Origin: Nitrospirota bacterium | GTDB lineage: Bacteria; Nitrospirota; JACRHJ01 | DNA: 64,000 bases | NCBI GenBank assembly: GCA_049801375.1 | Contig: JBARKJ010000042.1 | Coordinates: 28,703-92,702, forward strand | Direction of reading: 5' to 3' | Part shown: piece after piece, positions 1-64,000 of the stretch | Position numbering within the stretch: the stretch's first letter is position 1 | Layout of the letters: each line of letters starts with the position of its first letter | The notes under the pieces: model-generated | Seen by the model: only the letters and a program-made list of their open reading frames with translations | Databases searched by the model: none | What the model was told of the DNA's origin: nothing | Translations under genes and position numbers: made by a program

Positions 1-249
1 GCTCGGTTTCCGAAAGTTCGGTGATATCAACCCCGCCTACATGAATGCTCCCGCTGTCCACATTATCCAGCCCGGCGATTAAGTTTAAGAGCGTGCTTTT
101 GCCGGAGCCGGACGGCCCCATCAGGGCGACGAACTCGCCTTCCGATATATCGAAAGTCAAATCCTGCAACACCGGCACAACCTGGATTCCCCGGCGGTAG
201 GACTTCGTGACGTTACTTACCTGTACTACAGGCTCTTTATTATTCGCCA
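1..249 (-). CDS. ABC transporter ATP-binding protein, MacB/LolD type; partial, extends past the window's left edge
   Basis: Reverse translation from the ATG at 249 gives [21 protein letters not shown]...[20 protein letters not shown]. This is a Walker A/P-loop ABC ATPase N-terminus. It starts 3 nt after the stop of the upstream membrane-fusion gene. Confidence 0.7.
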
Positions 250-252
250 TCG

Positions 253-1551
253 TTATTCCACGGCTTCTTTTATCTTGGAGCCGTTCTTTAATTTGTCCAC
301 GTTGCTTACCGCGACCTTGTCACCCGTCTTCAGGCCGGAGGTTACTTCCACCCAGTCCCCCAGTTTTTTGCCGATGCTTACAGGTGTATAGACCGCCCGC
401 CCCTCCTTTATCACGAAGACCGCCTGCCTTCCGTTCCGGTTGGTCAGTGCGGCGGGGTTTACGGCCAATAGCGGTTTCTCGTCTTCCGGGCTTGGCCAAT
501 GCGCGAGAAACGCCACCTTCGCGCTCATCTCCGGCAGTATCCGCGGGTCCTTCTCCAGGAATTTTACTTTCACCATGACCGAAGCCTTAGTCCGGTCCGC
601 GGTGGGCACGATTACGGATACCTCGCCCTTGAACCTCTTGCCGGGCAGGGCGTCGAGCTGGACCTCGCAAGGCTGTCCTTCGTGAACCAGTTCGAGGTTC
701 GCCTCCGAGACATCCGCCTCCACCTCAAGCGAATTCATGTCGGCGATTGTAACCACCGCGGCCTGGGCGTTGACTGAGGCCCCTATGGGCGTTACGATGT
801 CGCCGATATCCGCGTTTTTCGTCAGGACCACCGCATCGAACGGCGCCCGGATGAGGGTATATTCCACGTTCGCTTCCGCCCCCTTCAGCGCCGCGGCGGA
901 GCCCGATATCGCCGCGCCTGCCTCCTTTTTGGCCGCCTCGTTCGCGCGTATGGCGGCCTTCGCGCCTTCGACGCCGGCGATTGCCTTTTTATACCTCGCC
1001 TCGGCTGAATCGTAATCGGACTTTGCGACGAACCCCTTCTTCAAGAGGTCTCTCTGACGGTCGATGTTCAGCTTCGCGTCGTTTAGTTCCGCCTGTGCCT
1101 GGTCGAGCGCCGCCATCGCGTTTATTACGTTCGCCGAAGCCTGTTTCAGCGCGTCGCGGGAACTGGAGAGATTTGCCTTCGCCTGGGCCTCGGCCGCAAG
1201 CACGTCCTGCTTTTCAAGACGCGCGATTATCTCGCCCTTCTTCACGTGAGAACCCTCTTTTACGCCCAGCCACTCAAGCCTTCCCGTCACCTTGCCCGCC
1301 ACGGCCGCCTTGCGCTGCGCTACGACATACCCGCTCGCGTCCAGGCTGGTGAACGTCTGTGTCGGGTAGATCATTGACACGACGGCGGTCCTGACCTCGA
1401 CTTTAGGAGTAAGGACTCCCGTCGCCGCAAGAACTGCCGCAATGATGATTAACGCGACTACCACCCAGACAAATGGCCGCTTCCGCTTGCGTATGCCCGA
1501 TTTTGTTCCCGTTTTCTCTATCCTTAATTTATTTAAGTCTTCGTCGGCCAT
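253..1551 (-). CDS. Efflux periplasmic adaptor (HlyD/MacA-family membrane fusion protein)
   Basis: 432 aa. It has an N-terminal TM anchor, a long Ala/Lys-rich coiled-coil hairpin and a beta-barrel C-terminus, as in MacA/HlyD. It sits immediately upstream of the ABC ATPase as an operon. Confidence 0.8.
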
Positions 1552-1709
1552 TTATAATAGCTCCGGGGAAAATATTAGGTACCAACCGTTAATTTTACAT
1601 TATTATCAGGGAATTATCAATAAAATCGGGCGGTAGAAACGACGAAAGAGAGACGTGGTAAAAAGGAGTGTGGCCTAGTCAGGGCGGTCTGGCCGTGTTT
1701 ACGGCTTTT

Positions 1710-2939
1710 TTATACCTTGGGCACCGTGAAATAAAAGGTGCTGCCCTTACCCTTGTCCGAATAGGCCCATATCGTGCCGCCGCATTTTTCCACAAGTTTT
1801 TTGCAGATGGACAGGCCGAGCCCCGAGCCGGGAATATTCGCCGCCTCGCGGGAGCGGTAAAGCGGGTAGAAAATTTTTTCCAAATCGTCCGTATTTATAC
1901 CCGGACCGGAATCCTTCACCGAGAACTGATAAAAGATATCCTTTTCCTGACAACCGATCTCAATTACCGGCCTGCGGTCGCCGGGAGTATATTTGACGGC
2001 GTTGCTTATCAGGTTGGACAATATCCTCTTGAGGCTGAACGGAGGATACTCTATAAGCGGGATATTTTCCTCAAACTTTATTTCGACGTCCTCTTTTGTT
2101 GGCAGGTCCATTTCGGAGACGAGGTTCAAAACGAATTCCTTTAAATCTATGGTTTCAGGATGTTCTTCTACGCGTCCGGTCGAGTTCGCGAAATCACCGA
2201 AGCTCGCGATGAGATGCTCGATGTATTCGGCGTTACTGTAAATCCTTTCGACCATTACCGGGACATCGTCTTTAAGCCGGTCCGAATATTTTAAGGTGAT
2301 AAGCTCCGAAAAACCCTTTATCGACGTGAGCGGGCTCCTTAAATCGTGTATTATCCGCTGGACGACAGCCAGCAGCTCGCCTTCCTTTTCTTTACCGGCG
2401 GCAATTGAGTGGATGTAAAGACCAATCTCTGAGGCGACATTTTCTATAAACTGGACCTGTCTTCTCTGAATGGCACTTGCTTCCCTGGCCACGAAATGAA
2501 TTGCACCGAAATACCGGTGGGCAAAACGGACAGGCACAACACCCAGGCATTCCCAGCCGCATCGGACGCACTCACCCCTGAACTTTCCGGTCCGCATCCC
2601 ATCCAGGACAGGCGTCAATGACTGTAAATTATCCGTAAAAAAGGAGCCGTAGGGAGTATAAAATGGCAGGTCGGGGTCGTATTTTCCTTCTATTATTTCG
2701 ATGCATTCGCAACTGTGGGCTCTTACGCTTAAAAAATTCTCCCTGGCCAGGAATTTATCGTTAAAACCGACAGCTACAGCGTATGGAATATTGCCTTGAC
2801 TGTCCTTTATCCTTATTCCAAGCGCTCCGCATCCCAGGTAATCTTTAAGTTTTAGTGCAATCTGCTCCAGGACATGGCTTATCTCTTTTTTCTCATTTAA
2901 AAGATTCAGTATCTCCGCATTAATAAGCTGCTCTTCCAT
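1710..2939 (-). CDS. Cytoplasmic GAF-domain sensor histidine kinase (HisKA + HATPase_c)
   Basis: Trimmed to the MEEQLINAEIL start (ATG 2939). The GAF-like N-terminal domain carries CxC and CxxCxxxC cysteines. The H-box is IHDLRSPLTSI and the ATPase motifs are DSGPGI and GSGLGLSICKKLVE. Confidence 0.75.
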   Translation of the reverse strand: MEEQLINAEILNLLNEKKEISHVLEQIALKLKDYLGCGALGIRIKDSQGNIPYAVAVGFNDKFLARENFLSVRAHSCECIEIIEGKYDPDLPFYTPYGSFFTDNLQSLTPVLDGMRTGKFRGECVRCGWECLGVVPVRFAHRYFGAIHFVAREASAIQRRQVQFIENVASEIGLYIHSIAAGKEKEGELLAVVQRIIHDLRSPLTSIKGFSELITLKYSDRLKDDVPVMVERIYSNAEYIEHLIASFGDFANSTGRVEEHPETIDLKEFVLNLVSEMDLPTKEDVEIKFEENIPLIEYPPFSLKRILSNLISNAVKYTPGDRRPVIEIGCQEKDIFYQFSVKDSGPGINTDDLEKIFYPLYRSREAANIPGSGLGLSICKKLVEKCGGTIWAYSDKGKGSTFYFTVPKV

Positions 2940-3081
2940 GTTTACGAAATTAGCATAAACAGCATGAAATATCAATGGAAAAGCAGGTAAATACGGGCAA
3001 AAACACAATAATAGGAATAAGTGCTATACTTAATAACAGGTGTATCGGCACGGCAAAAAAAGATAGTAGAGGAGGAAGGTC

Positions 3082-4044
3082 ATGAAGATATTCATTGCAG
3101 GGGCAAGCGGCTTTCTGGGTTCGGCCGTAACGAAAGAACTTGCCGACAGAGGGCATAACGTCACCGGTCTGGTCCAGACCGATGAATATAAGTCCATTAA
3201 ACAAAAGGGAGTTAACTATATTAAGGGCGACCTTTTGGAATCAGGGGAGTGGTGCGACAAGATAAGGGAAGCGGATAAGGTAATCAGCCTTATCAACCCG
3301 TTCGATGCCGCCGAAAAAATTCCCAGGGACAAGGTCGAAGCATATTCGAGAAAGCATACCGAAGAGGTGGCAAACCTTATCAAAGCGGCCTCCGACGGCA
3401 ATGCAAAGACGGTCATTGCGACTTTTCATACGGACTGCTATGGCAACCGTCACGGCAAATGGACATCCGATGCCGACGCGGTCGATCCGATCGGGTTCTG
3501 CAGGCCGATTGAAGGCTCACTGAAGGTAGTGGATGAACTGGCGGAGGAAACGGGCCTGAATACGATCAGGGTCTTTCCGGCGATGGTCTACGGAAACGGC
3601 GGATGGTTCAAGGGGCTGATTGAGAACTTGAAGGCGGGTAAGGCGAAGCTCGTAGAGCCTGGCGACAACTACCTGAACCTCATCCACATCGACGACGTAG
3701 CCGGACTATATGCCGAGATAGTCGAGAACGTGAACAACAGCGACGTCTTCACGCTGTCCGACGACAGGCCGGTCACTCAAAGGAACCTGATGAGCCATAT
3801 AACAGCGCTCATGGGCCTGCCGGAGCCGAAGATGGTGGACTTCAACACCTACGCCAAGGAGTTCGGCTGGATTCAGGCTGAGAGCATGTCTTCATCGACG
3901 AGAGTGCCGGGCATTAGGGCCATAGACATGTTCGGCTACGCCATGAAGGCGCGGAGCTATGAACAGGGCGTGTTGATGACCTTAAAATCCATGGGCGTGG
4001 AAGTAAGCGAGGAGGCAATCGAGAAGCTCTTGAAAGCCGCCTGA
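3082..4044 (+). CDS. NAD(P)-dependent epimerase/dehydratase family protein (atypical SDR)
   Basis: 320 aa. The N-terminal Rossmann motif is IAGASGFLGSAV. The RBS gaggagg sits 8 nt upstream of the ATG. Confidence 0.7.
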   Translation: MKIFIAGASGFLGSAVTKELADRGHNVTGLVQTDEYKSIKQKGVNYIKGDLLESGEWCDKIREADKVISLINPFDAAEKIPRDKVEAYSRKHTEEVANLIKAASDGNAKTVIATFHTDCYGNRHGKWTSDADAVDPIGFCRPIEGSLKVVDELAEETGLNTIRVFPAMVYGNGGWFKGLIENLKAGKAKLVEPGDNYLNLIHIDDVAGLYAEIVENVNNSDVFTLSDDRPVTQRNLMSHITALMGLPEPKMVDFNTYAKEFGWIQAESMSSSTRVPGIRAIDMFGYAMKARSYEQGVLMTLKSMGVEVSEEAIEKLLKAA

Positions 4045-4077
4045 AAATGCTTTTTTGAAAAATGCGGGGTGTATTGC

Positions 4078-4614
4078 TTAGAAGAAGCTCTCCGGGACGT
4101 TTATCACGTCGTCCGGCTTGACAGGGTCGCTCATATTGGCGCTCATCGTGGACTCTTGGCCGTCCACCCTGCGAGTTATTTTTGTCCTGCCGGGGGCCGC
4201 TTTATCAGTCAGGCCCCCTGCTAGGGCAATGGCCTTAAGCACAGTCGTATCGGGATCCGCCTTGTACGAGCCGGGTTTTTGTACCTCTCCGGTTACATAA
4301 ACCACGTTCTTCGTCTCAGTGATCAGGATGTTGACATGCGGGTTCCGAATGTAGCCCTTGGACAGTAGATTGGCTATCCTCTTCTCCGCTTGGTGCACGC
4401 TAAGCCCGCCAACATTGGCTTCCCCTATGAGCGGGAAGGTTATTGTACCTTCTGAACTTACTAACGTTTCGGTGGTGAGGTCGTCATTGCCGTAAACGGT
4501 AATCTTCAGGAGGTCACCATTGGAAATGGCGGAGTCCTGCGCCATTCCCGAAATCGGGAACAGGTATAAAAACATTATAGCGAAAGCCATTATGAAGCGG
4601 TATCGTAGTTTCAT
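4078..4614 (-). CDS. Polysaccharide export protein, Wza-like periplasmic (Poly_export/SLBB domains)
   Basis: 178 aa. It has a signal peptide (MKLRYRFIMAFAIMFLYLFPISGMA). The motifs LKITVYG...LSSEGTITFPLIGEANVGGLS and NVVYVTGEVQKPGSY...TVLKAIALAGG are typical of Wza/GumB family exporters. Confidence 0.65.
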   Translation of the reverse strand: MKLRYRFIMAFAIMFLYLFPISGMAQDSAISNGDLLKITVYGNDDLTTETLVSSEGTITFPLIGEANVGGLSVHQAEKRIANLLSKGYIRNPHVNILITETKNVVYVTGEVQKPGSYKADPDTTVLKAIALAGGLTDKAAPGRTKITRRVDGQESTMSANMSDPVKPDDVINVPESFF

Positions 4615-4731
4615 TATGTTTTAAATATATAATGAGATTCATTAGGTTTGTCAAATCCCGTTAATTAAAATTAATTCCGTTTTAATAATTCCTTAATGAA
4701 AACTTGTTATAATAGTACCTAATATCATCAG

Positions 4732-5577
4732 TTGGTCTTAATTTTGAACCTGCTATCTGGGCTGGAAAGGACACCCCCCCCCGTGAAAACCGAAAAAGTT
4801 AAATATGACCCGCCGTCTGAAGTTTCCCCGGATGAGAAGAAATGGGTTGAGCAAGAAAGAAATAACTTTCTGGCCATGGTAACGCATGATTTTAAATCGC
4901 CCCTTACAGTCATGATGGGCTACACCGAGTTGATAGCCACGCATGAAGGTCTGGATAGCAATCTCTCGGAAATGTGCGCTCACATACTAAAGAACGGGGA
5001 AAAGCTGCTGGGAATGGTGGACGATTTCACATTTCATGTAAAACTGCAATCCGGCGTTTTGACACCTGAATTTGCCTCTACAGATTTAAATGCAGTATTA
5101 AAGGAAGTAAAAAAAGAATTCTCTGTCCAGGCTGCTAAAAAGCGCCAGATAATCGAGATGGAGCTTGCAGAAGGCTTCCCATTTGCTTTTCTGGATAGAA
5201 AACTTATTGAAAGAGCGATTGACAACCTTCTGCAAAACGCAATCAATTACACGCCCGAAGGAGGACGGATATCTCTTAAAACCGAATATCACGTAATTGG
5301 GAATCGGAGTTTCCCGGTCATGTCCGTATCGGACACGGGTCCTGGAATACCGCCGGAGCAGATTTCACAGCTTTTTGATATGTATTTTCGTTCTCAAAAT
5401 ACCGGAGGCGTAAGGGGCGCCGGACTGGGGCTTACGATAGTCAAAGCCGTGGCAGAAGCGCACGGCGGGCATGTCGAGGTTGACAGCGAATTAGGAAAGG
5501 GAAGCACATTCTATATCCATCTGCCGTCAGTAGCGGTGGACATGTTCCGCGAGCATAGCGTCACGGCCGCTGTATAA
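4732..5577 (+). CDS. Soluble histidine kinase (HisKA + HATPase_c, no sensor domain)
   Basis: 281 aa. The H-box is VTHDFKSPLTV, the N-box is LLQNAINYT, G1 is DTGPGI and G2 is GAGLGLTIVKAV. No TM segments. Confidence 0.75.
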   Translation: MVLILNLLSGLERTPPPVKTEKVKYDPPSEVSPDEKKWVEQERNNFLAMVTHDFKSPLTVMMGYTELIATHEGLDSNLSEMCAHILKNGEKLLGMVDDFTFHVKLQSGVLTPEFASTDLNAVLKEVKKEFSVQAAKKRQIIEMELAEGFPFAFLDRKLIERAIDNLLQNAINYTPEGGRISLKTEYHVIGNRSFPVMSVSDTGPGIPPEQISQLFDMYFRSQNTGGVRGAGLGLTIVKAVAEAHGGHVEVDSELGKGSTFYIHLPSVAVDMFREHSVTAAV

Positions 5578-5644
5578 CGTTAAAGTTTTAGTTCCATAAA
5601 AATTGCACCACGGTTGTCTCGGTTTTTAGGTGAGTCAAAAAGGG

Positions 5645-7423
5645 TCAAGCCTTCAACATTTCGTGAACCGCGCCGAGAAGTTTCGTAATTTTATAAGGCT
5701 TCTCCAGGATGGCGGTCTTGCCCGGTCCGTTGTTTATTTCCATCAGGTCAATTTCATGGTAACCGCTAAGGAGCAGGATGTTGACGTCTCCCCTTATCCT
5801 TCTGATCTCTTTCGCCGCCTCGTCTCCCCGTACGTGCGGCATAATCAGGTCTAGAATCACGGCAGATATAGTATCTGAATTCTTACCGAAGATTTTGATA
5901 GCCTCTGTCCCGTCCACCGCCGTCAAGACGCTGTAACCCGCGCCCTCAAGCACTTTTTTCGCCATCAACAGCGAGTCTTTTTCATCGTCGGCGAGTAGTA
6001 TAGTGCCCTTGCCGCTCCAGATGTCTTTGGAAATAGGTTTCGCCGCAGCTACTTCCACCGCCTTCGCGGGGACAGGCAGCAGTATTCTGAACGTTGCACC
6101 GCAACCCTCCTCGCTCTCAAGAGCGATGGTCCCGCCGTGCGCGCAGACTATCCCGAAAACTGCCGAAAGCCCAATTCCCCGGCCTGTGAATTTCGTGGTA
6201 AAAAAAGGCTCGAAAATCCTCTTCCGCGTCTCCGGGCTCATGCCGCAGCCTGTGTCCGCGACTTCGACATAAACATATTCCCCCTCGGAGATGCCGTGTT
6301 TGTACAGGCTGTCAAGGTATTTTCGGTCCGCATACATTTTCCCGGTCGAGACCCTTATGCTCCCTTTGCGATCTCCGATTGCGTCCGAGGCGTTGATTAT
6401 AAGGTTCATAACTATCTGTTGCATGCTCTGAGGGTCGGCCATTATTGCAGGAAGGTCTTCCGATAGCCTGAATTCAAGTTCGGCGCTCTTTGTAATCGAG
6501 GCCAGCAGGAAGTGGGCGGTATCGCTTACGACATCGTTTATTTGGACGGGCTCTCTTTTCGCAGGCGCCTTGCTGGTGAAGCTCAGTATCTGTTTGGAGA
6601 AGTTCGTTACTTTATCCGTCGCCTTCTCTATATCGGCCACGTATTCGCGCGCCGGGGAACCGTTAGGGAGCGCATGCAGCGCAAGTCCCGCATTTCCCAT
6701 TACTGCGACCATGAGGTTGTTCAGATCGTGCGCAATCCCGCCAGCCAGCACACGAAGGCTTTCAAGTTTCTGCATTTGAAGCGCCCGTTCCTCCGCGCGT
6801 TTACGCTCTTCGCTCTCGGCCACAAGGGCGGCTGTTCTTTCCTCAACCTTCTTTTCCAGGCTCTCGTTCAGAGATTCCAGTTCCTCCTGGACAGTCTTCA
6901 GCTCGCGGTTCTTCATCACTGCCGTCTCGTATGCGGAAATGAGGAGATCGAGTATCTGTTGACGCTCGGAGTTGATGAAATATTTCTGTCCCTTGAAGAT
7001 TATCTCCACCCCCATCTTCATCTTTGATTCCTTCCTGAGCTCGTCGTTGATCAGGATGTGATGGATCCGCGTGAGCAGATATTTTTCATCGTAGGGTTTC
7101 GTGATAAAGTTGTCGGCCCCGCATTCGAGCCCCCTCAGTATGTCTTCAGGATCGGAAAGGGCTGTCAGGAGAATGACGGGGATTTCCCTGAATCTTTCAT
7201 CCTCCTTGATTTTCCTGCAAAGCTGTAAACCGTCCATCTCCGGCATCATAATATCTGTGATGACGATGGTAGGTTTCCGGTGTTCCATCGCTTCAAGGGC
7301 CTCTCTCCCGTTACGCGCGAGTCGCACACTGTACCCGCCTCTTTCTATGGTGTACTTGAGACCCTCTGCCTGTGTCGGGCTATCTTCGACAATCAGGATT
7401 TCTGGTTTATCTTTACCTGTCAT
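5645..7423 (-). CDS. Hybrid signalling protein REC - coiled coil - HisKA/HATPase - REC
   Basis: Start taken at MTGKDKPEILIVEDS, right after the cheB stop. The N-terminal receiver has D...DIMMPEMDG. The coiled coil is followed by the H-box IAHDLNNLM and the ATPase motifs DTGCGM and GRGIGLSAVFGIV. The C-terminal receiver reads ILLADDE...ILDLIMP. Confidence 0.8.
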   Translation of the reverse strand: MTGKDKPEILIVEDSPTQAEGLKYTIERGGYSVRLARNGREALEAMEHRKPTIVITDIMMPEMDGLQLCRKIKEDERFREIPVILLTALSDPEDILRGLECGADNFITKPYDEKYLLTRIHHILINDELRKESKMKMGVEIIFKGQKYFINSERQQILDLLISAYETAVMKNRELKTVQEELESLNESLEKKVEERTAALVAESEERKRAEERALQMQKLESLRVLAGGIAHDLNNLMVAVMGNAGLALHALPNGSPAREYVADIEKATDKVTNFSKQILSFTSKAPAKREPVQINDVVSDTAHFLLASITKSAELEFRLSEDLPAIMADPQSMQQIVMNLIINASDAIGDRKGSIRVSTGKMYADRKYLDSLYKHGISEGEYVYVEVADTGCGMSPETRKRIFEPFFTTKFTGRGIGLSAVFGIVCAHGGTIALESEEGCGATFRILLPVPAKAVEVAAAKPISKDIWSGKGTILLADDEKDSLLMAKKVLEGAGYSVLTAVDGTEAIKIFGKNSDTISAVILDLIMPHVRGDEAAKEIRRIRGDVNILLLSGYHEIDLMEINNGPGKTAILEKPYKITKLLGAVHEMLKA

Positions 7424-8477
7424 GGTTCTCCTTGTTTCGGGCCAGCGTCTTAAGTGCGGCAATAATTTTATACGGGGGAAGGACGTACGTTGCCGCATCG
7501 AGCTCGACCGCAGCTCCTGGCATTCCGAAAATAAGCGAAGATTCCCTGTCCTGCGCTATCGTCACTGCGCCATTCGACCTCATCAGTTTCAACTCTGCGG
7601 CGCCGTCACTCCCCATGCCGGAGAGCAGGATGCCTACGGCGTTCCTGCCAAATGCCCCCGCTACCGACTGGAAGAGATAGGAGACCGAAGGCCTTGTCCT
7701 GAAGTTCGCATCCCTGTCGTCCAGAAAGGTTCTGCCGTCCGGGCGGACTCCTAAATTAAAGCCGTCTGGAGCGAAGTACGCCCGCCCGGGAAGGAGGATT
7801 TCCCCGCCCGAGGCTATCTGCAAAGGCACGCCGCTTGTTTCGGCCAGCCAATCAACCATTCCGTTTAAGAAGCCGGCCGCGATATGCTGGACTATCAAAA
7901 TCGGAAATGGAAAATCCTTCTGCATGGAATCCAGTATCGATTGTATAACGACAGGCCCGCCGGCAGAGGCGCCTATCGCGACAACGTCAAAGTCCGCAGA
8001 GTCTATTGCCGGATTCATATTGATCACAGGCATATCGAGATATGCTCCCGTTTTTTTATAAGGCCACCGCCTTACGACCTTGACTTCAGACATGAGCTTG
8101 ACCTTAAGGATCATCTCCGCGGCCATTTTATCCGCATCGGGATGTCCGATGCCGGCCGGTCTCTGCAAAATTGTTACGGCGCCCGCCTCCATTGCCTTAA
8201 AAGTGGTCTTTACTTCAGTCGGGTCCCATGCGCCACTCACAATCAATATGGGAAGCGGATTCGTCTCCATGATCCTGCGTGTAGCTTCAAGACCGTCCAT
8301 GACGGGCATGTTGATGTCCATGGTAACCACGTCAGGCTTCAGCCGGACGACAGCTTCCAGTGCCTCTCTTCCGTTGCCTGCCGTGCCGACGACCTCCATA
8401 CCCGGTCCGAAATTCAATATATGGACGAGATACTCCTTAACGACAGGAGAATCTTCGACAACCAGGACTTTTATCAT
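7413..8477 (-). CDS. cheB: Chemotaxis response regulator protein-glutamate methylesterase CheB
   Basis: 354 aa. The N-terminal REC reads VLVVEDSP...DINMPVMDG. The C-terminal methylesterase domain reads VVAIGASAGGP...ILIVQHIAAGF...GMGSDGA. Confidence 0.85.
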   Translation of the reverse strand: MIKVLVVEDSPVVKEYLVHILNFGPGMEVVGTAGNGREALEAVVRLKPDVVTMDINMPVMDGLEATRRIMETNPLPILIVSGAWDPTEVKTTFKAMEAGAVTILQRPAGIGHPDADKMAAEMILKVKLMSEVKVVRRWPYKKTGAYLDMPVINMNPAIDSADFDVVAIGASAGGPVVIQSILDSMQKDFPFPILIVQHIAAGFLNGMVDWLAETSGVPLQIASGGEILLPGRAYFAPDGFNLGVRPDGRTFLDDRDANFRTRPSVSYLFQSVAGAFGRNAVGILLSGMGSDGAAELKLMRSNGAVTIAQDRESSLIFGMPGAAVELDAATYVLPPYKIIAALKTLARNKENHDR

Positions 8478-10741
8478 ATCAGCCTCTTAATCACTTCCAG
8501 AAGGTTAGACTGGTCGAAGCTGCTCTTCACTACATAGGCATTCGCCCCAACGTCGATTCCTCTTTCCCTGTCCTCACGCGATTCGAGGGCTGTCACCAGC
8601 ACTACAGGAATATCTGAAAGCATTTTGTCGGCCCGTATATTCGACGTAAGGTCCAGTCCATTCATTCTCGGCATGTCTATATCCGAGACCACAATCTCGA
8701 ATCGGCCCGTCTTCAAAAAGGTTAATGCGTCTATTCCGTCCACCGCCGTCTGAACATCGTATCCCGCGGCTTCAAGAATATTTTTCAACAGCGTCCGCGC
8801 GGTTATCGAATCCTCAACGACAAGTACGGGCTTTCTCTCTGCCGGCGTTTCCTCCGGAACCGAAGGAGCCTCAATGCCGGGCGATATCCTGACTGCGGAT
8901 TTCAGCAGATCGGATATATTAAGCACGGGCACGACCTCTCCCGTTCCGAGCACTGTTGCACCTGCAATATTACGCACCCTGGCAAGCTGCCTGCCGAGAT
9001 CTTTCACGAGCACTTCCTGCTCATGAAGGATATTGTCGACGCCAAAGGCTATGCGGTTATTAGCCGAGCCAAGCACCGCCGCCTGCATAAATTCCGAACC
9101 GGTCCCGCCTTTTTCCTTGCGCGGCAGTTCCAGTACCAAGCGGAGGGGAATAAGAGGAATTGTCCGGCCTTCAACGGTAATCGTCTCCCTGCTTTCCACG
9201 GTCCTTATTTCATCCCTGCCGACCCTTACCGTGCGGTCAAAGCCTTTAATCGGGATAATAAAACGGCGGTCGTCTATCTGCACGAGGACTCCTCGGAAAG
9301 TTGCAAGGGTCAGAGGCAGAAGGATGCGAAATGTAGTTCCTTTCCCTTCTGTGCTATCGCAGGATATCGAACCGCCCAGCTTTTCCACCTTGTCCTGCAC
9401 AATGGCAAGCCCGAGGCCACGTCCCGAAATATCGGTAATCATCGGGCTTGTCGTCACGCCCGAGTGGAATATGAGGGAAAGCAGCTTTGCCTTGTCCACC
9501 TCGCCCGCTTCCTCCTGCGAAAGAATGCCGAGCCGAACCGCGGAGTTTTTGATTTTTGAGGCGTCCAAGCCTGCTCCGTCGTCCGATACAACGATCTCAA
9601 CCGATTTACCCTCCTTATGAGCGACATCGATTGAGACGGTGCCTGCGGGAGGCTTGTTTATGGCGGTTCGTTCTTGCGGCTTTTCTATTCCGTGGTCGAT
9701 GCAGTTTCGGACAAGATGGATGAGAGGGTCCCGCATTTCATCGAGAATGCGCCGGTCGATCTCGATATCGCCTCCGCGCATTGCGAGCGACGCCTCCTTG
9801 CCCCGGTCATGCGAAAGATCTCGGACGACCTTCGGCATAATTTCAAGAAGCGATGAAAACGGGAGCATCGAGACGGACTTCAAGTCTTCGAGAAGGCTGT
9901 TGGCCATTGTGGCCACAGATCGATTGTCATGCTCCGAAGCCTCGCCGATTGAGACGAGAGTGGCGTGAAGTTTCGCAACGCGTTCACCCTTAGCATCCAA
10001 AAAATCCAGCATCTTCTCCACTTGCGTTCTTTTGCCGCTTAATTCCCCCCAATCTACAATTTTTCGCATTTCGGGCCGGATTTTTTCCCACTCTTTTTTC
10101 AGAGTTGCTGCCTCCGCGATTATTTCATGCAGTTCCGAGATGCGCTGGGCCATCAGCTGCTTTACGGAAAGAAACCCTTCGGCCTGAAGCAGTATGGAAT
10201 CGAGCCTCTGCTTGGATATTCTCATCGTCTCTGATGCTGCCCTCTGGACCGGAGACGCCGCTTCCTCGGAAGAACGATTAGAAAGCTCCGCATGCGTTTC
10301 ATCATCTGCCCGGCTTAGCTTTGGGGGATGCGTTCCTTTTGCCGCTCTGTCAAGCTCATGGATTATGTCTTTAATCCTAGCCTTGCCGGGAGGATGGCCC
10401 TCTTCTCCGATAGAGGATAAAAGGCCTTCAAGTAAATTGACGGAGCTGTGAAGTAGATCCAGCAGTTCCCTGTCGGGCAAAATCTCTTTACGCTTTAGGG
10501 CGGAAAGGGTGCTTTCAAAGGACTGACAAAGGCTTTCAAAAACCGGGAGGTTTACCGCCCGCGCAGCTCCTTTCATGCTGTGGGATTCGCGGAAGACAGC
10601 CTCTATAATCTCCGCTTGCCTCTCAAGGGAAGGCGACTTCTCGATTTCGATTAATCCCGACGAGATCGCGGCGATATGCTCCGCCGCCTCGACCTTGAAT
10701 GTCGCCAGAAGTCTTTTTAAAAATTCGTCGTTTTTATCCAT
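8474..10741 (-). CDS. cheA: Chemotaxis histidine kinase CheA fused to a C-terminal receiver (CheA-CheY hybrid, WspE/FrzE-like)
   Basis: 755 aa. The Hpt domain has the HSMKG phospho-His box. The HATPase_c motifs are DDGAGLD and GRGLGLAIV. A CheW-like domain is followed by a C-terminal REC (VLVVEDS...DIDMPRMNG). Confidence 0.85.
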   Translation of the reverse strand: MDKNDEFLKRLLATFKVEAAEHIAAISSGLIEIEKSPSLERQAEIIEAVFRESHSMKGAARAVNLPVFESLCQSFESTLSALKRKEILPDRELLDLLHSSVNLLEGLLSSIGEEGHPPGKARIKDIIHELDRAAKGTHPPKLSRADDETHAELSNRSSEEAASPVQRAASETMRISKQRLDSILLQAEGFLSVKQLMAQRISELHEIIAEAATLKKEWEKIRPEMRKIVDWGELSGKRTQVEKMLDFLDAKGERVAKLHATLVSIGEASEHDNRSVATMANSLLEDLKSVSMLPFSSLLEIMPKVVRDLSHDRGKEASLAMRGGDIEIDRRILDEMRDPLIHLVRNCIDHGIEKPQERTAINKPPAGTVSIDVAHKEGKSVEIVVSDDGAGLDASKIKNSAVRLGILSQEEAGEVDKAKLLSLIFHSGVTTSPMITDISGRGLGLAIVQDKVEKLGGSISCDSTEGKGTTFRILLPLTLATFRGVLVQIDDRRFIIPIKGFDRTVRVGRDEIRTVESRETITVEGRTIPLIPLRLVLELPRKEKGGTGSEFMQAAVLGSANNRIAFGVDNILHEQEVLVKDLGRQLARVRNIAGATVLGTGEVVPVLNISDLLKSAVRISPGIEAPSVPEETPAERKPVLVVEDSITARTLLKNILEAAGYDVQTAVDGIDALTFLKTGRFEIVVSDIDMPRMNGLDLTSNIRADKMLSDIPVVLVTALESREDRERGIDVGANAYVVKSSFDQSNLLEVIKRLI

Positions 10742-10763
10742 CGGACTTTTTAGATTAAGTTCT

Positions 10764-12398
10764 TTATACCTTAAATTGGTCCACCAGTTGCTTGAGCTTC
10801 TGTCCGAGCTCGTGCAGGCCCCGGGCCGCGGTCTCGGTCTGTCTCGTGCCGGCGACGTTCTGCTCGCTGGCCAGCTTTATATTGTTCATCGCGGTGATGA
10901 CCTGTTCCATGCCCACGAGCTGCTGCTGGCTCGATGCGGCAATCTGCATCCCGGCCTGGGCGGCCTCCGCGATACTTGACTCCAGCGCCTTTATTGATTC
11001 GCCCGCCTGCGCCGATTGCCTAACGCCCTCGTCGACTGTCTTGCTCCCTTGTTCGGTCGCGAGCACGGCTGCGCCCGTCGCCTTTTGTATATCGTTCAGT
11101 ATGGTCCGCACCTGCGTGGTTGCCTGCTTCGACTGCTCGGCCAGGCTCCGCACTTCCTGCGCCACAACTGCGAAACCTTTGCCATGCTCGCCTGCCTTTG
11201 CGGCCTCGATAGAGGCGTTTACCGCAAGGAGGTTTGATTGCTCGGCCAGGTCGTTCACCGTGGAAATGATCTCACCTATCGCCTGGCTCTGCTCGCTCAG
11301 CCTCACGATGCTTTCCGCTATGGATTCCATCTGCTGCCGTATGCGGTTCATTTTCCCCACTGTTTCTTCCATCGCCTTCCCGCCGGTCTGGGAAACCTGC
11401 ACCGCCTTTTTGGCGGCTTCGGAGACATATTCCGCCTTCTGGTTCGAGACCTGAGCGGTCTGTTTGACTTCTTCCACGGTTGTCGTCGTCTCGTTCACCG
11501 CCGTCGCCGTCTCAGTCACGCTGGAGGCGACCTCGGTTGTGGAGGAGAGGATCTCACTGGCCGATGCCGCGAGGACGCTCACAGACTCCTGTATCCCGCG
11601 ATTCACCTCCCGCATGTTCCCGATCATCTTCCTGAATGTCCGCGCGAGATCGCCCACTTCGTCCTTACGGTCAGCGGTAGATACGACGACTGTCAGGTCG
11701 CCGGAAGCTATCTTTTCGGCGGTTTCTGATATCCCCTGCAACGGACCGGCAATAATCCGGCTCAAATAGATTGCAATCGCTGTGCCTATTATAACCACTG
11801 CGATACAGAGTACTGTAAGGATATTTAAATATAGACTCACATTCCGGCTGGATTCGGCTACGGCTGCCTTGGCGTCGCCTTCCGCTCCTACCACAAGCTC
11901 GTCGATAATGGACCCGATCTTTTCATTTCTGTCGGCCTGAATACCGGTCACCACGCCTTTTGCCTCATCGAACTTTCCCGCGAAAACCAATGGCATGACC
12001 TGGTTCTCTCTTGTATCGTTGAACGCCCTCCGTATCTCGTCGAACTCTTTAAGGCGGGCAATATGATTCGGCTCTGTTTCACGTTCGAGGACCTTTTGAA
12101 TCAATTCGTCATTATTCTTCACAAGCTCATCAGCCTTATTGCGTAAGGATGCGAGTTTCTGGGGGTCTTTAAGTACTAACATCGACAGAGTGGTTGACCT
12201 GATACTGTCCTGATTAAACCTGATATCCTGAAGGTCGACCACATTTGCAAATTCCACCTCGGATATTTTTCTTTGCAGGCTCTGCATCTGTTCGAGGTCC
12301 CTGTAAGCCAATACAAAAATAATTAAAAACAGGCCGATCTTGAACCCAAAGCTAAGAAAGAGTTTGGACCGGGTTTTAAGATTGACAAACCAGTTCAT
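10764..12398 (-). CDS. Methyl-accepting chemotaxis protein (two TM segments, periplasmic ligand-binding domain, HAMP, MA domain)
   Basis: 544 aa. TM1 is [10 protein letters not shown] periplasmic region of about 170 aa is followed by TM2 and HAMP. The signalling domain has the conserved tip [40 protein letters not shown]. Confidence 0.8.
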
Positions 12399-12412
12399 TT
12401 TTCCTCCTTGAA

Positions 12413-13042
12413 TTATATTTCTGACGGCTCTCCGTTTATCACGATCTTTTCGTCCGACAGAATTTTTTCGGCATCCAGCACAATCAGGCGGTCCTCCGTG
12501 ACACCCAAAAGATACTCCTCGCGCACGCCCGTAAGCGTGGGAATAACCTGCTGCAGTCCGGCAAGCCGCAGGAGCCGAAAGCCGACGATCACGTCCGCAA
12601 GAACGCCGAATTCCATGGCGTCCGACTTGAGGATGATTACTTTGTTAAAATCGCCTAAGCCTTTCTCGGGGAGTCCGAATAATTTCTTAAGGTCTATTAC
12701 CGAAATGATCTGTCCGCGCACATTGATGATACCAAGGACGAATGGCGGGGTGCACGGAACCGGCGTCAAATCGTTCAGAGGGTACACCTCGCGCACGTGC
12801 GAAGCATCTATGGCGTATCTTTCCTGGGCGAGGAGGAATTCAATGATCTCTATCTCTTCTCCGGCGCCTTTTTTTTCTGGTTCCTTCGCAAGCGCCCGGG
12901 CCCTCTGCCGGAGGATATTCTTCTTTTCTTCAGGACCGGGCACCCATCCCTGTTCGATCACAGACTTGACCCTTTCCAAGCGTTCATGGATTTCATTCCA
13001 GTCGGTGGCCGAGTTAGTGTCGTGTGCCTTTGTGTCATTCAT
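12413..13042 (-). CDS. cheW: CheW-like coupling protein with an N-terminal extension of about 55 aa
   Basis: 209 aa. The CheW core reads [13 protein letters not shown]...[15 protein letters not shown]. It overlaps the cheR stop, so the two are translationally coupled. Confidence 0.75.
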
Positions 13043-14583
13043 GCTATAGATCCCTCAGTCATTGACCTGCTGATAATCTCTACCATCCTCCGCGCTGTAA
13101 TGCCCTCGGACTCCGGAAGGATATTGTCAGGCGGGTATTTTCGCAGGATCGACAGGGCGTTTTCGAAATGCCGCTCGGACTCCCTCTTCATTCCCTTCCG
13201 CCTGGCGAGATTGCCAAGGGCAAAGTGGGCGAGGACAAAGTCCTGATCAAGGTAAAGGGCGCGGTTGAGGCCAATTTTCGATTCGTCTTCCAGCCCCATC
13301 TCAAGCAGAACGGCAGCCAGCAAATATTGATAAGCGGGGTTAAGTTTGCCTGCAGCTATCGCCCTTTCACAAAGTTCGCGAGCCTCTGCGAGCCGTCCCT
13401 GGTTTGCATATATACGTGAAAGAAGCGCCAGCGCGGGAGCGTTTTTGTCAGCGCCGGCTAATAAAGCTGATATTTTCTGCTCTGCTTCCGCATAGCAGCC
13501 CTTTTCAAATAATTTAAGCGCCTCGGCATAAGGGTCTGCATTTTCCCTTGAAAAAGGAGGGACAACGGACGGAGCAGCGTTCAACGTGACTTCTCCTTCA
13601 TCCATTACATCCAAAGGAGGAGTAAAGATATACTCCTCTCCTCCGGCGGGAGCGGACGGCGGCAAGGGGATTTCGCTTATCGTTCTCTCAGTAACAGGAC
13701 AGATTGTGCCCTCGTATTTGAATGCACCTTCCCTTGCAACTTCGTTTTTCCAAAGAGTCGATACTGAAAATTGCGCATGTGATAACGGCAAAGACTGAAG
13801 CGAGGATATTTCTGCCGGACTCACCATTAGCCAGCCGCCTTTTACAAGACAGCGATAAAGTTTTCCGACAACCTTCCTTTGGCTTTTCTCGGTGAAGTAC
13901 ATAAGCACATTTCGGCAAAGTATGACATCCATTCCGTTAGTATTGTTCGTGAGGGACGGATAGGCGTCCTCCGAGAGGTTGAGATAAGAGAAGGTCACCG
14001 CCTTCCGCACCTCGGGGAGCAGCTCAAAAATATCTTTGCCGGACTTTCTGAAAAACTCCTCCTTTACTCCCGAGGGAACATCTCGGAAAGACCATTCACC
14101 GTAAATTCCACTCGCCGCCTTCTGGAGAAAAGAGGCGTTTATGTCGGTCCCGAGGACTGTAATGTTCCAGTCTTTGATATCCGGAATCAGCCTGCGAAGG
14201 AGCATGGCGATTGAATACGGTTCCTCCCCCGTGGCGCAGCCGGCCGACCATATCCGAAGAAACCTTCCAGCCTCGCGTCTCTTCCGGATTATTTCGGGCA
14301 GGATCTCCTCTTCAAGGAGCTTGAAACTTTTTTTGTCGCGGAAAAAATACGTTTCGCCCACAGTGAGCTGGCGCGCCAGAGTCTCGATCTGCTGCTTCGT
14401 CAAAGGAGACAGCAGTAGCCATCTGGCGCATGCCTCCGCGTCCTCGAACCCGAAATCGAGGGCCGCACTCTTTAGGCCCCGCTCCAGGTCGCTCCACCGT
14501 TCCTCCGGAAAATGAAGACCTATCCGTTCAGCTATATAATCGCTAAGCCGGCCAAGAAGCTCTTTGGAGGTTTTTCCGGTCAT
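13039..14583 (-). CDS. cheR: Chemotaxis protein methyltransferase CheR fused to C-terminal TPR repeats (FrzF-like)
   Basis: 514 aa. The N-terminal CheR domain reads YFFRDKKSF...RIWSAGCATGEEPYSIAML...VLCRNVLMYF. The C-terminal 200 aa or so are TPR-like helices (YAEALKLFEKGCYAEAEQ..., LLSRIYANQGRLAEAREL...). Confidence 0.8.
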   Translation of the reverse strand: MTGKTSKELLGRLSDYIAERIGLHFPEERWSDLERGLKSAALDFGFEDAEACARWLLLSPLTKQQIETLARQLTVGETYFFRDKKSFKLLEEEILPEIIRKRREAGRFLRIWSAGCATGEEPYSIAMLLRRLIPDIKDWNITVLGTDINASFLQKAASGIYGEWSFRDVPSGVKEEFFRKSGKDIFELLPEVRKAVTFSYLNLSEDAYPSLTNNTNGMDVILCRNVLMYFTEKSQRKVVGKLYRCLVKGGWLMVSPAEISSLQSLPLSHAQFSVSTLWKNEVAREGAFKYEGTICPVTERTISEIPLPPSAPAGGEEYIFTPPLDVMDEGEVTLNAAPSVVPPFSRENADPYAEALKLFEKGCYAEAEQKISALLAGADKNAPALALLSRIYANQGRLAEARELCERAIAAGKLNPAYQYLLAAVLLEMGLEDESKIGLNRALYLDQDFVLAHFALGNLARRKGMKRESERHFENALSILRKYPPDNILPESEGITARRMVEIISRSMTEGSIA

Positions 14584-15083
14584 TTACCTTGTTCCTTTAA
14601 GGCATCGTTCAGGGCTTTTTCCTCATCGAGAGAAAGGAACCGGTCGAGATCGTGGATAAGGACCATGCCGTCTGCAAGCTTCGCCACGCCTTCAATGTAT
14701 TCCATTTGGGGCATTATGGTCTCAGGGGCTGTAATCCATTCGTCCGGATGTTCAATGACTCCCTCCACATTGTCTGCAATAAGAGCAACCGCCCTCCTCG
14801 CCGTCTGCGCGACGATCAAATGATCGCTCAGGCCAATGTCCCGCTCGGGCAGCCTAAAACGTTTGCGGACATTCACCAGCGGGATAACATTTCCATGCAT
14901 GTTGACTATGCCTGTTACAATATCGGGGGCCTTGGGCAGAGGCGTTGATTCGACTGCGCGGACAACCGTCTGCACGGTGGTAAGGTGAAGCGCATAACGT
15001 TTGTCATCGAGACTAAAGACCAGTAGCAGCACGGATCTTCCCTTGTCAGATTTTTCGTTCTTTGGGTCCTTAAAAAATATCAC
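14580..15083 (-). CDS. cheW: CheW coupling protein
   Basis: 167 aa. The core reads LLLVFSLDDKRYALHLTTVQTVV...GIVNMHGNVIPLVNV. It is the first gene of the che operon. Confidence 0.8.
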   Translation of the reverse strand: MIFFKDPKNEKSDKGRSVLLLVFSLDDKRYALHLTTVQTVVRAVESTPLPKAPDIVTGIVNMHGNVIPLVNVRKRFRLPERDIGLSDHLIVAQTARRAVALIADNVEGVIEHPDEWITAPETIMPQMEYIEGVAKLADGMVLIHDLDRFLSLDEEKALNDALKEQGK

Positions 15084-15366
15084 ATAGATGCTTGAATTTC
15101 AAGGTAAATTACGGGAACTGAATTCTAAACCGTTGTGAACTACTGGCAGTCATAGTTTACTGCGATACTTCCAGAAAGGGTAGCCAGCCCCCGTGCAATT
15201 ATCCCAATACCCGTTACGATTGAAGTCGAGGGGGTCTTCACGCTTTGAAGACTGCGATACGCCGGACGCTTTCCGGCGGAGCAAGTACCAGAGGTGCGAG
15301 ATGGAGGAGCTATACGACCGCGCTGCCGGCGTTGCCTACGTCCACCGCAATGTAGGTGTAAGCCTT

Positions 15367-16059
15367 TTAGAAATTGGATTTAAAACGATAACCGACTCCG
15401 GGCTCGGTAAGGATATAACAAGGGCGGTCCAGATCCGGTTCGAGCTTGTGCCTGAGCTTGCTGATAGTTACGCGCAGGATATGCGGCTGCTCAAGGTATG
15501 TTTCACCCCATATCTGGCTGAGTATTTGGCGGTGCGTGAGCACCTTACCGGCATGAGTGACCAATACCTTCAGCACGTCGTATTCCGTCGGCGTAAGCTG
15601 TAACTCCTTCCCTTTCACGAGAACCCTGCGCTTGGGCAGGTCCACTTCAAGCTCATCAATTTTATATACGGGCGCCGGGGCCTCCTGCACCGAATGCCTC
15701 AAGGCCACGCGCATCCTCGCCAACAGCTCCCCTATGCCAAAAGGTTTCGTAACGTAATCATCTGCCCCGGCGTCGAGGGCGGAAATCTTATCGCTTTCGC
15801 GTTCCCGTACCGTTAGTACGATTACGGGTGTCTTGGCCCACTCACGAAGACGATGTATGACCTCCAAACCGTCCATGTCCGGGAGCCCCAGGTCGAGGAT
15901 GATGAGGTCCGGCCGGAGTTGGGCTGCCGCCGCGAGCGCCTCCTGGCCAGTGCCCGCCTCATGGAGCGAGAACTCCCCCCCGCTAAGCGCGTTCCTCAGA
16001 AAGCGTTGGATGGCCTTCTCGTCGTCTACTATAAGGACTTTCGGCAGGTTCTCGCTCAC
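15367..16059 (-). CDS. kdpE: KDP operon response regulator KdpE (OmpR family)
   Basis: The REC reads VLIVDDEKAI...ILDLGLPDMDG and the winged-helix C-terminus reads LTPTEYDVLKVL...VGYRF. A GTG start at 16059, 10 nt after the kdpD stop, is preferred. The ATG at 16125 would overlap kdpD by 56 nt. Confidence 0.8.
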   Translation of the reverse strand: MSENLPKVLIVDDEKAIQRFLRNALSGGEFSLHEAGTGQEALAAAAQLRPDLIILDLGLPDMDGLEVIHRLREWAKTPVIVLTVRERESDKISALDAGADDYVTKPFGIGELLARMRVALRHSVQEAPAPVYKIDELEVDLPKRRVLVKGKELQLTPTEYDVLKVLVTHAGKVLTHRQILSQIWGETYLEQPHILRVTISKLRHKLEPDLDRPCYILTEPGVGYRFKSNF

Positions 16060-16069
16060 TCGCCTTGCC

Positions 16070-18733
16070 TCACTTTTCCTTCTCAGGTGCCAGAGGAAGC
16101 GCGACTGTAAACTTCGCCCCGCCATCTTTCCTGTTCTCCGCGCGTATCAGCCCGCCATGCGCCTCAACGATGCCCTTGCAGATGGCAAGCCCAAGCCCGG
16201 TGCCGCTGACGCCTTCAGGGCGATGGACGCGGTAGAACTTATCAAAGACACTCTGCAAGTCTTCTTCGGGTATCCCAAGCCCATGGTCGGCCACGGCAAC
16301 CTCCAACATATCCCCTTTTATTCTCGCAGTCAATTCTATATCGGAGTCTACCGGAGAGTATTTGAGGGCGTTGTCCAGGAGGTTGACGAGCACCTGCGTC
16401 ATTAGCACGAAGTCCATCGGCACGAATGGCAGATTTCCAGGGACATTGACGTTAACTTTGGCGCTTGTCAGAAGCCCAAGGGCGGAAAGAGTCGAGCTGA
16501 CCAGATCCTGAACGTCGTTCAGCTCCTTGTGGACCTTTAGCGCGCCGGATTCGATGCGGGTCATGTCGAGCAGGTTCCTGACAAAACGGTTTAGGCGGCC
16601 CGCTTCTCCAAGAGCGGTGTCTATAAGCTCGACTTTAGCATCAAGGTCCAGGCGGCGCCCTTCCTCCTTCAGGCTGCTCAGGGCTCCTGTAATAGAGGCA
16701 AGAGGCGTACGGAGGTCGTGGGATATGGAATTGAGCAGGGACTTTTCCAACTGCTCCGTAGCTTGCATTACTTGCTCTTTACCGGCTTCCTGGGCCATTT
16801 TTCGGCGCTCTATGGCGACCGCGGCCTGATTGGCGAATGCTTCGAGTAACTGGCGCTTTTCAGGGGACAGACCACCCTCTCCAGGGTCTATCCCTATAAC
16901 TCCGACCACATTGCCTGCCGTCTGTAAGGGCACATAGAGCATATTGGAAGACCGGAGCGTGTCCGTAAACCGGCCCGCGGCTTTTCGATGCTCGAATACC
17001 CAAAGCGCCACGGACTTCTCGTTCTCGTCAAGCACTACTCCAGGGCTTGATGCTTTTACATCCAGCCGCCCTTTTTCGGGAAGCAGGATCGCCGTCATCG
17101 AATTAAGATTGCTGCTCACGTGCTGGATTATTACGGCCAGGATTTTTTCAAGGCCTGTTGCGGCAGCCAAATCGCGGCTCAAGGCATAGATGTTGGCTGT
17201 CTGCGCCTCCCTGATGCGAAGCGCCTCAGCTTGATTTCTTGCCCTCGAAACCAGGGTGCTTATGACGGCGCCAACTATCAAGAGCACTGCGAAGGTAATG
17301 AAATACTCGGTGTCCGTCACTGCAAAGGTGAGGTGCGGAGGCACGAAAAAGAAGTCAAAGGCCAATACGCCGATGAGGGCCGTTGCCAGGGAGGGACCAA
17401 GACCGTAACGCAGTGCCGCGAGTACCACGGCCAACAGGTACAACATCACGAGGTTTGTCGGAGAAAGGAACCGGCTTGTAACCTCTCCTATGAGGGTAGC
17501 GGCCGCTACAAGCGCGAGGCTTTTTAAGTAGTCTGGCCAGGACGCCGTTACCTGCGGCATTTCTCTAACGACTTTTTTGTTTTTTCCAGCGGGGGAAGCG
17601 CTCACCACATACACGTCTATCGGCCCGCTTTGCCGTATGACCTTATCTACTACCGCGCCCTTTAAAAGCTCCTGCCACCTTGGTCGAATGGGCCTGCCCA
17701 TTACTATCTTGGTCACGTTGTGCTTTTTCGCGTAATCAATGACCTCTTCAGCCACCTGCGTACCGGTAAGAGTCGCTGTCTTCCCGCCCATGCTCTCCGC
17801 AAGCCTTAAATAGTGCCATACTTTTTCGCGGTTCTCCTGGACAAACTTGTCGCTTCCGGGTGTCTCCACGTAAACCGCGAACCACTCGGCCTTTAACTCG
17901 TCCGCCAGCCTGCGGGTCCTCCTGATAAGCTTTTCGCTGAACGGACTGCCGCTTAAAAGGACAAGGAGCCTCTCTTTAGCGGGCCAGGGGCCGGGAATTG
18001 AGAGGGTCTCCATGTAGGCCCGCATCTGCTCGTCCACCCTATCGGCCGTCCGCCGAAGCGATATCTCGCGAAGAGCCGTCAGGTTCCCTTTTTTGAAGAA
18101 CTTGTCGATCGCCCTCGCAGCCTGCTCTGGGACATAGACCTTCCCCTCCCTGAGACGCTGAAGGAGGTCTTCGGGCGGGATGTCCACGAGCTCGATCTCG
18201 GAGGCTTCGTCAAGCAGGCGGTCCGGGACAGTCTCCCTGACGACGATCTCGGTTATCTGGGCCACGACATCATTCAGGCTCTCCAGGTGCTGGACGTTCA
18301 ATGTCGTATAAACGTCTATTCCCGCGGAAAGCAATTCTTCTACATCCTGGTAACGTTTAAGGTGGCGGGAGCCGGGGGCGTTGGTATGGGCAAGCTCGTC
18401 AACTAAGGCTATTTTCGGTTTGCGCGCAAGAACGGCATCCGTATCCAGCTCAGGCAGAGTAACGCTTTTGTATTCCATCTGCCTTCTCGGGATTATCTCA
18501 AGGCCCTCAAGCATGGCCTCCGTCTCAGTCCTACCGTGGGTCTCGATATATGCGATGACAACGTCTATACCTTCGGCCTTCCGTCGGCGCGCGGCCTCGA
18601 GCATCGCGTAAGTCTTCCCCACGCCGGCGGCATAGCCGAAAAATATCTTAAGCTTGCCCCTCTCTCTGCCTTGTTCCTCGGCTTCGACCCGTGCTAAGAG
18701 GGCGTCGGGGTCTGGACGCGGTTTTTCAACCAT
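16070..18733 (-). CDS. kdpD: Sensor histidine kinase KdpD (KdpD N-terminal domain + Usp + 4 TM + GAF + HisKA/HATPase)
   Basis: 887 aa. The N-terminal P-loop is GYAAGVGKTYAML, followed by a Usp-like domain and a TM cluster. The H-box is ISHDLRTPL and the C-terminal ATPase has GTGLGLAICKGIVE. Confidence 0.85.
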   Translation of the reverse strand: MVEKPRPDPDALLARVEAEEQGRERGKLKIFFGYAAGVGKTYAMLEAARRRKAEGIDVVIAYIETHGRTETEAMLEGLEIIPRRQMEYKSVTLPELDTDAVLARKPKIALVDELAHTNAPGSRHLKRYQDVEELLSAGIDVYTTLNVQHLESLNDVVAQITEIVVRETVPDRLLDEASEIELVDIPPEDLLQRLREGKVYVPEQAARAIDKFFKKGNLTALREISLRRTADRVDEQMRAYMETLSIPGPWPAKERLLVLLSGSPFSEKLIRRTRRLADELKAEWFAVYVETPGSDKFVQENREKVWHYLRLAESMGGKTATLTGTQVAEEVIDYAKKHNVTKIVMGRPIRPRWQELLKGAVVDKVIRQSGPIDVYVVSASPAGKNKKVVREMPQVTASWPDYLKSLALVAAATLIGEVTSRFLSPTNLVMLYLLAVVLAALRYGLGPSLATALIGVLAFDFFFVPPHLTFAVTDTEYFITFAVLLIVGAVISTLVSRARNQAEALRIREAQTANIYALSRDLAAATGLEKILAVIIQHVSSNLNSMTAILLPEKGRLDVKASSPGVVLDENEKSVALWVFEHRKAAGRFTDTLRSSNMLYVPLQTAGNVVGVIGIDPGEGGLSPEKRQLLEAFANQAAVAIERRKMAQEAGKEQVMQATEQLEKSLLNSISHDLRTPLASITGALSSLKEEGRRLDLDAKVELIDTALGEAGRLNRFVRNLLDMTRIESGALKVHKELNDVQDLVSSTLSALGLLTSAKVNVNVPGNLPFVPMDFVLMTQVLVNLLDNALKYSPVDSDIELTARIKGDMLEVAVADHGLGIPEEDLQSVFDKFYRVHRPEGVSGTGLGLAICKGIVEAHGGLIRAENRKDGGAKFTVALPLAPEKEK

Positions 18734-18750
18734 CCTTGCACCTCATGATC

Positions 18751-19500
18751 CTATGGAAAGTTTACATCCAACTGGGTATTGAAAGTCGGCTGGCCGCCGG
18801 TGGCCTTCCTGTTATAGATGTCGTAGCCTACGATAACCGCCACGTTCTTTGTAAAGTTCCAGGAGACGCCGAAATTCAGCGCGCCGAAAAGGTTGTCGCC
18901 GCCCTGATAGTCAACCGCCATCCAGAGCTTGTCGGAAATCTCGGTCATGGTGCGGTCCCAGGATAGGAGCACGCCGTTATTGTCGGTATTGCCGTACTGG
19001 TTCTTAAGAAGCGCGGCGTTGCCGATGTACCACCCGGCGGATATCCTGCCGACAATCGGGAACGTCCTTGCGGCAAGTGCGTACGAGATGGCGTAGTTCG
19101 TCTTGCTGGAGTATCCCAGGTCGTAAGAGCCTACCGCGAAGGCGGGCTGCCCTTTAAAAAAAGAGTCCTCCGGCGTAGCCAGCTTGGCGTTGAAGAATAC
19201 CGGCCTGTCGTCCGCTGCGGCGCTTAAGCCACGGATGTAGTCCACGCCTATCTCCGCCTGAATCTTGTCGAACGGCAGGACGCCCGCAGTGATGCCCGCA
19301 TCGTAAGCTATAGGCGAGTACGTTCCGTCCGGGTTCTTCTCCGTCCGGATATAGTCGTCGATGTCCAGATGGAGCGTCTTGAACGGCTGAATGTCCGTGG
19401 ATGGTATCCATACCTGCGTGGATGGAGTGGCAAAAGCCGTCCCGGTTAAAGCAGCCATTAACACCCCCGCCAGCATGATACCGATAAACGTCCTTCTCAT
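18751..19500 (-). CDS. Outer-membrane beta-barrel protein (porin-like) embedded in the kdp operon
   Basis: Trimmed to MRRTFIGIMLAGVLMAALTGTAFA, a signal peptide. The RBS aaggagg lies upstream. The body alternates amphipathic beta-strands, is aromatic-rich and ends in F (...QLDVNFP). It lies between kdpC and kdpD. Confidence 0.5.
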   Translation of the reverse strand: MRRTFIGIMLAGVLMAALTGTAFATPSTQVWIPSTDIQPFKTLHLDIDDYIRTEKNPDGTYSPIAYDAGITAGVLPFDKIQAEIGVDYIRGLSAAADDRPVFFNAKLATPEDSFFKGQPAFAVGSYDLGYSSKTNYAISYALAARTFPIVGRISAGWYIGNAALLKNQYGNTDNNGVLLSWDRTMTEISDKLWMAVDYQGGDNLFGALNFGVSWNFTKNVAVIVGYDIYNRKATGGQPTFNTQLDVNFP

Positions 19501-19594
19501 CTTTAGTGCCTCCTTTTCGAAATTCAAAACACCACTTCCATCACCTCTGTGATAAATATCTTGTAACCTGAGATATCCGAGTAAATCCCTTAAG

Positions 19595-20629
19595 CTATTT
19601 CGGCTCTCCGTACATCTTGCACAGTTCGAGGTTGACTTCGAGCACATTGACAAACTTCTCGCCCACTATCCCGCCAAACGCCGCGGAGGCATTCTTCTGG
19701 AGTATAGTTTCAATCTCTTTTTTGACGCCGTCCGGGTTGCGTTTCCCGTCCGCCGCCCACTTGGAAGCTACCCGGTCGAGCTGAAGCTCTGCGTTCTGGA
19801 GCGATATGTGAGGGTCGAGCCCGGAGCCGGAAGCGGTCACCATGTCGCCGGGGACGTCCTGTAAATCTGCATCCGGATGGTCCTGCCGCCACATGTCGAA
19901 AAATATGGACTGGATGTCCGACCCTTCCTTGACCGGCTCGATGCCGGTCACACTCTTCCCGTCAGCTCCCGTGTGGGTAACAGCAGACGGGAACCTGCCG
20001 GGATTCTCCTTCGAGAAAGATTCGAAGAACACTACCGCCAGGTCTGCAGACTTAGGCTTCGGTGTGCCCGGGTTGTCCTTGACGAACTGCGCAACGATGG
20101 CCTGGTGCGCTTTCGCCCAAGTGTCCACGTACGCTCCGTTTTTCGGGTCAGCGCCAACCCAGGCCTGGGCGAGGGAGTTGTGCATGTCCGCCCATTGGGC
20201 GACTATATGCGGGCCGCCCTGGAATATGTCCTTCCGGAACCACTCTTCGATGTCAGGCGCGACAGGCTTTCCGGCCTTGGGGCCGCTTTTGTAGTTAACG
20301 ATAGGCCCGAGCATACGGGCGACCCGGTCGCGCAGGGCGTAGTTTGAAGGAGCCAGGGCCGACGAGGCCGAGGCCGAGGCATCATAAGACGCAGCGGACG
20401 GGCGCGGCTGGAAGTATTCGTCCTTTGTAAACGGCTGCGCAATAAGCTTTGAGCCGACCACTTTGCCGTCCGGCCCCTTCAGCATGCTTCCGTTGGCCTG
20501 GAACGGGAAAATGGTCTGCCCGACCGCCCACACCGCCAGCGGATAGATGCAGCAGCAGATGAACACTGCCAGCGCGAGAAGAAGAATACTTTTAGAAAGA
20601 TATTTTAACATACTATTTCTCCGGAACAT
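19595..20629 (-). CDS. kdpC: Potassium-transporting ATPase subunit KdpC, long form with an insertion of about 150 aa
   Basis: Start at MFRRNSMLKYL, 3 nt after the kdpB stop. An alternative ATG lies at 20611. N-terminal KdpC homology runs through YPLAVWAVGQTIFPFQANGSML...KLIAQPF...RPSAA. The C-terminal motif is VTASGSGLDPHIS...VNVLEVNLEL. The two are separated by an extra 150 aa or so that canonical KdpC lacks. Confidence 0.75.
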   Translation of the reverse strand: MFRRNSMLKYLSKSILLLALAVFICCCIYPLAVWAVGQTIFPFQANGSMLKGPDGKVVGSKLIAQPFTKDEYFQPRPSAASYDASASASSALAPSNYALRDRVARMLGPIVNYKSGPKAGKPVAPDIEEWFRKDIFQGGPHIVAQWADMHNSLAQAWVGADPKNGAYVDTWAKAHQAIVAQFVKDNPGTPKPKSADLAVVFFESFSKENPGRFPSAVTHTGADGKSVTGIEPVKEGSDIQSIFFDMWRQDHPDADLQDVPGDMVTASGSGLDPHISLQNAELQLDRVASKWAADGKRNPDGVKKEIETILQKNASAAFGGIVGEKFVNVLEVNLELCKMYGEPK

Positions 20630-20634
20630 TTTAG

Positions 20635-22776
20635 TTAGCTGACCAGATGCAGGCCCACCATGACCATGTCTATCACCTTTATGCCTATAAAGGGTACAAC
20701 CACGCCTCCAAGTCCCCATACCAGCAGGTTCCTCCTTAACAGCGCGTCCGCGCCGAGCGCCTGGTAGCGCACTCCTTTTAAGGCGACCGGGATGAGCATT
20801 GGGATGATGATCGCGTTGAAAATCACCGCGGACAGGATGGCGGAGGTCGGGGAGTGCAGGTTCATGACGTCGACCGCCTTCAGCCACGGCAGGGTCCCGG
20901 CAAAAAGCGCCGGTATGATCGCGAAGTATTTCGCCACATCGTTGGCTATCGAGAAGGTGGTCAGGGAGCCGCGGGTCATAAGAAGCTGCTTGCCGATTTC
21001 CACGACCTCGATCAGCTTGGTCGGGTCGCTGTCCAGGTCCACCATGTTGGCAGCCTCCTTGGCCGCCTGCGTTCCCGCGTTCATGGCAAGGGCCACGTCG
21101 GCCTGCGCCAGGGCGGGAGCATCATTGGTGCCGTCTCCCATCATGGCCACCAGCTTGCCCTCGGCTTGTTCCTTGCGTATGTAAGCGAGCTTGGTCTCAG
21201 GCGTGGCCTGGGCGATGAAGTCGTCCACCCCGGCCTTCTCGGCAATGGTAGCAGCCGTGAGCGGGTTATCCCCGGTTATCATGACGGTCTTCAGGCCCAT
21301 CTTCCTGAGCCGCTCGAACCGTGCACGCATATGCGGTTTAAGGATGTCTTCCAGCACTACGACACCCGCGACGCTGGACCCGTCGGCCACAACCAGGGGG
21401 GTTGCGCCCTTGGATGCGACGGAATTAACTAATTCGACGAGCCCTTCCGGTATGCTGCCATTATTGCCTTCCACGTACTTTATAATGGAATCTGAGGCCC
21501 CTTTGCGAACCTGCCGGCCGCCGGCAAGGTCGATGCCGCTCATGCGGGTCTGCGCAGTAAAGGGCACGAACTGCGCATCCTCCGGCACGCTTATACAGGT
21601 TTTGCTTTCCTTCTCAAAAAGCCTTACGATGCTCTTGCCCTCAGGCGTCAAGTCTGCTGCGGAAGCAAGCGCGGCAAGCTCTCCGACCTCTTCGGCTGAA
21701 AACTTCCCTACCGGCAGGAACTTCGTCGCGTGGCGGTCACCCATGGTAATAGTGCCCGTCTTGTCGAGCAACACGATATCGATATCGCCGGCGAGCTCCA
21801 CGGCCTTGCCGCTTTTGGCTATGATATTGGCCTGCAGAGCGCGGTCCATGCCCGCGATACCGATGGCCGCGAGCAATGCGCCGATGGTTGTGGGAATAAG
21901 GCATACCAGGAGCGCGATAAGAGTCGGTATGTCTGTGCCGAGGCTCTTCAACGGCTCCTGCAGGCCAAGGTAGCCCATCATATACTGCTCGGCGTTCGCG
22001 GCCATGGGCCAGAGCGGGATGACCACTATAAGGAACACGAGCGTAAAGGCCGACAGCACGAGCGTAAGGGCTATCTCGTTGGGTGTCCGCTGGCGGATAG
22101 CGCCTTCGACCAGGGCAATCATCTTGTCCAGGAATGATTCGCCGGCGCCTTGGGTAATGCGTACGACGATCCTGTCGGAAAGCACTACCGTGCCGCCCGT
22201 TACGGCGGAGCGATCGCCGCCCGCCTCGCGGATTACCGGCGCGGACTCGCCTGTTATCGCAGACTCGTTGACAGAGGCGACGCCTTCAATAATGTCTCCG
22301 TCGCCCGGGATGGTCTGCCCCGCCTCGACGACGACGACGTCTCCCTGCTTCAAAACCGCCGAAGATACCTCTTCTATTGCTCCGCCGTTCTTCCGGCGAA
22401 AAGCCACCGTGTCATGACGGGCCTGTCTCAGCGAGTCGGCCTGCGCCTTGCCGCGTGCCTCGGCCAGGGACGTGGCGAAATTAGCGAACAACACGGTCAG
22501 GAAAAGCCATGCGTCAAGCGTTATAAAATAGCTTACAGGCGCCTGGCTCGTCGAGCCGCTTACCGCGGCCTTCACTATATACAGCAAGGTCAGGATGGCG
22601 CCGATCTCCACGACGAACATAACAGGGTTATTCCACTGGAGGTCCGGCCTAAGCATGACGAAAGCGCGCTTCAGCGCCGACTTCGCCGTCCCGGCGTCCA
22701 GCAGCTTTATCTGCCGTGTGCGGCGCGTTGGCTGCGGCGGTCCTGAAAATAAATCAGCCGTATTTGGCTCAATCAT
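20635..22776 (-). CDS. kdpB: Potassium-transporting P-type ATPase subunit KdpB
   Basis: 713 aa. It has [14 protein letters not shown] and [19 protein letters not shown]. Confidence 0.9.
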
Positions 22777-22849
22777 ATCGCACTCCTTTTTGCACTTTTA
22801 TTTATTAAAAGGATCTTGCTATAAAATTCAAAAACATATCGACTCTCCA

Positions 22850-24679
22850 TTAGCCCCCGAACGGGATCGGGCCCAGATGTTCGGCTATGGGGCCCAGTAC
22901 TGCGACCGGCAGGAAGAGCAGAGCGCCGATTATGAGGGTCGTCCCCAGGATCAGGAACCCGAATGTAGGGCTGTCGTCGCGCAAGGTCCCCGGTCCGAAC
23001 GGTGCCTGCTTCTTTGAACCGAGGTATGCCGCCATTGCCAAGGGCGCGATAATCGGGAGAAAACGGCTGAATATTATAACCAGGCCCGTTGCGATGTCCC
23101 AGGGGATAGCTTCAGGCGAGGGAGTCAGGTTGTTATAGAAACCGTAAGTAACCCCCAGTCCGTCGAAGGCCGAGCCGTTATTGGCGGAGGCAGAAGAGAA
23201 CTGATAAAGCATTTGCGAGAAACCGTGCGCACCTGGGTTGCTCACGGCCTTTTGTCCCCAGTCCGTCGCGGCGAAAAGTCCCGTGGGAAGGAGTATCATC
23301 ATAGGGTGTACCAGCAGTGCGAGCACCGCCAGCTTCACCTCGCGGGCTCCGATCTTTTTGCCCAGATACTCGGGCGTCCTGCCCACCATCTGACCGGCCA
23401 GGAATATCGCGATTATTATATACAGCAGCATGTTTATCATACCGACGCCCTTGCCGCCGAAGATGTTATTAAGCCACATCCCCGTCATGGGCGCCAGTGC
23501 GGCAACCGGGTTCAGGCTGTCCGCCTCGGCGTTTACAGCCCCGCACGTCACGTCCGTCGTAACCGCCGCGTAGGTGGCGCCAGCCGAAGTGCCGAAGCGC
23601 ATCTCCTTGCCTTCGAGGTTGCCCGTATGCTGGTCCACCGGCAGGCCCGCGACCGCAGGCAGGGTTACCACGCGCTTTCCGCCTGGAGCCGTCTTGCTTG
23701 GGACGTAATAGGTCCTTGCCGCGGGGTGAGCCGTCAGGCCGGGGTTTGGCTTCAGGGTGTCGAAATAGACAGACCATACTATGGTAGCTGCCATCAGCGA
23801 CAGCATGACGGCAAAGATGACGTAGCCATGCCGGGGCCGCCCGAGCATCCGTCCGTACATCATCACGAGCGCGAACGGGAATATCATCATGGAGAGGGTG
23901 TTTACGAAGTTGGAGGCCGCGGTCGGGTTTTCATACGGGTGAGCCGAGTTCATGCCGTAGAACCCGCCCCCGTTGGTGCCGAGCATCTTTATCGACTCGA
24001 ATGCCGCGACCGGCCCGACCACGATCTTCTGCTTCTTGACCTCGCCTTTGTCCGTGGTCCCCATGGCCGCGGGTTCGAGCGTCGAGACTTCATGGTAGCT
24101 CTTGAAGGTCATCGGGCTGCCCTGGGCAACAAAAAACAGGGCGACGGCAAAAGCCGCCGGCACGAACATATATACCAGCACGCGCCACATGTCCACGAAG
24201 AAGTTACCGATAGTGGATGAGCCGCGTAAGGCCCGGATGATCGCCGTGAGAGCGCACAGGCCTATCGCGGCCGACACAAACAAATTAAATATGCCGAAGA
24301 ATATCTGGCTGAAGTTCGACAGGTGCTGGTCTCCGGAGTAGTGCTGGAGGTCTGTGTTCGTCATGAATGATGCTACGCTATGGAATATAGTGCTCGGTGC
24401 CAGTATAGTCTTCGCGTCGGGGTTAAGCGGCATCCATGGCTGGAGCGACAGCACTATATAGCCGAATACGAACATTAGCGTATTGAAAAGGAGCAACGAG
24501 CCAGCATACTGCTTCCAGTTCTGAGGCCCGCTGTTAAGGCGCCTCTCAAACCAGCCAAATACCGGAATGGGTCGGTACTTTCCGTCCATTATCCAGGCCA
24601 GATACCGGCTCAACGGGAACGCAATCAAGGTCGCCGCGACGAGAAGGCCAATAGGGATAAACCATGTTTGCATGAACAT
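22850..24679 (-). CDS. kdpA: Potassium-transporting ATPase subunit KdpA
   Basis: 609 aa polytopic membrane protein with the KdpA selectivity-filter-like repeats (NTDLQHYSG, TNGGGFYGMNSAHPYENP, ASANNGSAFDG). Confidence 0.9.
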   Translation of the reverse strand: MFMQTWFIPIGLLVAATLIAFPLSRYLAWIMDGKYRPIPVFGWFERRLNSGPQNWKQYAGSLLLFNTLMFVFGYIVLSLQPWMPLNPDAKTILAPSTIFHSVASFMTNTDLQHYSGDQHLSNFSQIFFGIFNLFVSAAIGLCALTAIIRALRGSSTIGNFFVDMWRVLVYMFVPAAFAVALFFVAQGSPMTFKSYHEVSTLEPAAMGTTDKGEVKKQKIVVGPVAAFESIKMLGTNGGGFYGMNSAHPYENPTAASNFVNTLSMMIFPFALVMMYGRMLGRPRHGYVIFAVMLSLMAATIVWSVYFDTLKPNPGLTAHPAARTYYVPSKTAPGGKRVVTLPAVAGLPVDQHTGNLEGKEMRFGTSAGATYAAVTTDVTCGAVNAEADSLNPVAALAPMTGMWLNNIFGGKGVGMINMLLYIIIAIFLAGQMVGRTPEYLGKKIGAREVKLAVLALLVHPMMILLPTGLFAATDWGQKAVSNPGAHGFSQMLYQFSSASANNGSAFDGLGVTYGFYNNLTPSPEAIPWDIATGLVIIFSRFLPIIAPLAMAAYLGSKKQAPFGPGTLRDDSPTFGFLILGTTLIIGALLFLPVAVLGPIAEHLGPIPFGG

Positions 24680-24701
24680 TTTGTTTTAAGCTCCTTTTTC
24701 T

Positions 24702-24782
24702 TTAGAACCACTCAGGCCGTATCAGGGCCGTGACCAGATAAACAAATATAAAGGCCGTTACGGCCACAGTCAGATAAATCAT
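24702..24782 (-). CDS. kdpF: KdpF, the small hydrophobic subunit of the Kdp complex
   Basis: Reverse-strand ORF ATG...TAA encoding MIYLTVAVTAFIFVYLVTALIRPEWF (26 aa). It ends 20 nt before the kdpA start. Size and hydrophobicity match KdpF. Confidence 0.6.
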   Translation of the reverse strand: MIYLTVAVTAFIFVYLVTALIRPEWF

Positions 24783-25260
24783 TAGCTTACCCCCTTTAAA
24801 TTTTCTCGCAGCCCACCAGGAACAGGGCACACAACCCCATCCCCACCAGGCCCAAAAGGAACATTGCCGGAAGCCAAAATAAAAGATTCATTGCAAATCC
24901 TCCGTTTTACGACAATAAAGTGCTGTTTTAATAATTAAAGAGTATAGCTTGCGGTATGTCAAATTGGTGTCAATAAACCAGGAAAGGATATCAAGATTTT
25001 ATCAATTTTTACTTTGTCTCCCGGAATTAGTTAAATTTGGATAGAGAATTAGGGTATCCACCCACCCCCGCATCATCTAACGCACCAACAAGGCTCTAAG
25101 TTGTTGATTTCGTGTAGCTGCAATAGGCTAACACTGCATGAATGTGTCATTATATGCAATTCGATTTGGCGTTATCCGGGTATGATGCATAGTAAAGGTA
25201 GTCTGAAGGGCTACGGTTTTACAAGCCGTAGGTTGTGGGTTCGATCTCCTCCCCCACCAT

Positions 25261-27816
25261 TTAATTCAACCCGTATTTTCCGGCAAGAAAATCAGCAGTG
25301 TACCGATTTACCAGTTCGTCGGAGTGCAACATGGCATCGAGCTGTCTGGTGTAAGATATTAGCCTGCCGAGCTGGTCGAGCAATTCCTGAACCCTGTCCT
25401 GGCTTATATTAGAGAGCCTGGCGACCAGAAGGTCTCCCTTTATGTTAAGGCCGAACCCGTGCTCCTTTAAAACTTCGGCTATGAAGTTCACCCTTCTTGA
25501 GCGCTTCACGATATCGGTGGCGCCTCCGACGAACCTGAAGTAAATGTGGTTATTCCGCGCTTTTTCGCTGCAGTAGCAGTCAATCATGTTGAAGTGATAG
25601 CCGAACCGCAGGTTCAAACTTACATATTCTCTCGAAACCACGGCCAGATTGTATCCTACGTAACTTTCCGCATCGTTCCTGATATCGGGCATACGGACCA
25701 TGCTTGAAAGAAAATCCCTGACATTCAGCGAGACTGTTTCCGAATGCCACACGCCGGGATAGGTCATACCCTTTAATATACTCGCAAGGGGCAGGGACGA
25801 CACCTGCTTGATTCCGACTTTATCTTTCTTGTCAAGAAGAGTGAGTCCGCCGCCGATATCGACCACCATCAATGCCGCCGGTATCGGAAGTTCAAGTCTG
25901 ACGGTTGCCTGACTATTTGTATTTACGCCTCTGTGCCTCGCTTCATCGATAAGCTCGGTAACCGATTTCTCGTGCATGAACCTCAGCACATCGTGGATAG
26001 TACGGCATCCTTCCACCGTAAAGTCCTCCATCAGCGGGTCAACAAGATGAAGGGGCGAGATATATCTCAGAATCTGCCTTTTCTTTCGATACTCGCCGAT
26101 GCTCTCCATGCCGAACACGCTTTCCTTGGAGGCCTTTACCAGCTCTTTGATAAACCCTTCATAAACTCTGGCATTGCCTTCGTTATCGATATGCAGGGTT
26201 ACGACCTGGCCTTCCTTTAGTATTTTTGTCGCATTGCCTGCATTGACCAGAGTCGGGATTTTAAATTCACGGCAGACTGAAGCCATGTGGCTGACAGGCG
26301 CGCCCGTATCCGTAATGATGGCGGAAATGTACGGCATGATTTTGACGAATTTCGAGGAGTCGTTCCTGGCGACCAGTACAGCCCCTCTGGGGATATTTTC
26401 GATCTCATCGTCACGGTTTATTATGAAAACCGTCCCTGCGCCCGTACCTCTCTGAACTACAGTTCCCTTGCCTTCCATTATGACAGCGGCTTCGGCGGGT
26501 ATGGAAATATCCTGGTCCCGTTCCCGGCCCTCCTCAAACCGAAGCGGCCTCGCCTGGAGAATATATATAACGCCATCTTTGTCTGCCGCCCATTCAATAT
26601 CCTGCAACCCTCCAAAATGCCTTTCTATTAAAACGGCCTGGGATGCAAGCTCGTATACCTGCTTGTCTGTCAGGCAAGGCGTATTAATTTTATCGGCAGG
26701 CGTGGCCATGACTTCTATTCCGCCGCCGCTTGTAAGCACTGCCATAGAATTCTTTCTGCCGGTCTTCCTATCCGTTATTTTAAAGGCCGAATTCTTATCA
26801 ACAGGTTTTTTTACAATGAACAGGTCTGGCTCCACCGCCCCATCTACCACCGAGACGCCGAGCCCCCACGAGGCGTTGATCATTATATCCGCCGCGTCAT
26901 CGGGACTGCCCGAAAATATCACGCCGCTTGAAACCGCATCTATCTGCAGGACGCACCCAACTGCCATCTTCATGCTTCCCGCGTCATGGCCCGTATTCTT
27001 TATATATGCGGCCGCCTCGCTGGAAAACAGACTTGCCATTACCTCCTTCCAGGCCGCTTCTACCGAATTTTTCTCGGCTGGCACGTTCAGGACGGTCTTG
27101 AACTGTCCGGCAAAAGTGAATTCGCCGTCTTCGTCTTCCGCGCTGCTTCTCACCGCGACAAAACATGGGGTCTTAAGACCCAATTTTAAAATTTCAAGCG
27201 CGTTGCCTATATCATCCGAGACTGCCGGAGGGATTTCCCCATTTATGACCTTCGCGCGCAGCCTGTCGAGCTGTTCATCCTCCAAAGAGCCCGCGCCGGC
27301 CAAGCCTTCTATTATCCGTCCGAGGTTGTTGTGCTCTATGAATATTTCGTAGGCGTGGGTCGTTATGGCGAAGGCGGGCGGGATGTTCAGTTTCAGATGG
27401 TTTTTCATTTCCGCGAGGTTCAGATTCTTGCCGCCTACCTCGTGCGCCATGTCCCAGCCTATATCATCGTATGATACGACAGCCTTCCCGAAAATGACCG
27501 CCGTGTCTTTTATAGCCGCATTTATCCGGGAGTCTATGCCGTCAAAAGTTTCCTGGAGACGTGAATACTTTTTCTGGGTGAGCGTGTCGAATTTTTGAAT
27601 TGACGTGCCTACGGCACTATTGAGTTTGCGATAGGCCGACTTGATGTAAATTATGTCGAACAGGTAGTCTCCGCCGAGTTTCTCACCCAGGTCGGTGATG
27701 ATATCGAGGGCCCTGTTGTTGCTGTCTATGATTTCTTTAAAAAGTTTGAACAGGTCCTGCCATGGAGTTTTCTTCCCGTTAAACTTTTCAGTTAAAAAAC
27801 TTTTAAGGTTAAACAT
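25261..27816 (-). CDS. PEP-utilizing enzyme family protein (PPDK_N ATP-grasp + phospho-His swivel domain, non-canonical C-terminal domain)
   Basis: 851 aa. The pyruvate phosphate dikinase/PEP synthase N-terminal ATP-binding region reads FVAVRSSAEDEDG. The mobile His domain reads VLVARNDSS...IITDTGAPVSHMASVCREFKIPTLV. The C-terminal 300 aa or so is not a recognisable PEP/pyruvate TIM barrel. Confidence 0.7.
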   Translation of the reverse strand: MFNLKSFLTEKFNGKKTPWQDLFKLFKEIIDSNNRALDIITDLGEKLGGDYLFDIIYIKSAYRKLNSAVGTSIQKFDTLTQKKYSRLQETFDGIDSRINAAIKDTAVIFGKAVVSYDDIGWDMAHEVGGKNLNLAEMKNHLKLNIPPAFAITTHAYEIFIEHNNLGRIIEGLAGAGSLEDEQLDRLRAKVINGEIPPAVSDDIGNALEILKLGLKTPCFVAVRSSAEDEDGEFTFAGQFKTVLNVPAEKNSVEAAWKEVMASLFSSEAAAYIKNTGHDAGSMKMAVGCVLQIDAVSSGVIFSGSPDDAADIMINASWGLGVSVVDGAVEPDLFIVKKPVDKNSAFKITDRKTGRKNSMAVLTSGGGIEVMATPADKINTPCLTDKQVYELASQAVLIERHFGGLQDIEWAADKDGVIYILQARPLRFEEGRERDQDISIPAEAAVIMEGKGTVVQRGTGAGTVFIINRDDEIENIPRGAVLVARNDSSKFVKIMPYISAIITDTGAPVSHMASVCREFKIPTLVNAGNATKILKEGQVVTLHIDNEGNARVYEGFIKELVKASKESVFGMESIGEYRKKRQILRYISPLHLVDPLMEDFTVEGCRTIHDVLRFMHEKSVTELIDEARHRGVNTNSQATVRLELPIPAALMVVDIGGGLTLLDKKDKVGIKQVSSLPLASILKGMTYPGVWHSETVSLNVRDFLSSMVRMPDIRNDAESYVGYNLAVVSREYVSLNLRFGYHFNMIDCYCSEKARNNHIYFRFVGGATDIVKRSRRVNFIAEVLKEHGFGLNIKGDLLVARLSNISQDRVQELLDQLGRLISYTRQLDAMLHSDELVNRYTADFLAGKYGLN

Positions 27817-27841
27817 GGATTGCTCCGGGGTCCCTTTTCAA

Positions 27842-29245
27842 TCATTTTACCACCTTACTGGTTGGAAGCTCTATAGAAAAGGTAGTGCCGGTCCCCAATC
27901 CGCTGTCAACCTTGATATTGCCGCTATGGTTTTTGATTATGCCGTAGCTGACGGATAAACCAAGGCCGGTGCCTCCCACGCCCTTGGTGCTGAAAAACGG
28001 GTCGAATACATGCGGTAGAAATTCCGGAGATATCCCCAGGCCCGTATCCGTTACGCAAATCTCGATCATGTCCTTTTTCTTATTATGTTTTGCCCCGACA
28101 TTCAGCCAGCCGCCCTCCGGCATAGCCTGCGATGCATTTACCATAAGGTTTACAAGGACCTGTTGTATCTGGTGCTGGTCGACCATGACGTGAGGAAGCT
28201 TGTTCCTTAGGTTCGTATGTACTTCTATCTTGTTTATATCCAGCATGTTCTGCACAAGGTTAAGGGAGGTGCGGATAACGTCTTTAATGTCGGCGTCACC
28301 GAAAACCGCCATCTTGGGCTTTGAGAAATCAAGCAGGTTCCTCACTATCTTTTTTATTCTGTCTGCCTCGGACTCGACCTTCTTCATAAACTCGATGCGG
28401 TCTTGCCGGCCCATGCTGTCATAGACCTCGGCATAAGTCTGGGCTATCATGGATATGTTGTTCAACGGGTTTGTTATCTCGTGCGCCACGCCCGCGGTCA
28501 GTATGCCCATCGAGGCCAGCTTTTTGGACTGAAGCAGTTCCTCTTCGTGGGTCTTCAATTCCTCTGACATGGAGTTTACCGCTTTTATGACGGAACCAAG
28601 CTCGTCGTTCGATTCCACTCCGTCGATCTTTTCGAAATTACCCGACGCTATGGAGTTGGCCAGGGCTTCTATTTTTCTGAGCGATATTAAAATTTTTTGC
28701 GAAACCAGATGGCTTACTGCTATCGCGGAAAGGATTATGCCTATTACGGAAAACAGCATAATCTGTTTGGTGCTGGAGAGGATTTTCCCTACCCTTGCCC
28801 GCTCCAAATGGGTCATCGATTCAGAGAATTCCCGAAGTTTTTTGCCCTCGGCCCTGAGCTTTGTCTCGCATTTCCGGTCCTTATTATCGCAAGTTATGAT
28901 GGACTCGCTGACCGCACGGTAGTAATCATCGATGTCTGACTTGATCGTAAGCAGGTTTTCGTTTCCAACCGCGCGGGAAATATCGTTACTCGCTGATTCC
29001 ACGGTACTCTTAGCGGTTTTTAACTTGTCCTGTATTTCGGTCAGCGCGGATTGGTCATTGTAGAGGAAGTAGTTCTTCTCTGAGAGCCGCATCTCCAGGA
29101 AGGAGGCGTTCAAGTCGTCGGCAATCTCCACGAAGCGAAGCTTCGTGAGCACGACATTCAGCGACTGAACGGCAAAAAAGCCTATCAGCATCATGAGGCC
29201 AACATTTACAATGTTGGACGTCACTATCTTCTGCTCTATTTTCAT
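27842..29245 (-). CDS. Membrane sensor histidine kinase (two TM segments, extracytoplasmic sensor, HisKA + HATPase_c)
   Basis: 467 aa. TM1 is VGLMMLIGFFAV. A periplasmic region of about 150 aa is followed by TM2 LFSVIGIILSAIAV. The H-box is VAHEITNPLNNI and the ATPase motifs are DTGLGI and GTGLGLSVSYGII. Confidence 0.75.
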   Translation of the reverse strand: MKIEQKIVTSNIVNVGLMMLIGFFAVQSLNVVLTKLRFVEIADDLNASFLEMRLSEKNYFLYNDQSALTEIQDKLKTAKSTVESASNDISRAVGNENLLTIKSDIDDYYRAVSESIITCDNKDRKCETKLRAEGKKLREFSESMTHLERARVGKILSSTKQIMLFSVIGIILSAIAVSHLVSQKILISLRKIEALANSIASGNFEKIDGVESNDELGSVIKAVNSMSEELKTHEEELLQSKKLASMGILTAGVAHEITNPLNNISMIAQTYAEVYDSMGRQDRIEFMKKVESEADRIKKIVRNLLDFSKPKMAVFGDADIKDVIRTSLNLVQNMLDINKIEVHTNLRNKLPHVMVDQHQIQQVLVNLMVNASQAMPEGGWLNVGAKHNKKKDMIEICVTDTGLGISPEFLPHVFDPFFSTKGVGGTGLGLSVSYGIIKNHSGNIKVDSGLGTGTTFSIELPTSKVVK

Positions 29246-29353
29246 ATATCCCTCAGGCGGCAGGCTATGTTAAAACCCGGCCTGGCTTCAGGAAAGCGGC
29301 CGTCATGCGATACGTGCCAACCACAGGATTAAACTTCCTTCCCGACTAAACCG

Positions 29354-30127
29354 TCAATGCGCACCCCCACCCTTCCCAAAAATGATCCCGACGCCGAAGC
29401 CTGCGGTTATCGCCGAGACGATGGCAAGTATGCCGTACAAAGCGCCCTGGTTTTTGGCCATATCCGCAAGCTTCTTCACAACACCCACCTGCTCCACGGT
29501 CACTTTGGACGAGGCTTGTTCAACTACTTTCTTGTCCTTTACCGCATAGACCGTGACCAGGTAATCTCCGGGGGGCGCCTGATAAGGCCAAGCGAACTTC
29601 ATGGAATACTTCTGCTTGCCGCCTTCGCTGGATATCTGGAAATTGGCGAAGGAATTAGCGAAAAGTTTCTTTGATTCCTTATACCTTATAAATTCGCCGA
29701 ACCACTTGTTCTTTTCCGCCTGGTCTTTTGCCGGCTCCATGTTCATGTGTCGTTCCAGGGCGGGATAGCCGAGCACACAGCGGTCCTGTTCGCATACGGC
29801 CAGCATCTCGTCGAGCTTTCTTGAACAGCGGACGAAATACAGGTTAGGCACCTTCTCGCATTTCAGCTCGCCGACATTCATCCACAGCGCTCCGGCTACC
29901 TTGCCTTTCATCTTGAGTGCCTGGTGGCATTCCGGGGAGGTCACGGCTATTATATAGTCATCCCCCGGGTCGGAGAGGCCTGAGACGCTGACCTCGCTCC
30001 CGGCGTAAAAGAAGCCTATGGATATATGGTCCTGGCTTGTTTCCGCGGTGAGAAACGCAGAAGCCCCCGTCGAGAACGCCCCTATAAATAAAACCGTCAA
30101 AGCAAGAGATAATATTTTAATTTTCAT
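29354..30127 (-). CDS. Secreted, C-terminally membrane-anchored protein of unknown function, translationally coupled to the TauE permease
   Basis: Trimmed to MKIKILSLALTVLFIGAFSTGASA, a signal peptide. The start codon lies 2 nt after the TauE stop. The C-terminal TM helix is ILAIVSAITAGFGVGIIFG. There are no recognisable catalytic motifs. Confidence 0.5.
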   Translation of the reverse strand: MKIKILSLALTVLFIGAFSTGASAFLTAETSQDHISIGFFYAGSEVSVSGLSDPGDDYIIAVTSPECHQALKMKGKVAGALWMNVGELKCEKVPNLYFVRCSRKLDEMLAVCEQDRCVLGYPALERHMNMEPAKDQAEKNKWFGEFIRYKESKKLFANSFANFQISSEGGKQKYSMKFAWPYQAPPGDYLVTVYAVKDKKVVEQASSKVTVEQVGVVKKLADMAKNQGALYGILAIVSAITAGFGVGIIFGKGGGAH

Positions 30128-30129
30128 TA

Positions 30130-31065
30130 TTAATGGCCTCCTCCCATACCAAGAAGCAGTGACGGCGTAAGCGTGAGGTCGAATATCATTTTTACCGTTA
30201 CGATGAGCGCGATCGCCGCGAGCAGTATCTTCAACTGGTCCGCCTTCAGCTTTCTGCCGAAGTAAGTCCCTACCTGAGCGCCAAGTGTCGAACCCAGAAG
30301 AAGCAGGACGGCTAAAACAAAGTCCACGGTGTGGTTTGTGTAGGCTTGCAGGAACGTGACCTCGATACACGTGAACAGTATCTGGAAAAGGCTCGTGCCG
30401 ACAACGACGTGCATGGGCATCCTTAAGATATAGACCATTACCGGGACCATCAGGAAGCCGCCGCCCACACCCATAACTGCAGCCAGGACGCCGACAATCC
30501 AGCCGAAGAAGATCGGAACGATCAAGGAATGCGTGACGCCCGACTTTTCGAACCGGCTCTGGAGCGGAAGACTGGCCAGGAATCTGACCATCCCCGATTC
30601 GCTGGCAGGCTTTGCCTTGCTTGCGTCCGCTGCGGCTGGCGCCTTTTTCTTTTTCATGCTGGAAAAGCTCTCATAGAACATATAGGTGCCGATTATGCCG
30701 AGCATTATCACATAAGTCATTTTGATTACGAAATCCGCGTTGCCCGTGGCCTTCAGTATCTTCATGGCCTGCACGCCGAAAAGGCCGCCGGTGAAGCCGC
30801 CCACCAGGAGGTACGCGCCCATTTTGAAATCAACGTTGCCGACCTTCCAGTGCGCGTAAGTCCCGGAAGACGAGGCCGCCACTATCTGGTTCGAGTCAGT
30901 CGCCGCCGCGACCGTGGAAGGTATCCCGAACATTATCAAGAGCGGGGTCATAAGCCATCCGCCGCCCACGCCAAATAGGCCGGAAAGAAGCCCGACGGCC
31001 AGTCCTAGACCGACCGGGACCAGTATGTTTATGCTTGTGAGTGCGACAGGCAGATACAGGTGCAT
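30130..31065 (-). CDS. TauE/SafE family sulfite/anion exporter-like permease (DUF81), two-repeat architecture
   Basis: 311 aa. It has 7-8 TM helices and internally duplicated GxGGG motifs (FGVGGGWLMTPLL and MGVGGGFLMVPVM), which are diagnostic of the TauE/SafE family. Confidence 0.75.
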   Translation of the reverse strand: MHLYLPVALTSINILVPVGLGLAVGLLSGLFGVGGGWLMTPLLIMFGIPSTVAAATDSNQIVAASSSGTYAHWKVGNVDFKMGAYLLVGGFTGGLFGVQAMKILKATGNADFVIKMTYVIMLGIIGTYMFYESFSSMKKKKAPAAADASKAKPASESGMVRFLASLPLQSRFEKSGVTHSLIVPIFFGWIVGVLAAVMGVGGGFLMVPVMVYILRMPMHVVVGTSLFQILFTCIEVTFLQAYTNHTVDFVLAVLLLLGSTLGAQVGTYFGRKLKADQLKILLAAIALIVTVKMIFDLTLTPSLLLGMGGGH

Positions 31066-31113
31066 GATTTTAATCCTCCATGTTTTTGAGGCCGGTCCCG
31101 AATCCGGGCCCGC

Positions 31114-31479
31114 CTATGCCGATTTTGCCGGCTTGGCGATTGTGACCACTTGCGTAGTCGCTGATTTCAAAAGTCTGTTCAGCTCTCTTGTCGAAAGCCT
31201 TTCATTTCCGGTCACGGTCGCGCCCAGCAGCACCGTCTCGACGTTCAACTGCTTCAAGGCCTCGCGTATCGCCGGGAGAAATTCTTTTTCAGAACTGATT
31301 ATTTCGGTCTTTATTCCGCCGTTGCCGTTACCGGGCGGCCTGGCGCTTGTCTCGGATTCGGACGCGGGAGACTGTATCAAAAGGATCGACAGGTCCTTGT
31401 CGAGAGTCCGGGCAAGCTCTATCGCGTAAGACAGCCCGTCATCGTTCTGGTAAGTTACAAATAGCAGGCTTCTCCTCAT
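31114..31479 (-). CDS. Small hypothetical protein (possible USP- or DsrE-like alpha/beta fold)
   Basis: About 121 aa from the ATG at 31479 (MRRSLLFVTYQNDDGLSYAIELARTL...). The RBS gggaggtgg lies directly upstream. It is the first gene downstream of a sigma54-type promoter. The fold assignment is tentative. Confidence 0.4.
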   Translation of the reverse strand: MRRSLLFVTYQNDDGLSYAIELARTLDKDLSILLIQSPASESETSARPPGNGNGGIKTEIISSEKEFLPAIREALKQLNVETVLLGATVTGNERLSTRELNRLLKSATTQVVTIAKPAKSA

Positions 31480-31511
31480 TCCCACCTCCCGGTTAAACTA
31501 ATCAGTTATGT

Positions 31512-31527
31512 AGCAATAAGGATGCCA
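31512..31527 (-). promoter_or_regulatory. Sigma54 (RpoN) -24/-12 promoter
   Basis: The minus-strand sequence is TGGCATccttaTTGCT. GG and GC are spaced exactly as in the consensus TGGCAC-N5-TTGCW. It lies about 30 nt upstream of the ATG at 31479 and immediately downstream of a gene for an NtrC-type sigma54 activator. Confidence 0.55.
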
Positions 31528-31610
31528 GAATGTAAATAATTGAAAAGACAGGGTTTTACTTAGAAGTACAAGAAGGGGTATTGTTGCAATATGAAACTAC
31601 TTTGAACGGC

Positions 31611-32942
31611 TTATTCGTTTTTCATTATCCTCCAAAGGCTCGTGCGGGATATCCCCAATGCCTCCGCAGCCTTTGTTTTATTACCTCCAAGGATATCCAG
31701 AACCCTTTCTACATAAGCCCGATTCAAAGCGTCGATGGTCTTTATCTCGCCAGGCTCGAATGTATCAATCTGAAACATCTTGAGACTCTGCGGCAGGCTC
31801 TCCGGGGTTATCTCATGGCTTCTTTCAAGGATAGTAGCGCGCTCGATAATATTTTCAAGCTCCCGTACATTGCCCGGATACGTGTAATCCTTAAGGATTT
31901 TCATCGCGGCCTTGTTTATCCCGGAAATTTTTTTGCGGGACTTCGGCAGGTGCTTTTCGAGCAAGAACCTGGCAAGAGGCTCTATATCGTCCTTCCGTTC
32001 GCGAAGCGGCGGGATGAATATTTCCATCACGTTCAGCCGGTAGTACAAGTCCTCGCGGAACCTGCCTTCGGCTATGACGGACTTCACGTTCCGGTTGGTT
32101 GCGGCTATGAACCGGACATCGACGCTTACCGTCTTAGTCCCGCCGACCCGGTAAAACTCGCCCTCCTCGATGACCTTGAGGAGCTTCGCCTGGAGGCTAG
32201 GCGCCATTTCGGCTATCTCGTCTAGAAAAAGAGTGCCGGTGTCCGCAATCTCGACCAGGCCCTGCTTTTTCTTTACCGCGCCCGTGAAAGCTCCCCGCTC
32301 GTGACCGAACAGCTCGCTCGCCAGCAGCTCCTCCGTAAGGGTGGCGCAGTTCAGAGACAGAAAAGGCGCATCCTGCCTCCGGCTCGTATAGTGGATTATC
32401 TTGGCAAGGAGGCTCTTGCCCACGCCGGACTCGCCCGTCAGGAAGATGTTGCATTCCGATTCCTTCAGGCTTTCGATGATCCTGAGGATCTCGTTCATGC
32501 TGGGGCTCTTGGCGATTATGGAAATCTTTCGCTGTTCGCTTGATATTGTGCGGACAGGCAGGCTCTGCTTGACAAGCCCCTTCCGCTCGAAGATCTTCCT
32601 GACCGTCGCAACCAGCTCGTCCAGCACGAAAGGCTTCGTAATATAATCCAGCGCCCCGAGCTTGATCGCCTCCAGCGCCGAATCAATACTTCCGTAGCCA
32701 GTTATTATAATTACATCGACCTCCGGGTGTTTCTCCTTCACTTTGGGCAGCAGGTCAAGACCCGTCATCCCCGGCATCTTTATGTCCGCGATGAGAAGGT
32801 CGAAATCACGCTCCTCGAGCGCCCTCCAGGCGTCCAGCCCGTTATATACGGACATCACCCTGTGGCCTTCCCTTTCCAGGGTGCTCTTCAAATGCTTCTG
32901 CGTTATCTCCTCGTCCTCGGCTATCAGGATGTCATACGGCAT
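31611..32942 (-). CDS. Sigma54-dependent Fis-family response regulator (NtrC-like: REC + AAA+ sigma54-interaction + HTH)
   Basis: 443 aa. The REC reads ILIAEDEE...IADIKMPGMTG. The AAA+ domain has GESGVGKS (Walker A) and the GAFTGA motif, which contacts sigma54. The C-terminal HTH is Fis-type. Confidence 0.85.
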   Translation of the reverse strand: MPYDILIAEDEEITQKHLKSTLEREGHRVMSVYNGLDAWRALEERDFDLLIADIKMPGMTGLDLLPKVKEKHPEVDVIIITGYGSIDSALEAIKLGALDYITKPFVLDELVATVRKIFERKGLVKQSLPVRTISSEQRKISIIAKSPSMNEILRIIESLKESECNIFLTGESGVGKSLLAKIIHYTSRRQDAPFLSLNCATLTEELLASELFGHERGAFTGAVKKKQGLVEIADTGTLFLDEIAEMAPSLQAKLLKVIEEGEFYRVGGTKTVSVDVRFIAATNRNVKSVIAEGRFREDLYYRLNVMEIFIPPLRERKDDIEPLARFLLEKHLPKSRKKISGINKAAMKILKDYTYPGNVRELENIIERATILERSHEITPESLPQSLKMFQIDTFEPGEIKTIDALNRAYVERVLDILGGNKTKAAEALGISRTSLWRIMKNE

Positions 32943-34548
32943 CTGTTCTTGTCTCCTGGATTTCCTTTGGCAACGTTATTTCAAACACTGCGCCGCCGTT
33001 TTTGTTGCCGGCCTTTATCTCCCCGCCGTGCTTTTTCACGATATTGAATACTATCGCTAGACCAAGCCCGGTGCCCTTGTCCTTGGTAGTAAAAAACGGC
33101 TCGAATATTTTTTCCAAGTGCTTCGGGGAAATCCCCGGACCAGTGTCTGATACCGTTATCCTCACGGCGTCCGTGGCGTCCTGTACCGTCACGGCCAGTT
33201 CGCCCATGCCCGCCATCGCATCCATCGCGTTTGCGAAAGTGTTTATGAATACCCGCTCCATCTGGCCGGGGTCCACCGGAATAACGCATGCGAGCGGGGC
33301 CTCAAGCCGGAATTTTATCCCTTCGCCGCTACGTGCGCTGGCATTCTTAGCCAGCCCGTACGCCTCCCGTATCAGAGGCACGATATTAGTCGGCGCAAGC
33401 CTCGGCTCCTGCCCCCGCGCGAACTCAAGGAGGTCCCCGATTATTCCCTTCACGCGCTCGGTCTGTCCTACTATGTCTCCGATTACCTCTTTTATCTTTG
33501 GCGGCGAATCGTCGTTAACCTGTTCCGCGAGCACCTGCGCCGACAGGTATATATTGTTCAGCGGATTATTAAGCTCGTGCGCCACGCCCGATGCGAGAGT
33601 ACCTATCGCGGCGAGTTTCTTCGTCTGCATCAGCTCTTCGGTTTTCTTCGCAAGTTCCCGTTCCCTTTGCGCGAGCTCTTTTTCCATCGTGTTAAACTTC
33701 TCAACCAGAACGTCTACCTCGTCCTTGTGCGTGGTATCCGAAGTGACCTGCGGCACCCTCGGATAGACCCCCTTACCGGTGTGCTCGACTACGTTTGTCA
33801 GCATTTCAAGCCTCAGCGTCACGCTGCTGAGTATCAAAAAAATCGACCCCAGGCCTATCAGAAGGAAGACCGGGAACACGATCAGCAGGGCGCGCTGCGA
33901 GAGCTTGATAGTGTGCTCGACCCTGTCCCTCGCCGCCCTGTCCAGTTCCTTGATGCTGTCTATGATATCTTCGCCTGTCTTCCTGAGCCCCTTGATGTCG
34001 CCGTCTACCGACTTAAGGCCCGCTACAAGGCTATCATCCGGCGGCAGACCGACGTTCTTCGTCAGGTATTCCGAGCTTTCGAGGGGGCGCTCCATGAAAG
34101 TCATCTCTATCAGGGGGATAGCCTTTCCGTATTTCGAATTTGCCGGTTCCCTCCGCTTTTGCATATCCCTGTCAAGCGAGGCGAGCGACGCTTCAATCCG
34201 GTCGAATTGGGCTATGTATTCCGTTGTCAGGGACTGAAGCCTTAAAAATTTCCCTCCCGCGTCCGTCCGCTTCGTCGCCGAGAGGGTATCCTGAATTTCC
34301 TTTAGATATCTGTGCACCTCGGCTGATTCCTCAGCCGATTTCTGCGGGCCGTACAGAAAGAAGTTTTTTTCATGCCTTCTTATCTGAAGGGAATTCGTGC
34401 GAAGGGTATCCGTCAGTTCGAGAAAGATAATCTCGTTTCGCATTTGAACGAAATTGACGTATTCGAAAATAATAAGGAGGGCGATAATGGACGCGCTGAT
34501 GAGGAATCCAAATGTTATTTTCTTTTTCAGGGACACGGAGCGCCTCAT
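32932..34548 (-). CDS. Membrane sensor histidine kinase (NtrB/AtoS-like), cognate to the NtrC-like regulator
   Basis: 538 aa with two TM segments and a periplasmic domain. The H-box is VAHELNNPLNNI and the ATPase motifs are DTGPGI and GTGLGLAIVFNIV. It overlaps the regulator gene by 11 nt. Confidence 0.8.
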   Translation of the reverse strand: MRRSVSLKKKITFGFLISASIIALLIIFEYVNFVQMRNEIIFLELTDTLRTNSLQIRRHEKNFFLYGPQKSAEESAEVHRYLKEIQDTLSATKRTDAGGKFLRLQSLTTEYIAQFDRIEASLASLDRDMQKRREPANSKYGKAIPLIEMTFMERPLESSEYLTKNVGLPPDDSLVAGLKSVDGDIKGLRKTGEDIIDSIKELDRAARDRVEHTIKLSQRALLIVFPVFLLIGLGSIFLILSSVTLRLEMLTNVVEHTGKGVYPRVPQVTSDTTHKDEVDVLVEKFNTMEKELAQRERELAKKTEELMQTKKLAAIGTLASGVAHELNNPLNNIYLSAQVLAEQVNDDSPPKIKEVIGDIVGQTERVKGIIGDLLEFARGQEPRLAPTNIVPLIREAYGLAKNASARSGEGIKFRLEAPLACVIPVDPGQMERVFINTFANAMDAMAGMGELAVTVQDATDAVRITVSDTGPGISPKHLEKIFEPFFTTKDKGTGLGLAIVFNIVKKHGGEIKAGNKNGGAVFEITLPKEIQETRTDAV

Positions 34549-34696
34549 TTTTCAATTTGAAACATTATAGGCTTTAGGGCATAGGAAGTCCAAAAATTTT
34601 TGCTATAGGTAAAATTATCTGATTCGGCGGATTTCAGGCTTGGATAAGATAAGAAATGATATTTTTCCAAGTAATCAATCTGGACAGGACTCCTTA

Positions 34697-34903
34697 TTAC
34701 ATCATCTTGTGCCCAAGGTGCCATTGTTTACAGAACTCACATTTGTATGGCTGAATATCATCTATTTCTTCTCCGTACTCTTGTTGGGTGTTTAACATGG
34801 CCATGGCTTCCGATTCAGACCTGTACCTCTTTTTACCAGTGCAGGATTTAACTCTATATAACGGGTCCGGAGGTTTATTGCGCTGTTTTTTCTTCATGCT
34901 CAC
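34697..34903 (-). CDS. Small zinc-ribbon-like protein (hypothetical)
   Basis: 68 aa. The RBS aggtgag lies upstream. The cysteines are spaced C-x..C ... CEFCKQWH, a treble-clef or zinc-ribbon pattern. No family assignment. Confidence 0.35.
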   Translation of the reverse strand: MSMKKKQRNKPPDPLYRVKSCTGKKRYRSESEAMAMLNTQQEYGEEIDDIQPYKCEFCKQWHLGHKMM

Positions 34904-34979
34904 CTGTTTTTCGTTGCTCGATTACTCGTGAGAACATCTCTCGATCTAACTTTAACCTTCGGAGTGTTACGCCTTACGC

Positions 34980-35645
34980 CTATATCCCCTTGAACGTGAC
35001 CGCTTCCCGAACGGACCTCCTGGGGCTTCGAAACTTGTTCTGCGGGTCTTCGGCGTCTCCATAACCGAGAGCTATCCCGATTATTATCATAAGGTCGTCT
35101 GGAATATTCAGTTCTTTCCGGATAAGGTCGGGATGGGCCACAAGGGTTACGGCCGGGGCAGAATCGAGGCCGAAGTGACGCGCCGCCAGCATGAGGCTTT
35201 GGGAAAAAAGGCCCAGGTCGAATAGCGACCACGGGGTAAGAGTGCGGTCCATGCAAATGTACGCGACCACCGGCGCATTAAAGAAATGATAATTCACTTC
35301 GGATAAGTCTTTCAGTTCACTTTTGTCCAGACAAACCCGCTCAAGGGTCGCCAAACGTTCGGACCGCAGGGTTTCCATCCGTTTCTGGAGCGCGGGCGGC
35401 CACTCCTTGGGTGCGGCAAGATCGAGATTACGCGCCACGCAGTTTTTCAGGTTTGCAACGTAGGCCTCGCGTAGTCTGTTCAAGACCTCGCCGCTGGCCA
35501 GATAGATTTCCCACGGCTGGGTATTGGCCCAGGAAGGCGCCCTGAGCGCCGCTTCCATGACATTTTCGAGCGTGTTGCGGTCGATGGGGTCAGGCTTGAA
35601 AGCGCGGGCCGTAAACCGTGAGTTCAAAGCATCAATGACGTCCAT
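34980..35645 (-). CDS. Nitroreductase family protein
   Basis: Start at MDVIDALNSRFTARAF (ATG 35645). The nitroreductase N-terminal FMN-binding signature is RF(S/T)xRxF...PS..N.QPW (RAPSWANTQPW). Confidence 0.7.
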   Translation of the reverse strand: MDVIDALNSRFTARAFKPDPIDRNTLENVMEAALRAPSWANTQPWEIYLASGEVLNRLREAYVANLKNCVARNLDLAAPKEWPPALQKRMETLRSERLATLERVCLDKSELKDLSEVNYHFFNAPVVAYICMDRTLTPWSLFDLGLFSQSLMLAARHFGLDSAPAVTLVAHPDLIRKELNIPDDLMIIIGIALGYGDAEDPQNKFRSPRRSVREAVTFKGI

Positions 35646-36288
35646 GAAAATTTCCTCCCTGGCTTCCAATACTCTCTACTATTTCTTCCGAGTTTTTTAC
35701 GATGACTACTTTCTCAAGATTTTTCAAAGACCGCAGATTCGCCTCCTGGTCACTCGAAGATACGCAATCGGAGACAACCACCGGATAGAACCCCCTGTTT
35801 GAGGCGTCACGCGCCGACGACTCGATTCCAATCTCGGTGGATATGCCCGTGAATATCAAAGTAGTTATATGCCTGTTACGCATCATATTCTCGAAATTCG
35901 TGCCGATAAAAATGCTTGCCGTCGCTTTCTCCAGAGTGATATCTCCGTGCGCCGGTTTTACGGTTTCAGATATTTCTCTTTCCCAACAGCCTGATGACAT
36001 GAAGTCAGGCAGTTTGTCGACTTCCTTTACATTAAAACGCCGCATAATGTTGTATATACCCCAGGACGACTGAAACTTCCTTGGTAAGGGAGTTATCAGG
36101 GTATAGACGACAGGCATTTTATTTCTTAATGTCTCCACAAGCGGTTTCAAGTTGCTTAAGAATTCCTCTTGATTGAATATTCTGTCCACAAGGCCGTTCT
36201 GGACATCCCATACGATGAGGCACGAATGATTAGGGTCGATAATTTCCGCCAGGTCCTCATACACGATGACGCCATTTGCATTTATCAT
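35632..36288 (-). CDS. Isochorismatase-family (cysteine-hydrolase-like) protein
   Basis: 218 aa. The characteristic motifs are CLIVWDVQNG and ...LIFTGISTEIGIE..A.D..RGFYPVVVSDC. The position usually occupied by the catalytic Cys appears to be substituted here. Confidence 0.6.
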   Translation of the reverse strand: MINANGVIVYEDLAEIIDPNHSCLIVWDVQNGLVDRIFNQEEFLSNLKPLVETLRNKMPVVYTLITPLPRKFQSSWGIYNIMRRFNVKEVDKLPDFMSSGCWEREISETVKPAHGDITLEKATASIFIGTNFENMMRNRHITTLIFTGISTEIGIESSARDASNRGFYPVVVSDCVSSSDQEANLRSLKNLEKVVIVKNSEEIVESIGSQGGNFHGRH

Positions 36289-36490
36289 TATCTATCGGCT
36301 CCTTTCTGAAAACATATCGTATATCCTCATTTTACCTGAGAGTTAACCGACGTGCAACAATGACCCGCTTTCCGGAGAACCTAACAGTAAAACCGGCGCC
36401 CGGCCTGCGGCTCCGGCATGGAAGGTATTCCGGGCGATAACCGGCATGTGAAGAGAAACAGGATAGCGCTTAGAGAATGAAATCGGCATG

Positions 36491-36524
36491 AAAAAAGCCC
36501 CTGAAGGAACCGGGGGCTTTTTTA
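36491..36524 (-). terminator. Rho-independent terminator, bidirectional in form, downstream of tRNA-Asp
   Basis: The + strand reads AAAAAAGCCCCtgaaggaaccGGGGGCTTTTTT. A GC stem is flanked by an A-run on one side and a T-run on the other. Confidence 0.6.
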
Positions 36525-36529
36525 TTTGT

Positions 36530-36606
36530 TGGCGGGGACGACGAGGCTCGAACTCGCGACCTCCTACGTGACAGGCAGGCGCTCTAACCAACTGAGCTAC
36601 GTCCCC
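36530..36606 (-). tRNA. tRNA-Asp (anticodon GTC), CCA encoded
   Basis: Reverse complement GGGGACGTAGCTCAGTTGGTTAGAGCGCCTGCCTGTCACGTAGGAGGTCGCGAGTTCGAGCCTCGTCGTCCCCGCCA. It gives a full cloverleaf. The acceptor is 7 bp, the D-loop is AGTTGGTTA, the anticodon loop is CTGTCAC and the T-loop is TTCGAGC. Confidence 0.9.
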
Positions 36607-36680
36607 CAACTTGGAATTATATCAAAATCCGGAAAGCTCGGAATTTATACTATATTTAGGGGTCTTAGTCAAGACCTTTT

Positions 36681-37316
36681 CTAAGGTATTCTCCAGTATG
36701 TGTGCAATATCCCGCTCGCCTGGAGCCTCTCGATAAAATACGCCAGCGGAATAAAAAGCAAAAACATGGTTCCGTCCAGAAGCGTCTTGGCCATGAGCTT
36801 AGGCTTTGCCGGAGCCTTCTCTCCCGCATGGAAACCAAAAATGTTTGGCAGAAAGGCCGGCACTTTTTCTTTATATGCGGTGAACGCGCTCCCGAAAAGC
36901 AGTTCCAGGCGCTTCTCCTCCGATTTGATAACGAACGGGTAATACAGCGAAAAAACCACGAGGTAAAGGATTATTACCGCCAGGTTCTCTAAGACAATGG
37001 ACGCGCCCAGCCCCCCCAGGAAAGAGAAAAAATAAAGCGGGTTCCTGCACATGGAATACGGCCCGTCCTGTACTAACTGGCTGTTTTTGCGCCCTCCTAT
37101 GTACATGGTGGACCACGCCCGCCCCGCGAGGCCCGCGAATATCAGCGCTGCTCCGCCATAATAGAACGCCCGGTCAATTGTCCCGCCCTCCGGCCAGCCG
37201 TGCCGAATAAAAAGTATCAGCGGAAGCCCGACCAGCAGGAATGCGCCAGTGATTACACGTCTGTTTCGCTCGAAAAAATTAAATGACTTCTTTACAGCGT
37301 CCTGCTCATCTCTCAT
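36681..37316 (-). CDS. Isoprenylcysteine carboxyl methyltransferase (ICMT/PEMT)-family membrane methyltransferase
   Basis: Start at MRDEQDAVKK, just after the tldD stop. There are 4-5 TM helices. The C-terminal motifs are RNPLYFFSFLG and EEKRLELLFGSAFTAYKEKVPAFLP, which are typical of the ICMT family. Confidence 0.6.
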   Translation of the reverse strand: MRDEQDAVKKSFNFFERNRRVITGAFLLVGLPLILFIRHGWPEGGTIDRAFYYGGAALIFAGLAGRAWSTMYIGGRKNSQLVQDGPYSMCRNPLYFFSFLGGLGASIVLENLAVIILYLVVFSLYYPFVIKSEEKRLELLFGSAFTAYKEKVPAFLPNIFGFHAGEKAPAKPKLMAKTLLDGTMFLLFIPLAYFIERLQASGILHTYWRIP

Positions 37317-38701
37317 CCGTGCATACCGCCTACAATTATATCCGTTATCAAAAGCGTCGGCTGGGCATCCGCGACTGGCGCGCCCTGACCGTCCTTGCCG
37401 CATGTCCCGATGGCAAATCCAAGGTCATTTCCGACCATCGTAATGCTGGAGAGCACCTGCGGCCCGTTCCCCACGAGAGTGGCGCCGCGCACCGGCTCAC
37501 CCATCTTGCCCTTCTCTATCAGGTAGCCTTCGCTTACTTCAAATACGAAATCCCCGTTCACCGTGTTGACCTGGCCGCCGCCCATCTTCTTCACCAGCAG
37601 GCCGCTGTCGCACGAGCGCAATATGTCGGAGGGATCGCTGTCGCCCGGCACGATCATAGTGTTAGTCATGCGCGGAATGGGCCGGGCCATGTATGATTCG
37701 CGTCTGCCGTTCCCGGTGGAGGAGGCTCCGTCTTTCATCGCTGTAAGCCTGTCGTACAAGAAACCTTTCAGAACCCCGCTCTCTACCAGCACGGTTTTCT
37801 GCGCCTCGACTCCTTCGTCGTCGAACCGGAATGAGCCGCGCCTGTTCGGGAGCGTAGCGTCGTCTACCACCGTTACGAGTGGCGAGCCCACCTGCTGGCC
37901 TACCTTTCCCGTATAAACGGATAGTCCATTCTGCGAGAGGTCCGCTTCCAGGCCGTGCCCGACCGCCTCGTGCACCATAGTCCCGCCAGCCTCGCTCGAA
38001 AGCACCACCGGCATCCTGCCGCCGGGCGCGGGCCGCGCCGAGAGCATCATCACCGCCCGCCTCGCCGCCTTTTCCCCAATCGAAACGGCAGGGAAATCTC
38101 TGAACAGCTCGAAACCGATATTCCCTCCGGCGGACTCATAGCCAGTCTGCACCGTGCTTCCGTCCTTCGCCACGGCGTTCACCGCCGCCACCAGGTAATA
38201 TCTCTCGTCATGGGCGAGCGTCCCGTCGGAGCAGGCGATAGTTACCTTCTGCAAGGTATCCCGGTACTGCACGGCGACCTGCGCAACCCTCTGGTCCACC
38301 GCCCGCGCCGCCCTGTCCGCTTCCTTGACGAGCGCAAGCTTCCTCTCCACCGCGACGCCTTCCGGCGGGTCGATTATCTTATGCACCACCGGCGGGCGCT
38401 TCTCCCGGAGGTCCAGGACAATGTCCCCGCTCCCGGCGCCCCCGCAGGCGCGCGCTATCTCCGCCGCAAGCGCCAGGAGCGCTTTCTCCGTCATGTCGTT
38501 CGTATAGGCGTAGATCGTCCTGAAGCCCGTAATGACGCGGAGGCCCGCGCCGGACTCGACGCCGGAGATGACCTTTTCCACCTTGCCGTCTTCGAGCGCA
38601 ATCGCCGTGGGGACCGTATGCTCTACGTACAGGTCGGCGTACTCGCCTCCCCGCGAGAGGGCGGCTTTCAGTATTTTTGAATAGTCCAATTCGTTTTCCA
38701 T
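37313..38701 (-). CDS. tldD: Metalloprotease TldD
   Basis: 462 aa. The HEAVGHGLE zinc-binding-like motif, GNGRRESY and the C-terminal GxC of TldD/PmbA are present. Confidence 0.85.
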   Translation of the reverse strand: MENELDYSKILKAALSRGGEYADLYVEHTVPTAIALEDGKVEKVISGVESGAGLRVITGFRTIYAYTNDMTEKALLALAAEIARACGGAGSGDIVLDLREKRPPVVHKIIDPPEGVAVERKLALVKEADRAARAVDQRVAQVAVQYRDTLQKVTIACSDGTLAHDERYYLVAAVNAVAKDGSTVQTGYESAGGNIGFELFRDFPAVSIGEKAARRAVMMLSARPAPGGRMPVVLSSEAGGTMVHEAVGHGLEADLSQNGLSVYTGKVGQQVGSPLVTVVDDATLPNRRGSFRFDDEGVEAQKTVLVESGVLKGFLYDRLTAMKDGASSTGNGRRESYMARPIPRMTNTMIVPGDSDPSDILRSCDSGLLVKKMGGGQVNTVNGDFVFEVSEGYLIEKGKMGEPVRGATLVGNGPQVLSSITMVGNDLGFAIGTCGKDGQGAPVADAQPTLLITDIIVGGMHG

Positions 38702-38710
38702 AATAAAAAA

Positions 38711-38732
38711 GGGGGATAAAATTTTATCCCCC
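38711..38732 (-). terminator. Hairpin with T-run downstream of asd, abutting the tldD start codon
   Basis: GGGGGATAAAATTTTATCCCCC is a perfect 22-nt palindrome. On the minus strand it is followed by TTTTTT and then ATTATG, the tldD start. Confidence 0.5.
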
Positions 38733-38833
38733 CAATTTTAACATAGTTTCGCTTTCTTTTGCGTCACTTTTCTTTCTCGCGAGATGATTTACCTGTCCAA
38801 AGCGATAGCGAAGACAGAAAGAAAAGTGACGGT

Positions 38834-39847
38834 TTATTTTATCAGCTCTTCCGCTATCTGAACCGCGTTAAGCGCCGCGCCCTTCCTCAGGTTGTCTGAG
38901 ACGACCCAGATGTTCAGGCCATTGTCGATGGACTCGTCCTCGCGGATGCGGCCCACGTACGTCGCGTCATGCCCCATAGCGTCGAGCGCGAGCGGGTAGA
39001 TATTCCTGGACGGGTCGTCCATCACTACCACCCCCGGCGCGGTGGAGAGTATCGCCCTCGCCTCGTTAGCCGTGAGCTTCTTCTCCGTCTCGATGTTCAC
39101 CGATTCCGAGTGGCTCCTGAAGACCGGGACGCGCACGGTAGTCGCGGTTACTTTGATATCGGGGTCGAGCATTTTATGCGTTTCGTTGACCATCTTCATC
39201 TCTTCCTTGGTATAGCCGTTCTCCAGGAAGGAATCGATGTGCGGAAGGCAGTTGAACGCTATCTGGTGCGGATAGACCTTCTTCTGGACCGGCTTGAAGT
39301 TTATCAGCGCGACGGTCTGCTCCATCAGCTCGTCCATCGCCTTTTTGCCGGTGCCGGAGACGGACTGGAAGGTGGTGACGACGATGCGCTTTATCTTCGC
39401 TGCGTCGTGCAGGGGCTTCAGCGCGACGACCATCTGTATAGTGGAACAGTTCGGGTTGGCGATAATGCCTTTAGGGATGGACTTCAAGTGGTGCGGGTTC
39501 ACCTCCGGCACTACGAGGGGCACGTCCGGGTCCATCCTCCACGCGCTGGAGTTGTCTATCACGATGCAGTTATCCGCGGCGGCAATCGGTGCGAACTCCA
39601 GGCTCCTCGAAGCCCCGGCGGAGAATAACGCGATGTCAACACCTTTGAAGGAGTTTTTATCCAGCTTGTGGACGGTCAGCTCGTGGCCCTTGAATTCGAC
39701 CTTTTTCCCCTCGGACTTCTCGGAAGCGTAAAGCTTTAGTTCCGATACAGGGAAATTTCTCTCCTCCAGCATGGCAAGCATCTCGACGCCGACCGCGCCG
39801 GTCGCGCCGACTACGGCAACGACATATTTTTCCTTCTTCTTAAGCAT
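38834..39847 (-). CDS. asd: Aspartate-semialdehyde dehydrogenase
   Basis: 337 aa. It has the VVGATGAVG Rossmann fold, the active-site NCSTI cysteine and the C-terminal Asd signature. Confidence 0.9.
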   Translation of the reverse strand: MLKKKEKYVVAVVGATGAVGVEMLAMLEERNFPVSELKLYASEKSEGKKVEFKGHELTVHKLDKNSFKGVDIALFSAGASRSLEFAPIAAADNCIVIDNSSAWRMDPDVPLVVPEVNPHHLKSIPKGIIANPNCSTIQMVVALKPLHDAAKIKRIVVTTFQSVSGTGKKAMDELMEQTVALINFKPVQKKVYPHQIAFNCLPHIDSFLENGYTKEEMKMVNETHKMLDPDIKVTATTVRVPVFRSHSESVNIETEKKLTANEARAILSTAPGVVVMDDPSRNIYPLALDAMGHDATYVGRIREDESIDNGLNIWVVSDNLRKGAALNAVQIAEELIK

Positions 39848-39865
39848 TTCCTAAACCCCCGGGTT

Positions 39866-40927
39866 TTATGCTTCTTTAACGAACTTCGCCACCATACTGC
39901 CGACTTCGCTCGTGCCCATGCCCATCTTGCCCGCGGCAAGGCTGTCCATCTTCGAGATGGCCTTTATAACCGACTTCTCTATCCAGCCCGCCGCCTTCGT
40001 CTCGCCCAGGTGGTCGAGCATCATTTGAGCAGCACATATGGCCGCGAGCGGGTTAATAATATTTAGACCCGTATATTTAGGCGCGGAGCCGCCGATCGGC
40101 TCGAACATCGAGACGCCTTTCGGGTTAATGTTGCCGCCGGCGGCGATACCCATGCCGCCCTGCGTCATCGCGCCAAGGTCCGTAATGATATCGCCGAACA
40201 TGTTGTCCGTAACAATAACATCAAACCATTCCGGGTTCTTCACCATCCACATCGTCGTCGCGTCCACGTGCGCGTAATCCGCCTTTATCTTCGGGTACTC
40301 CTTCGCCACTTCATAGAATGCCCGCTCCCAAAGGTCGAACGCGAACGTCAGGACGTTCGTCTTTCCGCAGAGCGTGACCTTCTTCCTCCCGCTTTTTTTT
40401 GCGTACTCGAACGCATACCGGATGCAGCGCTCCACGCCCTTCCGCGTGTTGATGGACTCCTGAATCGCGACCTCGTCCAGCGTGCCTTTCTTCAGCACTC
40501 CGCCAGCGCCGGCATAAAGCCCCTCGGTGTTCTCCCGCACCACCACGTAATCTATTTCTTTCGGCCCCTTGTCCTTGAGCGGGGTCTCAACGCCGGGGAA
40601 AAGCTTGACCGGACGGAGGTTCACGTAGAGGTCCAGCGCGAAGCGGGTCTTGAGAAGGATGCCCTTCTCAAGAATTCCGGGAGCCACGTCCGGGTGTCCG
40701 ATTGCGCCCAGGAGTATTGCGTCGAACTCTCTCAGCCCATCTATTTCCTTATCGCTGATAGTCTCGCCGGTTTTTTTGTATCGCTCCCCGCCGTAATTGA
40801 AGCTTTTGAAACTGAGCGAAAAACCGCCCCTCTTTGCCGCCGCCTTGACTACCTTCACCGCCTCGGCAACAACCTCCGGCCCTGTCCCGTCGCCGGGCAT
40901 GAGCGCAATCTTATAGCTCTTTGGCAT
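39866..40927 (-). CDS. leuB: 3-isopropylmalate dehydrogenase
   Basis: 353 aa. The isocitrate/isopropylmalate dehydrogenase motifs are NLRP, DVIVTDNMFGDIITD and GSAP. Confidence 0.9.
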   Translation of the reverse strand: MPKSYKIALMPGDGTGPEVVAEAVKVVKAAAKRGGFSLSFKSFNYGGERYKKTGETISDKEIDGLREFDAILLGAIGHPDVAPGILEKGILLKTRFALDLYVNLRPVKLFPGVETPLKDKGPKEIDYVVVRENTEGLYAGAGGVLKKGTLDEVAIQESINTRKGVERCIRYAFEYAKKSGRKKVTLCGKTNVLTFAFDLWERAFYEVAKEYPKIKADYAHVDATTMWMVKNPEWFDVIVTDNMFGDIITDLGAMTQGGMGIAAGGNINPKGVSMFEPIGGSAPKYTGLNIINPLAAICAAQMMLDHLGETKAAGWIEKSVIKAISKMDSLAAGKMGMGTSEVGSMVAKFVKEA

Positions 40928-40954
40928 CCTGAAATTTCTCCCTTCGATTTTTAA

Positions 40955-41452
40955 TTACGCGACCTTTTTCTTTACCCACTCCATCAGTCCGCCCGCGGAA
41001 ATCAGTTCCTGCATGAACGGCGGTATGGGGTTGGCCTGATAGGTCTTTTTTGTCGTGAGGTTCTTTATTATCCCTTTTTCCGCGTCCACCTCGATTGCGT
41101 CCCCTTGCGAAATTCCGTCAACGGCTTCCGGGCATTCAAATATCGGAAGACCCATGTTGAACGAGTTGCGGTAGAATATCCTTGCAAATGTCTTCGCCAC
41201 GACGCACGAGACTCCCGCCGCCTTTATTGCTATCGGGGCGTGCTCGCGAGAGGAGCCGCAGCCGAAGTTCTTGTCGGCCACGATGATGTCGCCCTTGCCC
41301 ATTTTTTTAATGAAATCCGGCTGTTTCGAGTCTTCCATGAGGTGCTTCGCAAGCTCCGACGGCTCCGACGTATTCAGATACCTCGCCGGGATTATCGCGT
41401 CTGTGTCTATATCCGCGCCGAACTTCCAGGCCTTTCCTTTTAATTTCATCAT
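40955..41452 (-). CDS. leuD: 3-isopropylmalate dehydratase small subunit
   Basis: The true start is [18 protein letters not shown], with ATGATG preceded by ggagg. The long upstream extension in the ORF track is rejected. The LeuD/aconitase swivel domain is about 165 aa. Confidence 0.85.
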
Positions 41453-41464
41453 GCCTCCAAGGTC

Positions 41465-41507
41465 CCACTTTCTTTTGGAAAAAAGAAAGTGGACAAAGAA
41501 AACCGTA
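41465..41507 (-). promoter_or_regulatory. Conserved leader hairpin element, copy 1 (12-bp stem, GGAA loop, conserved tail), immediately upstream of the leuD RBS
   Basis: ccactttctttt-ggaa-aaaagaaagtgg followed by acaaagaaaaccgta. It is the same element as at 44387-44431, with compensatory stem changes. Confidence 0.55.
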
Positions 41508-41523
41508 CTAGAAAAGTAACGAC

Positions 41524-42783
41524 TTAAAGTTCTTCCGGACTGCCGATGCGCCCCAATATCGCCGATGCGGCCGCGATTGCCGGGTTGGAGAGATATACCT
41601 CCGACTCCGGGTGTCCCATGCGCCCGACGAAGTTCCTGTTCGTCGTTGCGATTGAACGCTCGCCCTTGGCGAGTATTCCCATGTGCCCGCCGAGGCACGG
41701 CCCGCATGTGGGCGTGGAAACCGCCGCCTGCGCGTCCAGGAATATATCGAAAAGTCCTTCTTTCATCGCCTGCTTGTATATCGCCTGGGTGGCCGGGATT
41801 ATTATCATCCGCACGTCCGGATGGACTTTGCGGCCTTTAAGCACTTTAGCCGCTATCCGCAGGTCCTCGATCCTTCCGTTAGTGCAGGAGCCGACGACGG
41901 ATTGATCGATCTTTATATGGGACAGCTGGCTTACGCCTTTCGTGTTCTCCGGCAGATGCGGGCATGCCACCTGCGGCTCTATCTCCCTGCAGTCGTACTC
42001 GCGCACCTCTGCGTAATTGGCCTTCTTGTCCGACTTGTAGTACTTCGGCCTTCTCTTCGTCCTACCGTTTTCGTAATCCCTGGTTATGTCGTCAGGCGCG
42101 ATGATGCCGTTTTTCCCCCCAGCCTCGATCGCCATATTCGCCATCGTGAGCCGCCCTGACATATCCATCCTGTCGATTACCTCGCCCGTGAACTCCATCG
42201 CTTTATAAAGCGCGCCGTCCACGCCGATGTCGCCGATGGTTGCCAGGATGAGGTCTTTCCCGGATACCCATTTCCTGAGCTTGCCAAAGTACACGAACTT
42301 GATGCTCTCCGGCACCTTGAACCATATCTCACCCGTTATCATCGCCGCGGCGACATCCGTGCTGCCGACGCCCGTCGCGAAGGCGCCGAGGCCGCCGTAT
42401 GTGCAAGTATGGGAGTCCGCACCGATTATGACGTCGCCGGATACCGCCAGCCCCTGCTCCGGAAGGAGCGCGTGCTCGATTCCCATCCTGCCGACTTCGA
42501 AGTAATTCGTCAGGGCGTGCTCTTTGGCGAACTCCCTGAGGAGCTTGGACTGCTCCGCGGACTGGATGTCCTTGTTAGGCGTGAAGTGGTCCGGGACGAG
42601 CACGATGCGAGTTTTGTCGAAGACCTTTTTTGCGCCCGACTTGCGGAACTCTTTAATAGAAATGGGCGCGGTAATGTCGTTTGCCAGAACCACGTCCACC
42701 TTCGCGTTTATCAGCTCTCCCGGTACGACCTCTTTCTTGCGAGAGTGGAAGGCCAGGATTTTTTCGGTAATAGTCATTGGCAT
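41524..42783 (-). CDS. leuC: 3-isopropylmalate dehydratase large subunit (archaeal-type, about 420 aa LeuC)
   Basis: 419 aa. It is an aconitase-family protein with Fe-S cysteines (CTNGR, TCGPCLG). Confidence 0.9.
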
Positions 42784-42819
42784 ATGTATAAAACCTCCGT
42801 TAAACTGCTGATATTATCA

Positions 42820-44364
42820 TCACTCGCACATCTTTTCAACCGTTTTTTCGCCGCGTTTCTTAAGATATGCGAGCTTATTCAGGGCGTTAATATAAGCCTT
42901 CGCGGACGCTACGATGATGTCCGTATCGGAGCCCTGGCCCATCACCGTAAAATCACCTTCCTTTAGACGCACCACGACCTCGCCCTGCGCGTCCGTCCCG
43001 CCGGTGATGGCCTTCACTTCATAGGCGAGCATGGTGCTTCCGGTTTTGACCACCTCCGCGATTGTCCTGAGCGCGGCGTCCACCGGCCCGTCGCCGGTAG
43101 AGGACGTCTCCACCTCTTTACCGTCCACTGCCAGGACAATATCCGCCTGCGGCTTCGTATCCGTTCCGCTCCGCACGAAAAGTTTTTTCAACTCGTACGC
43201 CTGAGGTATCCGGAAAACCTCCTCCGCAATCAGCGCTTCCAGGTCCTCGTCGAATATGTCCTTCTTCTGGTCCGCGAGCTTCTTGAACCGCTCGAACACC
43301 CCGTTCAGTTCATCTTCGGAAAGCGAATATCCAAGTTGAGTCAGCCTGTTCCGGAACGCGTGCCTGCCGGAATGTTTCCCCAATATCAGGGTACTCTGCG
43401 TCAGGCCCACCGACTCCGGCGTCATTATTTCGTATGTCGATTTCTCCTTCAGGAACCCGTCCTGATGTATGCCGGATTCGTGCGCAAATGCATTCGCTCC
43501 GACTATGGCCTTGTTCGCCTGCACGGTCATTCCCGTTACGCTCCTGACCAGGCGGGACGCAGCCATTATCTCTTCCGTCACTATGTCCGTACGCGCCTCG
43601 AAGTAAGCTTCCCGCGTCCGTAGCGCCATCACGACCTCTTCCATCGACGCGTTGCCCGCGCGCTCGCCGATGCCGTTGATGGTGCATTCCACCTGCCCGG
43701 CTCCGCTCAGGACGGCCGCCAGAGAGTTCGACACCGCAAGCCCCAGGTCGTTGTGGCAATGCACCGAGATAACCGCTTTGTCGATATTCGGGACACGGTC
43801 GAATAGGGCCTTAATGCGGTCGCCGTACTCCTGCGGTATCGCATAGCCCACGGTGTCGGGGATGTTAACCGTGGTCGCGCCCGCCGCAATCACCGCCTCC
43901 ACCACCTTGCAGAGATAATCGATGTCCGAGCGTGTCGCGTCCTCCGCGGAGAACTCCACGTCGTCCGTATAATTGCGCGCCCGCTTCACCGCCGCAATCG
44001 CCATCTCCAGAACTTGCTCGCGCGTTTTCTTGAGTTTGAATTTCAGATGTATGTCCGAGGTCGCGAGAAACGTATGTATCCGTCCGCGCCCGGCGGGTTT
44101 TATCGCCTCGGCCGCACGGTCGATATCCTTGTCCGTCGTCCGCGCCAGACCGCATATCACCGGTCCTTTTACCTCCTGCGCTATACGCCTCACCGCCTCG
44201 AAATCGCCTTCCGATGCGATAGGGAACCCGGCCTCGATTATATCCACCTTCATCCTGGCCAACTGCCGGGCGACCATCAGCTTCTCCTCGATATTCATGG
44301 AACAGCCCGGAGACTGCTCGCCGTCGCGTAAGGTCGTATCGAATATTTTTATGATGCGGGACAT
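42820..44364 (-). CDS. leuA: 2-isopropylmalate synthase
   Basis: 514 aa. The HMGL-like TIM barrel reads DTTLRDGEQ...[10 protein letters not shown]. The C-terminal LeuA dimerisation/regulatory domain is present. Confidence 0.9.
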
Positions 44365-44386
44365 TCAATGCCTCCTTATTTCAACC

Positions 44387-44431
44387 GTTACTTTCTTTTG
44401 GAAAAAAGAAAGTAACACAAAGAAAACCGTA
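44387..44431 (-). promoter_or_regulatory. Conserved leader hairpin element, copy 2 (13-bp stem, GGAA loop, conserved tail), in the leuA 5' UTR
   Basis: gttactttctttt-ggaa-aaaagaaagtaac followed by acaaagaaaaccgta. About 22 nt then separate it from the leuA RBS and ATG. Confidence 0.55.
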
Positions 44432-44612
44432 AATGAAAAAATTCAGGATAAGCGGTCATTCCGCGTAGATAAGGAATCTGCGGTTGCTTTAAAAAGTCAA
44501 CCGTGAGTCCCTCAACTGCGGCCGGGACGACAAATTTCAAGCAAGCGCGCAGGCCGACAGGGATCGCCTGAAGGCCATGAACCTCACTTTTTTAACAGAA
44601 GTGTCCATAATT

Positions 44613-44656
44613 AAAAAGCCCCCGCCCATTACTTGATTAAAGTAAGGGACGAGGGC
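44613..44656 (-). terminator. Rho-independent terminator downstream of pssA (end of the ilv-psd-pssA operon)
   Basis: The minus strand reads GCCCTCGTCCCTTACTT...AAGTAATGGGCGGGGGC followed by TTTTT. The stem is imperfect but GC-rich. Confidence 0.45.
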
Positions 44657-44904
44657 TGATAAATTTTCCCCCGCGGTACCACCCTAATTCAACGGTAAAG
44701 TTAATTACCGCCGCGCTTGATTCGTCTTTTACGCAGACTCACGGAGGGAACTAATGAGGGATAGCCAGCGTATTTTTAGTTCGCTGCGTATATGCCCCCT
44801 CGCGCCCCCGGCTCCGAGGCGAGTTCAGCGGAAGTCGGCACCGGTTTACACCACCCACCGGCTCTCTTTGGCCGCTTGCCGCCTACTACTCCTCTTCTCA
44901 GCCT

Positions 44905-45627
44905 TTATGCTTGTGGCCTCATCTTAACCCGTCTTTTTCGGAATGTCAATACCCACTCCACCAGGGCCCAGGCGATGTATGCCATGCTCAGGATAAAAAG
45001 CACCACCGGCGGGTTCGCCGCGACAGCCACCAGAAGGACCACCGCCACCAGGAGCATCCAGAAAGGACGCCTGTCCCGGACGTTCAGTTCCTTTAAGCTA
45101 TGGAAGCGAACGGTGCTTATCATAAGTAATGCGACTATATAGATCATAATGAGGACGAGGAAGTTCTGCGGCGGTATAACGGAAACAACGTCGGTCCAGA
45201 ATATGACAAATGTCGCCAGGGCCGCCGCACCGCCGGGAATGGGAAGGCCCGTGAACCATTTCTTCTCCGAACCAACCTTCTGCACGTTAAACCGCGCAAG
45301 CCGAAGCGCACCGCATACGACAAAAGTGAACGCGCCTACCCAGCCCCAGCGATGGAAAGGCATCAGTGCCCAGATATAGAACATCACTGCGGGCGCAACG
45401 CCGAACGAGACCAAATCCGAGAGCGAGTCCAACTCGACTCCGAACTGGCTGGTGGTCTTGGTCATCCTCGCCACCCAGCCGTCCAGCGCGTCGAAAATGG
45501 TGGCGGTAAGTATGGCCCACGCGGCCATGTCGAAGTCGCCTTTTATGGAGGCGACTATGGAGAAAAAACCGAAGAACATCCCCCCGACCGTCAGGAGGTT
45601 CGGGAGTATGTAGATGCCTTTCCTCAA
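44905..45627 (-). CDS. pssA: CDP-diacylglycerol--serine O-phosphatidyltransferase (CDP-alcohol phosphatidyltransferase family)
   Basis: 240 aa. The CDP-OH transferase motif is DALDGWVAR...G...D..SD.V.FGVAP. It has multiple TM helices. Confidence 0.8.
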   Translation of the reverse strand: MRKGIYILPNLLTVGGMFFGFFSIVASIKGDFDMAAWAILTATIFDALDGWVARMTKTTSQFGVELDSLSDLVSFGVAPAVMFYIWALMPFHRWGWVGAFTFVVCGALRLARFNVQKVGSEKKWFTGLPIPGGAAALATFVIFWTDVVSVIPPQNFLVLIMIYIVALLMISTVRFHSLKELNVRDRRPFWMLLVAVVLLVAVAANPPVVLFILSMAYIAWALVEWVLTFRKRRVKMRPQA

Positions 45628-46265
45628 TTCAGCACCCCGACAATGGTTTCGCCCGCCTTAGTCTTGTCGCCTGGTTTCAGCTTCACTTCGCTCCCCACCG
45701 GCAGATATATGTCCAGCCTGGAGCCGAACATGATAAGGCCGAACCTCTCCCCTCGCCTCAAGTGGTCGCCGGGTTTTACCCAGCAGACTATGCGACGCGC
45801 GACCAGACCGGCGATCTGCACGAACATGATTTTCCGGCCCCTGTCCGTCTCCATCACGAGCGCATTCTGCTCGTTCTCCAGAGAGGCCTTATCCTTGTTT
45901 GCGGAGATGAACTTACCCTTATTATAATGTATTTCCATAATTTTGCCGCTCTCCGGCATCCGGTTGACGTGGACATTGAAGACGCTCATGAAGATGGATA
46001 CCTTAACCGCGCGGCCCTTCAGAATCCTTGGCTCGTCCACCTCGCCCACGTAAATCACCGTCCCGTCCGCCGGAGATACCACGAGGTTCTCACCCGCCGG
46101 CGCATGCCGTTCAGGGTTGCGGAAAAACGAAAGTGCAAAAACGGTCAAGGCCGTCATTATTACGGCGGCCTTGTACCATCCAGCTATCCAGAGGGCTGCG
46201 GTAATCGCCGCAAATACGCCGATTACCGGCAGGCCCTCGAGGGCTATTATACTGCTATGTCCCAA
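45624..46265 (-). CDS. psd: Phosphatidylserine decarboxylase proenzyme (short/archaeal type)
   Basis: 213 aa. It has an N-terminal TM anchor and the C-terminal LIMFGSRLDIY motif, which contains the GS autocleavage site. Confidence 0.8.
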   Translation of the reverse strand: MGHSSIIALEGLPVIGVFAAITAALWIAGWYKAAVIMTALTVFALSFFRNPERHAPAGENLVVSPADGTVIYVGEVDEPRILKGRAVKVSIFMSVFNVHVNRMPESGKIMEIHYNKGKFISANKDKASLENEQNALVMETDRGRKIMFVQIAGLVARRIVCWVKPGDHLRRGERFGLIMFGSRLDIYLPVGSEVKLKPGDKTKAGETIVGVLN

Positions 46266-46274
46266 TATGTTCCT

Positions 46275-47812
<1,538 letters not shown>

Positions 47813-47813
47813 C

Positions 47814-49589
47814 TCACTTCCCCCTCTTCGCGCGTACGCACTTGCATTTGAGTTCCTGCTTCACGGTTTTGCATATCAGCGTCTCGCCAGGCGGGCAGTC
47901 ACGGGGCCGGAACAGCATCTCGTTAATCGCCGCACCGGCGGGCACCATCGGGTAAACCTTTTCCGACTGGTCGCATACGAAATCCATGAACGTCGGCCTC
48001 TTTACCTTTATCGCCTCGCGTATCACGCCTTCCACGTCCGCAGGCTTCTGGGCCCGGAGCCCAACCGCGCCGTAAGCCTCCGCCACCTTCACGAAGTCGG
48101 GCGTCCCGGTGAGGCATGTGGAGGAGTAGCGTTTATTAAAGAACAGCTCCTGCCATTGCCGGACCATGCCGAGGAAGCAGTTGTTCAGTATAGCCACCTT
48201 AACCGGCAGGTTATGGAGCACGGCCGTTGACAGCTCCTGGATGTTCATCTGTATGGAGCCGTCGCCCGCAATATCGAATACGAGCTTATTCGGGAAGGCG
48301 AACTGTGCTCCGATGGCCGCCGGAAAACCGTATCCCATCGTGCCCAGGCCCCCGGAGGATATCCAGGTGCGCGGCTTCTTGTACTTGAAGAACTGCGCAG
48401 CCCACATCTGGTTCTGGCCCACTTCCGTCGTTATGATGGCGTCGCCCTTGGTTATCTCATAAATTTTTTCCACCACGAACTGCGGCTTTATCACGTCCGC
48501 CTGGTCGTAGTCCATCGGATGCTCGGCCTTCCAGTCCTCTATCCTGTCCAGCCAGACCTTACGGTGCGGATTGGCCTGCTCAGCCGCGTCGTGGATGGTC
48601 TTGTTCAAATCTTTAAGCACGTTCTTCACGTCGCCCACGATAGGCACGTCCACCCGAACGTTCTTGCGTATGGAAGTCGGGTCGATGTCTATATGTATTA
48701 TCTTCGCGCTGGGCGCGAAATCCTCCACCCGTCCGGTCACCCGGTCATCGAAACGCATCCCGATGGCGATAAGCAGGTCTGACTCGTGCACTGCCATATT
48801 GGCGAAATACGTCCCGTGCATCCCCAGCATGCCCAGTGAGAGCTTATGGTCTCCGGGGAAGCCGCCAAGGCCCATCATGGTCATCGTAACAGGAAGCTTC
48901 GCCGTCTCGGCCAGGTCCTTAAGCTCCGCCGCCGCCCCGGAGCTTATCACTCCGCCGCCGGCGATTATCACGGGCTTTTTGGATTTGGATATCGCGTCCG
49001 CCGCCTGCTTCACCTGCCAGAGGTTCCCTTTGAAGGTCGGGCGGTAGCTCCGGAGCTCCACCTTGTCCGGGTATTTAAAATCCGCCTTGCCTGTGGAAAC
49101 GTCTCTCGGAATGTCAACCAGGACAGGGCCGGGCCTGCCGGTGGTGGCGATATAGAAAGCCTCCTTTATCGTCCGGGCGAGGTCGCTTACGTCTTTAACC
49201 AGGAAGTTGTATTTCGTGCACGGCCTGGTGATGCCGACGATATCCGCTTCCTGGAAGGCATCGTTCCCGATCAGCATGGTTGGCACCTGCCCGGTAATCA
49301 CCACCATCGGGATGGAGTCCATGTATGCCGTCGCTATACCGGTTACGATGTTGGTCGCGCCGGGGCCGGACGTTACCAGGCACACGCCGGCCTTGCCGCT
49401 CGCCCTGGCGTATCCGTCCGCCGCGTGCGCCGCGCCTTGCTCGTGCCGGGTCAGGATGAGCTGGATGTCCTTTTCGTCATACAGCACGTCGAAGATGTGG
49501 AGTACCACCCCTCCCGGATAGCCGAATATATATTTCACGCCCTCTTTCTTCAGGGACTCTATCAGTATCTGCGCGCCTGAAAGTTTCAA
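47814..49589 (-). CDS. ilvB: Acetolactate synthase large subunit (ThDP-dependent)
   Basis: The TTG start ([27 protein letters not shown]) lies 7 nt after ggagg. The upstream in-frame ATG would run through a terminator hairpin and is rejected. The ThDP motif is [12 protein letters not shown]. Confidence 0.85.
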
Positions 49590-49624
49590 ATCAAAACCTC
49601 CATGAAAATCAACTGTCAAAACCG

Positions 49625-49646
49625 CCACCTTTTTGAAAAAAGGTGG
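49625..49646 (-). terminator. Hairpin with T-run between ilvD and ilvB (terminator or attenuator-like)
   Basis: CCACCTTTTTgaAAAAAGGTGG. On the minus strand it is followed by CGGTTTT. Confidence 0.35.
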
Positions 49647-49702
49647 TGCCAAAAACTTTTGCATTGAAAAGCAAAAACTGTTTTGGGCTAAACCAATAAC
49701 AA

Positions 49703-51355
49703 CTACTTCATAACCGCGCCGGTATTGGCCGAAGTGACGTTGCGGGAATACCGCGCCAGCCACCCGGTTTTTATCTTAGGCTCCGGCTTCTTCCACGCCT
49801 TCATGCGTTTCGCAAGCTCGGCCTTTGTCACTTTTAACTCTATCTTCCTGGCCGGGATGTCTATGGCTATCTCGTCCCCGTCTTTTACGAACGCTATCGG
49901 CCCGCCCTCCATCGCTTCCGGACTCACGTGCCCGATGCAGGGGCCTTGGGTCCCGCCGGAGAAGCGCCCGTCCGTAATCAGGGCTACCGAATCCGCAAGC
50001 CCCATGCCGACTATGGCCGCCGTCGGAGAGAGCATCTCGCGCATTCCAGGGCCGCCTTTGGGGCCTTCGTACCGGATTATGACCACATCGCCAGACTTTA
50101 TCTTCCCGCCGAGGATTGCGGCCATCGCATCCTCTTCCGCATTGAAGCACTTGGCACGGCCTTTGAACTTCATCATCTTTTCGGAGACGGCGGTCTGTTT
50201 GATGACGGAACCCAGGGGTGCAAGGTTCCCGGTAAGTACGGCTATCCCGCCTTCTTTATGATAGGCGCGCTCGACCGTCCTGATTATCTCGTCGCTTTCA
50301 GGCTTCGCGTTCTTTGCTATTTCTTTTACCTTGAACCCGGATACGGTAATCCCGTCCTTCAGGCGCGAGATAAGCCTTGACATCACTGCCGGGATGCCGC
50401 CCGCCGCGTCTAAATCTTCCATATAGTATTTGCCGGCTGGCAGAAGGTCCGTGATGTGCGGCGTCTTTTTGCTTATCTCGTCAATCGCCGATAACGTTAT
50501 GTCTATACCGGCCTCATGCGCTATGGCGGGTATATGCAGACAGGTATTCGTGGACCCGCCAAGCGCCATGTCCACGGCTATTGCGTTCTCGAACGCCGCC
50601 TTAGTTAGAATCTTATCAGGCGTGATGTCTTTCTTTACCAGCTCGACGATCCGCTCGCCCGATTCATAGGCTATCCTGCGCTTTTTGCTGGATACCGCGA
50701 GCGCCGTGGCGCAGCCCGGAAGCGACATCCCTATCGCCTCGGTGACGCATGCCATCGTGTTCGCGGTGTAAAGCCCCTGGCAAGCGCCGGGGCCGGGGCA
50801 GGCGCATTCTTCCAATGCGCAGAGTTCGGCCTCGTTTATCTCACCCTTGCGGAAGCGGCCGACCGCTTCGAACGTGCTGAAGGTCAGGTTCTGCCTCTCC
50901 ATCCCAAGCCTGCCGGACATCATCGGCCCGGCCGTTACCACTATAGACGGAATGTTCAGTCTCGCCGCGGCCATAAGCATTCCGGGCGTAATCTTGTCGC
51001 AGTTCGTAAGGAGCACAAGCCCGTCAAGGGCATGCGCCAGGGTAATGGACTCTACCATATCGGCGACAAGCTCGCGGGAAGGCAGGGAGTAGTGCATCCC
51101 GGCGTGTCCCATGGCTATGCCGTCGCAGATGCCTGGTATGCCGAAGATGAAGGAATACCCGCCGCCGGAATGGACGCCTTTTTCTATGTAGCGCTCCAGG
51201 TCCCTCATGCCTATATGGCCGGGGATAAGGTCCGTGAAGCTGCTCGCGATTCCGATTAGCGGCTTTTCCAGACCCTTCCTGGTTATCCCGGTGGCGAAAA
51301 GGAGAGCGCGGTTTGGAGCTCTCTCCACTCCTTTTTTTATCCTGTCGCTCCTCAT
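49703..51355 (-). CDS. ilvD: Dihydroxy-acid dehydratase
   Basis: 550 aa. It is ILVD/EDD family, with the Fe-S Cys motifs CDGIAMGH and CPGPGAC. Confidence 0.9.
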
Positions 51356-51425
51356 TTGGTACCTTTCTATTTGAAAAAAATCGGGAATTAACTTTTTACC
51401 ATACTTAAAAGACTTAAGTCAACGA

Positions 51426-51465
51426 ATAAAAAAGAAGGGAAGAACCTTGTAAGGCTCTTCCCTTC
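51426..51465 (-). terminator. Rho-independent terminator downstream of the DUF465 gene
   Basis: GAAGGGAAGAACCttgtaaGGCTCTTCCCTTC. On the minus strand a T-run follows. Confidence 0.45.
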
Positions 51466-51492
51466 CCTTCCGGATTCGTGCCGGGCCTATTT

Positions 51493-51720
51493 TTATACGA
51501 CTGCCCTAAGATCGTGTAATATCTCGAACATCCTGTCCTTTTTGGCTAATTTCTGTTTTTGGAGGGTTTTCTTTTCGACTTCTTCGACTGGGGTGAGATG
51601 TTTTACGTTCTCAAAATGCTGCTTAATCTGCTCGTCAAGTTCCCTGTGCTCTTTTTCCAAGCGGCGGAACTCTTCGTTCTCCCGCCTGGCATAACCGATC
51701 AATTCTTCGCTGTCCTCCAT
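51493..51720 (-). CDS. DUF465 (YdcH-like) small coiled-coil protein
   Basis: 75 aa, charged and helical. The motif F..L..EH..LD..I matches the DUF465 family. Confidence 0.5.
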   Translation of the reverse strand: MEDSEELIGYARRENEEFRRLEKEHRELDEQIKQHFENVKHLTPVEEVEKKTLQKQKLAKKDRMFEILHDLRAVV

Positions 51721-51810
51721 CTTTACCTCCTCAATTTTGTCCTTGAAGGTTAAGAGGCTCTTTCAGTCCCAATATTATAGTTGGAAATGTAACACATCTG
51801 TAACCAAAGT

Positions 51811-52281
51811 TCAAGGGCTTTTTTCCAGGACGGACCGGATATCGGAGAGCCACATTATAACGGCGTTATCCCCCGGCGATTCATAGTAATTCTTCCGAAG
51901 GCCAGCCTCCTGAAATCCCATGGATTTATAAAGGCTTATAGCCGCATGGTTCTTTTCCCGGACTTCCAGCGTAGCCGCCCGCGCGCCCCTTTCATAGCAG
52001 AACCGAAGACCCTCCCGCACCAGTTTTGAGGCTACCTTCAGCCTTCTGTAACGCGTCCGGACCCCAAGGTTCAGGATGTGCATCTCGTCGATAAGCATCC
52101 AGAAACATATGAAGCCGACAAGGAAGCCGGACGGCTCGCGCGCAAGAAGTATAAAAGAATAATCCCTGTTCAGTTCGTCAAGAAACAGTTCCTCGGTCCA
52201 GGGCCAGGAGAATATTTCCCGCTCCAGTTCCATGACCTCCGTGAGGTCGTCCGACCCCATTTCGCTTATCGTTATCTCCAT
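51811..52281 (-). CDS. GNAT-family N-acetyltransferase, RimI-like
   Basis: 156 aa. The acetyl-CoA-binding motif is RRLKVASKLVREGL...ARAATLEVR. It is adjacent to tsaB, as rimI typically is. Confidence 0.6.
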   Translation of the reverse strand: MEITISEMGSDDLTEVMELEREIFSWPWTEELFLDELNRDYSFILLAREPSGFLVGFICFWMLIDEMHILNLGVRTRYRRLKVASKLVREGLRFCYERGARAATLEVREKNHAAISLYKSMGFQEAGLRKNYYESPGDNAVIMWLSDIRSVLEKSP

Positions 52282-52356
52282 GCGATATACCTACCAGAAA
52301 ACGCGGGAATGTTCAAGGGCCTTGAAAAGGAGGGCGAAATCTGGCATTCTAAATTC

Positions 52357-52914
52357 ATGGACATATCAAATTTCATATTGGACAAGGACGATTCCCTCCT
52401 GCTCATCGTGGACATCCAGGAACGTCTGGCGTCTGTAATGAAGTACCGCGAGCAGGTAGCAAAAAACGTGAACCTGCTTGTCGAGCTTGCGCGGATGCTG
52501 GACATCCCGGTGGTGGTATCGGAGCAGTACCCGAAAGGCCTCGGCCACACAGTCGCTGAAATAAAGGAGACGCTTCCCGTTTACGCGCCGATTGAGAAAA
52601 TATCATTCGACTGCTGCGGCGAGCAAGGCTTCGTTTCCGAGATTAAAAAACGCGGGAGAAATAAAATAATCGTCACCGGCATGGAGAGCCATATCTGCGT
52701 GCTCCAGAGCGTCCTGGGCCTGCTTGGTTCCGGTTATGTTCCCCACGTCGTATCGGACGCCGTATGCTCGCGTACGAAAGAGAACTGGAAGACCGGTATA
52801 GAGATGATGCGAGACACGGGAGCGGTAATCACTTGCACGGAGGCGGCGCTCTTTCAGCTGCTGAAAGAGGCAGGGACGGAAGAATTCAAGGCGATATCGA
52901 AATTAATTAAATAA
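52357..52914 (+). CDS. Isochorismatase-family cysteine hydrolase
   Basis: Start at MDISNFILDKDDSLLLIVDIQ (ATG 52357). The catalytic-triad context is D19, K and C in GMESHICVLQS. It is about 186 aa. Confidence 0.7.
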   Translation: MDISNFILDKDDSLLLIVDIQERLASVMKYREQVAKNVNLLVELARMLDIPVVVSEQYPKGLGHTVAEIKETLPVYAPIEKISFDCCGEQGFVSEIKKRGRNKIIVTGMESHICVLQSVLGLLGSGYVPHVVSDAVCSRTKENWKTGIEMMRDTGAVITCTEAALFQLLKEAGTEEFKAISKLIK

Positions 52915-52937
52915 TAGAGGGCGGTCGGATATCGCTG

Positions 52938-53618
52938 TTAACCCACCTTCTCCTCCGCGTCCGACTTCCGTATATATAACGGCGTCAGCGACATCGGGTC
53001 CGCGGCATTTCCCGCCTTTATATCCTTCAGTCCCCTGAAGGCCACCGTCGCGCCCGATGGGTATCCGTATGCCTTCGGAGCGAAAAGCGCCTGACAGCAT
53101 AACTGTCCTCCCAGAAGTTCCCGGTAGACGTACGCACCCTCGCCAAGGAAAACCGTAGGCTCCTCTATCGCGTCCACCAGTTCGTCCGGAGTAATCACGG
53201 ACGGCGGCAGGATGACCCTTCTCACCGTATCCGTTATCTTGTAAATTGCGCAATATACCATCTTTTTCCGGGCGTCCAATACTGGCGCGACCTGGTGGCG
53301 GCAATACGGAAGGTTATCCGCCAAAGCCTCCAGGCTGTTCACCGCCGCGACAGGTTTCCCCGAAGCGTACGCCATCGCCTTAACCGCCGCAATACCGATG
53401 CGAAGCCCCGTGAACGAGCCGGGGCCGACGCTTACCGCAAAGCCGTCGATGTCGTCCAGCGTCAGGCGCGCGGATTTCAGGAGCGTGTCGATATGCTCCA
53501 TCAGCCGCTCCGAATACGTCAGCGAGATATTCGTCCGCATCTCCGCAATAAGCAGCTCATCGTCCACTATCCCCACCGCGCCCATCATGGTGGAGGTGTC
53601 TATGCCTAAAATTTTCAT
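52938..53618 (-). CDS. tsaB: tRNA threonylcarbamoyladenosine biosynthesis protein TsaB (YeaZ)
   Basis: 226 aa. MKILGIDTST...AVSVGPGSFTGLRIG is the Kae1/YgjD-like fold without the metal-binding His pair. Confidence 0.8.
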   Translation of the reverse strand: MKILGIDTSTMMGAVGIVDDELLIAEMRTNISLTYSERLMEHIDTLLKSARLTLDDIDGFAVSVGPGSFTGLRIGIAAVKAMAYASGKPVAAVNSLEALADNLPYCRHQVAPVLDARKKMVYCAIYKITDTVRRVILPPSVITPDELVDAIEEPTVFLGEGAYVYRELLGGQLCCQALFAPKAYGYPSGATVAFRGLKDIKAGNAADPMSLTPLYIRKSDAEEKVG

Positions 53619-53690
53619 ATGCGGTGATGGTATAGGAAGCAGGAACCATTTTCAAGCACAAAGGGCAAGCGAAGTGGTCGGACAGGTACT

Positions 53691-54929
53691 TTATACCCGC
53701 CCGATAACCAGCGCCGCGTTCATCCCGCCGAAGCCGAAGGCATTGGACAGCACGTAATCCACTTTCGCCTTGCGTCCGGTATTCGATATGTAGTCCAGGT
53801 CGCAGTCCGGGTCCGGGTCGGTGAGGTTCAGTGTCGGCGGGAGGTATTCGTTCTGAATCGCCAGTGCGCAGATGGCGGCTTCTATCGCGCCGGTCGCGCC
53901 CAGTGGATGCGCGTGGAAGGGCTTCGTCCCGCTGATGGGGACTTTATACGCGTGTTCGCCAAGGGCTCTTTTTATGGCGGTAGTTTCGTTTTTGTCGTTC
54001 ATCATTGTAGAACTTCCGTGGGCGTTGACATAGCCTATCTGTTCCGGTTTAATACCCGCCTGACCGAGCGCAATTGTAACAGCACGCGCCGCGCATTCGC
54101 CGTCGTCGCGCGAAGAAGTCATGTGGTAGGCGTCGTTGGTGAGGCCGTAGCCAAGGACCTCCGCATATATCCTCGCGCCGCGCTCCATCGCATGACCCAT
54201 CTCCTCCAGAATCAGCGCCGCGCTCCCCTCGCCCATTATAAACCCGTCGCGGCCGCCGTCGAACGGGCGACACGCGCCTTCCGGGTCGTCGTTCCTTGTA
54301 GTCATTGCCTTGATTAACGTGAACGAGCCGAATGTAAGCGGAGAGAGAGGCGCTTCCGCCCCCCCCGCGATAAGCACGTCGGCACGGCCCGCGCGGATCA
54401 TCTCGAACGCCTCTCCCACGGCCATCGTCCCCGATGAGCAGGAGTTCGAATTGGTGATATTCGGGCCGGTCAACCCAAGCTCGATAGCTATATGGCAGGA
54501 GGACGACGCGCCAAAGACAAGTGTGGCGAGGGCAGGATTTACGCCCTTCAGGCCCTTCTCCCGGTACACGTCGTGCTGGCTCTCCGCGAATGCTAAGCCG
54601 CCCAGGGCGGAGCCTATGACGATGCCTGTCTGCGGGTTGCGTGAGACATCGAGATTAGCGTCCTCGATTGCCATCCGGGCGGATGCGACCGCGAACGCCG
54701 CAAAGCGGTCGATCCTTTTCAAAACCTTTCCGCGTACGAAATCGGAGGCGCTGAAGGCCTTTATCTCGCCCGCGACTCTCGTCCTGAAGCCGGAGGCGTC
54801 GAATGAGGTTATCCCGCTTATCCCGGAGCGGCCCTGGAGAATACCGTCCCAAAGCCCGGAAACGCCAAATCCTATTGGCGTCAACGCGCCGATGCCGGTA
54901 ATTGCGACCCTTCTCCTGCCGTCAGGCAA
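53691..54929 (-). CDS. fabF: 3-oxoacyl-ACP synthase II
   Basis: 412 aa. The Cys-His-His active site is present (SSCSSG, YVNAHGSST, NAFGFGGMN). Confidence 0.9.
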   Translation of the reverse strand: MPDGRRRVAITGIGALTPIGFGVSGLWDGILQGRSGISGITSFDASGFRTRVAGEIKAFSASDFVRGKVLKRIDRFAAFAVASARMAIEDANLDVSRNPQTGIVIGSALGGLAFAESQHDVYREKGLKGVNPALATLVFGASSSCHIAIELGLTGPNITNSNSCSSGTMAVGEAFEMIRAGRADVLIAGGAEAPLSPLTFGSFTLIKAMTTRNDDPEGACRPFDGGRDGFIMGEGSAALILEEMGHAMERGARIYAEVLGYGLTNDAYHMTSSRDDGECAARAVTIALGQAGIKPEQIGYVNAHGSSTMMNDKNETTAIKRALGEHAYKVPISGTKPFHAHPLGATGAIEAAICALAIQNEYLPPTLNLTDPDPDCDLDYISNTGRKAKVDYVLSNAFGFGGMNAALVIGRV

Positions 54930-55395
54930 CTTGTTCTCTCCCGCCGCCTTCGGCGATTTCCTTTATTTTTTTCAGTGTCTTTGAAGCGATATTATGGACG
55001 AAGAAACGGCCGACGATATATTTTGCTACAAACGTCCCAAGGACAGGCCCCCAATCCGGGTCGAACTCGTGGATTATCCTGACCTGCGTCACCTTCCCCC
55101 GCTCAGTCGTCTTCTCTTTGATGATCCATTCCACGTACATTCCGGTGGTGGGGCCGCCGATATGCCGGAAGATTATCTTGCCCATCTCAGGCAGAGGTTT
55201 CTGGATGGATATCCATCTCACTGGTATGCCGTCCCGGCTCGCCGCCATCTCCACCACTCTGTGGTCTCCCTCTTCTTTAAGGAGCGTCACCCGCCGGTAA
55301 TGAGGGAGCCTCGCCGGCCATTTCAGTACGTCCCAGGCAAGGTTATAAACATCTTCCGCCGACGCGTTTATGCTGATGGTATTTTCAGTGAACAC
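54922..55395 (-). CDS. SRPBCC-superfamily ligand-binding protein (Coq10/polyketide-cyclase-like START fold)
   Basis: 157 aa. The stop overlaps the fabF start by 8 nt. The helix-grip signature reads ...WDVLKWPARLPHYRRV...VEWII...; it is similar to Coq10-type quinone or lipid binders. Confidence 0.6.
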   Translation of the reverse strand: MFTENTISINASAEDVYNLAWDVLKWPARLPHYRRVTLLKEEGDHRVVEMAASRDGIPVRWISIQKPLPEMGKIIFRHIGGPTTGMYVEWIIKEKTTERGKVTQVRIIHEFDPDWGPVLGTFVAKYIVGRFFVHNIASKTLKKIKEIAEGGGREQVA

Positions 55396-55442
55396 GGCGT
55401 CCTCTCCTCGTCTCCACGTTCTTCCAGTCTATCACCCGCAAC

Positions 55443-56666
55443 TCAATAAATTCCCCACGTCCGCCCGGAATCCATATCGTCAAAAATTTTGCTGTACTCC
55501 TCCAGAACTCCGGTCCTGAACTCTTTCTCGACCCTTACGGCTTTACGCATGTAGCGCTCGCAGTGACCGCAGTTGGAACAGTCGGTCGTACGGCAGTCTT
55601 TGTCCCTGAACCCCCCTAAAAACCCGTCCAGCTTTTTATTGTCGATATAAACCGGCTCGCCTTCCGGAGCGCCAAGAAGTCCGCGCTTTAGCGCGAGCCC
55701 CCTTATTTTCATAAGCCTCGTGAGCTTCACATCTCCGGGGCGGAAAAAATATTTCCAGAAATGCGCGGCCTTTTTAATCCCGCCAGCCGGCTTTTCTTTA
55801 TAGCCGTATGGCTGGATGAGGTCCAGCAGGTTTCCCTCGAAGCTTCCTCCGGCGTATGCCCGTATCCTTTTCAGCATCGCCGCCGCCGGAGCGCCCCGTT
55901 CGAGTATCTTAAAGTTATTATAACCTAAAATCCGGTATTGTCCCAGGTCCTCCGGGCGGATGAATTCCGAACGCAGGAAGTTCACCGGCTCCCGGAGCTT
56001 CAGACAAGAGCACTTTAGGGCGCACCAGTCTATCATAAACCCCCCGCTCCGGTGCCCTTTCTGGGAAGCGTGGGACAGGTTTACCATGTGCTGGCCGGAT
56101 AGCGGGCAGAACATCAGGCAGTTGGAGTTCGCGATAAGCTGAAGCTCCAGGCCGACGGCTTTCCGGATTGCCGTGAGTAGCTTGAAGTTCCTGTTCACGG
56201 AAATGGATTCCAGCGTAATGCAGTCCGCGCCCATCTCCTCCCAGAACTTAGCCTTGGCAATGGAATCCACCCGCGCATAAACCCCAACTCGTACCGTCAG
56301 GGAGGGGTTATGCCGCTTTATCACGGGCAGGATCGAGGGCAGGGATATCGTGACGCTCCGGGCGCCTATGGACTCCGCGAAATCCAGCGCACCCCGCAGG
56401 GCCTTTTGGCCTTTCCGCGTATACTCCATATTGTCCATGCAGGCGGCGTTTAAGAGGTAGTTGAAGCCGATGCCTTTTTTCTTCGCGGTTTCAATATAGT
56501 TACGAAGGGCGCGGGCCGAGAGGGGAGCGAGCATGAACGAGGCCCTGCCGCCGCCGACAGGGTCTGAGGGGAGCTTGCCGAAAAGCTCCGAGACCGGCAG
56601 CCCGGAAAGTCCCTCTAAAAATCCTTCCTCGAAGCAGGCCGCGACGGAAAATTTTAGATCGGGCAT
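55443..56666 (-). CDS. Peptidase U32-family protein with Fe-S-type Cys clusters (UbiU/UbiV/RlhA-like O2-independent hydroxylase family)
   Basis: 407 aa. The TIM-barrel-like core reads RSVTISLP...GADCITLES...ELQLIANSNC. The cysteines are C-x3-C...C-x3-C-x-C, plus a C-terminal CRTTDCSNCGHC motif (C-x4-C-x2-C-x2-C). The family call is made by eye at moderate confidence. Confidence 0.5.
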   Translation of the reverse strand: MPDLKFSVAACFEEGFLEGLSGLPVSELFGKLPSDPVGGGRASFMLAPLSARALRNYIETAKKKGIGFNYLLNAACMDNMEYTRKGQKALRGALDFAESIGARSVTISLPSILPVIKRHNPSLTVRVGVYARVDSIAKAKFWEEMGADCITLESISVNRNFKLLTAIRKAVGLELQLIANSNCLMFCPLSGQHMVNLSHASQKGHRSGGFMIDWCALKCSCLKLREPVNFLRSEFIRPEDLGQYRILGYNNFKILERGAPAAAMLKRIRAYAGGSFEGNLLDLIQPYGYKEKPAGGIKKAAHFWKYFFRPGDVKLTRLMKIRGLALKRGLLGAPEGEPVYIDNKKLDGFLGGFRDKDCRTTDCSNCGHCERYMRKAVRVEKEFRTGVLEEYSKIFDDMDSGRTWGIY

Positions 56667-57457
56667 CAGATGAACCCCACAAGGGACATCCTCCAGAAAT
56701 GCCGCCTTCTGACCATGAATTCCTTTAACCCCGAAGCCTGGGCGAGCCTTTTCATCTCGCCTGGAGTAAAGGACCTGCGGACGGATAACGGCCCGTCATA
56801 GCGGGTGTACTTATTGCTCGTGAAGAGCCTGGAGATTATCCAGATGAGCGCCCAGGGGATAAGGTTTCGCCTCAAGTCCCCCGCGATTACGGCAAAACGT
56901 GAAACACGCGCCATCTCCTTGAGGAAACGTAACGCGTCTTCCTCGCTCAGATGGTGCAGGACCAGCGAGCAGTGGACAATATCGAAACTATCGTCGGGAA
57001 AAGGGAGACTGAGGCCATTCGCCAGAGCGTATGAAATTTCATGAAACTCACGGTTCCAGGCCCTCCCTTGCCCGAGGACGGATAAATTTAAATCTGCCGC
57101 GACGGCAAGTACCTTGAAGCCCATCTTCCCGGCATGTCTTGCCATCGCGGCGGTTACGTCCGCCGAACCTGCAGCAACATCCAGGATTCTCAGATCTCGC
57201 CCGGCCTCATTTTTGTATTTCAAGCCCCACTTGGTACTATTTTTCACCTCGTTTATTTGCCATTCTGCCCCACTTTTTCTTTTTACTTCCCTCCGGCGAA
57301 GGACGAGATCCAAATCGCGCAGGGCGGAATTTATCCCTCCCAGCCGCAGATTCACCTGGCGGATGTCCATCAGGCTGCCTGATAGCTGACGCTCATCCTG
57401 CGCCTCTAAAGGCAGGTCGAGTAGCTCCGGGTCCGTACGCCTGCGGGGCGCGAACAT
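56666..57457 (-). CDS. Class I SAM-dependent methyltransferase, UbiE/MenG-like
   Basis: 263 aa. Motif I is RILDVAAGSADVTAAMA (compare UbiE LDLAGGTGD). The post-I acidic and hydrophobic motifs are present. Its 1-nt start/stop overlaps with mdh upstream and with the U32 gene downstream. Confidence 0.65.
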   Translation of the reverse strand: MFAPRRRTDPELLDLPLEAQDERQLSGSLMDIRQVNLRLGGINSALRDLDLVLRRREVKRKSGAEWQINEVKNSTKWGLKYKNEAGRDLRILDVAAGSADVTAAMARHAGKMGFKVLAVAADLNLSVLGQGRAWNREFHEISYALANGLSLPFPDDSFDIVHCSLVLHHLSEEDALRFLKEMARVSRFAVIAGDLRRNLIPWALIWIISRLFTSNKYTRYDGPLSVRRSFTPGEMKRLAQASGLKEFMVRRRHFWRMSLVGFI

Positions 57458-58389
57458 CAGAAACCGGTGGTTTCCTGGCCCTTCTTGACCGCCTCGACAG
57501 ACTTGTCGAAAGCCTCGCGCTCCTCTTCCGTAAGAGTAACCTGGAGTATCTCTTCCACACCGTCCATGCCCAGGATAACCGGCACACCTGTGAATGCGCC
57601 GGAGACGTTATATTCTCCTTCCAGGAGGACGGAACATGGCAGTATCCTCTTCTGGTCGAGAAGTATCGCCTGCGCCATGGCTGCTGCGGCTGCGGCCGGG
57701 GCATAATAGGCACTGCCGGTCTTGAGCAGCGAGACTATCTCTGCTCCGCCGTTCCTGGTCCTTTCAACAACGGAATCGATGGACTCCTTGTCCATAAGTT
57801 CGGTAATGGGTATCCCGGCGACGGTGGTATAACGGGGGAGCGGAAGCATCTGGTCGCCATGCCCGCCCAGAACAAACGCCTGGATGCTGTCCGCGGAGAT
57901 GCCAAGCTCGATGGAGATGAATGTACGGAACCTTGCGCCGTCCAGCACGCCCCCCATCCCGATGACGCGCTCCTTGGAGAAGCCGCTGACTTTCCACGCC
58001 ACGTAGGCCATGACGTCCATGGGGTTGGTCACGACTATTATCTTGGCATCAGGTGAGAGAGGCGCGGCGGCCTTCGTGACTTCGGATACGATTTTGACGT
58101 TCGCGGCCAGCAGGTCGTCCCTGCTCATTCCGGGCTTGCGGGCCATCCCGGCCGTGATGATTATGAGGTCTGAGCCGGCAGTTTCATCATAGGTGTTCGT
58201 CCCGACGATATCTCCGCTTATTCCCACAATCGGCGCGGACTCAAGGAGGTCGAGGCCCTTTCCCTGGGGCACCCCCTCCACCACGTCCACCAGCGCCACG
58301 TCGCCCAGGCGCATTTCCAGCATTTTTTGGGCCACGGTGGCTCCGACATTACCGGCGCCAATTACCGTTATTTTGTTTCTTTTCTGCAA
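57457..58389 (-). CDS. mdh: Malate dehydrogenase (LDH-like, NAD-dependent)
   Basis: 310 aa. It has [10 protein letters not shown], the catalytic His in VLGGHGDQM and the Arg for substrate binding. Confidence 0.85.
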
Positions 58390-58407
58390 GGCCGCCTCCT
58401 TTTTGAA

Positions 58408-59676
58408 TTACGGTTTCGTGATTTTTACGCTTCCAATCTTCCTCTCATCCATCTCAAGCACTTCAAATTTCAATTCCTTGTATTTCAGGGTCTCGCCAGG
58501 GTGGGGCATCCTGCCGAAAAGCCCGAAGACGAAGCCTCCGATGGTGTTAAAGTCCTTTGACTGGATGTTTATCCCCGTCTCCTTGCTCACCTCATCGAGG
58601 TCGGCGGCGCCTGATACAACGAAGTTCTTCTCGTCGACTATCTGGACTTCGCTCTCCTCCCTGTCGAACTCGTCGTGTATGGAGCCGACTATTTCCTCCA
58701 GCAGGTCTTCGAGCGTTATAAGCCCGGCCGTGCCGCCGTACTCGTCTATGACGATGACCATCTGTATCTTCTGGTCCTGCATCTCCGTAAGGAGTTCCCG
58801 TACCCTCTTTGTCTCCGGGATGAAATAAGCCGGCCGGACCATTCTTTTTATTGTATCATTTTCATCCAGTTCGCCGCGGGATAATGCGATAACCAGATCT
58901 TTTACATAAAGGACGCCCTGCACATCGTCCACGGATTCCTCGATTACCGGATAACGTGAATGCCCGTGCTCCGCCACGAGGGAAAGCGCTTCCGAGACCT
59001 TCGCGTCGTTAGGGATAGAGATTATCTCCGTCCTCGGGCGCATGGCCTCAAGGGCAAGGGTATCGCCGAACTCGAATACCTTGTGGAGCATTGCCTTTTC
59101 CTCCACGTCCAGCGCGCCCTCCTCCTGCCCTATGGATATTATAGCCTTTATCTCGTCCTCGGTCACGAAAGGCGATTTCTCCACCTTTCCGCCCAACAGC
59201 CTGATAATCACATTGGTAACGCTGGTAAAAACCCAGACGATTGGATGCATCAGGGTTATGACAAATTCCATCGGCCTGGCAACCATAAGCGCCACCCGCG
59301 AGGCGTTGGAGGCGGCAAATGTCTTTGGAGTTATCTCGCCGAACATGACGATGAAGACCGTCATTACGACCGAGGCGATCACCGTTACTGGCCGGTATGC
59401 CGGGAAAAGAGATATGGCGAGCGCGGTGCCCAGGGAGGATGCCAGGATTATAAAGAAGTTTTCCGTAAGGAGTATGGTGCCGAAAAGCCTGCCGTGCTCC
59501 TCCCTTATCCTCTGGACCGATTTGGCGTTCGGGTTCCCTTTCTCCACCATGCTTCTTATCCGAAGACGGTTGACTGAGATCAACGCCGCCTCGGAGCTGG
59601 AGAAAAAGGCCACGAACAAAACGCATATTACGATGATTATAATGCTCAGAACGGGGGGGATTGCCAGCGATTCCAT
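58408..59676 (-). CDS. CNNM/CorC-HlyC family transporter (DUF21 + CBS pair + CorC_HlyC)
   Basis: 422 aa. The N-terminal 4-TM DUF21 is followed by tandem CBS domains and the C-terminal transporter-associated domain. Confidence 0.8.
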   Translation of the reverse strand: MESLAIPPVLSIIIIVICVLFVAFFSSSEAALISVNRLRIRSMVEKGNPNAKSVQRIREEHGRLFGTILLTENFFIILASSLGTALAISLFPAYRPVTVIASVVMTVFIVMFGEITPKTFAASNASRVALMVARPMEFVITLMHPIVWVFTSVTNVIIRLLGGKVEKSPFVTEDEIKAIISIGQEEGALDVEEKAMLHKVFEFGDTLALEAMRPRTEIISIPNDAKVSEALSLVAEHGHSRYPVIEESVDDVQGVLYVKDLVIALSRGELDENDTIKRMVRPAYFIPETKRVRELLTEMQDQKIQMVIVIDEYGGTAGLITLEDLLEEIVGSIHDEFDREESEVQIVDEKNFVVSGAADLDEVSKETGINIQSKDFNTIGGFVFGLFGRMPHPGETLKYKELKFEVLEMDERKIGSVKITKP

Positions 59677-59804
59677 TTACTCCTCTTGCCATTTTCCAAA
59701 AAAACGAAGGGGCGCAAGAATCTTACGCCCCATCCCTTGCTGCGATTTTAAAATTATAGCATAACAACATAATTTTTTTAATAAAAAAATACTTTCGGCA
59801 TATC

Positions 59805-59837
59805 TTTTTGCATATTTCCAGATGAAATATGCAAAAA
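59805..59837. promoter_or_regulatory. Perfect 14-bp inverted repeat (operator-like) in the divergent CNNM / H-NOX-like intergenic region
   Basis: TTTTTGCATATTTC-cagat-GAAATATGCAAAAA. No adjacent T-run, so it is not a terminator. It sits about 108 nt upstream of the H-NOX-like start and about 130 nt upstream of the CNNM start. Confidence 0.4.
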
Positions 59838-59944
59838 TAAATAAAACTAATATTTTTATTTTATTTGACAAAATATTAAATGTACTATATTAATTTATTA
59901 ATCCATTTTAATCTTAGAGAAAACCATCATGAGAAAGGAGCGAG

Positions 59945-60526
59945 ATGAAGGAATTAGTCGGAGGGATGCTGAATGGGATGAAGGACGTGCTGGCTGCGAA
60001 AGCCGGTGAGGGCTCATTGGAGAAAATTTTAATGCATTCCGGTATAACCGATTTTTCGGTCCTCGATTCGCCCGAAATCCCGGCAAAGGCACTATTGGAA
60101 GTACTGGAAAACCTTTGTAGAACGTTAAATATTCCACTTGGAGAGACCGCGGAAGTCTATGGCGAGCACTGGTTCAGGCATTATATCCCCAGGATTACGC
60201 CCTATCTCGGGGCGGATATTAATAACTCCAGATCTTTTTTATTAAAATTAAACGAGATACACTCGCTGTCCCCGACCGACGGCAAGACCCTCCCGTTTTT
60301 TCATTATAACTGGAAGGATGAGAACACGCTGATGCTGAGCTGCATCGGCTTCGACGAATGGGAAGACCTGCCCTACTACCTCTTTAAGGGCATGGTCAGC
60401 GGAGTGGCGAAATTCTATAACGAAGACCTGCGGATATTCACGGGCCCTTCAAATGACTTCATCATAATTTTCCCGGAATGCGAAATCAAAAGAAGGAAAG
60501 TCCGACAAGCAGGAAGCTCGAATTAA
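59945..60526 (+). CDS. H-NOX (heme NO/O2-binding, HNOB)-like domain protein; conserved proximal His, but the YxSxR propionate motif is absent
   Basis: 193 aa. The alpha-F helix signature LGADINNSRSFLLKLNEIHSLS aligns with sGC/Tt H-NOX LGxNxxxFLxNLDxLHxxL. The conserved Pro in TLPFF follows. Where the YxSxR motif would be, the sequence reads LMLSCIGFDE. The RBS aggag sits 5 nt upstream. Confidence 0.5.
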   Translation: MKELVGGMLNGMKDVLAAKAGEGSLEKILMHSGITDFSVLDSPEIPAKALLEVLENLCRTLNIPLGETAEVYGEHWFRHYIPRITPYLGADINNSRSFLLKLNEIHSLSPTDGKTLPFFHYNWKDENTLMLSCIGFDEWEDLPYYLFKGMVSGVAKFYNEDLRIFTGPSNDFIIIFPECEIKRRKVRQAGSSN

Positions 60527-61094
60527 TGCTCGAGTTGGGGGCTTTTATATGGGCGTTGGAGATGTGCCTATAGCGGTACTGGATGTTTATGGCCCGCTTA
60601 TCGTCCAGGAAATACTGCACTCCGAGCCCGGTCTGGATTATGAAATTGAAATCCGTCCCCTGCACCTGGTGCCCTATCGGCTCGTAAATCGCCCCAAAGC
60701 CAAACGTCGAATAGGGCGACCACCTGCTTTGAAGAGCTGTGAAGTTGTACTTGAAACCGGCAAACGAAAGCCCTGCCTCAACCTTTCCGTTCGGGTGCGT
60801 TATCACCCCCACTACTGGCTCCGCCTGGTACTGGACCAGGCCCCGGAAAAATGAAGTCCCCATTTCTTTTTTTGTCAGGAGAATAGATAACGACGGCATG
60901 AATACCGCGTCCTCTATGCACGGCTGGACGGCGTGGTGGTCCATAGCCCAGCCATACCCGGCTAAAAAGCCGATTTCATAGGGGCTTTTGAGGAAGATGT
61001 CTTTAGAATCCAGGTCCGCGGCGAAGGCGGGAGTCGCCGTAATGGCAAAAAGAAGTGCGACTAAAAAAAATTTTCGCATAAAGTGTTTAAACAC
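60486..61094 (-). CDS. PagL-like outer-membrane lipid A deacylase / acyloxyacyl hydrolase family beta-barrel
   Basis: 202 aa. The signal peptide is FLVALLFAITATPAFA. The 8-strand-like body has the C-terminal ...YRYRHISNAHIKAPNSSINS (His/Ser pair of PagL) and ends in ...VGLSFF. Confidence 0.5.
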   Translation of the reverse strand: MFKHFMRKFFLVALLFAITATPAFAADLDSKDIFLKSPYEIGFLAGYGWAMDHHAVQPCIEDAVFMPSLSILLTKKEMGTSFFRGLVQYQAEPVVGVITHPNGKVEAGLSFAGFKYNFTALQSRWSPYSTFGFGAIYEPIGHQVQGTDFNFIIQTGLGVQYFLDDKRAINIQYRYRHISNAHIKAPNSSINSSFLLVGLSFF

Positions 61095-61099
61095 CCCCC

Positions 61100-62035
61100 C
61101 TATACTCCCAATTTTTTCTTGAAATAATCGAGCGTCTTGAGTAAACCTTCTTCAAGCCCCACCTTCGGCTCCCAGCCAAGCAGTGCTTTTGCCTTGGTTA
61201 TGTCCGGCTGGCGGACCTTCGGGTCGTCCTCCGGCAGAGGCTTGAATACAATTTTGCTCTTGGAGCCGGTAATTTTAACGATAGTCTCCGCCATCTGAAG
61301 CACGCTCATCTCCGCGGGGTTTCCGATATTTACCGGCGTGTCCACGTCCGAGAACAAAAGCCTTGTAATCCCATCGACTTCATCTGAAACGTAGCAGAAA
61401 CTCCTGGTCTGAGAGCCGTCGCCGTAAACGGTAATATCTTCATTTTTAAGGGCCTGACACATGAAATTCGGCACCGCCCGGCCGTCCCGTATCCTCATTC
61501 TTGGGCCATAGGTGTTGAATATCCGCACGATACGGGTTTTGACCCCGTGGTAACGGTGATACCCCATCGTCATGGCCTCGGAAAAACGCTTCGCCTCGTC
61601 GTAGACTCCCCTGGGACCGATGGGGTTCACGTTCCCCCAGTAGTCTTCGGTCTGCGGATGAATGAGAGGGTCTCCATAGACTTCGGAGGTGGAAGCGATC
61701 AGGAATACCGCGCCCTTTTCCTTTGCCAGCCCCAGGGCCTTGTGCGTGCCCAGGGAACCGACCTTCAGCGTCTGGATGGGCAGTTCCAGGTAATCTATCG
61801 GCGATGCCGGAGAAGCGAAATGCAGGATATAGTCCAGCGGACCATCCACGAACAGGTAATTCGTGACGTCGTATTTCATAAAGGTGAACCTGTCGCTCTT
61901 GATATGCGAGATATTCGCGACGTCGCCGGTGATCAAATTATCAACGCAGATTACCTCGTGCCCGTCCGCCAGAAACCGGTCAGCCAGGTGAGAGCCAATG
62001 AAGCCCGCCCCGCCGGTAATTAGTATCCTTGCCAC
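61100..62035 (-). CDS. UDP-glucuronate decarboxylase (UDP-xylose synthase), extended SDR
   Basis: 311 aa. It has [22 protein letters not shown] and the YDEAK catalytic motif. The match to UXS/ArnA C-terminal domain homologs is close. Confidence 0.8.
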
Positions 62036-62055
62036 TTTAGCCTCCTTTTAGCGTT

Positions 62056-63360
62056 TTAATGCCTGCCGACGCATGCGTATCTGAAACCTTCCGCCCTCAT
62101 CTTCGACGGCTCGTAGACATTCCTCAGGTCTATGACTATGGGGCTTTTCATGCTGTGCTTGAGCTTCTGCAGGTCCAGTATACGGAACTGGTTCCACTCG
62201 GTCATGAACACCAGGGCGTCCGCCCCCTCCGCGCACGAATAAGAGCCGTCGCAGTACGTGATATCAGGCAGGAATTTCTTCGCCTCTTCCATCGCCACCG
62301 GGTCGTACGCGCGGACTGAGGCGCCTTCTTTTTGAAGGGCCTGTATTATGACCACGGAAGGCGCATCCCGCATGTCGTCGGTGTTCGGCTTGAACGAAAG
62401 CCCCAGCACCGCGATGGTTTTCCCTGCAAGGCTGCCGCCCAGAACGCCGCGTATTTTATCCACCATCTTCATCCGCTGTGCGTAGTTCACGTCCAGCACC
62501 GCCTGAACTATCTTGAAATCATATCCGTGTTCCCTGGCTATCTGTACGATGGCCTGGGTATCTTTCGGAAAACAGGAGCCGCCGAAACCGGGGCCAGGAT
62601 GCAGGAACTTTGAGCCGATGCGGTTGTCCAGCCCCATGCCCACCGCCACCTTGTGCACATCCGCCCTCACCAGTTCGCAGATGTTGGCTATCTCGTTTAT
62701 GAAAGATATCTTGGTGGCAAGGAAGGCGTTGGAGGCGTATTTTATCATCTCGGCCGTCGCCACATTCGTCAGTACGAAAGGGGTCTCGATGAGGTAGAGC
62801 GGGCTGTACAGGTCCTTCATGATCGCCATCGCCTGGTCGGAGTCCGCGCCGATTACTACTCTGTTCGGGTGCATGAAGTCCTCTATCGCCGAACCCTCGC
62901 GAAGGAACTCCGGGTTTGATACGATATCGAAATCAACCTTCTCGCGCTGGCTCTGGCTGATTATGGCGCGTATTTTCTCTCCCGTCCCGACTGGGACCGT
63001 GCTCTTGGTAACTACCACCTTATAGCCGTTCATGTTCTGGGCGATGCTCTCGGCCACCTTTTCCACGTATGAGAGGTCCGCGGAGCCGTCATCCCTGGGC
63101 GGCGTCCCCACGGCGATGAAAACCACCAGCGCCTTCTGTACCGCCTCTGCCAGGTTGGAAGTGAATGAGATATGCCCCTCCTTCACGTTCTTCTTGACCA
63201 TCTCCTCAAGTCCCGGCTCGTATATCGGTATTATGCCCTGCTTCAGGTCGGCTATTTTCTTTTCGTCGTTATCGACGCAGGTTACCTTCAGTCCGAATTC
63301 AGCAAAGCAGGCGCCCGTGACAAGCCCTACGTAGCCGGATCCAACGACACATATATTCAT
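62056..63360 (-). CDS. ugd: UDP-glucose 6-dehydrogenase
   Basis: 434 aa. It has ICVVGSGYVGLV and the catalytic Cys in GFGGSCFPKD. Confidence 0.85.
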   Translation of the reverse strand: MNICVVGSGYVGLVTGACFAEFGLKVTCVDNDEKKIADLKQGIIPIYEPGLEEMVKKNVKEGHISFTSNLAEAVQKALVVFIAVGTPPRDDGSADLSYVEKVAESIAQNMNGYKVVVTKSTVPVGTGEKIRAIISQSQREKVDFDIVSNPEFLREGSAIEDFMHPNRVVIGADSDQAMAIMKDLYSPLYLIETPFVLTNVATAEMIKYASNAFLATKISFINEIANICELVRADVHKVAVGMGLDNRIGSKFLHPGPGFGGSCFPKDTQAIVQIAREHGYDFKIVQAVLDVNYAQRMKMVDKIRGVLGGSLAGKTIAVLGLSFKPNTDDMRDAPSVVIIQALQKEGASVRAYDPVAMEEAKKFLPDITYCDGSYSCAEGADALVFMTEWNQFRILDLQKLKHSMKSPIVIDLRNVYEPSKMRAEGFRYACVGRH

Positions 63361-63465
63361 CTATAAAGGGCCCTCCGATAAAAGAAATGGATATAATTAA
63401 CCGCTGGTTCTTAGACAGAATAGCACAAATTAAAAAAATTTTATTTAATCCGCGTTTCTGAACTT

Positions 63466-64000
63466 TTAAACGTCTCTGTGTTTCAAATAATCTTTCAGGG
63501 CCTCTTCCCAATACCGGGGACGGTGTCCGGTGACATCTTCGTATTTCTTTTTGGAAATGACCGAATATGCCGGGCGAAGCGCCGGCCTTCCAAGTTCCGC
63601 TGTGGTAACAGGCTTCACCGTTATTCCCTCCACCCCGTGCAGCCTGAGTATCTCCTTCGCGTACTCAAACCATGAGCAGTGCCCGTTATTGGCGGCGTGG
63701 AAAATACCGGAGGCGTCCACCTCGACAAGTCTCGTCAGGGCATCCGCCAGGTCCACCGTATACGTCGGGTTGCCGACCTGGTCCGAAACGACAGACAGCT
63801 CGTCCTTCTTTCCTATCTGCGCTAGTATGGCCTCCACGAAATTGGGACCGTTCTTGCCAAAGAGCCAGGAAGTCCGCACTATCAACGCATCGGGGAGGAC
63901 TTTTAAAACTTCCTGTTCCCCTTTCAGCTTCGATTGTCCATAAACGTTCAGCGGCCCGACAGGGTCCGTCTCGACGTAAGGCTCTGTTTTTTTACCGTCG
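63466..64000 (-). CDS. rfbD: dTDP-4-dehydrorhamnose reductase; the N-terminal portion lies beyond the right window edge
   Basis: The reading frame stays open to position 64000, and ...YGQSKLKGEQEVLKVLPDALIVRTSWLFG...NNGHCSWFEYA matches the RmlD YGxSKxxGE catalytic region. The TTG shown in the ORF track is internal. Confidence 0.75.
   Translation of the reverse strand, partial: DGKKTEPYVETDPVGPLNVYGQSKLKGEQEVLKVLPDALIVRTSWLFGKNGPNFVEAILAQIGKKDELSVVSDQVGNPTYTVDLADALTRLVEVDASGIFHAANNGHCSWFEYAKEILRLHGVEGITVKPVTTAELGRPALRPAYSVISKKKYEDVTGHRPRYWEEALKDYLKHRDV

Follow-up and report, generated by a model that had tools for sequence, protein, structure and literature searches.

A Wsp-like, ACF-class chemosensory operon of a Nitrospirota bacterium with a Rec-controlled hybrid histidine kinase as its probable dedicated output

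Introduction

Chemosensory clusters of the ACF class that encode CheR-TPR (classification of Wuichet and Zhulin; Muñoz-Martínez et al. 2012, PMC3447774) have in common this methyltransferase, a CheA-REC fusion, two CheW proteins, and one dedicated chemoreceptor (MCP). About 40% of the multidomain regulators that form the outputs of CheR-TPR clusters are kinase modules, combining a receiver with HisKA and HATPase domains (PMC3447774). Kinase outputs have experimental precedent in two systems. In the Che3 pathway of Rhodospirillum centenum (CheA3 → CheS3 → CheY3), which functions in cyst development rather than motility, CheA3 phosphorylates REC1 of CheS3, and this N-terminal receiver controls the kinase and takes no phosphate from it (PMC3868531). 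In Burkholderia, the receiver-kinase WspH is the output in place of the WspR diguanylate cyclase, and Wsp sensu stricto has been reported from Beta- and Gammaproteobacteria only (PMC8552884). The prototype of a Rec-controlled kinase is Leptospira LvrB (PDB 8VC9), composed of an N-terminal receiver, a signaling helix, DHp, and CA; phosphorylation of the receiver is the sensory input, leading to coiled-coil formation and freeing of the CA domain (PMC13269768). The kinase core described here also resembles CckA, a DHp-CA-REC protein that feeds the Hpt-like ChpT.

Results

The window that we analyzed, 64 kb of DNA from a Nitrospirota bacterium, contains a che cluster of seven ORFs, all on the minus strand and running from 15083 to 5645 (Table 1). 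They were found exactly where the original prediction had placed seven co-oriented che and kinase genes that overlap or nearly abut. The junctions, in gene order from cheW1 to the hybrid kinase, are −4, −4, +14, +22, −4, and −11 nt (i.e., overlaps of 4–11 nt and gaps of at most 22 nt), and the chemotaxis-like operon is intact, with all phospho-acceptor and catalytic residues present. A ribosome-binding site (AAGGAGG) lies upstream of mcp. The mechanical ORF of the hybrid kinase begins at 7498, and we corrected this start to M26 (position 7423) according to the gene call on the public contig; an AAGGAG ribosome-binding site precedes the corrected start, which overlaps the cheB stop, and the product is 100% identical to the NCBI protein "MAG: response regulator [Nitrospirota bacterium]". 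The putative operon promoter would lie upstream of cheW1, where a consensus scan of the intergenic region gave two weak sigma70-like matches (15149-15122 and 15102-15074), a number at the chance level. The 37 largest ORFs of the window encode KdpABCDE, Leu/Ilv proteins, other two-component proteins, and similar functions; none is a flagellar, motor, or pilus gene, in agreement with the earlier statement that flagellar and motor genes are lacking nearby.

Table 1. Features of the che cluster and of its hybrid kinase in the 64-kb window
Feature	Position	Strand	Basis
Intergenic region, kdpE stop to cheW1 start, 283 nt, presumed operon promoter region	15084..15366	-	Sole sizeable non-coding gap upstream of cluster
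cheW1, coupling protein, 167 aa, GTG start	14580..15083	-	Pfam CheW 1.3e-26; 4-nt overlap with cheR (ATGA)
cheR-TPR, methyltransferase with C-terminal TPR domain, 514 aa	13039..14583	-	Pfam CheR 2e-50; TPR_2/TPR_19 about residues 350-425
cheW2, second coupling protein, 209 aa, ∼60-aa N-terminal extension	12413..13042	-	Pfam CheW 4.8e-29, residues 66-198; 4-nt overlap with cheR
mcp, transmembrane chemoreceptor, 544 aa	10764..12398	-	Pfam 4HB_MCP_1 1.2e-16, HAMP 2e-14, MCPsignal 3.5e-39
cheA-REC, hybrid CheA, 755 aa	8474..10741	-	Pfam Hpt 2.7e-12, HATPase_c 1.1e-18, CheW 3.4e-19, Response_reg 1.5e-25
cheB, receiver-methylesterase, 354 aa	7413..8477	-	Pfam Response_reg 9.8e-22, CheB_methylest 2e-52
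Hybrid Rec-controlled histidine kinase, probable operon output gene, 592 aa	5645..7423	-	Gene call on identical public contig
N-terminal receiver, residues 1-132 (Glu13/Asp14, Asp57, Thr87, Lys109), proposed CheA phosphate acceptor	7028..7423	-	Pfam Response_reg
Conserved extension, residues 133-215: β-hairpin 138-151 and start of long signaling helix	6779..7027	-	Consensus and AF2 model
DHp (His232 in IAHDLNN) and CA (N, G1, F, G2 boxes), CckA-like kinase core, residues 216-452	6068..6778	-	HATPase_c 1.7e-20, weak HisKA
C-terminal receiver, residues 470-592 (Asp479/Asp480, Asp525, Ser553, Lys575)	5648..6016	-	Second Response_reg stretch; residues verified

The chemoreceptor possesses a periplasmic 4HB sensor, two TM-like segments (about residues 12-32 and 191-212), a HAMP domain, and a 40-heptad signaling domain, in which the tip residue Glu404 has 140 residues on each side between the HAMP end at 264 and the C terminus at 544 (20 + 20 heptads); it carries no C-terminal pentapeptide. 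The label "Frz-like" given earlier does not suit a receptor of this kind, since the receptor of Frz is cytoplasmic and the system is laid out differently. CheA-REC comprises P1/Hpt (His54), P4, P5, and a C-terminal receiver (Asp687), includes the motifs SHSMKG, DDGAGL, GRGLGL, and SDIDMP, and has no detectable P2 domain. A residue check of CheB identified Asp54 in the receiver along with Ser171/His198/Asp291, and the protein scored 309.2 bits against the NCBIfam CheB subfamily (cut-off of 293).

The cluster most likely is a complete non-flagellar, Wsp-like chemosensory system, as had been proposed, and belongs to the ACF class; this class was assigned by similarity of CheA to classified relatives (46-48% identity). 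Those relatives, from Nitrosospira (N. multiformis NMUL_RS01760, 784 aa, the only N. multiformis CheA among the table rows listed) and Chthoniobacter (C. flavus), are ACF and not F-class in the published table, and the N. multiformis output (REC-GAF-GAF-GGDEF-EAL) matches that of one of our loci (L035).

Pfam recognized two Response_reg stretches in the hybrid kinase (1.5e-48 in total), HATPase_c (1.7e-20), and a weak HisKA (5e-4). The layout of the protein is REC–coiled-coil–DHp–CA–REC, in agreement with the REC-kinase-REC hybrid of the original prediction. Asp57, Thr87, and Lys109 of the N-terminal receiver are invariant across 25 che-linked homologues. This domain is ∼58% identical to the receiver of PDB 3GT7, and WspR is absent from its best 60 PDB sequence matches. 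The following extension has a consensus (G.EI.F.GQKhFItS.R.QILDLLlSTYE.AV..N.EL) that is kept in 64 che-linked outputs with any effector domain, and no other protein encoded in the window carries the full REC and extension module. The AF2 model, of modest quality (pLDDT of 74 and pTM of 0.38 for a monomer, from 16 sequences), depicts the receiver, the hairpin, and then a single helix of ∼100 residues (152-251) bearing His232.

We compared the 80 closest CheA loci among GTDB species representatives. The order W-R(TPR)-W-M-A(REC)-B-X, where X is the output gene, is kept in most of them, spanning Nitrospirota, Acidobacteriota, Verrucomicrobiota, Bacteroidota, Desulfobacterota, Nitrosomonadaceae, and Methanoperedens archaea, with cheR-TPR in the matching slot of most related loci; recurrence in genomes of so many different species places the seven-gene arrangement far beyond chance. 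In 62 of the 69 complete cases X opens with a common module of ∼190 residues (receiver, β-hairpin, and helix). The effector behind this module is swappable, being a histidine kinase in 42 of the 62 and otherwise GGDEF/EAL, PP2C, HD-GYP, or PAS, and a few clusters (L005, L007, L040, L066, and L070) have receiver-only or REC-PAS proteins of 253-403 aa at position X. The kinase had been presented earlier as an unusual alternative to a GGDEF or sigma54 output; kinases are instead the majority in this CheA clade, and they are common in CheR-TPR clusters at large.

An independent metagenome search seeded with the module located the full-module loci in che clusters in 29 of 34 evaluable cases, 21 of them directly after cheB, and 5 of the 34 had no che gene within 6 kb. 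The module-bearing homologue P0078 is an orphan. By comparison, 34 of the 37 evaluable receiver-only matches do not adjoin cheB. The module is largely confined to che clusters, but it is not strictly che-bound. Its divergence follows that of CheA (Pearson 0.71, Spearman 0.51), whereas divergence of the kinase core does not (Spearman 0.09). Divergence in step with CheA and near-restriction to che clusters make the module the probable CheA target, and these comparisons, together with its position after cheB, strengthen the earlier idea that CheA may signal to the N-terminal receiver. Both an orthologue (P0002, 82% identity) and a homologue (P0099, 45%) follow cheB.

The hybrid kinase is chimeric. 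Its first ∼212 residues correspond to the che-linked receiver, whereas the stretch 206–592 shares 78% identity with a paralogous PAS kinase (P0010). Identity to the output of another cluster (L002) drops sharply past about residue 212 and identity to the paralogue starts at residue 206, with the recombination junction at about residues 206-218. The original prediction had made co-occurrence of the kinase with the che cluster in related genomes a test. The N-terminal module is retained in the nearest species-level relatives, which have a different kinase core, and the whole kinase accompanies a che cluster solely in the close orthologue.

Discussion

The locus probably represents an ACF-class, Wsp-like operon with a Rec-controlled hybrid histidine kinase as its dedicated output, and we infer the following route for its signal. 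The transmembrane 40H receptor, with its periplasmic four-helix-bundle sensor, would form the signaling complex with the two CheW proteins and CheA-REC, and CheR-TPR and CheB would provide adaptation by methylation. CheA autophosphorylated at His54 would transfer the phosphoryl group to Asp57 in the N-terminal receiver of the hybrid kinase, and also to Asp54 of CheB and to its own Asp687, probably a sink or regulator. The phosphorylated receiver would act through the family-specific β-hairpin and the long coiled-coil helix on the DHp helix with His232, and so switch the autokinase on or off; either sign may apply, as REC phosphorylation has opposite effects in different systems, activating LvrB (PMC13269768) and inhibiting CheS3 (PMC3868531). 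His232 would then phosphorylate Asp525 of the fused C-terminal receiver, which in turn would probably serve an Hpt protein and a response regulator encoded elsewhere. Consistent with such an onward relay, 7 related outputs carry an Hpt domain fused behind HK-REC, and a stand-alone receiver gene comes next in at least 6 REC-HK loci. Against it, the 64-kb window has no Hpt gene besides CheA P1.

The operon most likely switches a second signaling kinase rather than a flagellar motor. The window covers only 64 kb of the genome, so that motor genes of a flagellar F-class or type IV pilus pathway might lie beyond it, and the F3, F5, and Tfp classes also contain CheA-REC fusions; nevertheless, we regard a role in motility as very improbable, for the cluster lacks CheY, CheZ, CheC, CheD, CheV, and any motor or pilus gene, displays the ACF signature of CheR-TPR plus a multidomain response regulator, has a single Hpt in CheA in place of the multiple Hpt domains of typical Tfp CheAs, and has ACF relatives in Nitrosospira and Chthoniobacter. 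That an unrelated two-component gene came to lie beside cheB by accident is harder still to credit. This lineage does have a great many paralogous CckA-like hybrid kinases, and some module-bearing homologues are orphans, but the 11-nt overlap with cheB, the presence of the module immediately behind cheB in 62 of 69 species, its divergence in step with CheA, and the same linkage in the orthologue all argue against chance adjacency.

The N-terminal receiver could alternatively shape CheA signaling mainly by draining or competing for phosphate, like the additional CheY proteins found in some chemotaxis systems, with other inputs reaching the kinase core and the CheA receiver or an unlinked regulator being the true output. 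The CheA receiver is indeed intact, the tethered receivers of both R. centenum CheA3 and H. pylori CheAY2 serve as sinks, and the receiver-only and REC-PAS proteins at X fit such a role. We consider it quite unlikely, as a pure sink would have no need for a conserved hairpin-helix extension continuous into the effector, the module is fused to an intact kinase in most outputs and to GGDEF/EAL, PP2C, or HD-GYP enzymes in others, and the kinase core lacks its own sensor domain. Control of exopolysaccharide export or of biofilm formation by the pathway, as proposed earlier, is unlikely as well. The proposal arose from the genes downstream, a Poly_export and SLBB protein (178 aa, 4078-4614) on the strand of the operon and a sensor-less HisKA-HATPase kinase (4732-5577) convergent with it (67 nt between the stop codons), and the ACF systems Wsp, WspH, and R. 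centenum Che3 do act on matrix or exine polysaccharide. The link is unsupported because these flanking genes are not conserved: the exporter, orphan kinase, and epimerase adjoin none of ∼165 related loci except L001, which is from the same organism, and the genes behind the 82% orthologue are unrelated to them (CbiD and Mg-chelatase fragments and another REC-HK). Moreover, a gene on the opposite strand separates the Wza-like gene from the operon, the NCBIfam scores of the exporter are under every cut-off, and genes for a glycosyltransferase, Wzx, Wzy, or Wzc are missing from its neighborhood.

The operon with its Rec-controlled kinase is a typical representative of a class that is widespread and already catalogued; nothing essential separates it from other ACF clusters, to which it adds a C-terminal receiver on the kinase. 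Given the reported frequency of kinase outputs and the CheA3→CheS3 and WspH precedents, a kinase output is itself already known. With Pseudomonas Wsp and Burkholderia WspH the locus shares a 40H MCP, two CheW proteins, CheR-TPR, CheA-REC, CheB, and one REC-fused output. The MCP gene is fourth here and first in the wspA-R order, and the output is not GGDEF; the modeled linker would also place a β-hairpin ahead of the helix, a feature that WspR is not known to have. As in Che3, a CheA-REC hybrid is combined with a second kinase having an N-terminal receiver, which CheA would phosphorylate and which would control the kinase, in a pathway that probably does not serve motility. CheS3, however, is a REC-REC*(degenerate)-PAS-HWE kinase with a separate CheY3, whereas the window kinase is REC-hairpin-coiled coil-HisKA/CckA-like without PAS, has its acceptor receiver fused at the C terminus, and belongs to a cluster without a stand-alone CheY.

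LvrB, which ranked first among the PDB structures that Foldseek matched to the hybrid kinase model (E of 1.4e-19), receives its input from the hybrid kinase LvrA and not from CheA. In LvrB α5 runs straight into αS, whereas the conserved β-hairpin intervenes in the window kinase, in which the helix extends ∼80 residues to the phospho-His and an additional C-terminal receiver is present. The core and C-terminal receiver have their best NCBIfam similarity to CckA models, at ∼300 bits and far under the equivalog cut-off of 1000. In contrast to CckA, the window kinase has no TM or PAS domains and its input would be a receiver; no ChpT-like or Hpt partner for it is encoded in the window. The H-box of the kinase (IAHDLNN) is like that of CckA, and Foldseek also matched the model to the CckA structures 5idj and 5idm and to ZraS.

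Organization of the chemosensory operon

The seven co-oriented genes of the original prediction were recovered as described except for the start codon of the last gene. Pfam E-values across the seven ORFs ranged from 1e-12 to 1e-52, with the exception of the HisKA domain of the hybrid kinase (5e-4). The mechanically called ORF of this kinase was over-long; the gene call on an identical public contig begins the 592-aa product at Met26, which places the start at 7423, with an AAGGAG ribosome-binding site and an 11-nt overlap with the cheB stop. The product is 100% identical to NCBI 'MAG: response regulator [Nitrospirota bacterium]', encoded on a 147.7-kb contig. Successive junctions of the seven genes measure -4, -4, +14, +22, -4, and -11 nt, the pattern of a translationally coupled operon, and from the overlaps only we infer that the che genes and the kinase form one operon. 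A 283-nt gap lies upstream, followed by the end of the kdpABC-DE locus; downstream, a sensor-less histidine kinase on the opposite strand converges 67 nt past the hybrid-kinase stop. A scan of 3900-16200 for promoter and terminator consensus sequences gave match counts equal to those of shuffled sequence, and so spoke neither for nor against promoters inside the operon or a terminator behind the kinase. Composition gave no horizontal-transfer signal, as the GC content of the cluster (0.50-0.55) does not depart from values found elsewhere in the window.

Features of the che operon and other genes of the window
Feature	Position	Strand	Assignment
cheW1	14580-15083	-	Pfam CheW
cheR-TPR	13039-14583	-	Pfam CheR (2e-50) and C-terminal TPR_2/TPR_19, residues 352-424
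cheW2	12413-13042	-	Pfam CheW
mcp	10764-12398	-	Pfam 4HB_MCP_1-HAMP-MCPsignal
cheA-REC	8474-10741	-	Pfam Hpt-HATPase_c-CheW-Response_reg
cheB	7413-8477	-	Pfam Response_reg-CheB_methylest
Hybrid kinase (ORF)	5645-7498	-	Pfam Response_reg-(weak HisKA)-HATPase_c-Response_reg
Convergent kinase	4732-5577	+	HisKA and HATPase_c; no sensor or TM domain detected
kdpC-kdpD regions	18751-19653, 19595-20887	-	Include a 300-aa ORF without Pfam match
HAMP-kinase	27842-29245	-	Two-component gene
Regulator and its kinase	31611-34548	-	Sigma54-dependent REC-AAA-HTH regulator and kinase
499-aa ORF	45762-47261	+	No Pfam family at E<=1e-5
407-aa ORF	55443-56666	-	No Pfam family at E<=1e-5

A residue check on the sequence found all residues needed for function in CheA, CheB, and the hybrid kinase. 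CheA has His54 (SHSMKG), the N, G1, and G2 boxes, and receiver Asp687, and CheB has Asp54 and the triad Ser171/His198/Asp291. The hybrid kinase retains Glu13/Asp14, Asp57, Thr87, and Lys109 in its first receiver, His232 in the H-box IAHDLNN together with the N, G1 (DTGCGM), F, and G2 boxes in its core, and Asp479/Asp480, Asp525, Ser553, and Lys575 in its second receiver. The MCP carries two TM-like segments on either side of a four-helix-bundle sensor. Its conserved tip residue, Glu404, lies 140 residues from the end of HAMP (264) and 140 from the C-terminus (544), i.e., 20+20 heptads or 40H, and the protein lacks a C-terminal tail or pentapeptide. In agreement with this, among NCBIfam models it aligned end-to-end with the 40H-length CtpM, and E. 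coli Tar/Tsr-type models gave an excess of 28 residues. The cluster is real and complete and probably functional.

Conserved layout of related loci

The window CheA was scanned against GTDB, with one genome per species, and the best 80 loci (40-69% identity) were taken; their ORFs were called mechanically and compared by BLAST with the window proteins. The closest CheA among the species representatives is from a Thermodesulfovibrionales MAG (69%). Most of these 80 loci show the order CheW-CheR(TPR)-CheW-MCP-CheA(REC)-CheB-X, where X is the output gene directly after cheB. Hosts of this layout are found in the Nitrospirota, Acidobacteriota, Verrucomicrobiota (including the cultured Chthoniobacter flavus Ellin428), Bacteroidota, Desulfobacterota, and Planctomycetota, and further include Nitrosospira and Nitrosovibrio isolates and three ANME-2d/Methanoperedens archaeal MAGs. 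The gene cheB follows cheA in 73 of the 80 loci, and the next same-strand ORF is complete in 69 of these 73; X begins with a receiver that scores 100-170 bits against receiver 1 of the window kinase in 62/69, compared with 25-75 bits for other receivers. On this comparative evidence, the predicted non-flagellar pathway that would relay into a kinase is supported.

The full cluster, from CheW-CheR(TPR)-CheW-MCP-CheA(REC)-CheB to a module-bearing output, is present in the ANME-2/Methanoperedens loci L005, L007, and L008, with CheA matches at ~4832-7159, 10001-12163, and 10001-12184, respectively (52-54% identity to the window CheA). These Methanoperedenaceae copies suggest either that the cassette as a whole was transferred between domains or that the MAGs were mis-binned.

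An N-terminal module linked to che clusters

In an alignment of the first 230 residues, conservation ran past the receiver end (~125) to ~190 and then collapsed. The extension beyond the receiver has the motif G.EI.F.GQKhFItS.R.QILDLLlSTYE.AV..N.EL..(EL)..N..LE, and no Pfam model matched hybrid-kinase residues 133-215 at E ≤ 0.001. Within the window, the hybrid kinase alone has the full N-terminal module of receiver and extension (330 bits); the next match, the CheA receiver (104 bits), covers the receiver part only.

As an independent test, JGI metagenome contigs were searched with the module alignment, so that loci were picked by their output and not by CheA; here too the 80 best loci were taken. 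Matches through the extension were obtained at 37 loci, 34 of which could be judged from their upstream sequence: cheB stood directly upstream in 21, the output lay elsewhere in a che cluster in 8, and no che gene occurred within 6 kb in 5. Receiver-only matches numbered 43 loci (37 judgeable), and 34/37 had no cheB; two of the three cheB-adjoining exceptions were matches cut by a contig end. The contrast between the two sets indicates that the extension is a marker of outputs linked to che genes. In pairwise comparisons of 40 sequences (39 loci and the window), the divergence of the module tracked that of CheA (Pearson 0.71, Spearman 0.51), whereas kinase-core divergence did not (Spearman 0.09); these correlations are confounded by shared ancestry and show co-inheritance, not contact.

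Effector types behind the module were assigned with Pfam for 20 related outputs and by similarity for the rest. Kinases are the majority effector (42/62 module-bearing outputs), in agreement with a survey of CheR-TPR clusters that reported multidomain regulators, 'around 40%' of them with HisKA and HATPase domains, and equated such clusters with the alternative cellular function (ACF) class (PMC3447774). In seven related outputs the receiver(s) are followed by a fused Hpt domain, and at least six loci have a REC-kinase output followed by a stand-alone receiver gene, the CheS3/CheY3 arrangement of Rhodospirillum centenum.

Effectors of the 62 module-bearing outputs
Effector	Loci	Remark
HisKA/HATPase kinase, no further receiver	25	
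Kinase with one C-terminal receiver	11	Window layout; includes C. flavus; two add Hpt
Kinase with two or three receivers and Hpt	5	
GAF-HisKA_2/HWE kinase	1	Nitrospirae MAG (L003)
GAF-GGDEF-EAL, GGDEF, PAS-GGDEF, PP2C, HD-GYP-type HD_5, PAS only, or little beyond the module	Rest of 62	GAF-GGDEF-EAL in Nitrosospira and relatives

The module is present in 97 of the 120 best database homologues of the window kinase, often with inserted PAS domains or an extra receiver. Among these homologues, P0099 (45% identical; REC-HK-REC) sits in an identical seven-gene layout, P0085 belongs to a tandem of three module-kinases behind a che cluster, and P0078 stands as an orphan where two-component genes are abundant. 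The P0085 locus (L166/L167, 6297-12993) has a che cluster followed by hybrid kinases of 786, 760, and 561 aa, the 760-aa protein being P0085 with its full N-module; group II intron reverse transcriptase and recombinase genes lie beyond them. This arrangement suggests output multiplication and mobile-element activity at the post-che position. In a further subfamily (P0028, P0040, P0042, P0058, and ~35 more homologues), an extra receiver precedes the module, which then starts at about residue 131, and many members match PF20161; the hosts are Planctomycetota, Brocadiales, Nitrospira, and 'Deltaproteobacteria'.

Chimeric origin of the window kinase

By sequence comparison, the window hybrid kinase is a chimera. 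Its residues 9-~212 share ~70% identity with the output of the closest related locus (L002; REC-HisKA-HATPase, 460 aa, no C-terminal receiver), and its kinase domain only ~23-25%. Its residues 206-592 align gap-free with the C-terminal 387 residues of the paralogue P0010 at 78% identity; there is no match at the N-terminus. P0010 is a 768-aa REC-PAS-PAS-kinase-REC protein that is not che-linked (L083, 1433-3739; run SRR28023895, shared with the contig of the same organism, L001), and its lineage is the likely donor of the window kinase core. The junction falls at about residues 206-218, within the helix and 15-25 residues ahead of the phospho-histidine. The 82% identical orthologue P0002 has the same fused architecture, also after cheB, and the exchange therefore predates the split between the window kinase and P0002. 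A single-domain receiver gene precedes P0010.

A broader reading, which we offer tentatively and hold to be possible rather than probable, is that the N-module serves as a dedicated 'ACF output adaptor' that co-evolves with CheA in bacterial phyla as well as in ANME archaea. Effectors, comprising several kinase types, GGDEF/EAL, PP2C, and HD-GYP, would be exchanged behind it by recombination inside the coiled coil, and the window protein would be a recent chimera of the adaptor and a PAS-kinase paralogue, an exchange caught in the act.

Predicted structure and proposed signaling path

An AF2 model of the kinase monomer (16 sequences; mean pLDDT 74, pTM 0.38) was used for secondary structure and fold searching only. 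It predicts a receiver (8-132) with a long α5, a β-hairpin (138-151), and a single helix (152-251) containing His232, followed by DHp α2, the CA domain, a disordered linker, and the second receiver. The best Foldseek match in the PDB was LvrB (8VC9), followed by ZraS, ShkA, and CckA. In LvrB, phosphorylation of the receiver leads to the signaling-helix coiled coil, and the catalytic domains are freed (PMC13269768). LvrB-type Rec-controlled histidine kinases share with the window protein an N-terminal receiver that leads through a continuous signaling helix into DHp-CA, with the caveat that the hairpin sits between α5 and the helix in the window kinase. CheS3, a second kinase of R. centenum, is turned off when its REC1 is phosphorylated by CheA3~P (PMC3868531).

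By analogy with these systems and given the linkage data, the most likely path runs from CheA to Asp57, His232, and Asp525. CheA His54~P would donate to Asp57 of the N-module, the hairpin and coiled coil would carry the resulting change to autophosphorylation at His232, and the phosphoryl group would then pass to Asp525. Both the Hpt-fused relatives and the receiver genes that follow REC-kinase outputs support a possible onward relay. When an HMM built from the seven output-fused Hpt domains was run against the 442 stop-to-stop frames (>=60 codons) of the window in search of an Hpt partner, it matched CheA P1 only.

Relation to known chemosensory systems

The class of the window CheA was judged by similarity to classified relatives. 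Table S2 of PMC10782961 has 'cheaACF' entries for NMUL_RS01760 (784 aa), the only Nitrosospira multiformis ATCC 25196 CheA among the rows listed, for two Chthoniobacter flavus CheAs (754 and 741 aa), and for a Thermodesulfovibrionales CheA. The N. multiformis CheA (784 aa) is 46% identical to the window CheA over residues 2-755 and that of C. flavus Ellin428 is 47% identical; both loci (L058 and L044, respectively) are within the best 80 genome matches. The regulator in the N. multiformis cluster, REC-GAF-GAF-GGDEF-EAL, is the one recorded for this species in Table S2 of PMC3447774. The closest classified relatives are thus of the ACF class. A multidomain response regulator replaces the single-domain CheY in that class, and the window has a REC-DHp-CA-REC output and no stand-alone CheY in the cluster. 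CheR-TPR is strongly associated with the class (PMC3447774), and the window CheR carries TPR repeats. No linkage to flagella or type IV pili is expected of an ACF system, and the 37 largest ORFs in the 64-kb window include no flagellar, motor, or pilus gene. The CheA-REC fusion alone does not discriminate, since the F3, F5, and Tfp classes have it too. What corresponds to the Wsp/ACF pattern is the set of features taken together: CheR-TPR, a multidomain regulator, a 40H receptor, a single Hpt, and no CheY/CheZ.

The cluster is not Frz-like. In Myxococcus, Frz has the cytoplasmic receptor FrzCD without TM segments, the dual-receiver output FrzZ, and its own frz gene order. The window receptor combines a 4HB_MCP_1 sensor with two TM-like segments and HAMP, and the output of the cluster is a kinase; being transmembrane, the receptor sets the system apart from Frz. 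The wsp genes run wspA-B-C-D-E-F-(R), with the MCP first. Unlike Wsp sensu stricto, the window cluster has its MCP as the fourth gene, an output without GGDEF, and a host in the Nitrospirota. Strict Wsp systems have WspR (REC-GGDEF) or WspH as output and are reported only from Beta/Gammaproteobacteria (PMC8552884). Shared with Wsp are the 40H receptor, CheA-REC, CheR-TPR, two CheW, and CheB (Wsp features from PMC5907407), and the window system works like Wsp yet is not a strict member. A WspR-like receiver was also considered and rejected: the best PDB match of receiver 1 was a Syntrophus receiver (3GT7), then PleD, and WspR was absent from the 60 best. The Che3 system of R. centenum shares CheA-REC and, in the cluster, a second kinase with a phosphorylatable N-terminal receiver (Asp57 in the window kinase, with His232 present). 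CheS3 consists of REC, a degenerate REC, PAS, and an HWE kinase, and works with a separate CheY3; unlike it, the window kinase has no PAS, HWE_HK, or HisKA_2 match, and its C-terminal receiver is fused, with no separate CheY. Orthology to CckA was rejected as well: the NCBIfam scores (300 and 294 bits) fell far short of the 1000-bit cut-off, the DHp-CA-REC part alone aligned, and there is no TM/PAS sensor region.

The window cluster is a typical member of a catalogued class in which kinase outputs are the commonest type. Such outputs have been catalogued since 2012, and phosphotransfer from CheA to a kinase was demonstrated in 2013, so that current views are not overturned. The cluster adds a Nitrospirota example to the ACF pathways, a large group in which experimental studies are few and most outputs have yet to be assigned. 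What is new, modestly, is the conserved receiver-hairpin-helix module and a clear domain swap at the signaling helix. The CheA-coupled receiver of this clade is a recognizable ~190-aa module that may serve as a search handle for outputs, including unlinked ones, and the swap of effectors at a defined point of the signaling helix offers a natural template for rewiring Rec-controlled kinases.

Flanking genes

An exopolysaccharide or biofilm target, proposed originally from a Wza-like gene and an orphan kinase downstream, would be conceivable by analogy, known ACF systems often affecting matrix production, but it found no support in the sequence. The Wza-like protein (178 aa, Poly_export and SLBB) falls below all NCBIfam cut-offs, the gene of the convergent orphan kinase stands between it and the operon, and no other polysaccharide-assembly genes lie beside it. 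The Wza-like gene, the orphan kinase, the epimerase, kdpDE, and HlyD were sought beside ~165 related loci and found at none except the contig of the same organism, and the genes downstream of the orthologue P0002 are unrelated to those of the window. As these flanking genes are not conserved, the hypothesis was set aside.

No link was seen between the che operon and the other two-component genes of the window (the HAMP-kinase and the sigma54-dependent regulator with its kinase). The 499-aa and 407-aa ORFs without a Pfam family lie in leu/ilv and fatty-acid synthesis surroundings. Between kdpC and kdpD is the 300-aa ORF without a Pfam match. The kdpC ORF itself is over-long (430 aa), with KdpC matched in two stretches and a ~250-nt overlap with kdpB, consistent with an alternative start or a duplication.

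Follow-up and report, generated by a model that had tools for sequence, protein, structure and literature searches.

A putative sigma-54-dependent operon pairing a TauE/SafE permease with an Alph_Pro_TM protein in a Nitrospirota bacterium

Introduction

A sigma-54-controlled stress-permease circuit is already known in sulfate reducers. In Desulfovibrio vulgaris Hildenborough, DVU3303-DVU3305 form a 'three-component general stress' system with DVU3302-DVU3298 as target operon (Rajeev 2011, PMC3333781; Kazakov 2015, PMC4641369; Trotter 2023, PMC10102598). DVU3302-3298 has a sigma-54 promoter and encodes a permease of the TSUP family (toluene sulfonate uptake permease, to which TauE belongs) and a universal stress protein (USP); the sigma-54 response regulator DVU3305 recognises 17-bp palindromes ahead of this operon and binds in front of its own operon as well (PMC3333781, PMC4641369). 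The permease DVU3299 is needed under chlorate stress (PMC10102598). The TauE/SafE family is too diverse for transferring substrate assignments (PMC5840216). A literature search for Alph_Pro_TM by family name or accessions returned no publication; the sole paper found that mentions a protein of this type is a proteomics study, in which TauE and a 'co-occurring transmembrane protein' of Dissulfuribacter thermophilus were up by 1.6-1.8 log2 units in thiosulfate disproportionation (PMC13490349).

Here we analyse a locus in a window of 64,000 nucleotides, i.e. the whole stretch of DNA studied, from a bacterium of an uncultured Nitrospirota lineage. Coordinates refer to this window, and all features described lie on its minus strand.

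Results

The locus starts with the sensor histidine kinase HK1 (32932..34548; Pfam HisKA 2.1e-13, HATPase_c 2.8e-26), which has hydrophobic segments at residues 9-36 and 213-254 and is composed of two transmembrane helices around a roughly 180-aa periplasmic helical segment, followed by HisKA, with the H-box His324, and HATPase_c. Its start is possibly the GTG at 34536, relatives beginning with MSLK. The gene overlaps by 11 nt with, and is cotranscribed with, the gene of an NtrC-family enhancer-binding response regulator (31611..32942) consisting of REC, AAA+ sigma-54 interaction and HTH_8 domains (Response_reg 1.8e-30, Sigma54_activat 6.1e-68, HTH_8 1.1e-7) with Walker A at residues 170-177 and GAFTGA at 217-222. 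An earlier note on this DNA had described the pair as NtrB/NtrC-like and the kinase as having a periplasmic domain; the latter is borne out, and the former applies at family level, but the regulator scores below every NCBIfam equivalog cutoff (NtrC 417.9 versus 558.6 bits) and the kinase is membrane-bound and AtoS/ZraS-like rather than NtrB. The range 29354-32942 given there for the unit also leaves outside the sensor kinase named in its title (34548-32932).

For the kinase-activator operon a sigma-70-like promoter (34564..34592; TGGACT-17-TATAAT) is predicted solely by its consensus match, with 10 of 12 positions the best in a 10-kb scan, and is also conserved in two close relatives, L003 and L008. 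The -10 hexamer is immediately followed by a dyad GTTTCAaatTGAAAa (34550..34564), which resembles the upstream dyad GTTTCAtatTGCAAC of the target operon and is conserved only in the same two relatives. We tentatively regard it as a candidate autoregulatory site of the activator, by analogy to DVU3305, which binds at positions -9 and -90 of its own, sigma-54-less operon.

Scanning the whole window with the pattern TGGCAYN5TTGCW yielded TGGCATccttaTTGCT (31512..31527) as the sole exact match in 64 kb, agreeing with the sigma-54 consensus without mismatch. TGGCATCCTTATTGCT at 31527-31512 presents GG (31526-31525) and GC (31514-31513) in canonical spacing, as claimed before, and the predicted transcription start is near 31501. 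In shuffled windows 0.10 exact matches are expected, at least one occurring in 9 of 100 shuffles (9%); taken alone, the exact match is thus suggestive as promoter evidence, not decisive. The rpoN gene is not present in the 64 kb window. The element falls between the activator stop codon (31611) and, at a distance of 131 nt from it, the ATG (31479) of a 121-aa ORF, ahead of which GGGAGGTG (31490-31483) forms a strong ribosome-binding site; this position between the activator gene and a small gene was likewise given correctly by the note.

The same -24/-12 element precedes the orthologous operon in 42 Nitrospirota loci, 43-89 nt before the first gene. These loci keep the element, the rest of the intergenic DNA having diverged and the identity of the small USP protein being down to about 25-35%, and unconstrained positions neighbouring the element are also biased, the locus set having been selected with a relaxed pattern. 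The recurrence in 42 otherwise diverged loci lifts the promoter match beyond chance, and on this comparative evidence TGGCATccttaTTGCT is very probably a real, functional sigma-54 promoter. The proposal of an activator-dependent sigma-54 promoter for the small gene, TauE and a coupled secreted protein thereby gains strong comparative support.

The predicted upstream activator sequence (31582..31607) comprises a half-site GTTCA (31607-31603) and the 17-bp dyad aGTTTCAtatTGCAACa (31598-31582), with its centre about 88 nt before the predicted transcription start. All 31 matrix-scanned loci have such a dyad (consensus TGTTCAtattcTrAACA), beginning 65-72 nt ahead of the -24/-12 16-mer and, in the window, at -71; another 11 loci display the same arrangement. 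The window dyad is identical in 14 of 17 positions to the D. vulgaris DVU3305 site TGTTGCATATCGCAACA. Against the family matrix the window activator site scores weakly, with 5.3 versus 17-28 in most other loci. Between activator site and promoter lies an A/T-rich element TTTCAATTATTTA (31533..31545) resembling the IHF core consensus WATCAANNNNTTR. A relaxed IHF pattern WWTCAANNNNTTR is found at -17 to -19 in 18 of the 31 loci, with near matches in most others, and the columns of the element have an information content of 0.8 bits compared to about 0.3 in the flanks; IHF may bind there.

The first gene of the operon encodes a small cytoplasmic USP-like protein of 121 aa (31114..31479), an assignment based on the Pfam match of a homologue and on a model. 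The protein itself has no Pfam match, a homologue with 54% identity (P0006) passes Pfam Usp with 25.2 bits (cutoff 24), and the model (pLDDT 73) has the USP 4wny as top PDB match (E 2.7e-4). Compared to homologues of 157-170 aa, the alignment reveals an internal deletion of roughly 37 aa, and the ATP-binding motif G-x2-G-x9-G[ST] is absent. The protein thus appears to be a divergent USP with an internal deletion. The former description USP/DsrE-like retains its USP half; a DsrE identity is rejected on the basis of the Usp-passing homologue and the top fold match. As about 37 residues and the ATP-binding motif are lost, a regulatory role of this protein is speculative.

The second gene encodes a TauE/SafE (TSUP-family) permease of 311 aa (30130..31065; PF01925 165.9 bits, E 1.6e-48), which is multi-pass in the hydrophobicity profile and 76-94% identical to orthologues in Nitrospirota loci. 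The ATG (30127) of the following gene, encoding an Alph_Pro_TM protein of 257 aa (29354..30127; PF09608 E 1.4e-48), lies 2 nt past the TauE stop codon, both being translationally coupled, and the earlier reading of TauE followed by a signal-peptide protein is correct. The Alph_Pro_TM protein has an N-terminal hydrophobic leader and is predicted to consist of a signal peptide, two Ig-like β-sandwich periplasmic domains, a helical insert and a C-terminal transmembrane anchor, followed by a short tail ending in GGGAH. A C-terminal tail GGH or GG(A/S)H is common to both membrane proteins, the TauE GGH recurring across loci and phyla, and both genes are adjacent in nearly all of 55 genome loci with upstream sequence present. 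No solved structure or characterised close homologue was found for either protein, and a fold search with Alph_Pro_TM resulted in generic β-sandwich matches only, with no substrate-binding-protein fold. We infer that TauE and Alph_Pro_TM are most likely subunits of a single membrane complex moving a small anion.

Downstream, a 108-nt spacer showing no terminator and no significant RNA structure precedes a second sensor kinase, HK2 (27842..29245; weak CHASE3-like periplasmic domain, HAMP, HisKA and HATPase_c in Pfam). A terminator scan within the operon found none, and HK2 is probably cotranscribed with it. HK2 is followed by an 851-aa PEP-synthase-like dikinase (25261..27816; PPDK_N 2.7e-75, PEP-utilizers 2.2e-17) composed of an N-terminal extension, a PPDK_N ATP-grasp, a phosphohistidine swivel and a conserved C-terminal domain of roughly 290 aa. 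It has no PEP-utilizers_C; homology to PDB entries ends near residue 569, and the C-terminal region has neither a Pfam nor a PDB sequence match. HK2 is conserved beside REC and dikinase genes in metagenome loci whose upstream sequence is present, the dikinase adjoins TauE-Alph_Pro_TM in distant phyla, and HK2 and dikinase are linked to TauE-Alph_Pro_TM across several phyla. Contrary to the earlier suggestion, the unit is not self-contained: these downstream genes are conserved partners of the permease pair. The window represents a reduced version of a 12-gene cluster, the extra USP, MshEN/DUF202 and REC genes of relatives being absent from it. The conservation of dikinase, REC and kinase genes is a hint that the function is not limited to transport.

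Discussion

Gene content, promoter, activator site and synteny, as read from the sequence and from the comparison of loci, make it fairly likely that the unit is a two-component, sigma-54-dependent stress-type operon with TauE-Alph_Pro_TM anion transport. According to this model, the membrane kinase HK1 would sense a periplasmic or envelope signal and phosphorylate the NtrC-family activator, which would bind the dyad some 71 nt ahead of the -24/-12 element, the IHF-consensus-like element between dyad and promoter possibly bending the DNA. In vivo, transcription would depend on the activator, which, spending ATP, would open the sigma-54 holoenzyme complex at TGGCAT-N5-TTGCT to start near 31501. 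The transcript would encode the USP-like cytoplasmic protein, the TauE permease and its obligate partner Alph_Pro_TM and would probably read through into HK2 and the PEP-synthase-like dikinase, which may have a role in the circuit. The TauE-Alph_Pro_TM complex would move a small anion, possibly a sulfur or other oxyanion, and may be subject to modulation by the USP-like protein at its cytoplasmic face.

Export of sulfite or sulfoacetate, as proposed in the earlier note, is a guess resting on the family name; TSUP-family members comprise both importers and exporters. The nearest genetic data are those on the paralogous D. vulgaris permease under chlorate stress (PMC10102598). Import instead of export, for example uptake of sulfate, thiosulfate, sulfonates or other anions to feed respiration or assimilation, induced when the kinase detects external substrate, is a possibility that we consider rather unlikely. 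In favour of import, uptake systems are often under the control of kinases that sense through a periplasmic domain, and the periplasmic Ig-like partner could present substrate. The TSUP family also includes proposed uptake systems, e.g. for toluene-sulfonate or the Corynebacterium CysZ-type sulfate uptake (PMC5840216). However, the fold search found generic β-sandwiches instead of a substrate-binding protein, the USP-rich cluster resembles a general-stress regulon rather than a catabolic one, and the protection that the related D. vulgaris permease confers against chlorate fits efflux better than uptake.

More doubtful still is a primary role of TauE-Alph_Pro_TM as the membrane component of a signalling or phosphotransfer system with HK2, REC, dikinase and MshEN c-di-GMP receptors, any transport being secondary or coupled to dikinase-mediated phosphorylation. 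In Nitrospirota, Desulfobacterota, Acidobacteriota, Gemmatimonadales and Myxococcales, the dikinase subfamily occurs together with HK2 and REC and lies next to, or is linked with, TauE-Alph_Pro_TM, also in loci of permuted gene order; the dikinase keeps the histidine context of the swivel domain and the conserved C-terminal domain, and both membrane proteins end in a conserved cytoplasmic ...GGH. This evidence is, however, purely associative, we know of no biochemical precedent in which a PEP-synthase-like enzyme acts on either a transporter or the transported substrate, and the window lineage lost the REC and MshEN genes but keeps TauE-Alph_Pro_TM, suggesting that the permease can stand without them. 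Finally, although exact matches arise in shuffled windows and no terminator was found in the scan between the activator stop codon only 131 nt upstream and the operon, a fortuitous consensus match, with the three genes served by a sigma-70 promoter or by transcription continuing from the activator gene, is highly improbable, as element, spacing, start-codon distance, fixed-distance dyad and IHF-like element are conserved in 42 loci, including ones in which the activator gene is not adjacent, and a promoter scan of the gap gave no good sigma-70 match.

The favoured sigma-54-dependent transport operon shares with its closest known counterpart, DVU3303-3305, a membrane kinase and a sigma-54 response regulator driving an adjacent operon, a -24/-12 promoter some 50-56 nt ahead of the first ATG, a target operon pairing a TSUP-family permease with USP-type proteins, and activator sites that are 17-bp palindromes of the TGT-N11-ACA class, the window matching one DVU3302 site in 14 of 17 positions. 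The window also contains a candidate equivalent of the self-binding site at the kinase-regulator operon, and a regulator orthologous to DVU3305 is reported in the Nitrospirota species Thermodesulfovibrio yellowstonii. The related loci L002, L044, L058 and L063 carry a Lon-protease response regulator beside HK1, whereas a search for a Lon-type regulator in the window found none. The D. vulgaris permease falls into another, paralogous clade of TauE proteins without Alph_Pro_TM partner and GGH tail, both of which the window TauE has, and its operon, encoding three hypothetical proteins, the TSUP-family permease and a USP, matches a second cluster in L002 and L063 rather than the window cluster. 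Over the DNA-binding domain, the closest D. vulgaris activator to the window regulator is DVU3334 (19 of 42 residues), and no description of dikinase, HK2 or MshEN partners exists for D. vulgaris.

Classical NtrC/AtoC/ZraR promoters have the same arrangement of activator dyad, IHF-consensus-like element and GG-N10-GC, served by an activator with REC, AAA+ and HTH_8; compared to these the window is compact, with the centre of the dyad near -88 and an IHF-like element spanning about -44 to -32, and its regulator is no equivalog of NtrC, AtoC or ZraR. The TauE/SafE exporters for sulfite or sulfoacetate of Cupriavidus necator and Neptuniibacter are likewise PF01925 proteins (TSUP, TCDB 2.A.102) of roughly 250-310 aa, multi-pass and with a presumed small-anion substrate. 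Their genes sit in sulfonate-degradation clusters, whereas the window has no taurine or sulfoacetate pathway genes, and to our knowledge neither an Alph_Pro_TM partner nor sigma-54 control is reported for them. PpsA and rifampicin phosphotransferase-type dikinases have ATP-grasp (PPDK_N) and swivel domains in the PpsA order in common with the 851-aa protein, which instead of the PEP/pyruvate-binding TIM barrel has its C-terminal domain and N-terminal extension and scores below all equivalog cutoffs. The closest family description for the permease partner, TIGR02186/PF09608 Alph_Pro_TM (SEED-style 'transmembrane protein co-occurring with sulfite exporter TauE/SafE'), agrees in the strong Pfam match and the pairing with TauE; the score against TIGR02186 (58.9 bits, equivalog cutoff 255) places the window protein in a separate, non-alphaproteobacterial branch.

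Organization of the gene cluster

The cluster is encoded on the minus strand and starts with a gene for a membrane histidine kinase (HK1; 34548-32932), with which the gene for an NtrC-family response regulator composed of REC, Sigma54_activat and HTH_8 domains (32942-31611) overlaps by 11 nt. A gap of 131 nt separates the regulator stop codon from a small ORF of 121 aa (31479-31114) preceded by the ribosome-binding site GGGAGGTG. It is followed by the TSUP-family permease TauE (31065-30130; PF01925, 165.9 bits versus a gathering threshold of 32.6) and by an Alph_Pro_TM protein (30127-29354; PF09608, 166.1 bits versus 24.5), the ATG of which lies 2 nt past the TauE stop codon. A second kinase, HK2 (29245-27842; weak CHASE3, HAMP, HisKA, HATPase_c), and a PEP-synthase-like protein of 851 aa with PPDK_N/PEP-utilizers domains, here termed dikinase (27816-25261), follow. 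Uncultured Nitrospirota/Thermodesulfovibrionales genomes are the nearest relatives.

Upstream, the cluster is flanked by unrelated genes and a tRNA-Asp, the latter being the only Rfam hit over 24-37 kb of the window, and downstream of the dikinase by kdpFABC and kdpDE. The kdp region (15367-24890; kdpF-like small ORF, kdpF, kdpABC, kdpDE) directly follows on the same strand and has its own sigma-70-like promoter, TTGACA-N17-TATACT; matrix and promoter scans upstream of it revealed neither an activator-site-like sequence nor a sigma-54 promoter. Right past the dikinase stop codon we observed a tRNA-Val-like fragment on the plus strand (25197-25259), scoring 23.2 bits with the Rfam tRNA model, below the gathering threshold of 29, covering model positions 6-65 and not called by ARAGORN. 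Synteny breaks at this fragment, being followed by kdp in the window and by a NiFe hydrogenase in the related loci L003-L005, and it may be what is left of a site of integration or rearrangement.

A conserved, predicted sigma-54 promoter precedes the small gene

The earlier note had proposed a -24/-12 promoter with exact RpoN spacing, and this proposal holds. The sequence TGGCATCCTTATTGCT (identical to TGGCATccttaTTGCT) at 31527-31512 on the minus strand has the GG and GC elements spaced as in the consensus TGGCAC-N5-TTGCW, begins 48 nt before the ATG of the small gene and is the sole exact match to TGGCAYN5TTGCW within the 64 kb window. As 0.10 exact matches are expected in shuffled windows and 9 of 100 shuffles contained at least one, the window alone cannot settle the promoter question.

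Related loci were collected by three routes, i.e. from contigs on which homologues of either the small protein or Alph_Pro_TM are encoded, by scanning an Alph_Pro_TM alignment over species-representative genomes, which resulted in 55 loci, and by a later metagenome scan. Ahead of the gene that opens the orthologous operon, the pattern [T/A]GG[C/T]A[T/C]-N5-NTGC is present in plus orientation in 42 loci, the window included, with 43-89 nt between the start of the element and the start codon; in some loci an extra canonical USP gene of 139 aa takes this first place, in the others the small USP-like gene. From the degeneracy of the pattern, a chance match in a 100-nt interval on one strand is expected in about one per 600-700 loci. 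The conservation extends beyond the pattern positions, with a bias for T at +9 (30/42), +15 (32/42) and +17 (36/42). Two loci, L015 and L034, have upstream sequence present and no match to the relaxed pattern. This conservation strongly supports the predicted promoter at 31527-31512 being functional. Transcription is predicted to start at about 31501, resulting in a 5' UTR of about 22 nt; folding of a 32-nt 5' UTR gave no significant structure. Neither rpoN nor an RpoN box is encoded within the 64 kb window.

Upstream of the USP gene of the Desulfobacterota loci we found no canonical GG-N10-GC within 330 nt, though similar dyads are present; in L052, L055 and L059 these have the form TTTCA-N3/4-TGAAA.

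A candidate activator site and an IHF-like element complete the regulatory region

Using a position matrix built from obvious dyads, we found a 17-bp dyad with the consensus TGTTCAtattcTrAACA (GTTCA-N7-TGAAC) in all 31 loci scanned, in each case starting 65-72 nt ahead of where the promoter 16-mer begins. In many loci the dyad is found again at -160 to -197, and the dyad unit is also visible in 11 loci added later. Where the regulator gene is located immediately upstream, the dyad takes the form GTTCA-N6-GTTCA-N4-TGAAACA. The candidate activator site of the window, ccGTTCAaagtaGTTTCAtatTGCAACa (31607-31582), occupies the conserved position at -71 with a weak matrix score of 5.3. Between dyad and promoter, 18 of the 31 loci contain a relaxed form of the IHF core, WWTCAANNNNTTR, at -17 to -19 (IHF consensus, WATCAANNNNTTR), and the corresponding IHF-consensus-like element of the window is TTTCAATTATTTA at 31545-31533. 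The predicted layout is the classical order of activator site, bend and -24/-12 promoter in a compact form.

The matrix scan of the window gave only two other activator-like candidates, both near or in HK1. GTTTCAaatTGAAAa (34550-34564) is located directly past the -10 hexamer of the kinase operon, and CGTTCAAATGCGAAACG (34434-34450), the best matrix match of the window with a score of 17.4, lies inside the HK1 coding region. Both are kept in the closest relatives only and suggest a possible autoregulation, as reported for the sigma-54 regulator DVU3305 of Desulfovibrio vulgaris.

The kinase and the regulator are NtrC-like in family only

The regulator is assigned to the NtrC family of enhancer-binding proteins by its REC (E-value 1.8e-30), AAA+ Sigma54_activat (6.1e-68) and HTH_8 (1.1e-7) domains, and it contains a Walker A motif and the GAFTGA motif (residues 217-222). 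The description of kinase and regulator as an NtrB/NtrC-like pair is therefore appropriate at the level of the family and does not extend to NtrBC itself, as the regulator scores 417.9 with TIGR01818 versus a cutoff of 558.6 and the kinase, unlike the cytoplasmic PAS kinase NtrB, has two transmembrane segments. The best equivalog model for HK1 is AtoS, with 208.9 versus a cutoff of 646.

By comparison with its relatives, HK1 probably starts at GTG 34536 (MSLK...) and not at ATG 34548. In many relatives a TATAAT-like hexamer is positioned only 7-10 nt before the HK1 ATG, which suggests that the kinase mRNAs may be leaderless or near-leaderless. Some Nitrospirota genomes encode two paralogous pairs of kinase and sigma-54 regulator (L063, 2894-5795 and 13125-16006; L044), one pair adjoining each TauE cluster. 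The recognition helices of the paralogous pairs are near-identical, GISRTSLW[KR]ILK, and this suggests possible cross-talk or a recent duplication.

The small protein is probably a divergent universal stress protein

The small protein of the window has no match in Pfam or NCBIfam, and only ten homologues were found, five of which comprise 157-163 aa; according to the alignment, the window lineage has lost about 37 internal residues. A full-length homologue of 54% identity, P0006, reaches 25.2 bits versus a threshold of 24 with Pfam Usp (PF00582), the others scoring 14-20 bits. The AlphaFold model (pLDDT 73, moderate confidence) has the USP 4wny as its best PDB match (E 2.7e-4), with further USPs at ranks 20, 29 and 38 and HUP/Rossmann-type folds as the remaining matches. 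Of the previously suggested USP/DsrE-like character, the USP/HUP alpha-beta fold is thereby retained and the DsrE part is dropped, with no DsrE protein among the top 50 fold matches and no match to a Pfam or NCBIfam model. The ATP-binding motif G-x2-G-x9-G[ST] of the UspFG/MJ0577 class is present in 0/10 family members, and the neighbouring tandem USP, taken as a control, contains it two times. We therefore regard the small protein as a USP that is divergent and shortened and probably unable to bind ATP.

TauE and Alph_Pro_TM form a conserved pair with C-terminal GGH tails

The hydrophobicity profile of TauE shows multiple hydrophobic segments, in agreement with a multi-pass protein. It is encoded adjacent to Alph_Pro_TM in nearly all of the 55 genome loci with upstream sequence present. 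Alph_Pro_TM scores below the equivalog cutoff of TIGR02186 (58.9 versus 255.25 bits). In almost every locus (L002-L062), distant phyla included, proteins of this TauE clade end in ...GGH and Alph_Pro_TM proteins in ...GG(A/S)H (window positions 30130-30141 and 29354-29368, respectively), whereas paralogous TauE proteins without an Alph_Pro_TM partner have no such tail. Judged from the topology and the basic residues following the anchor, both tails should be cytoplasmic.

We found no PDB relatives of TauE; for Alph_Pro_TM, structure searches returned generic Ig/CBM sandwiches only and a profile search against PDB sequences nothing meaningful. The literature search gave nothing for PF09608, TIGR02186 or Alph_Pro_TM, and nothing for TauE together with PEP synthase. 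In Dissulfuribacter thermophilus, proteomics showed TauE and a 'co-occurring transmembrane protein' increased by 1.6-1.8 log2 in thiosulfate disproportionation (PMC13490349); these are the only data on the TauE-Alph_Pro_TM pair we found, the partner being Alph_Pro_TM by annotation. Our best guess for the transported substrate is an anion, which may be an oxyanion of sulfur or of another element. An export of sulfite or sulfoacetate by TauE, as suggested in the earlier note, would be inferred from the family name only, and no sulfonate-pathway genes are found among the TauE neighbours in the window.

The operon is part of a larger cluster including HK2 and the dikinase

The unit had been regarded as self-contained, a view we abandon given that HK2 and the dikinase are tied to TauE-Alph_Pro_TM and that the window lacks genes present in the fuller Nitrospirota locus L065. 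There, HK1, the sigma-54 regulator, a USP-like protein (170 aa), TauE, Alph_Pro_TM, a tandem USP, a further USP, two MshEN/DUF202 proteins, HK2, REC and the dikinase are encoded on one strand with tight spacing. Comparing window 29246-31479 to L065 8540-19387, two USPs, two MshEN/DUF202 genes (c-di-GMP-binding type) and the stand-alone REC are missing in the window; its cluster is therefore a cut-down form of the 12-gene arrangement.

In Desulfobacterota, Acidobacteriota, Gemmatimonadales and Myxococcales, the dikinase gene directly follows Alph_Pro_TM. As a reverse test, we searched metagenomes with the C-terminal domain of the dikinase alone, resulting in 80 loci, in which this dikinase subfamily is next to REC and HK2 wherever upstream sequence is present and is adjacent or linked to TauE-Alph_Pro_TM, the order sometimes being permuted (L103). 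Loci from outside the Nitrospirota (L119-L146) often encode two or three tandem dikinase paralogues after REC and the kinase.

The dikinase does not have the full make-up of a PEP synthase; PPDK_N and swivel domains are present, the PEP-utilizers_C TIM barrel is absent, and the scores are below the cutoffs (PRK06464, 319 versus 598; TIGR01418, 297 versus 740). The match to PEP synthase stops at about residue 569, and the last ~290 residues are conserved (C-terminal 295 aa, window 25261-26148) with the motifs HD[IV]LRFxHE, DxGGG, YFRFxGG and TRQLD. This C-terminal domain has no match to a Pfam family or PDB sequence and occurs only behind PPDK_N and swivel domains, in homologues annotated generically as pyruvate, water dikinase.

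Concerning the transcript, a consensus scan found no terminator-like site within the operon or before HK2. A terminator or attenuator in the 108-nt spacer between Alph_Pro_TM and HK2 was rejected, the scan giving no match and the spacer folding no better than shuffles (z -0.05). In the same spacer, TGGCACgtatcGCAT (~29321-29306) was discarded as a second sigma-54 promoter, its GC being 2 nt too near the GG and the GG not being kept in L003. These three results together argue for read-through, i.e. the transcript likely extends into HK2 and the dikinase.

A more far-reaching reading would be that TauE and Alph_Pro_TM with their GGH tails, the dikinase, the stand-alone REC and the CHASE3/HAMP kinase, joined in full versions of the cluster by the two MshEN c-di-GMP-binding membrane proteins and several USPs, constitute a single, previously undescribed membrane system in at least five phyla. 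Its permease would be coupled to ATP-driven phosphohistidine chemistry through phosphorylation of either the transported anion or the GGH tails, and the sigma-54 circuit would serve as the on-switch only. The link of the dikinase to REC and HK2 and the GGH tails are associations only, and we consider this reading improbable.

Comparison with the stress-response system of Desulfovibrio

Our data suggest a stress-type operon under two-component and sigma-54 control, and circuits of this kind have been mapped before in Desulfovibrio. The layout of promoter, activator site and bend provides a testable regulatory model for an uncultured Thermodesulfovibrionia-type Nitrospirota lineage and would extend the DVU3305-type stress regulon, mapped by experiment in Desulfovibrio, to another phylum and a different permease. 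Two widespread, unstudied families, Alph_Pro_TM and the dikinase with its new C-terminal domain, are tied to one conserved gene neighbourhood, and should the substrate turn out to be an oxyanion, of sulfur or otherwise, the system bears on the handling of toxic intermediates by anaerobic sulfur-cycling bacteria. The regulatory logic is textbook and current understanding is not overturned.

Control of TSUP-family permeases by sigma-54 is established in D. vulgaris, in which TSUP- or PSE-family transporters are encoded by nine sigma-54 operons (PMC4641369). The nearest known case is its three-component general stress system, which consists of the Lon-type response regulator DVU3303, the kinase DVU3304 and the sigma-54 regulator DVU3305. 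DVU3305 binds ahead of its own operon, of kdp and of DVU3302-3298, which encodes three hypothetical proteins together with a TSUP-family permease and a USP. These operons are upregulated at high pH, upon heat shock and in stationary phase, and Thermodesulfovibrio yellowstonii was noted to have an orthologue (PMC3333781). Transposon fitness data show that D. vulgaris requires DVU3299 when stressed with chlorate (fitness -2.3), whereas losing DVU3303-3305 is of benefit (PMC10102598). By analogy to this chlorate phenotype, export by the permease would be slightly favoured over import.

Gene order and domains of the window resemble the DVU3303-3305 type in that a kinase and a sigma-54 regulator adjoin an operon encoding a TSUP-family permease and USP-type proteins. 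In contrast, the Lon-protease response regulator is absent from the window; it adjoins HK1 in the related loci L002, L044, L058 and L063. DVU3305 recognizes 17-bp palindromes (TGTTGCA-N3-TGCAACA), which are located at -146 and -227, and the promoter CTTGGCACGGGGCTTGTTA is located at -56. One of these DVU3302 sites agrees with the dyad of the window at 14 of 17 positions, whereas the Nitrospirota consensus differs (TGTTCA-N5-TrAACA). Within D. vulgaris, the closest regulator, compared over the 42-aa DNA-binding segment only, is DVU3334 (19/42). DVU3305 binds the D. vulgaris kdp promoter, whereas the scan shows no such site at the kdp genes of the window. The second TauE-USP cluster of L002 has DVU3305-type dyads, cgTTGCAAtttGCAAAt, upstream (2270-2500) as well as the element TGGCATgaaaaTTGAT, the non-canonical -12 (GA) of which is reminiscent of the DVU3302 promoter of D. 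vulgaris with its TTGT at -12. In composition, the D. vulgaris operon corresponds to this second cluster of L002 and L063 (small hypothetical proteins, a TauE of 345-362 aa, USP) and not to the TauE-Alph_Pro_TM operon. The circuit of the window is predicted to drive a different permease clade than that of Desulfovibrio, one with an obligate periplasmic partner.

Follow-up and report, generated by a model that had tools for sequence, protein, structure and literature searches.

Several members of the U32 superfamily, namely UbiU/UbiV, RlhA, and TrhP, have been tied to O2-independent hydroxylation (PMC6747719, PMC10990095, PMC6599085). UbiU and UbiV are Fe-S proteins required for O2-independent ring hydroxylation using prephenate (PMC6747719, PMC10990095), and TrhP is also prephenate-dependent (PMC6599085). 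A second group of related systems comprises the hidABC/srsABC/pkqABC-type operons, which encode a methyltransferase (MT), a FAD oxidoreductase/hydroxylase, and a type III polyketide synthase (T3PKS) and make hierridins, alkylquinones, and polyketide quinones (PMC10896814, PMC9927152). The counterpart operons of S. griseus and Mycobacterium give benzoquinones from alkylresorcinols, with a hydroxylase described as encoded in the S. griseus operon (PMC9927152); in Planctomycetota, the role of the flavin enzyme "remains to be elucidated" (PMC10896814). No report linking U32 proteins to polyketides was found in the literature searched.

In the current study, we describe a gene block in a 64 kb stretch of Nitrospirota DNA (hereafter, the window) that encodes an MT, a U32-like protein (U32L), an SRPBCC protein, and a FabF-like ketosynthase (KS). 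An initial annotation had read these genes as a candidate module for O2-independent modification of a quinone or other lipid, coupled to mdh and fabF.

Gene organization and conservation

All five open reading frames lie on the minus strand at the coordinates reported in the initial annotation (Table 1), and the gene overlaps and cysteine motifs that it described were found as well. The sequence TGATG spans both the mdh/MT and MT/U32L junctions—that is, mdh lies upstream of the MT gene and overlaps its start by 1 nt, as the MT gene does that of U32L—while the SRPBCC stop overlaps a TTG start of the KS gene by 8 nt, preceded by a GGAGAG ribosome-binding site. The MT start is supported because the N-terminus (RRTDPELLDLP) aligns with that of a full-length homologue.

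Table 1. Positions in the window of the genes and motifs discussed in the text.
Feature	Position	Strand	Remarks
mdh (malate dehydrogenase)	57457..58389	-	TIGR01763, 434 bits vs cutoff 352
Methyltransferase (MT)	56666..57457	-	class I SAM MT, PRK06202 family
MT motif I	57155-57184	-	LDVAAGSADV
U32-like protein (U32L), 407 aa	55443..56666	-	Pfam Peptidase_U32
U32L barrel-domain cysteines	56010..56441	-	C76 56439-56441, C183 56118-56120, C187 56106-56108, C219 56010-56012
U32L C-terminal motif C358-x4-C363-x2-C366-x2-C369	55560..55595	-	DCRTTDCSNCGHC
SRPBCC protein, 157 aa	54922..55395	-	Pfam Polyketide_cyc
FabF-like ketosynthase (KS)	53691..54929	-	TIGR03150
KS active-site motif	54438-54452	-	N-S-N-S-C164

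The complete order mdh-MT-U32L-SRPBCC-KS was found again in the window's close relatives (loci L002-L008), whose U32L proteins are 77-96% identical to that of the window. More distant Nitrospirota (loci among L037, L076, L088, L090, and L178) retain MT-U32L-SRPBCC-KS without mdh, as do Armatimonadota, in which one gene is added between U32L and SRPBCC. The block is no chance arrangement, as it recurs in close and more distant relatives. The mdh gene adjoins MT only in L002-L008; in L037, L088, L090, and L178 it is either missing or encoded on the opposite strand (the latter in L088), and a B12-radical-SAM gene stands upstream in its place in L037 and L088. The coupling to mdh is therefore specific to the window's lineage, and mdh is a co-transcribed neighbour that probably has no functional part in the cassette. 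MT and U32L, by contrast, form a conserved, translationally coupled, and functionally paired unit.

U32L and its cysteine motifs

U32L scores 25 bits on Pfam Peptidase_U32, slightly over the cutoff of 22.4, and matched none of the NCBIfam models scanned. Its family profile retrieved the U32 peptidase Mk0906 (5D88) from the PDB with an E value of 8e-20, and the same structure was the top Foldseek match (TM 0.76, target-normalised) of an AF2 model with a pLDDT of 95. By profile and predicted fold, U32L is thus a true U32-superfamily member with conserved cysteine motifs, as initially annotated, and consists of a TIM-barrel domain with a Cys-rich C-terminal extension. The family is large, with 434 clusters at 50% identity matching U32L at E<1e-30.

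Among 131 family representatives, the barrel cysteines C76, C183, C187, and C219 are conserved in 89%, 99%, 99%, and 100%, respectively, whereas C215 is kept in only 63%; these four could ligate a first Fe-S cluster. In the alignment, C183 matches the cysteine that opens the canonical motif of RlhA and TrhP, although the spacing in U32L (C...C-x3-C-x31-C) differs from the canonical C-x6-C-x15-C-x3/4-C. The C-terminal motif is 97-98% conserved in the same representatives and may bind a second Fe-S cluster or a metal; a ferredoxin match over it in the family profile was marginal (E 0.97).

Against the E. coli U32 proteins, the family profile scored highest on TrhP (45.7 bits, barrel core only), with 21.8 for UbiU and -2.1 for UbiV, whereas members of the family itself exceed 380 bits. 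Like UbiU/UbiV, U32L combines the U32 barrel with conserved cysteines in the same barrel part, offers two candidate cluster sites in each functional unit, has a ring methyltransferase partner, and occurs where aerobes use flavin monooxygenases. Unlike the UbiU/UbiV heterodimer of UQ-making Proteobacteria, it belongs to a separate subfamily, is a single polypeptide with its own cysteine spacing and the additional C-terminal motif, lacks a UbiT partner, and is found in a polyketide rather than isoprenoid context in Nitrospirota, Geobacterales, Acidobacteriota, Planctomycetota, and others. RlhA and TrhP share the barrel and the first conserved cysteine, but their similarity to U32L is weak and confined to the barrel core, and they differ in the C-terminal region and wholly in genomic context.

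A U32L homologue (36% identity) is also encoded on a Bacillus wiedmannii plasmid, beside 4-amino-4-deoxychorismate mutase, pabAB, and aroF. The products of these neighbouring genes synthesize the amino analogue of prephenate.

Methyltransferase

The MT had been assigned to the UbiE/MenG type, an assignment that the profile searches contradict. Pfam Ubie_methyltran gives 54 bits over the SAM-binding core only, and the UbiE and MenG models reach 38-50 bits where their cutoffs lie at 158-420. PRK06202 scores highest (122 bits, cutoff 243) and is also the best match for the MTs of all cassettes compared, whether of U32L or FAD type. The MT of the MT-FAD oxidoreductase-T3PKS operon of Paludisphaera, which scores 232 bits on PRK06202, is 31% identical to that of the window over its full length (E 3e-31); relative to homologues, the window's MT has about 30 extra residues inserted. 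By sequence, it belongs with this operon family, and not with UbiE/MenG.

SRPBCC protein and ketosynthase

The SRPBCC protein (Polyketide_cyc, 45 bits) had been likened to Coq10, but its closest solved relatives lie elsewhere. Its family profile matched type II PKS aromatase/cyclases (BexL, WhiE, TcmN ARO/CYC, and ZhuI) with E values of 2e-20 to 3e-7 (BexL 2e-20, WhiE 5e-11, TcmN 2e-7), compared with only 2e-3 for 1t17, which we take to be a Coq10-like structure. On these scores, it is nearer to the type II aromatase/cyclases than to a Coq10-type protein. Invariant residues of the family include W26, H32, Y33, R34, E49, R54, W61, H78, and H109, among them a His, Arg, and Glu set of its own, and the equivalents of W28, Y35, and W65 (WhiE-chain numbering) are invariant as well. 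The arginine at position 69 in that numbering, which we assume to be the catalytic residue of aromatase/cyclases, is replaced by glutamine (Q65) in the window. We propose a role as cyclase or KS partner.

The KS passes the FabF equivalog TIGR03150 (514.6 bits, cutoff 493.75), and its Cys-His-His-Lys residues, with the histidines near 304 and 341, match those of E. coli FabF in the alignment. It is nonetheless no ordinary fabF product as first annotated: N-x-[N/D/M]-S-C is present in 112 of its 120 best homologues, compared with A-T-A-C in E. coli FabF, and two homologues (57-59% identity) picked for their long contigs, blind to gene context, both proved to lie downstream of an SRPBCC gene. SRPBCC-linked KSs score 735-911 bits against the window's KS, whereas the ACP-linked KSs of T3PKS clusters, a different subfamily with a TAC motif, score 312-325. 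Its sequence thus assigns the KS to a dedicated, SRPBCC-linked subfamily with an N-x-N-S-C motif. The coupling of the two proteins is further supported by the gene overlap and by a natural SRPBCC-KS fusion protein (P0360). Strict pairing with a Cys-His-His ketosynthase is shared with type II PKSs, from which the window differs in its single KS and in lacking a chain-length factor and dedicated ACP.

Exchange of genes between related cassettes

Relatives of MT and U32L lie in clusters of the phenolic-lipid (alkylresorcinol or polyketide-quinone) type. A T3PKS gene lies within 6 kb in 40 of 80 U32L genome loci and an SRPBCC-KS pair in 6, with no locus containing both; neither is nearby in the other 34, about half of which have truncated flanks. 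Conversely, no T3PKS was seen in 80 SRPBCC loci. KS lies immediately 3' of SRPBCC in 47 of the 57 metagenome loci that could be evaluated and a FAD oxidoreductase immediately 5' in 29/58, and several loci without the latter have the order SRPBCC-KS-MT-FAD oxidoreductase. U32L and the FAD oxidoreductase almost never co-occur (1/84 loci). The result is a two-by-two pattern: MT-U32L-T3PKS (Geomonas, Citrifermentans, and Geobacter sp. DSM 9736), MT-FAD oxidoreductase-SRPBCC-KS (many soil-metagenome loci and Entotheonellia), MT-U32L-SRPBCC-KS (the window), and MT-FAD oxidoreductase-T3PKS, the known hid/srs/pkq-type operon (PMC10896814, PMC9927152).

In the soil metagenomes, the FAD oxidoreductase occupies the exact slot of U32L, and the FAD proteins of loci L092 and L089 are homologous over nearly their full length to the enzyme of the Paludisphaera operon (E 4e-19 and 9e-17); all three match TIGR02032 best, placing them highest on the geranylgeranyl-reductase family. 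The window thus shares with hidABC/srsABC/pkqABC-type operons the MT family and the order of MT first and oxidoreductase slot second, and sister clusters of the U32L family share their T3PKS; it differs in having a putative Fe-S protein for the flavin enzyme and SRPBCC-KS for T3PKS, and U32L relatives frequently add B12-radical-SAM genes (31/80 loci). Some sister clusters contain MMPL exporters, YceI lipid-binding proteins, or a true UbiE-family ring methyltransferase (TIGR01934, 165.6 bits, cutoff 158.35), which hint that the product is a lipid or quinone. Neither prenyltransferase nor UbiD/X, Ubi, Men, or Mqn genes were present in ten Pfam-labelled neighbourhoods or the scanned neighbours.

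Proposed pathway and alternatives

From homologies, conserved motifs, and the neighbourhood substitution pattern, from which we infer every pathway step, we favour with moderate confidence the view that MT-U32L-SRPBCC-KS is the anaerobic form of a widespread cassette of four genes for the synthesis and tailoring of a phenolic lipid. The KS would lengthen an acyl-ACP by non-reductive addition of malonyl units, and the SRPBCC protein would fold and aromatise the chain, the two together performing the job of the T3PKS in sister clusters. U32L, a proposed O2-independent hydroxylase, would then hydroxylate the ring with prephenate as oxygen source, by analogy with UbiU/UbiV, and its two cysteine motifs may relay electrons as proposed for the clusters of the UbiU-UbiV heterodimer; finally, the MT would methylate the ring or a ring hydroxyl. 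Several observations count against this scheme, i.e., the non-canonical cysteine spacing of U32L, the best match of the flavin enzyme in whose slot it stands to the geranylgeranyl-reductase family (so that the swapped function may be other than hydroxylation), the possibility of a T3PKS gene beyond the 64 kb in view, the departures from type II PKSs noted above, the R69 to Q65 change, the KS score above the FabF cutoff, and the 34 U32L loci with no scaffold gene nearby.

A less likely but still plausible alternative is that MT and U32L tailor an alkylresorcinol from a T3PKS encoded elsewhere in the genome, which could lie beyond the 64 kb in view, while KS and the SRPBCC protein only make or hold its unusual fatty-acyl starter without forming a ring. 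The FabF-like KS fits this, and KS and T3PKS do coexist in the MT-U32L-ACP-KS-B12 rSAM-T3PKS clusters of other Nitrospirota. Those ACP-linked KSs are of the other subfamily, however; SRPBCC-KS and T3PKS co-occur within 6-10 kb in 0/160 loci, SRPBCC-KS sits in the T3PKS slot of sister operons, and many polar residues are invariant in the SRPBCC protein, whose nearest solved relatives are catalytic cyclases.

We consider it unlikely that U32L is instead a prephenate-type-dependent or redox enzyme catalysing amination, reduction, or aromatising decarboxylation in the flavoenzyme slot. The swapped function may differ from hydroxylation because the displaced flavin enzyme is geranylgeranyl-reductase-like and of a role that "remains to be elucidated" (PMC10896814), and the neighbours of the B. 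wiedmannii homologue also suit this option. Against it stand the hydroxylation tied to UbiU/UbiV, RlhA, and TrhP (PMC6747719, PMC10990095, PMC6599085), and the benzoquinones and described hydroxylase of the counterpart operons (PMC9927152).

That the substrate is an isoprenoid (ubiquinone- or menaquinone-like) quinone, hydroxylated and methylated without O2 by counterparts of UbiU/UbiV and UbiE/MenG with a Coq10-type chaperone, is very improbable. U32 membership, the conserved cysteines, and the Ubie_methyltran match agree with it, as does PF03364, which matches the SRPBCC protein and presumably also holds Coq10. The MT, U32L, and SRPBCC scores all point away from those counterparts, U32L is encoded by one gene with neither a U/V pair nor an SCP2 partner, and the gene context, devoid of isoprenoid quinone genes in the neighbourhoods covered, indicates T3PKS instead. 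Of three findings that could speak against the initial annotation, one was made (the MT lacks quinone-methyltransferase signatures) and two were not, because synteny of the block extends to other genomes and U32L lies apart from the RNA hydroxylases; its interpretation was half right, in that the context fits the O2-independent tailoring of an aromatic, lipid-like compound, possibly a quinone, but not an isoprenoid one.

An RlhA-/TrhP-like RNA hydroxylase or true peptidase placed here by coincidence, as the TrhP score and the database name "collagenase-like PrtC family protease" might suggest, can be set aside as exceedingly improbable given the far higher scores within the family, the match to the barrel core only, the translational coupling to MT, and the recurrent tight linkage to PKS genes in at least six phyla.

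The best reading is thus that U32L is an O2-independent ring hydroxylase that replaces the flavin enzyme, in a cassette with no need for a T3PKS. Such a cassette would probably build and decorate a ring-bearing lipid, possibly a quinone; hydroxylation and methylation of what is probably an alkylresorcinol-like ring would take the product towards an alkyl-benzoquinol or "polyketide quinone".

Gene Organization of the Cassette

The initial annotation had placed a UbiE-like methyltransferase (MT), a UbiU/V-like U32 protein and a Coq10-like SRPBCC protein together with mdh and fabF in a quinone- or lipid-modifying module. The gene block itself is real, its open reading frames lying on the minus strand at the coordinates tabulated here, and its couplings were found as described: TGATG occurs at both the mdh/MT and MT/U32 junctions, and the stop codon of the SRPBCC gene overlaps the TTG start of the ketosynthase (KS) gene by 8 nt. 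A promoter-like site lies upstream of the CNNM/CorC gene and no convincing terminator was found inside the block from CNNM/CorC to tsaB, so all of its genes may be carried on one transcript.

Features of the cassette and its surroundings in the window
Feature	Position	Strand	Remark
Promoter-like region	59709-59781	-	strong site TTAAAA-17-TATAAT with TG extension, just upstream of the CNNM/CorC start; then a 10-bp GC-rich hairpin and a T-run
CNNM/CorC gene	58408-59676	-	first in minus-strand gene order
mdh	57457-58389	-	between CNNM/CorC gene and MT
MT	56666-57457	-	
Lys/Arg-rich insertion in MT	57190-57290		MT residues about 57-89
U32-like gene	55443-56666	-	
SRPBCC gene	54922-55395	-	
FabF-like ketosynthase	53691-54929	-	
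tsaB	52938-53618	-	last in gene order
Isochorismatase-family ORF	52078-52914	+	between rimI and tsaB, on the opposite strand

The hairpin in the promoter-like region may act as a leader or an attenuator; an Rfam search of window positions 50-62 kb, the hairpin included, gave no match. Pfam scans of ten large open reading frames elsewhere in the window returned only Kdp, chemotaxis, kinase and leuA-type genes. The isochorismatase-family frame is kept in locus L002, whose U32-like protein is 96% identical, and is absent from more distant relatives.

The overlap of mdh with the MT gene is genuine, but we read no functional link into it: it is recent, being confined to L002-L008, relatives that share 77% identity or more in the U32-like protein. 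Elsewhere, the CNNM-mdh pair lies on the other strand (L088), and a B12-radical-SAM gene stands upstream in place of mdh (L037, L088 and L178). The nearest relatives are uncultured Nitrospirota metagenome-assembled genomes (MAGs), with U32-like proteins up to 95-96% identical. Two of these close loci carry apparently broken genes, namely the MT of L002 (9208-10001, in pieces of 71 and 185 aa) and the U32-like gene of L008 (two frames at about 10001-11219), which are probably long-read assembly indels and not real pseudogenes.

Methyltransferase

The proposed UbiE/MenG affiliation of the MT did not hold. Both equivalog models score far below their cutoffs (TIGR01934, 47.1 against 158.35; NF001240, 49.9 against 378), and the Pfam UbiE match covers only the generic SAM-binding core at residues 87-186. 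The best NCBIfam model is PRK06202 (122.3 bits against a cutoff of 243), on which the MT of a Paludisphaera operon reaches 232 bits. The two proteins are 31% identical over their full length (E 3e-31), an alignment that also validates the overlapping start codon of the window gene. In a plasmid search with the MT, homologues were found within annotated operons of the type MT-FDO-T3PKS, which combine a methyltransferase with an FAD oxidoreductase (FDO) and a type III polyketide synthase (T3PKS), in Paludisphaera borealis and Sphingobium indicum. The window MT is probably a divergent member of the PRK06202-type methyltransferases of such operons. It bears an insertion of about 30 residues rich in Lys and Arg (RRREVKRKSGAEWQINEVKNSTKWGLKYKNEAG) that is missing from the Paludisphaera homologue.

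Operons of this type are known in planctomycetes and cyanobacteria (hidABC), with other gene orders in Streptomyces (srs) and mycobacteria (pkq), and those of S. griseus and mycobacteria convert an alkylresorcinol ring towards an alkyl-benzoquinone (PMC10896814, PMC9927152). The window block differs from the hid, srs and pkq operons in having no T3PKS; a phmmer search over all open reading frames of the 64 kb found none.

U32-Like Protein

Membership of the U32-like protein in the U32 superfamily was borne out by several approaches. Peptidase U32 (PF01136) barely detects it (25.0 bits against a Pfam gathering cutoff of 22.4), while its family profile matches the solved U32 domain of Methanopyrus Mk0906 (5D88) at E 8e-20, and a confident AF2 model (pLDDT 95) has the same structure as its top Foldseek match (E 2e-12). 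No NCBIfam model matches. It is therefore a true but very divergent member of the superfamily. Affiliation with UbiU and UbiV in particular was not recovered: against scores of 380-900 bits within the family, the profile gives 45.7 bits for E. coli TrhP, 27.3 for RlhA, 21.8 for UbiU and -2.1 for UbiV. All four alignments are confined to the barrel core, those of TrhP and RlhA to barrel residues of about 30-210, and the protein groups with neither of the latter two over its full length. These low scores set it apart as a subfamily of its own, and a large one, with 434 clusters at 50% identity matching at E<1e-30.

Two sets of cysteines are conserved across 131 family representatives: C76, C183, C187 and C219 (89-100%), and C358, C363, C366 and C369 (97-98%), the latter forming the extra C-terminal C-x4-C-x2-C-x2-C motif that the initial annotation had correctly described. 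In alignment, C183 falls on the first Cys of the canonical U32 motif. UbiU and UbiV form a heterodimer with one cluster per subunit, the four-Cys [4Fe-4S] motif of UbiU being CX6CX16CX38C. That of UbiV is CXnCX12CX3C (PMC6747719). C76 likewise lies far upstream, as does the first Cys of UbiV, whereas the overall spacing differs from both proteins. The conservation pattern suggests two candidate cluster sites on one chain, and the window has a single U32 gene where the heterodimer is encoded by two adjacent ones. The reported lack of a UbiT/SCP2 partner is consistent with the Pfam families listed for the 10-kb flanks of L002, among which SCP2 does not occur. In the distant locus L060, from a Thermodesulfobacteriota MAG, two tandem U32-like genes follow a KS gene (about 4285-7900), with MMPL and B12-radical-SAM genes as flanking neighbors, a pairing that recalls UbiU-UbiV.

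Gene Neighborhoods of the U32-Like Family

We fetched 80 genome loci with U32-like relatives at 44-95% identity, spanning Nitrospirota, Geobacterales, Acidobacteriota, Planctomycetota, Bdellovibrionota, Binatota, Armatimonadota and others. Genome contigs were scanned with a 12-sequence alignment (A2), a 55-sequence one (A1) being too diverse, and neighboring open reading frames were searched with a profile of each neighbor family; these targeted searches replaced an all-against-all clustering of stop-to-stop frames that was polluted by antisense shadow frames. An MT lies within 300 bp of the U32-like gene at 33 of the 80 loci, a T3PKS within 6 kb at 40 and a B12-radical-SAM gene within 6 kb at 31. 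SRPBCC and KS genes accompany it at six loci, and T3PKS and SRPBCC together at none. Gene orders include B12-radical-SAM-MT-U32-T3PKS in Geomonas, Citrifermentans and Geobacter sp. DSM 9736, with a second B12-radical-SAM gene on the opposite strand; MT-U32-ACP-KS-B12-radical-SAM-T3PKS-DUF2147 in other Nitrospirota; and YceI-T3PKS-MMPL-x-U32-MT in some Desulfuromonadales and one unclassified MAG (L073, L077 and L078). The MT of L078 does belong to the UbiE family, its TIGR01934 score of 165.6 exceeding the cutoff of 158.35, and this last cluster type speaks for a quinol-type ring and for a lipid that is exported.

No prenyltransferase, Ubi, Men or Mqn gene was found in ten Pfam-labelled neighborhoods or among the scanned neighbors. 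Together with the T3PKS contexts, this ties the family to polyketide-derived lipids and not to isoprenoid quinones, the substrates first envisaged for the module. For loci that lack scaffold genes, the neighbors in Planctomycetota, Bdellovibrionota and Holophagales offer no coherent alternative context.

Some loci carry additional genes. In two Bdellovibrionales MAGs (L058 and L063, about 6088-15750), the genes directly upstream of U32-T3PKS-MT-YceI-MMPL encode a molybdoenzyme of the xanthine dehydrogenase family, which has 2Fe-2S domains, and a 440-aa unknown protein; these could provide an electron acceptor or a further oxidation step of the pathway. In the Armatimonadota loci L076 and L178, the U32-like and SRPBCC genes are separated by a gene for a coiled-coil membrane protein (about 280 aa) that matches no Pfam family. 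On plasmids, the U32-like protein has a single homologue (L094; 36% identity, 94% coverage), encoded at 461412-462494 of Bacillus wiedmannii plasmid CP024685.1. Its gene is second in an operon, after an MFS transporter and ahead of 4-amino-4-deoxychorismate mutase, two ATP-grasp enzymes, pabB, a pabA-like gene and aroF. The enzymes of this operon make the amino analogue of prephenate, a hint that cosubstrates of the prephenate type are used by the subfamily; instead of hydroxylating, the Bacillus enzyme might carry out an amination or aromatisation.

Exchange of Flavoprotein and U32-Like Protein

The main reason for predicting the chemistry of the U32-like protein is the pattern in which it alternates with a flavoprotein. 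The MT-U32-T3PKS order of Geomonas copies MT-FDO-T3PKS, with the U32-like gene in the slot of the flavoprotein. The same exchange is seen with the SRPBCC-KS pair: L092 and L179 (Entotheonellia) carry MT-FDO-SRPBCC-KS, and L089 has FDO-SRPBCC-KS with the MT on the opposite strand. The flavoproteins of these three loci are homologous to the Paludisphaera operon enzyme over nearly its full length, and those of L092 and L089 share with it the best NCBIfam model, TIGR02032. A word-indexed protein search gave only 58 SRPBCC family members, and a metagenome scan at least 456, from which 80 loci were examined. Among the evaluable metagenome loci, a KS lies directly downstream of the SRPBCC gene at 47 of 57 and a flavoprotein directly upstream at 29 of 58, with the order SRPBCC-KS-MT-FDO at several loci that have no upstream flavoprotein; a U32-like gene lies upstream at two (L097 and L098), and none of the 80 has a T3PKS anywhere nearby.

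Conversely, a flavoprotein homologue stands beside the U32-like gene at only one of 84 loci (L051, a Candidatus Binataceae MAG, about 8756-11200), where T3PKS, FAD oxidoreductase and U32-like genes lie side by side; by analogy with E. coli and ubiquinone, its host may be a facultative organism that keeps both an O2-dependent and an O2-independent enzyme. The near-exclusive, slot-for-slot replacement mirrors that of UbiH/F/I by UbiU/V in ubiquinone synthesis (PMC6747719, PMC10990095), and on this analogy the U32-like protein is predicted to be an O2-independent hydroxylase. The best-scoring model for the flavoprotein family is "geranylgeranyl reductase family", and the role of the planctomycete flavoprotein was left open (PMC10896814), so the hydroxylase assignment draws on the operons of a second study, among which only that of S. 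griseus is explicitly said to encode a hydroxylase (PMC9927152).

SRPBCC Protein and Ketosynthase

A Coq10-like identity for the 157-aa SRPBCC protein gave way to a closer relationship with the aromatase/cyclases of type II polyketide synthases. Its family profile matches BexL at 2.2e-20 (75.8 bits), WhiE at 4.6e-11, and TcmN and ZhuI at about 3e-7, against 2.3e-3 (20.6 bits) for 1t17, which we take to be the Coq10-like protein CC1736. W26, Y33 and W61 are invariant and correspond, counted along the WhiE chain, to W28, Y35 and W65; these and R69 are presumably pocket residues of aromatase/cyclases with a catalytic role. Position 69 in this count is glutamine (Q65) in the window protein, not arginine. 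The family has further invariant His, Arg and Glu residues, and in our view the whole set fits a catalytic pocket better than passive binding of a lipid.

The fabF label is formally correct, in that the window KS passes the FabF (KAS II, TIGR03150) equivalog cutoff (514.6 against 493.75), but the gene is not an ordinary fabF: its product falls in a distinct subfamily that is linked to SRPBCC and marked by an N-x-N-S-C motif. It retains the Cys-His-His-Lys residues (equivalents of C164, H304, H341 and K336) and resembles the FabF of B. subtilis more than it does the actinorhodin KS. A member of the same subfamily in L092 falls below the cutoff at 434. The active-site motif N-x-[N/D/M]-S-C occurs in 112 of the best 120 KS homologues and in the metagenome KSs downstream of SRPBCC genes, while E. 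coli FabF and the ACP-linked KSs of T3PKS clusters have T-A-C instead. Two homologues with 57-59% identity were picked for long contigs, blind to context; each proved to follow an SRPBCC gene immediately, one in a cassette with a U32-like gene and the other with a flavoprotein. A housekeeping role for the window KS is doubtful. A neighbor-joining tree had suggested that the SRPBCC-linked KSs are non-monophyletic; this was rejected and the tree considered uninformative, since its "generic FabF" comparators carry N-x-N-S-C and the two that were looked up adjoin SRPBCC genes. A natural single-chain SRPBCC-ketosynthase fusion exists in the JGI/ENA metagenome protein P0360 (576 aa), 73% identical to the window KS.

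Because the SRPBCC-KS pair fills the T3PKS slot of the sister operons and never co-occurs with a T3PKS, we propose that it would form the aromatic ring. This is the least secure step of the model, as the cassette has one KS with neither chain-length factor nor ACP, in contrast to the KS-alpha/KS-beta/ACP set of type II systems, and a T3PKS could lie beyond the 64-kb window.

Conclusion and Implications

Taken together, these observations lead us to a tentative reading, which we put at somewhat below even chances: U32-type, prephenate-dependent, O2-independent hydroxylation would reach beyond ubiquinone and RNA. A separate branch of U32 proteins, marked by its two conserved Cys motifs, would serve polyketide and phenolic-lipid biosynthesis in anaerobes and yield non-isoprenoid "polyketide quinones" in Geobacterales, Nitrospirota and others. 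Its partner in the window would be a ring-forming pair of aromatase/cyclase-like SRPBCC and N-x-N-S-C KS that replaces the T3PKS and whose flavin-dependent form occurs widely among soil bacteria. Hydroxylases of the U32 family that work without O2, and operons that tailor alkylresorcinols, are each known; their combination, the subfamily with its two conserved Cys motifs and the putative SRPBCC-KS scaffold pair appear, as far as we can tell, to be new, and full-text searches of the literature found no report that links U32 proteins with T3PKSs or with the biosynthesis of alkylresorcinols or polyketide quinones.

If the reading is right, the targets of O2-independent U32 hydroxylases come to include polyketide or phenolic lipids besides ubiquinone and RNA, and the natural exchange with a flavin enzyme gives strong guidance on function in a family that, to our knowledge, has never had its chemistry reconstituted in vitro. 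It also brings into view a four-gene cassette, as yet uncharacterised but frequent in soil metagenomes, that apparently makes an aromatic lipid from a FabF-like KS and a cyclase without any recognised polyketide synthase; genome-mining tools may label its KS plain fabF, as the NCBI FabF model does for the window protein. The idea is directly testable, given that Geomonas species, Citrifermentans bremense and Geobacter sp. DSM 9736 are cultured carriers of the sister cluster. In mycobacteria, alkyl-quinone-like lipids of this kind serve as alternative electron carriers under hypoxia; on the present reading such lipids would also be made by strict anaerobes important in iron and sulfur cycling, where they may represent a new electron carrier.
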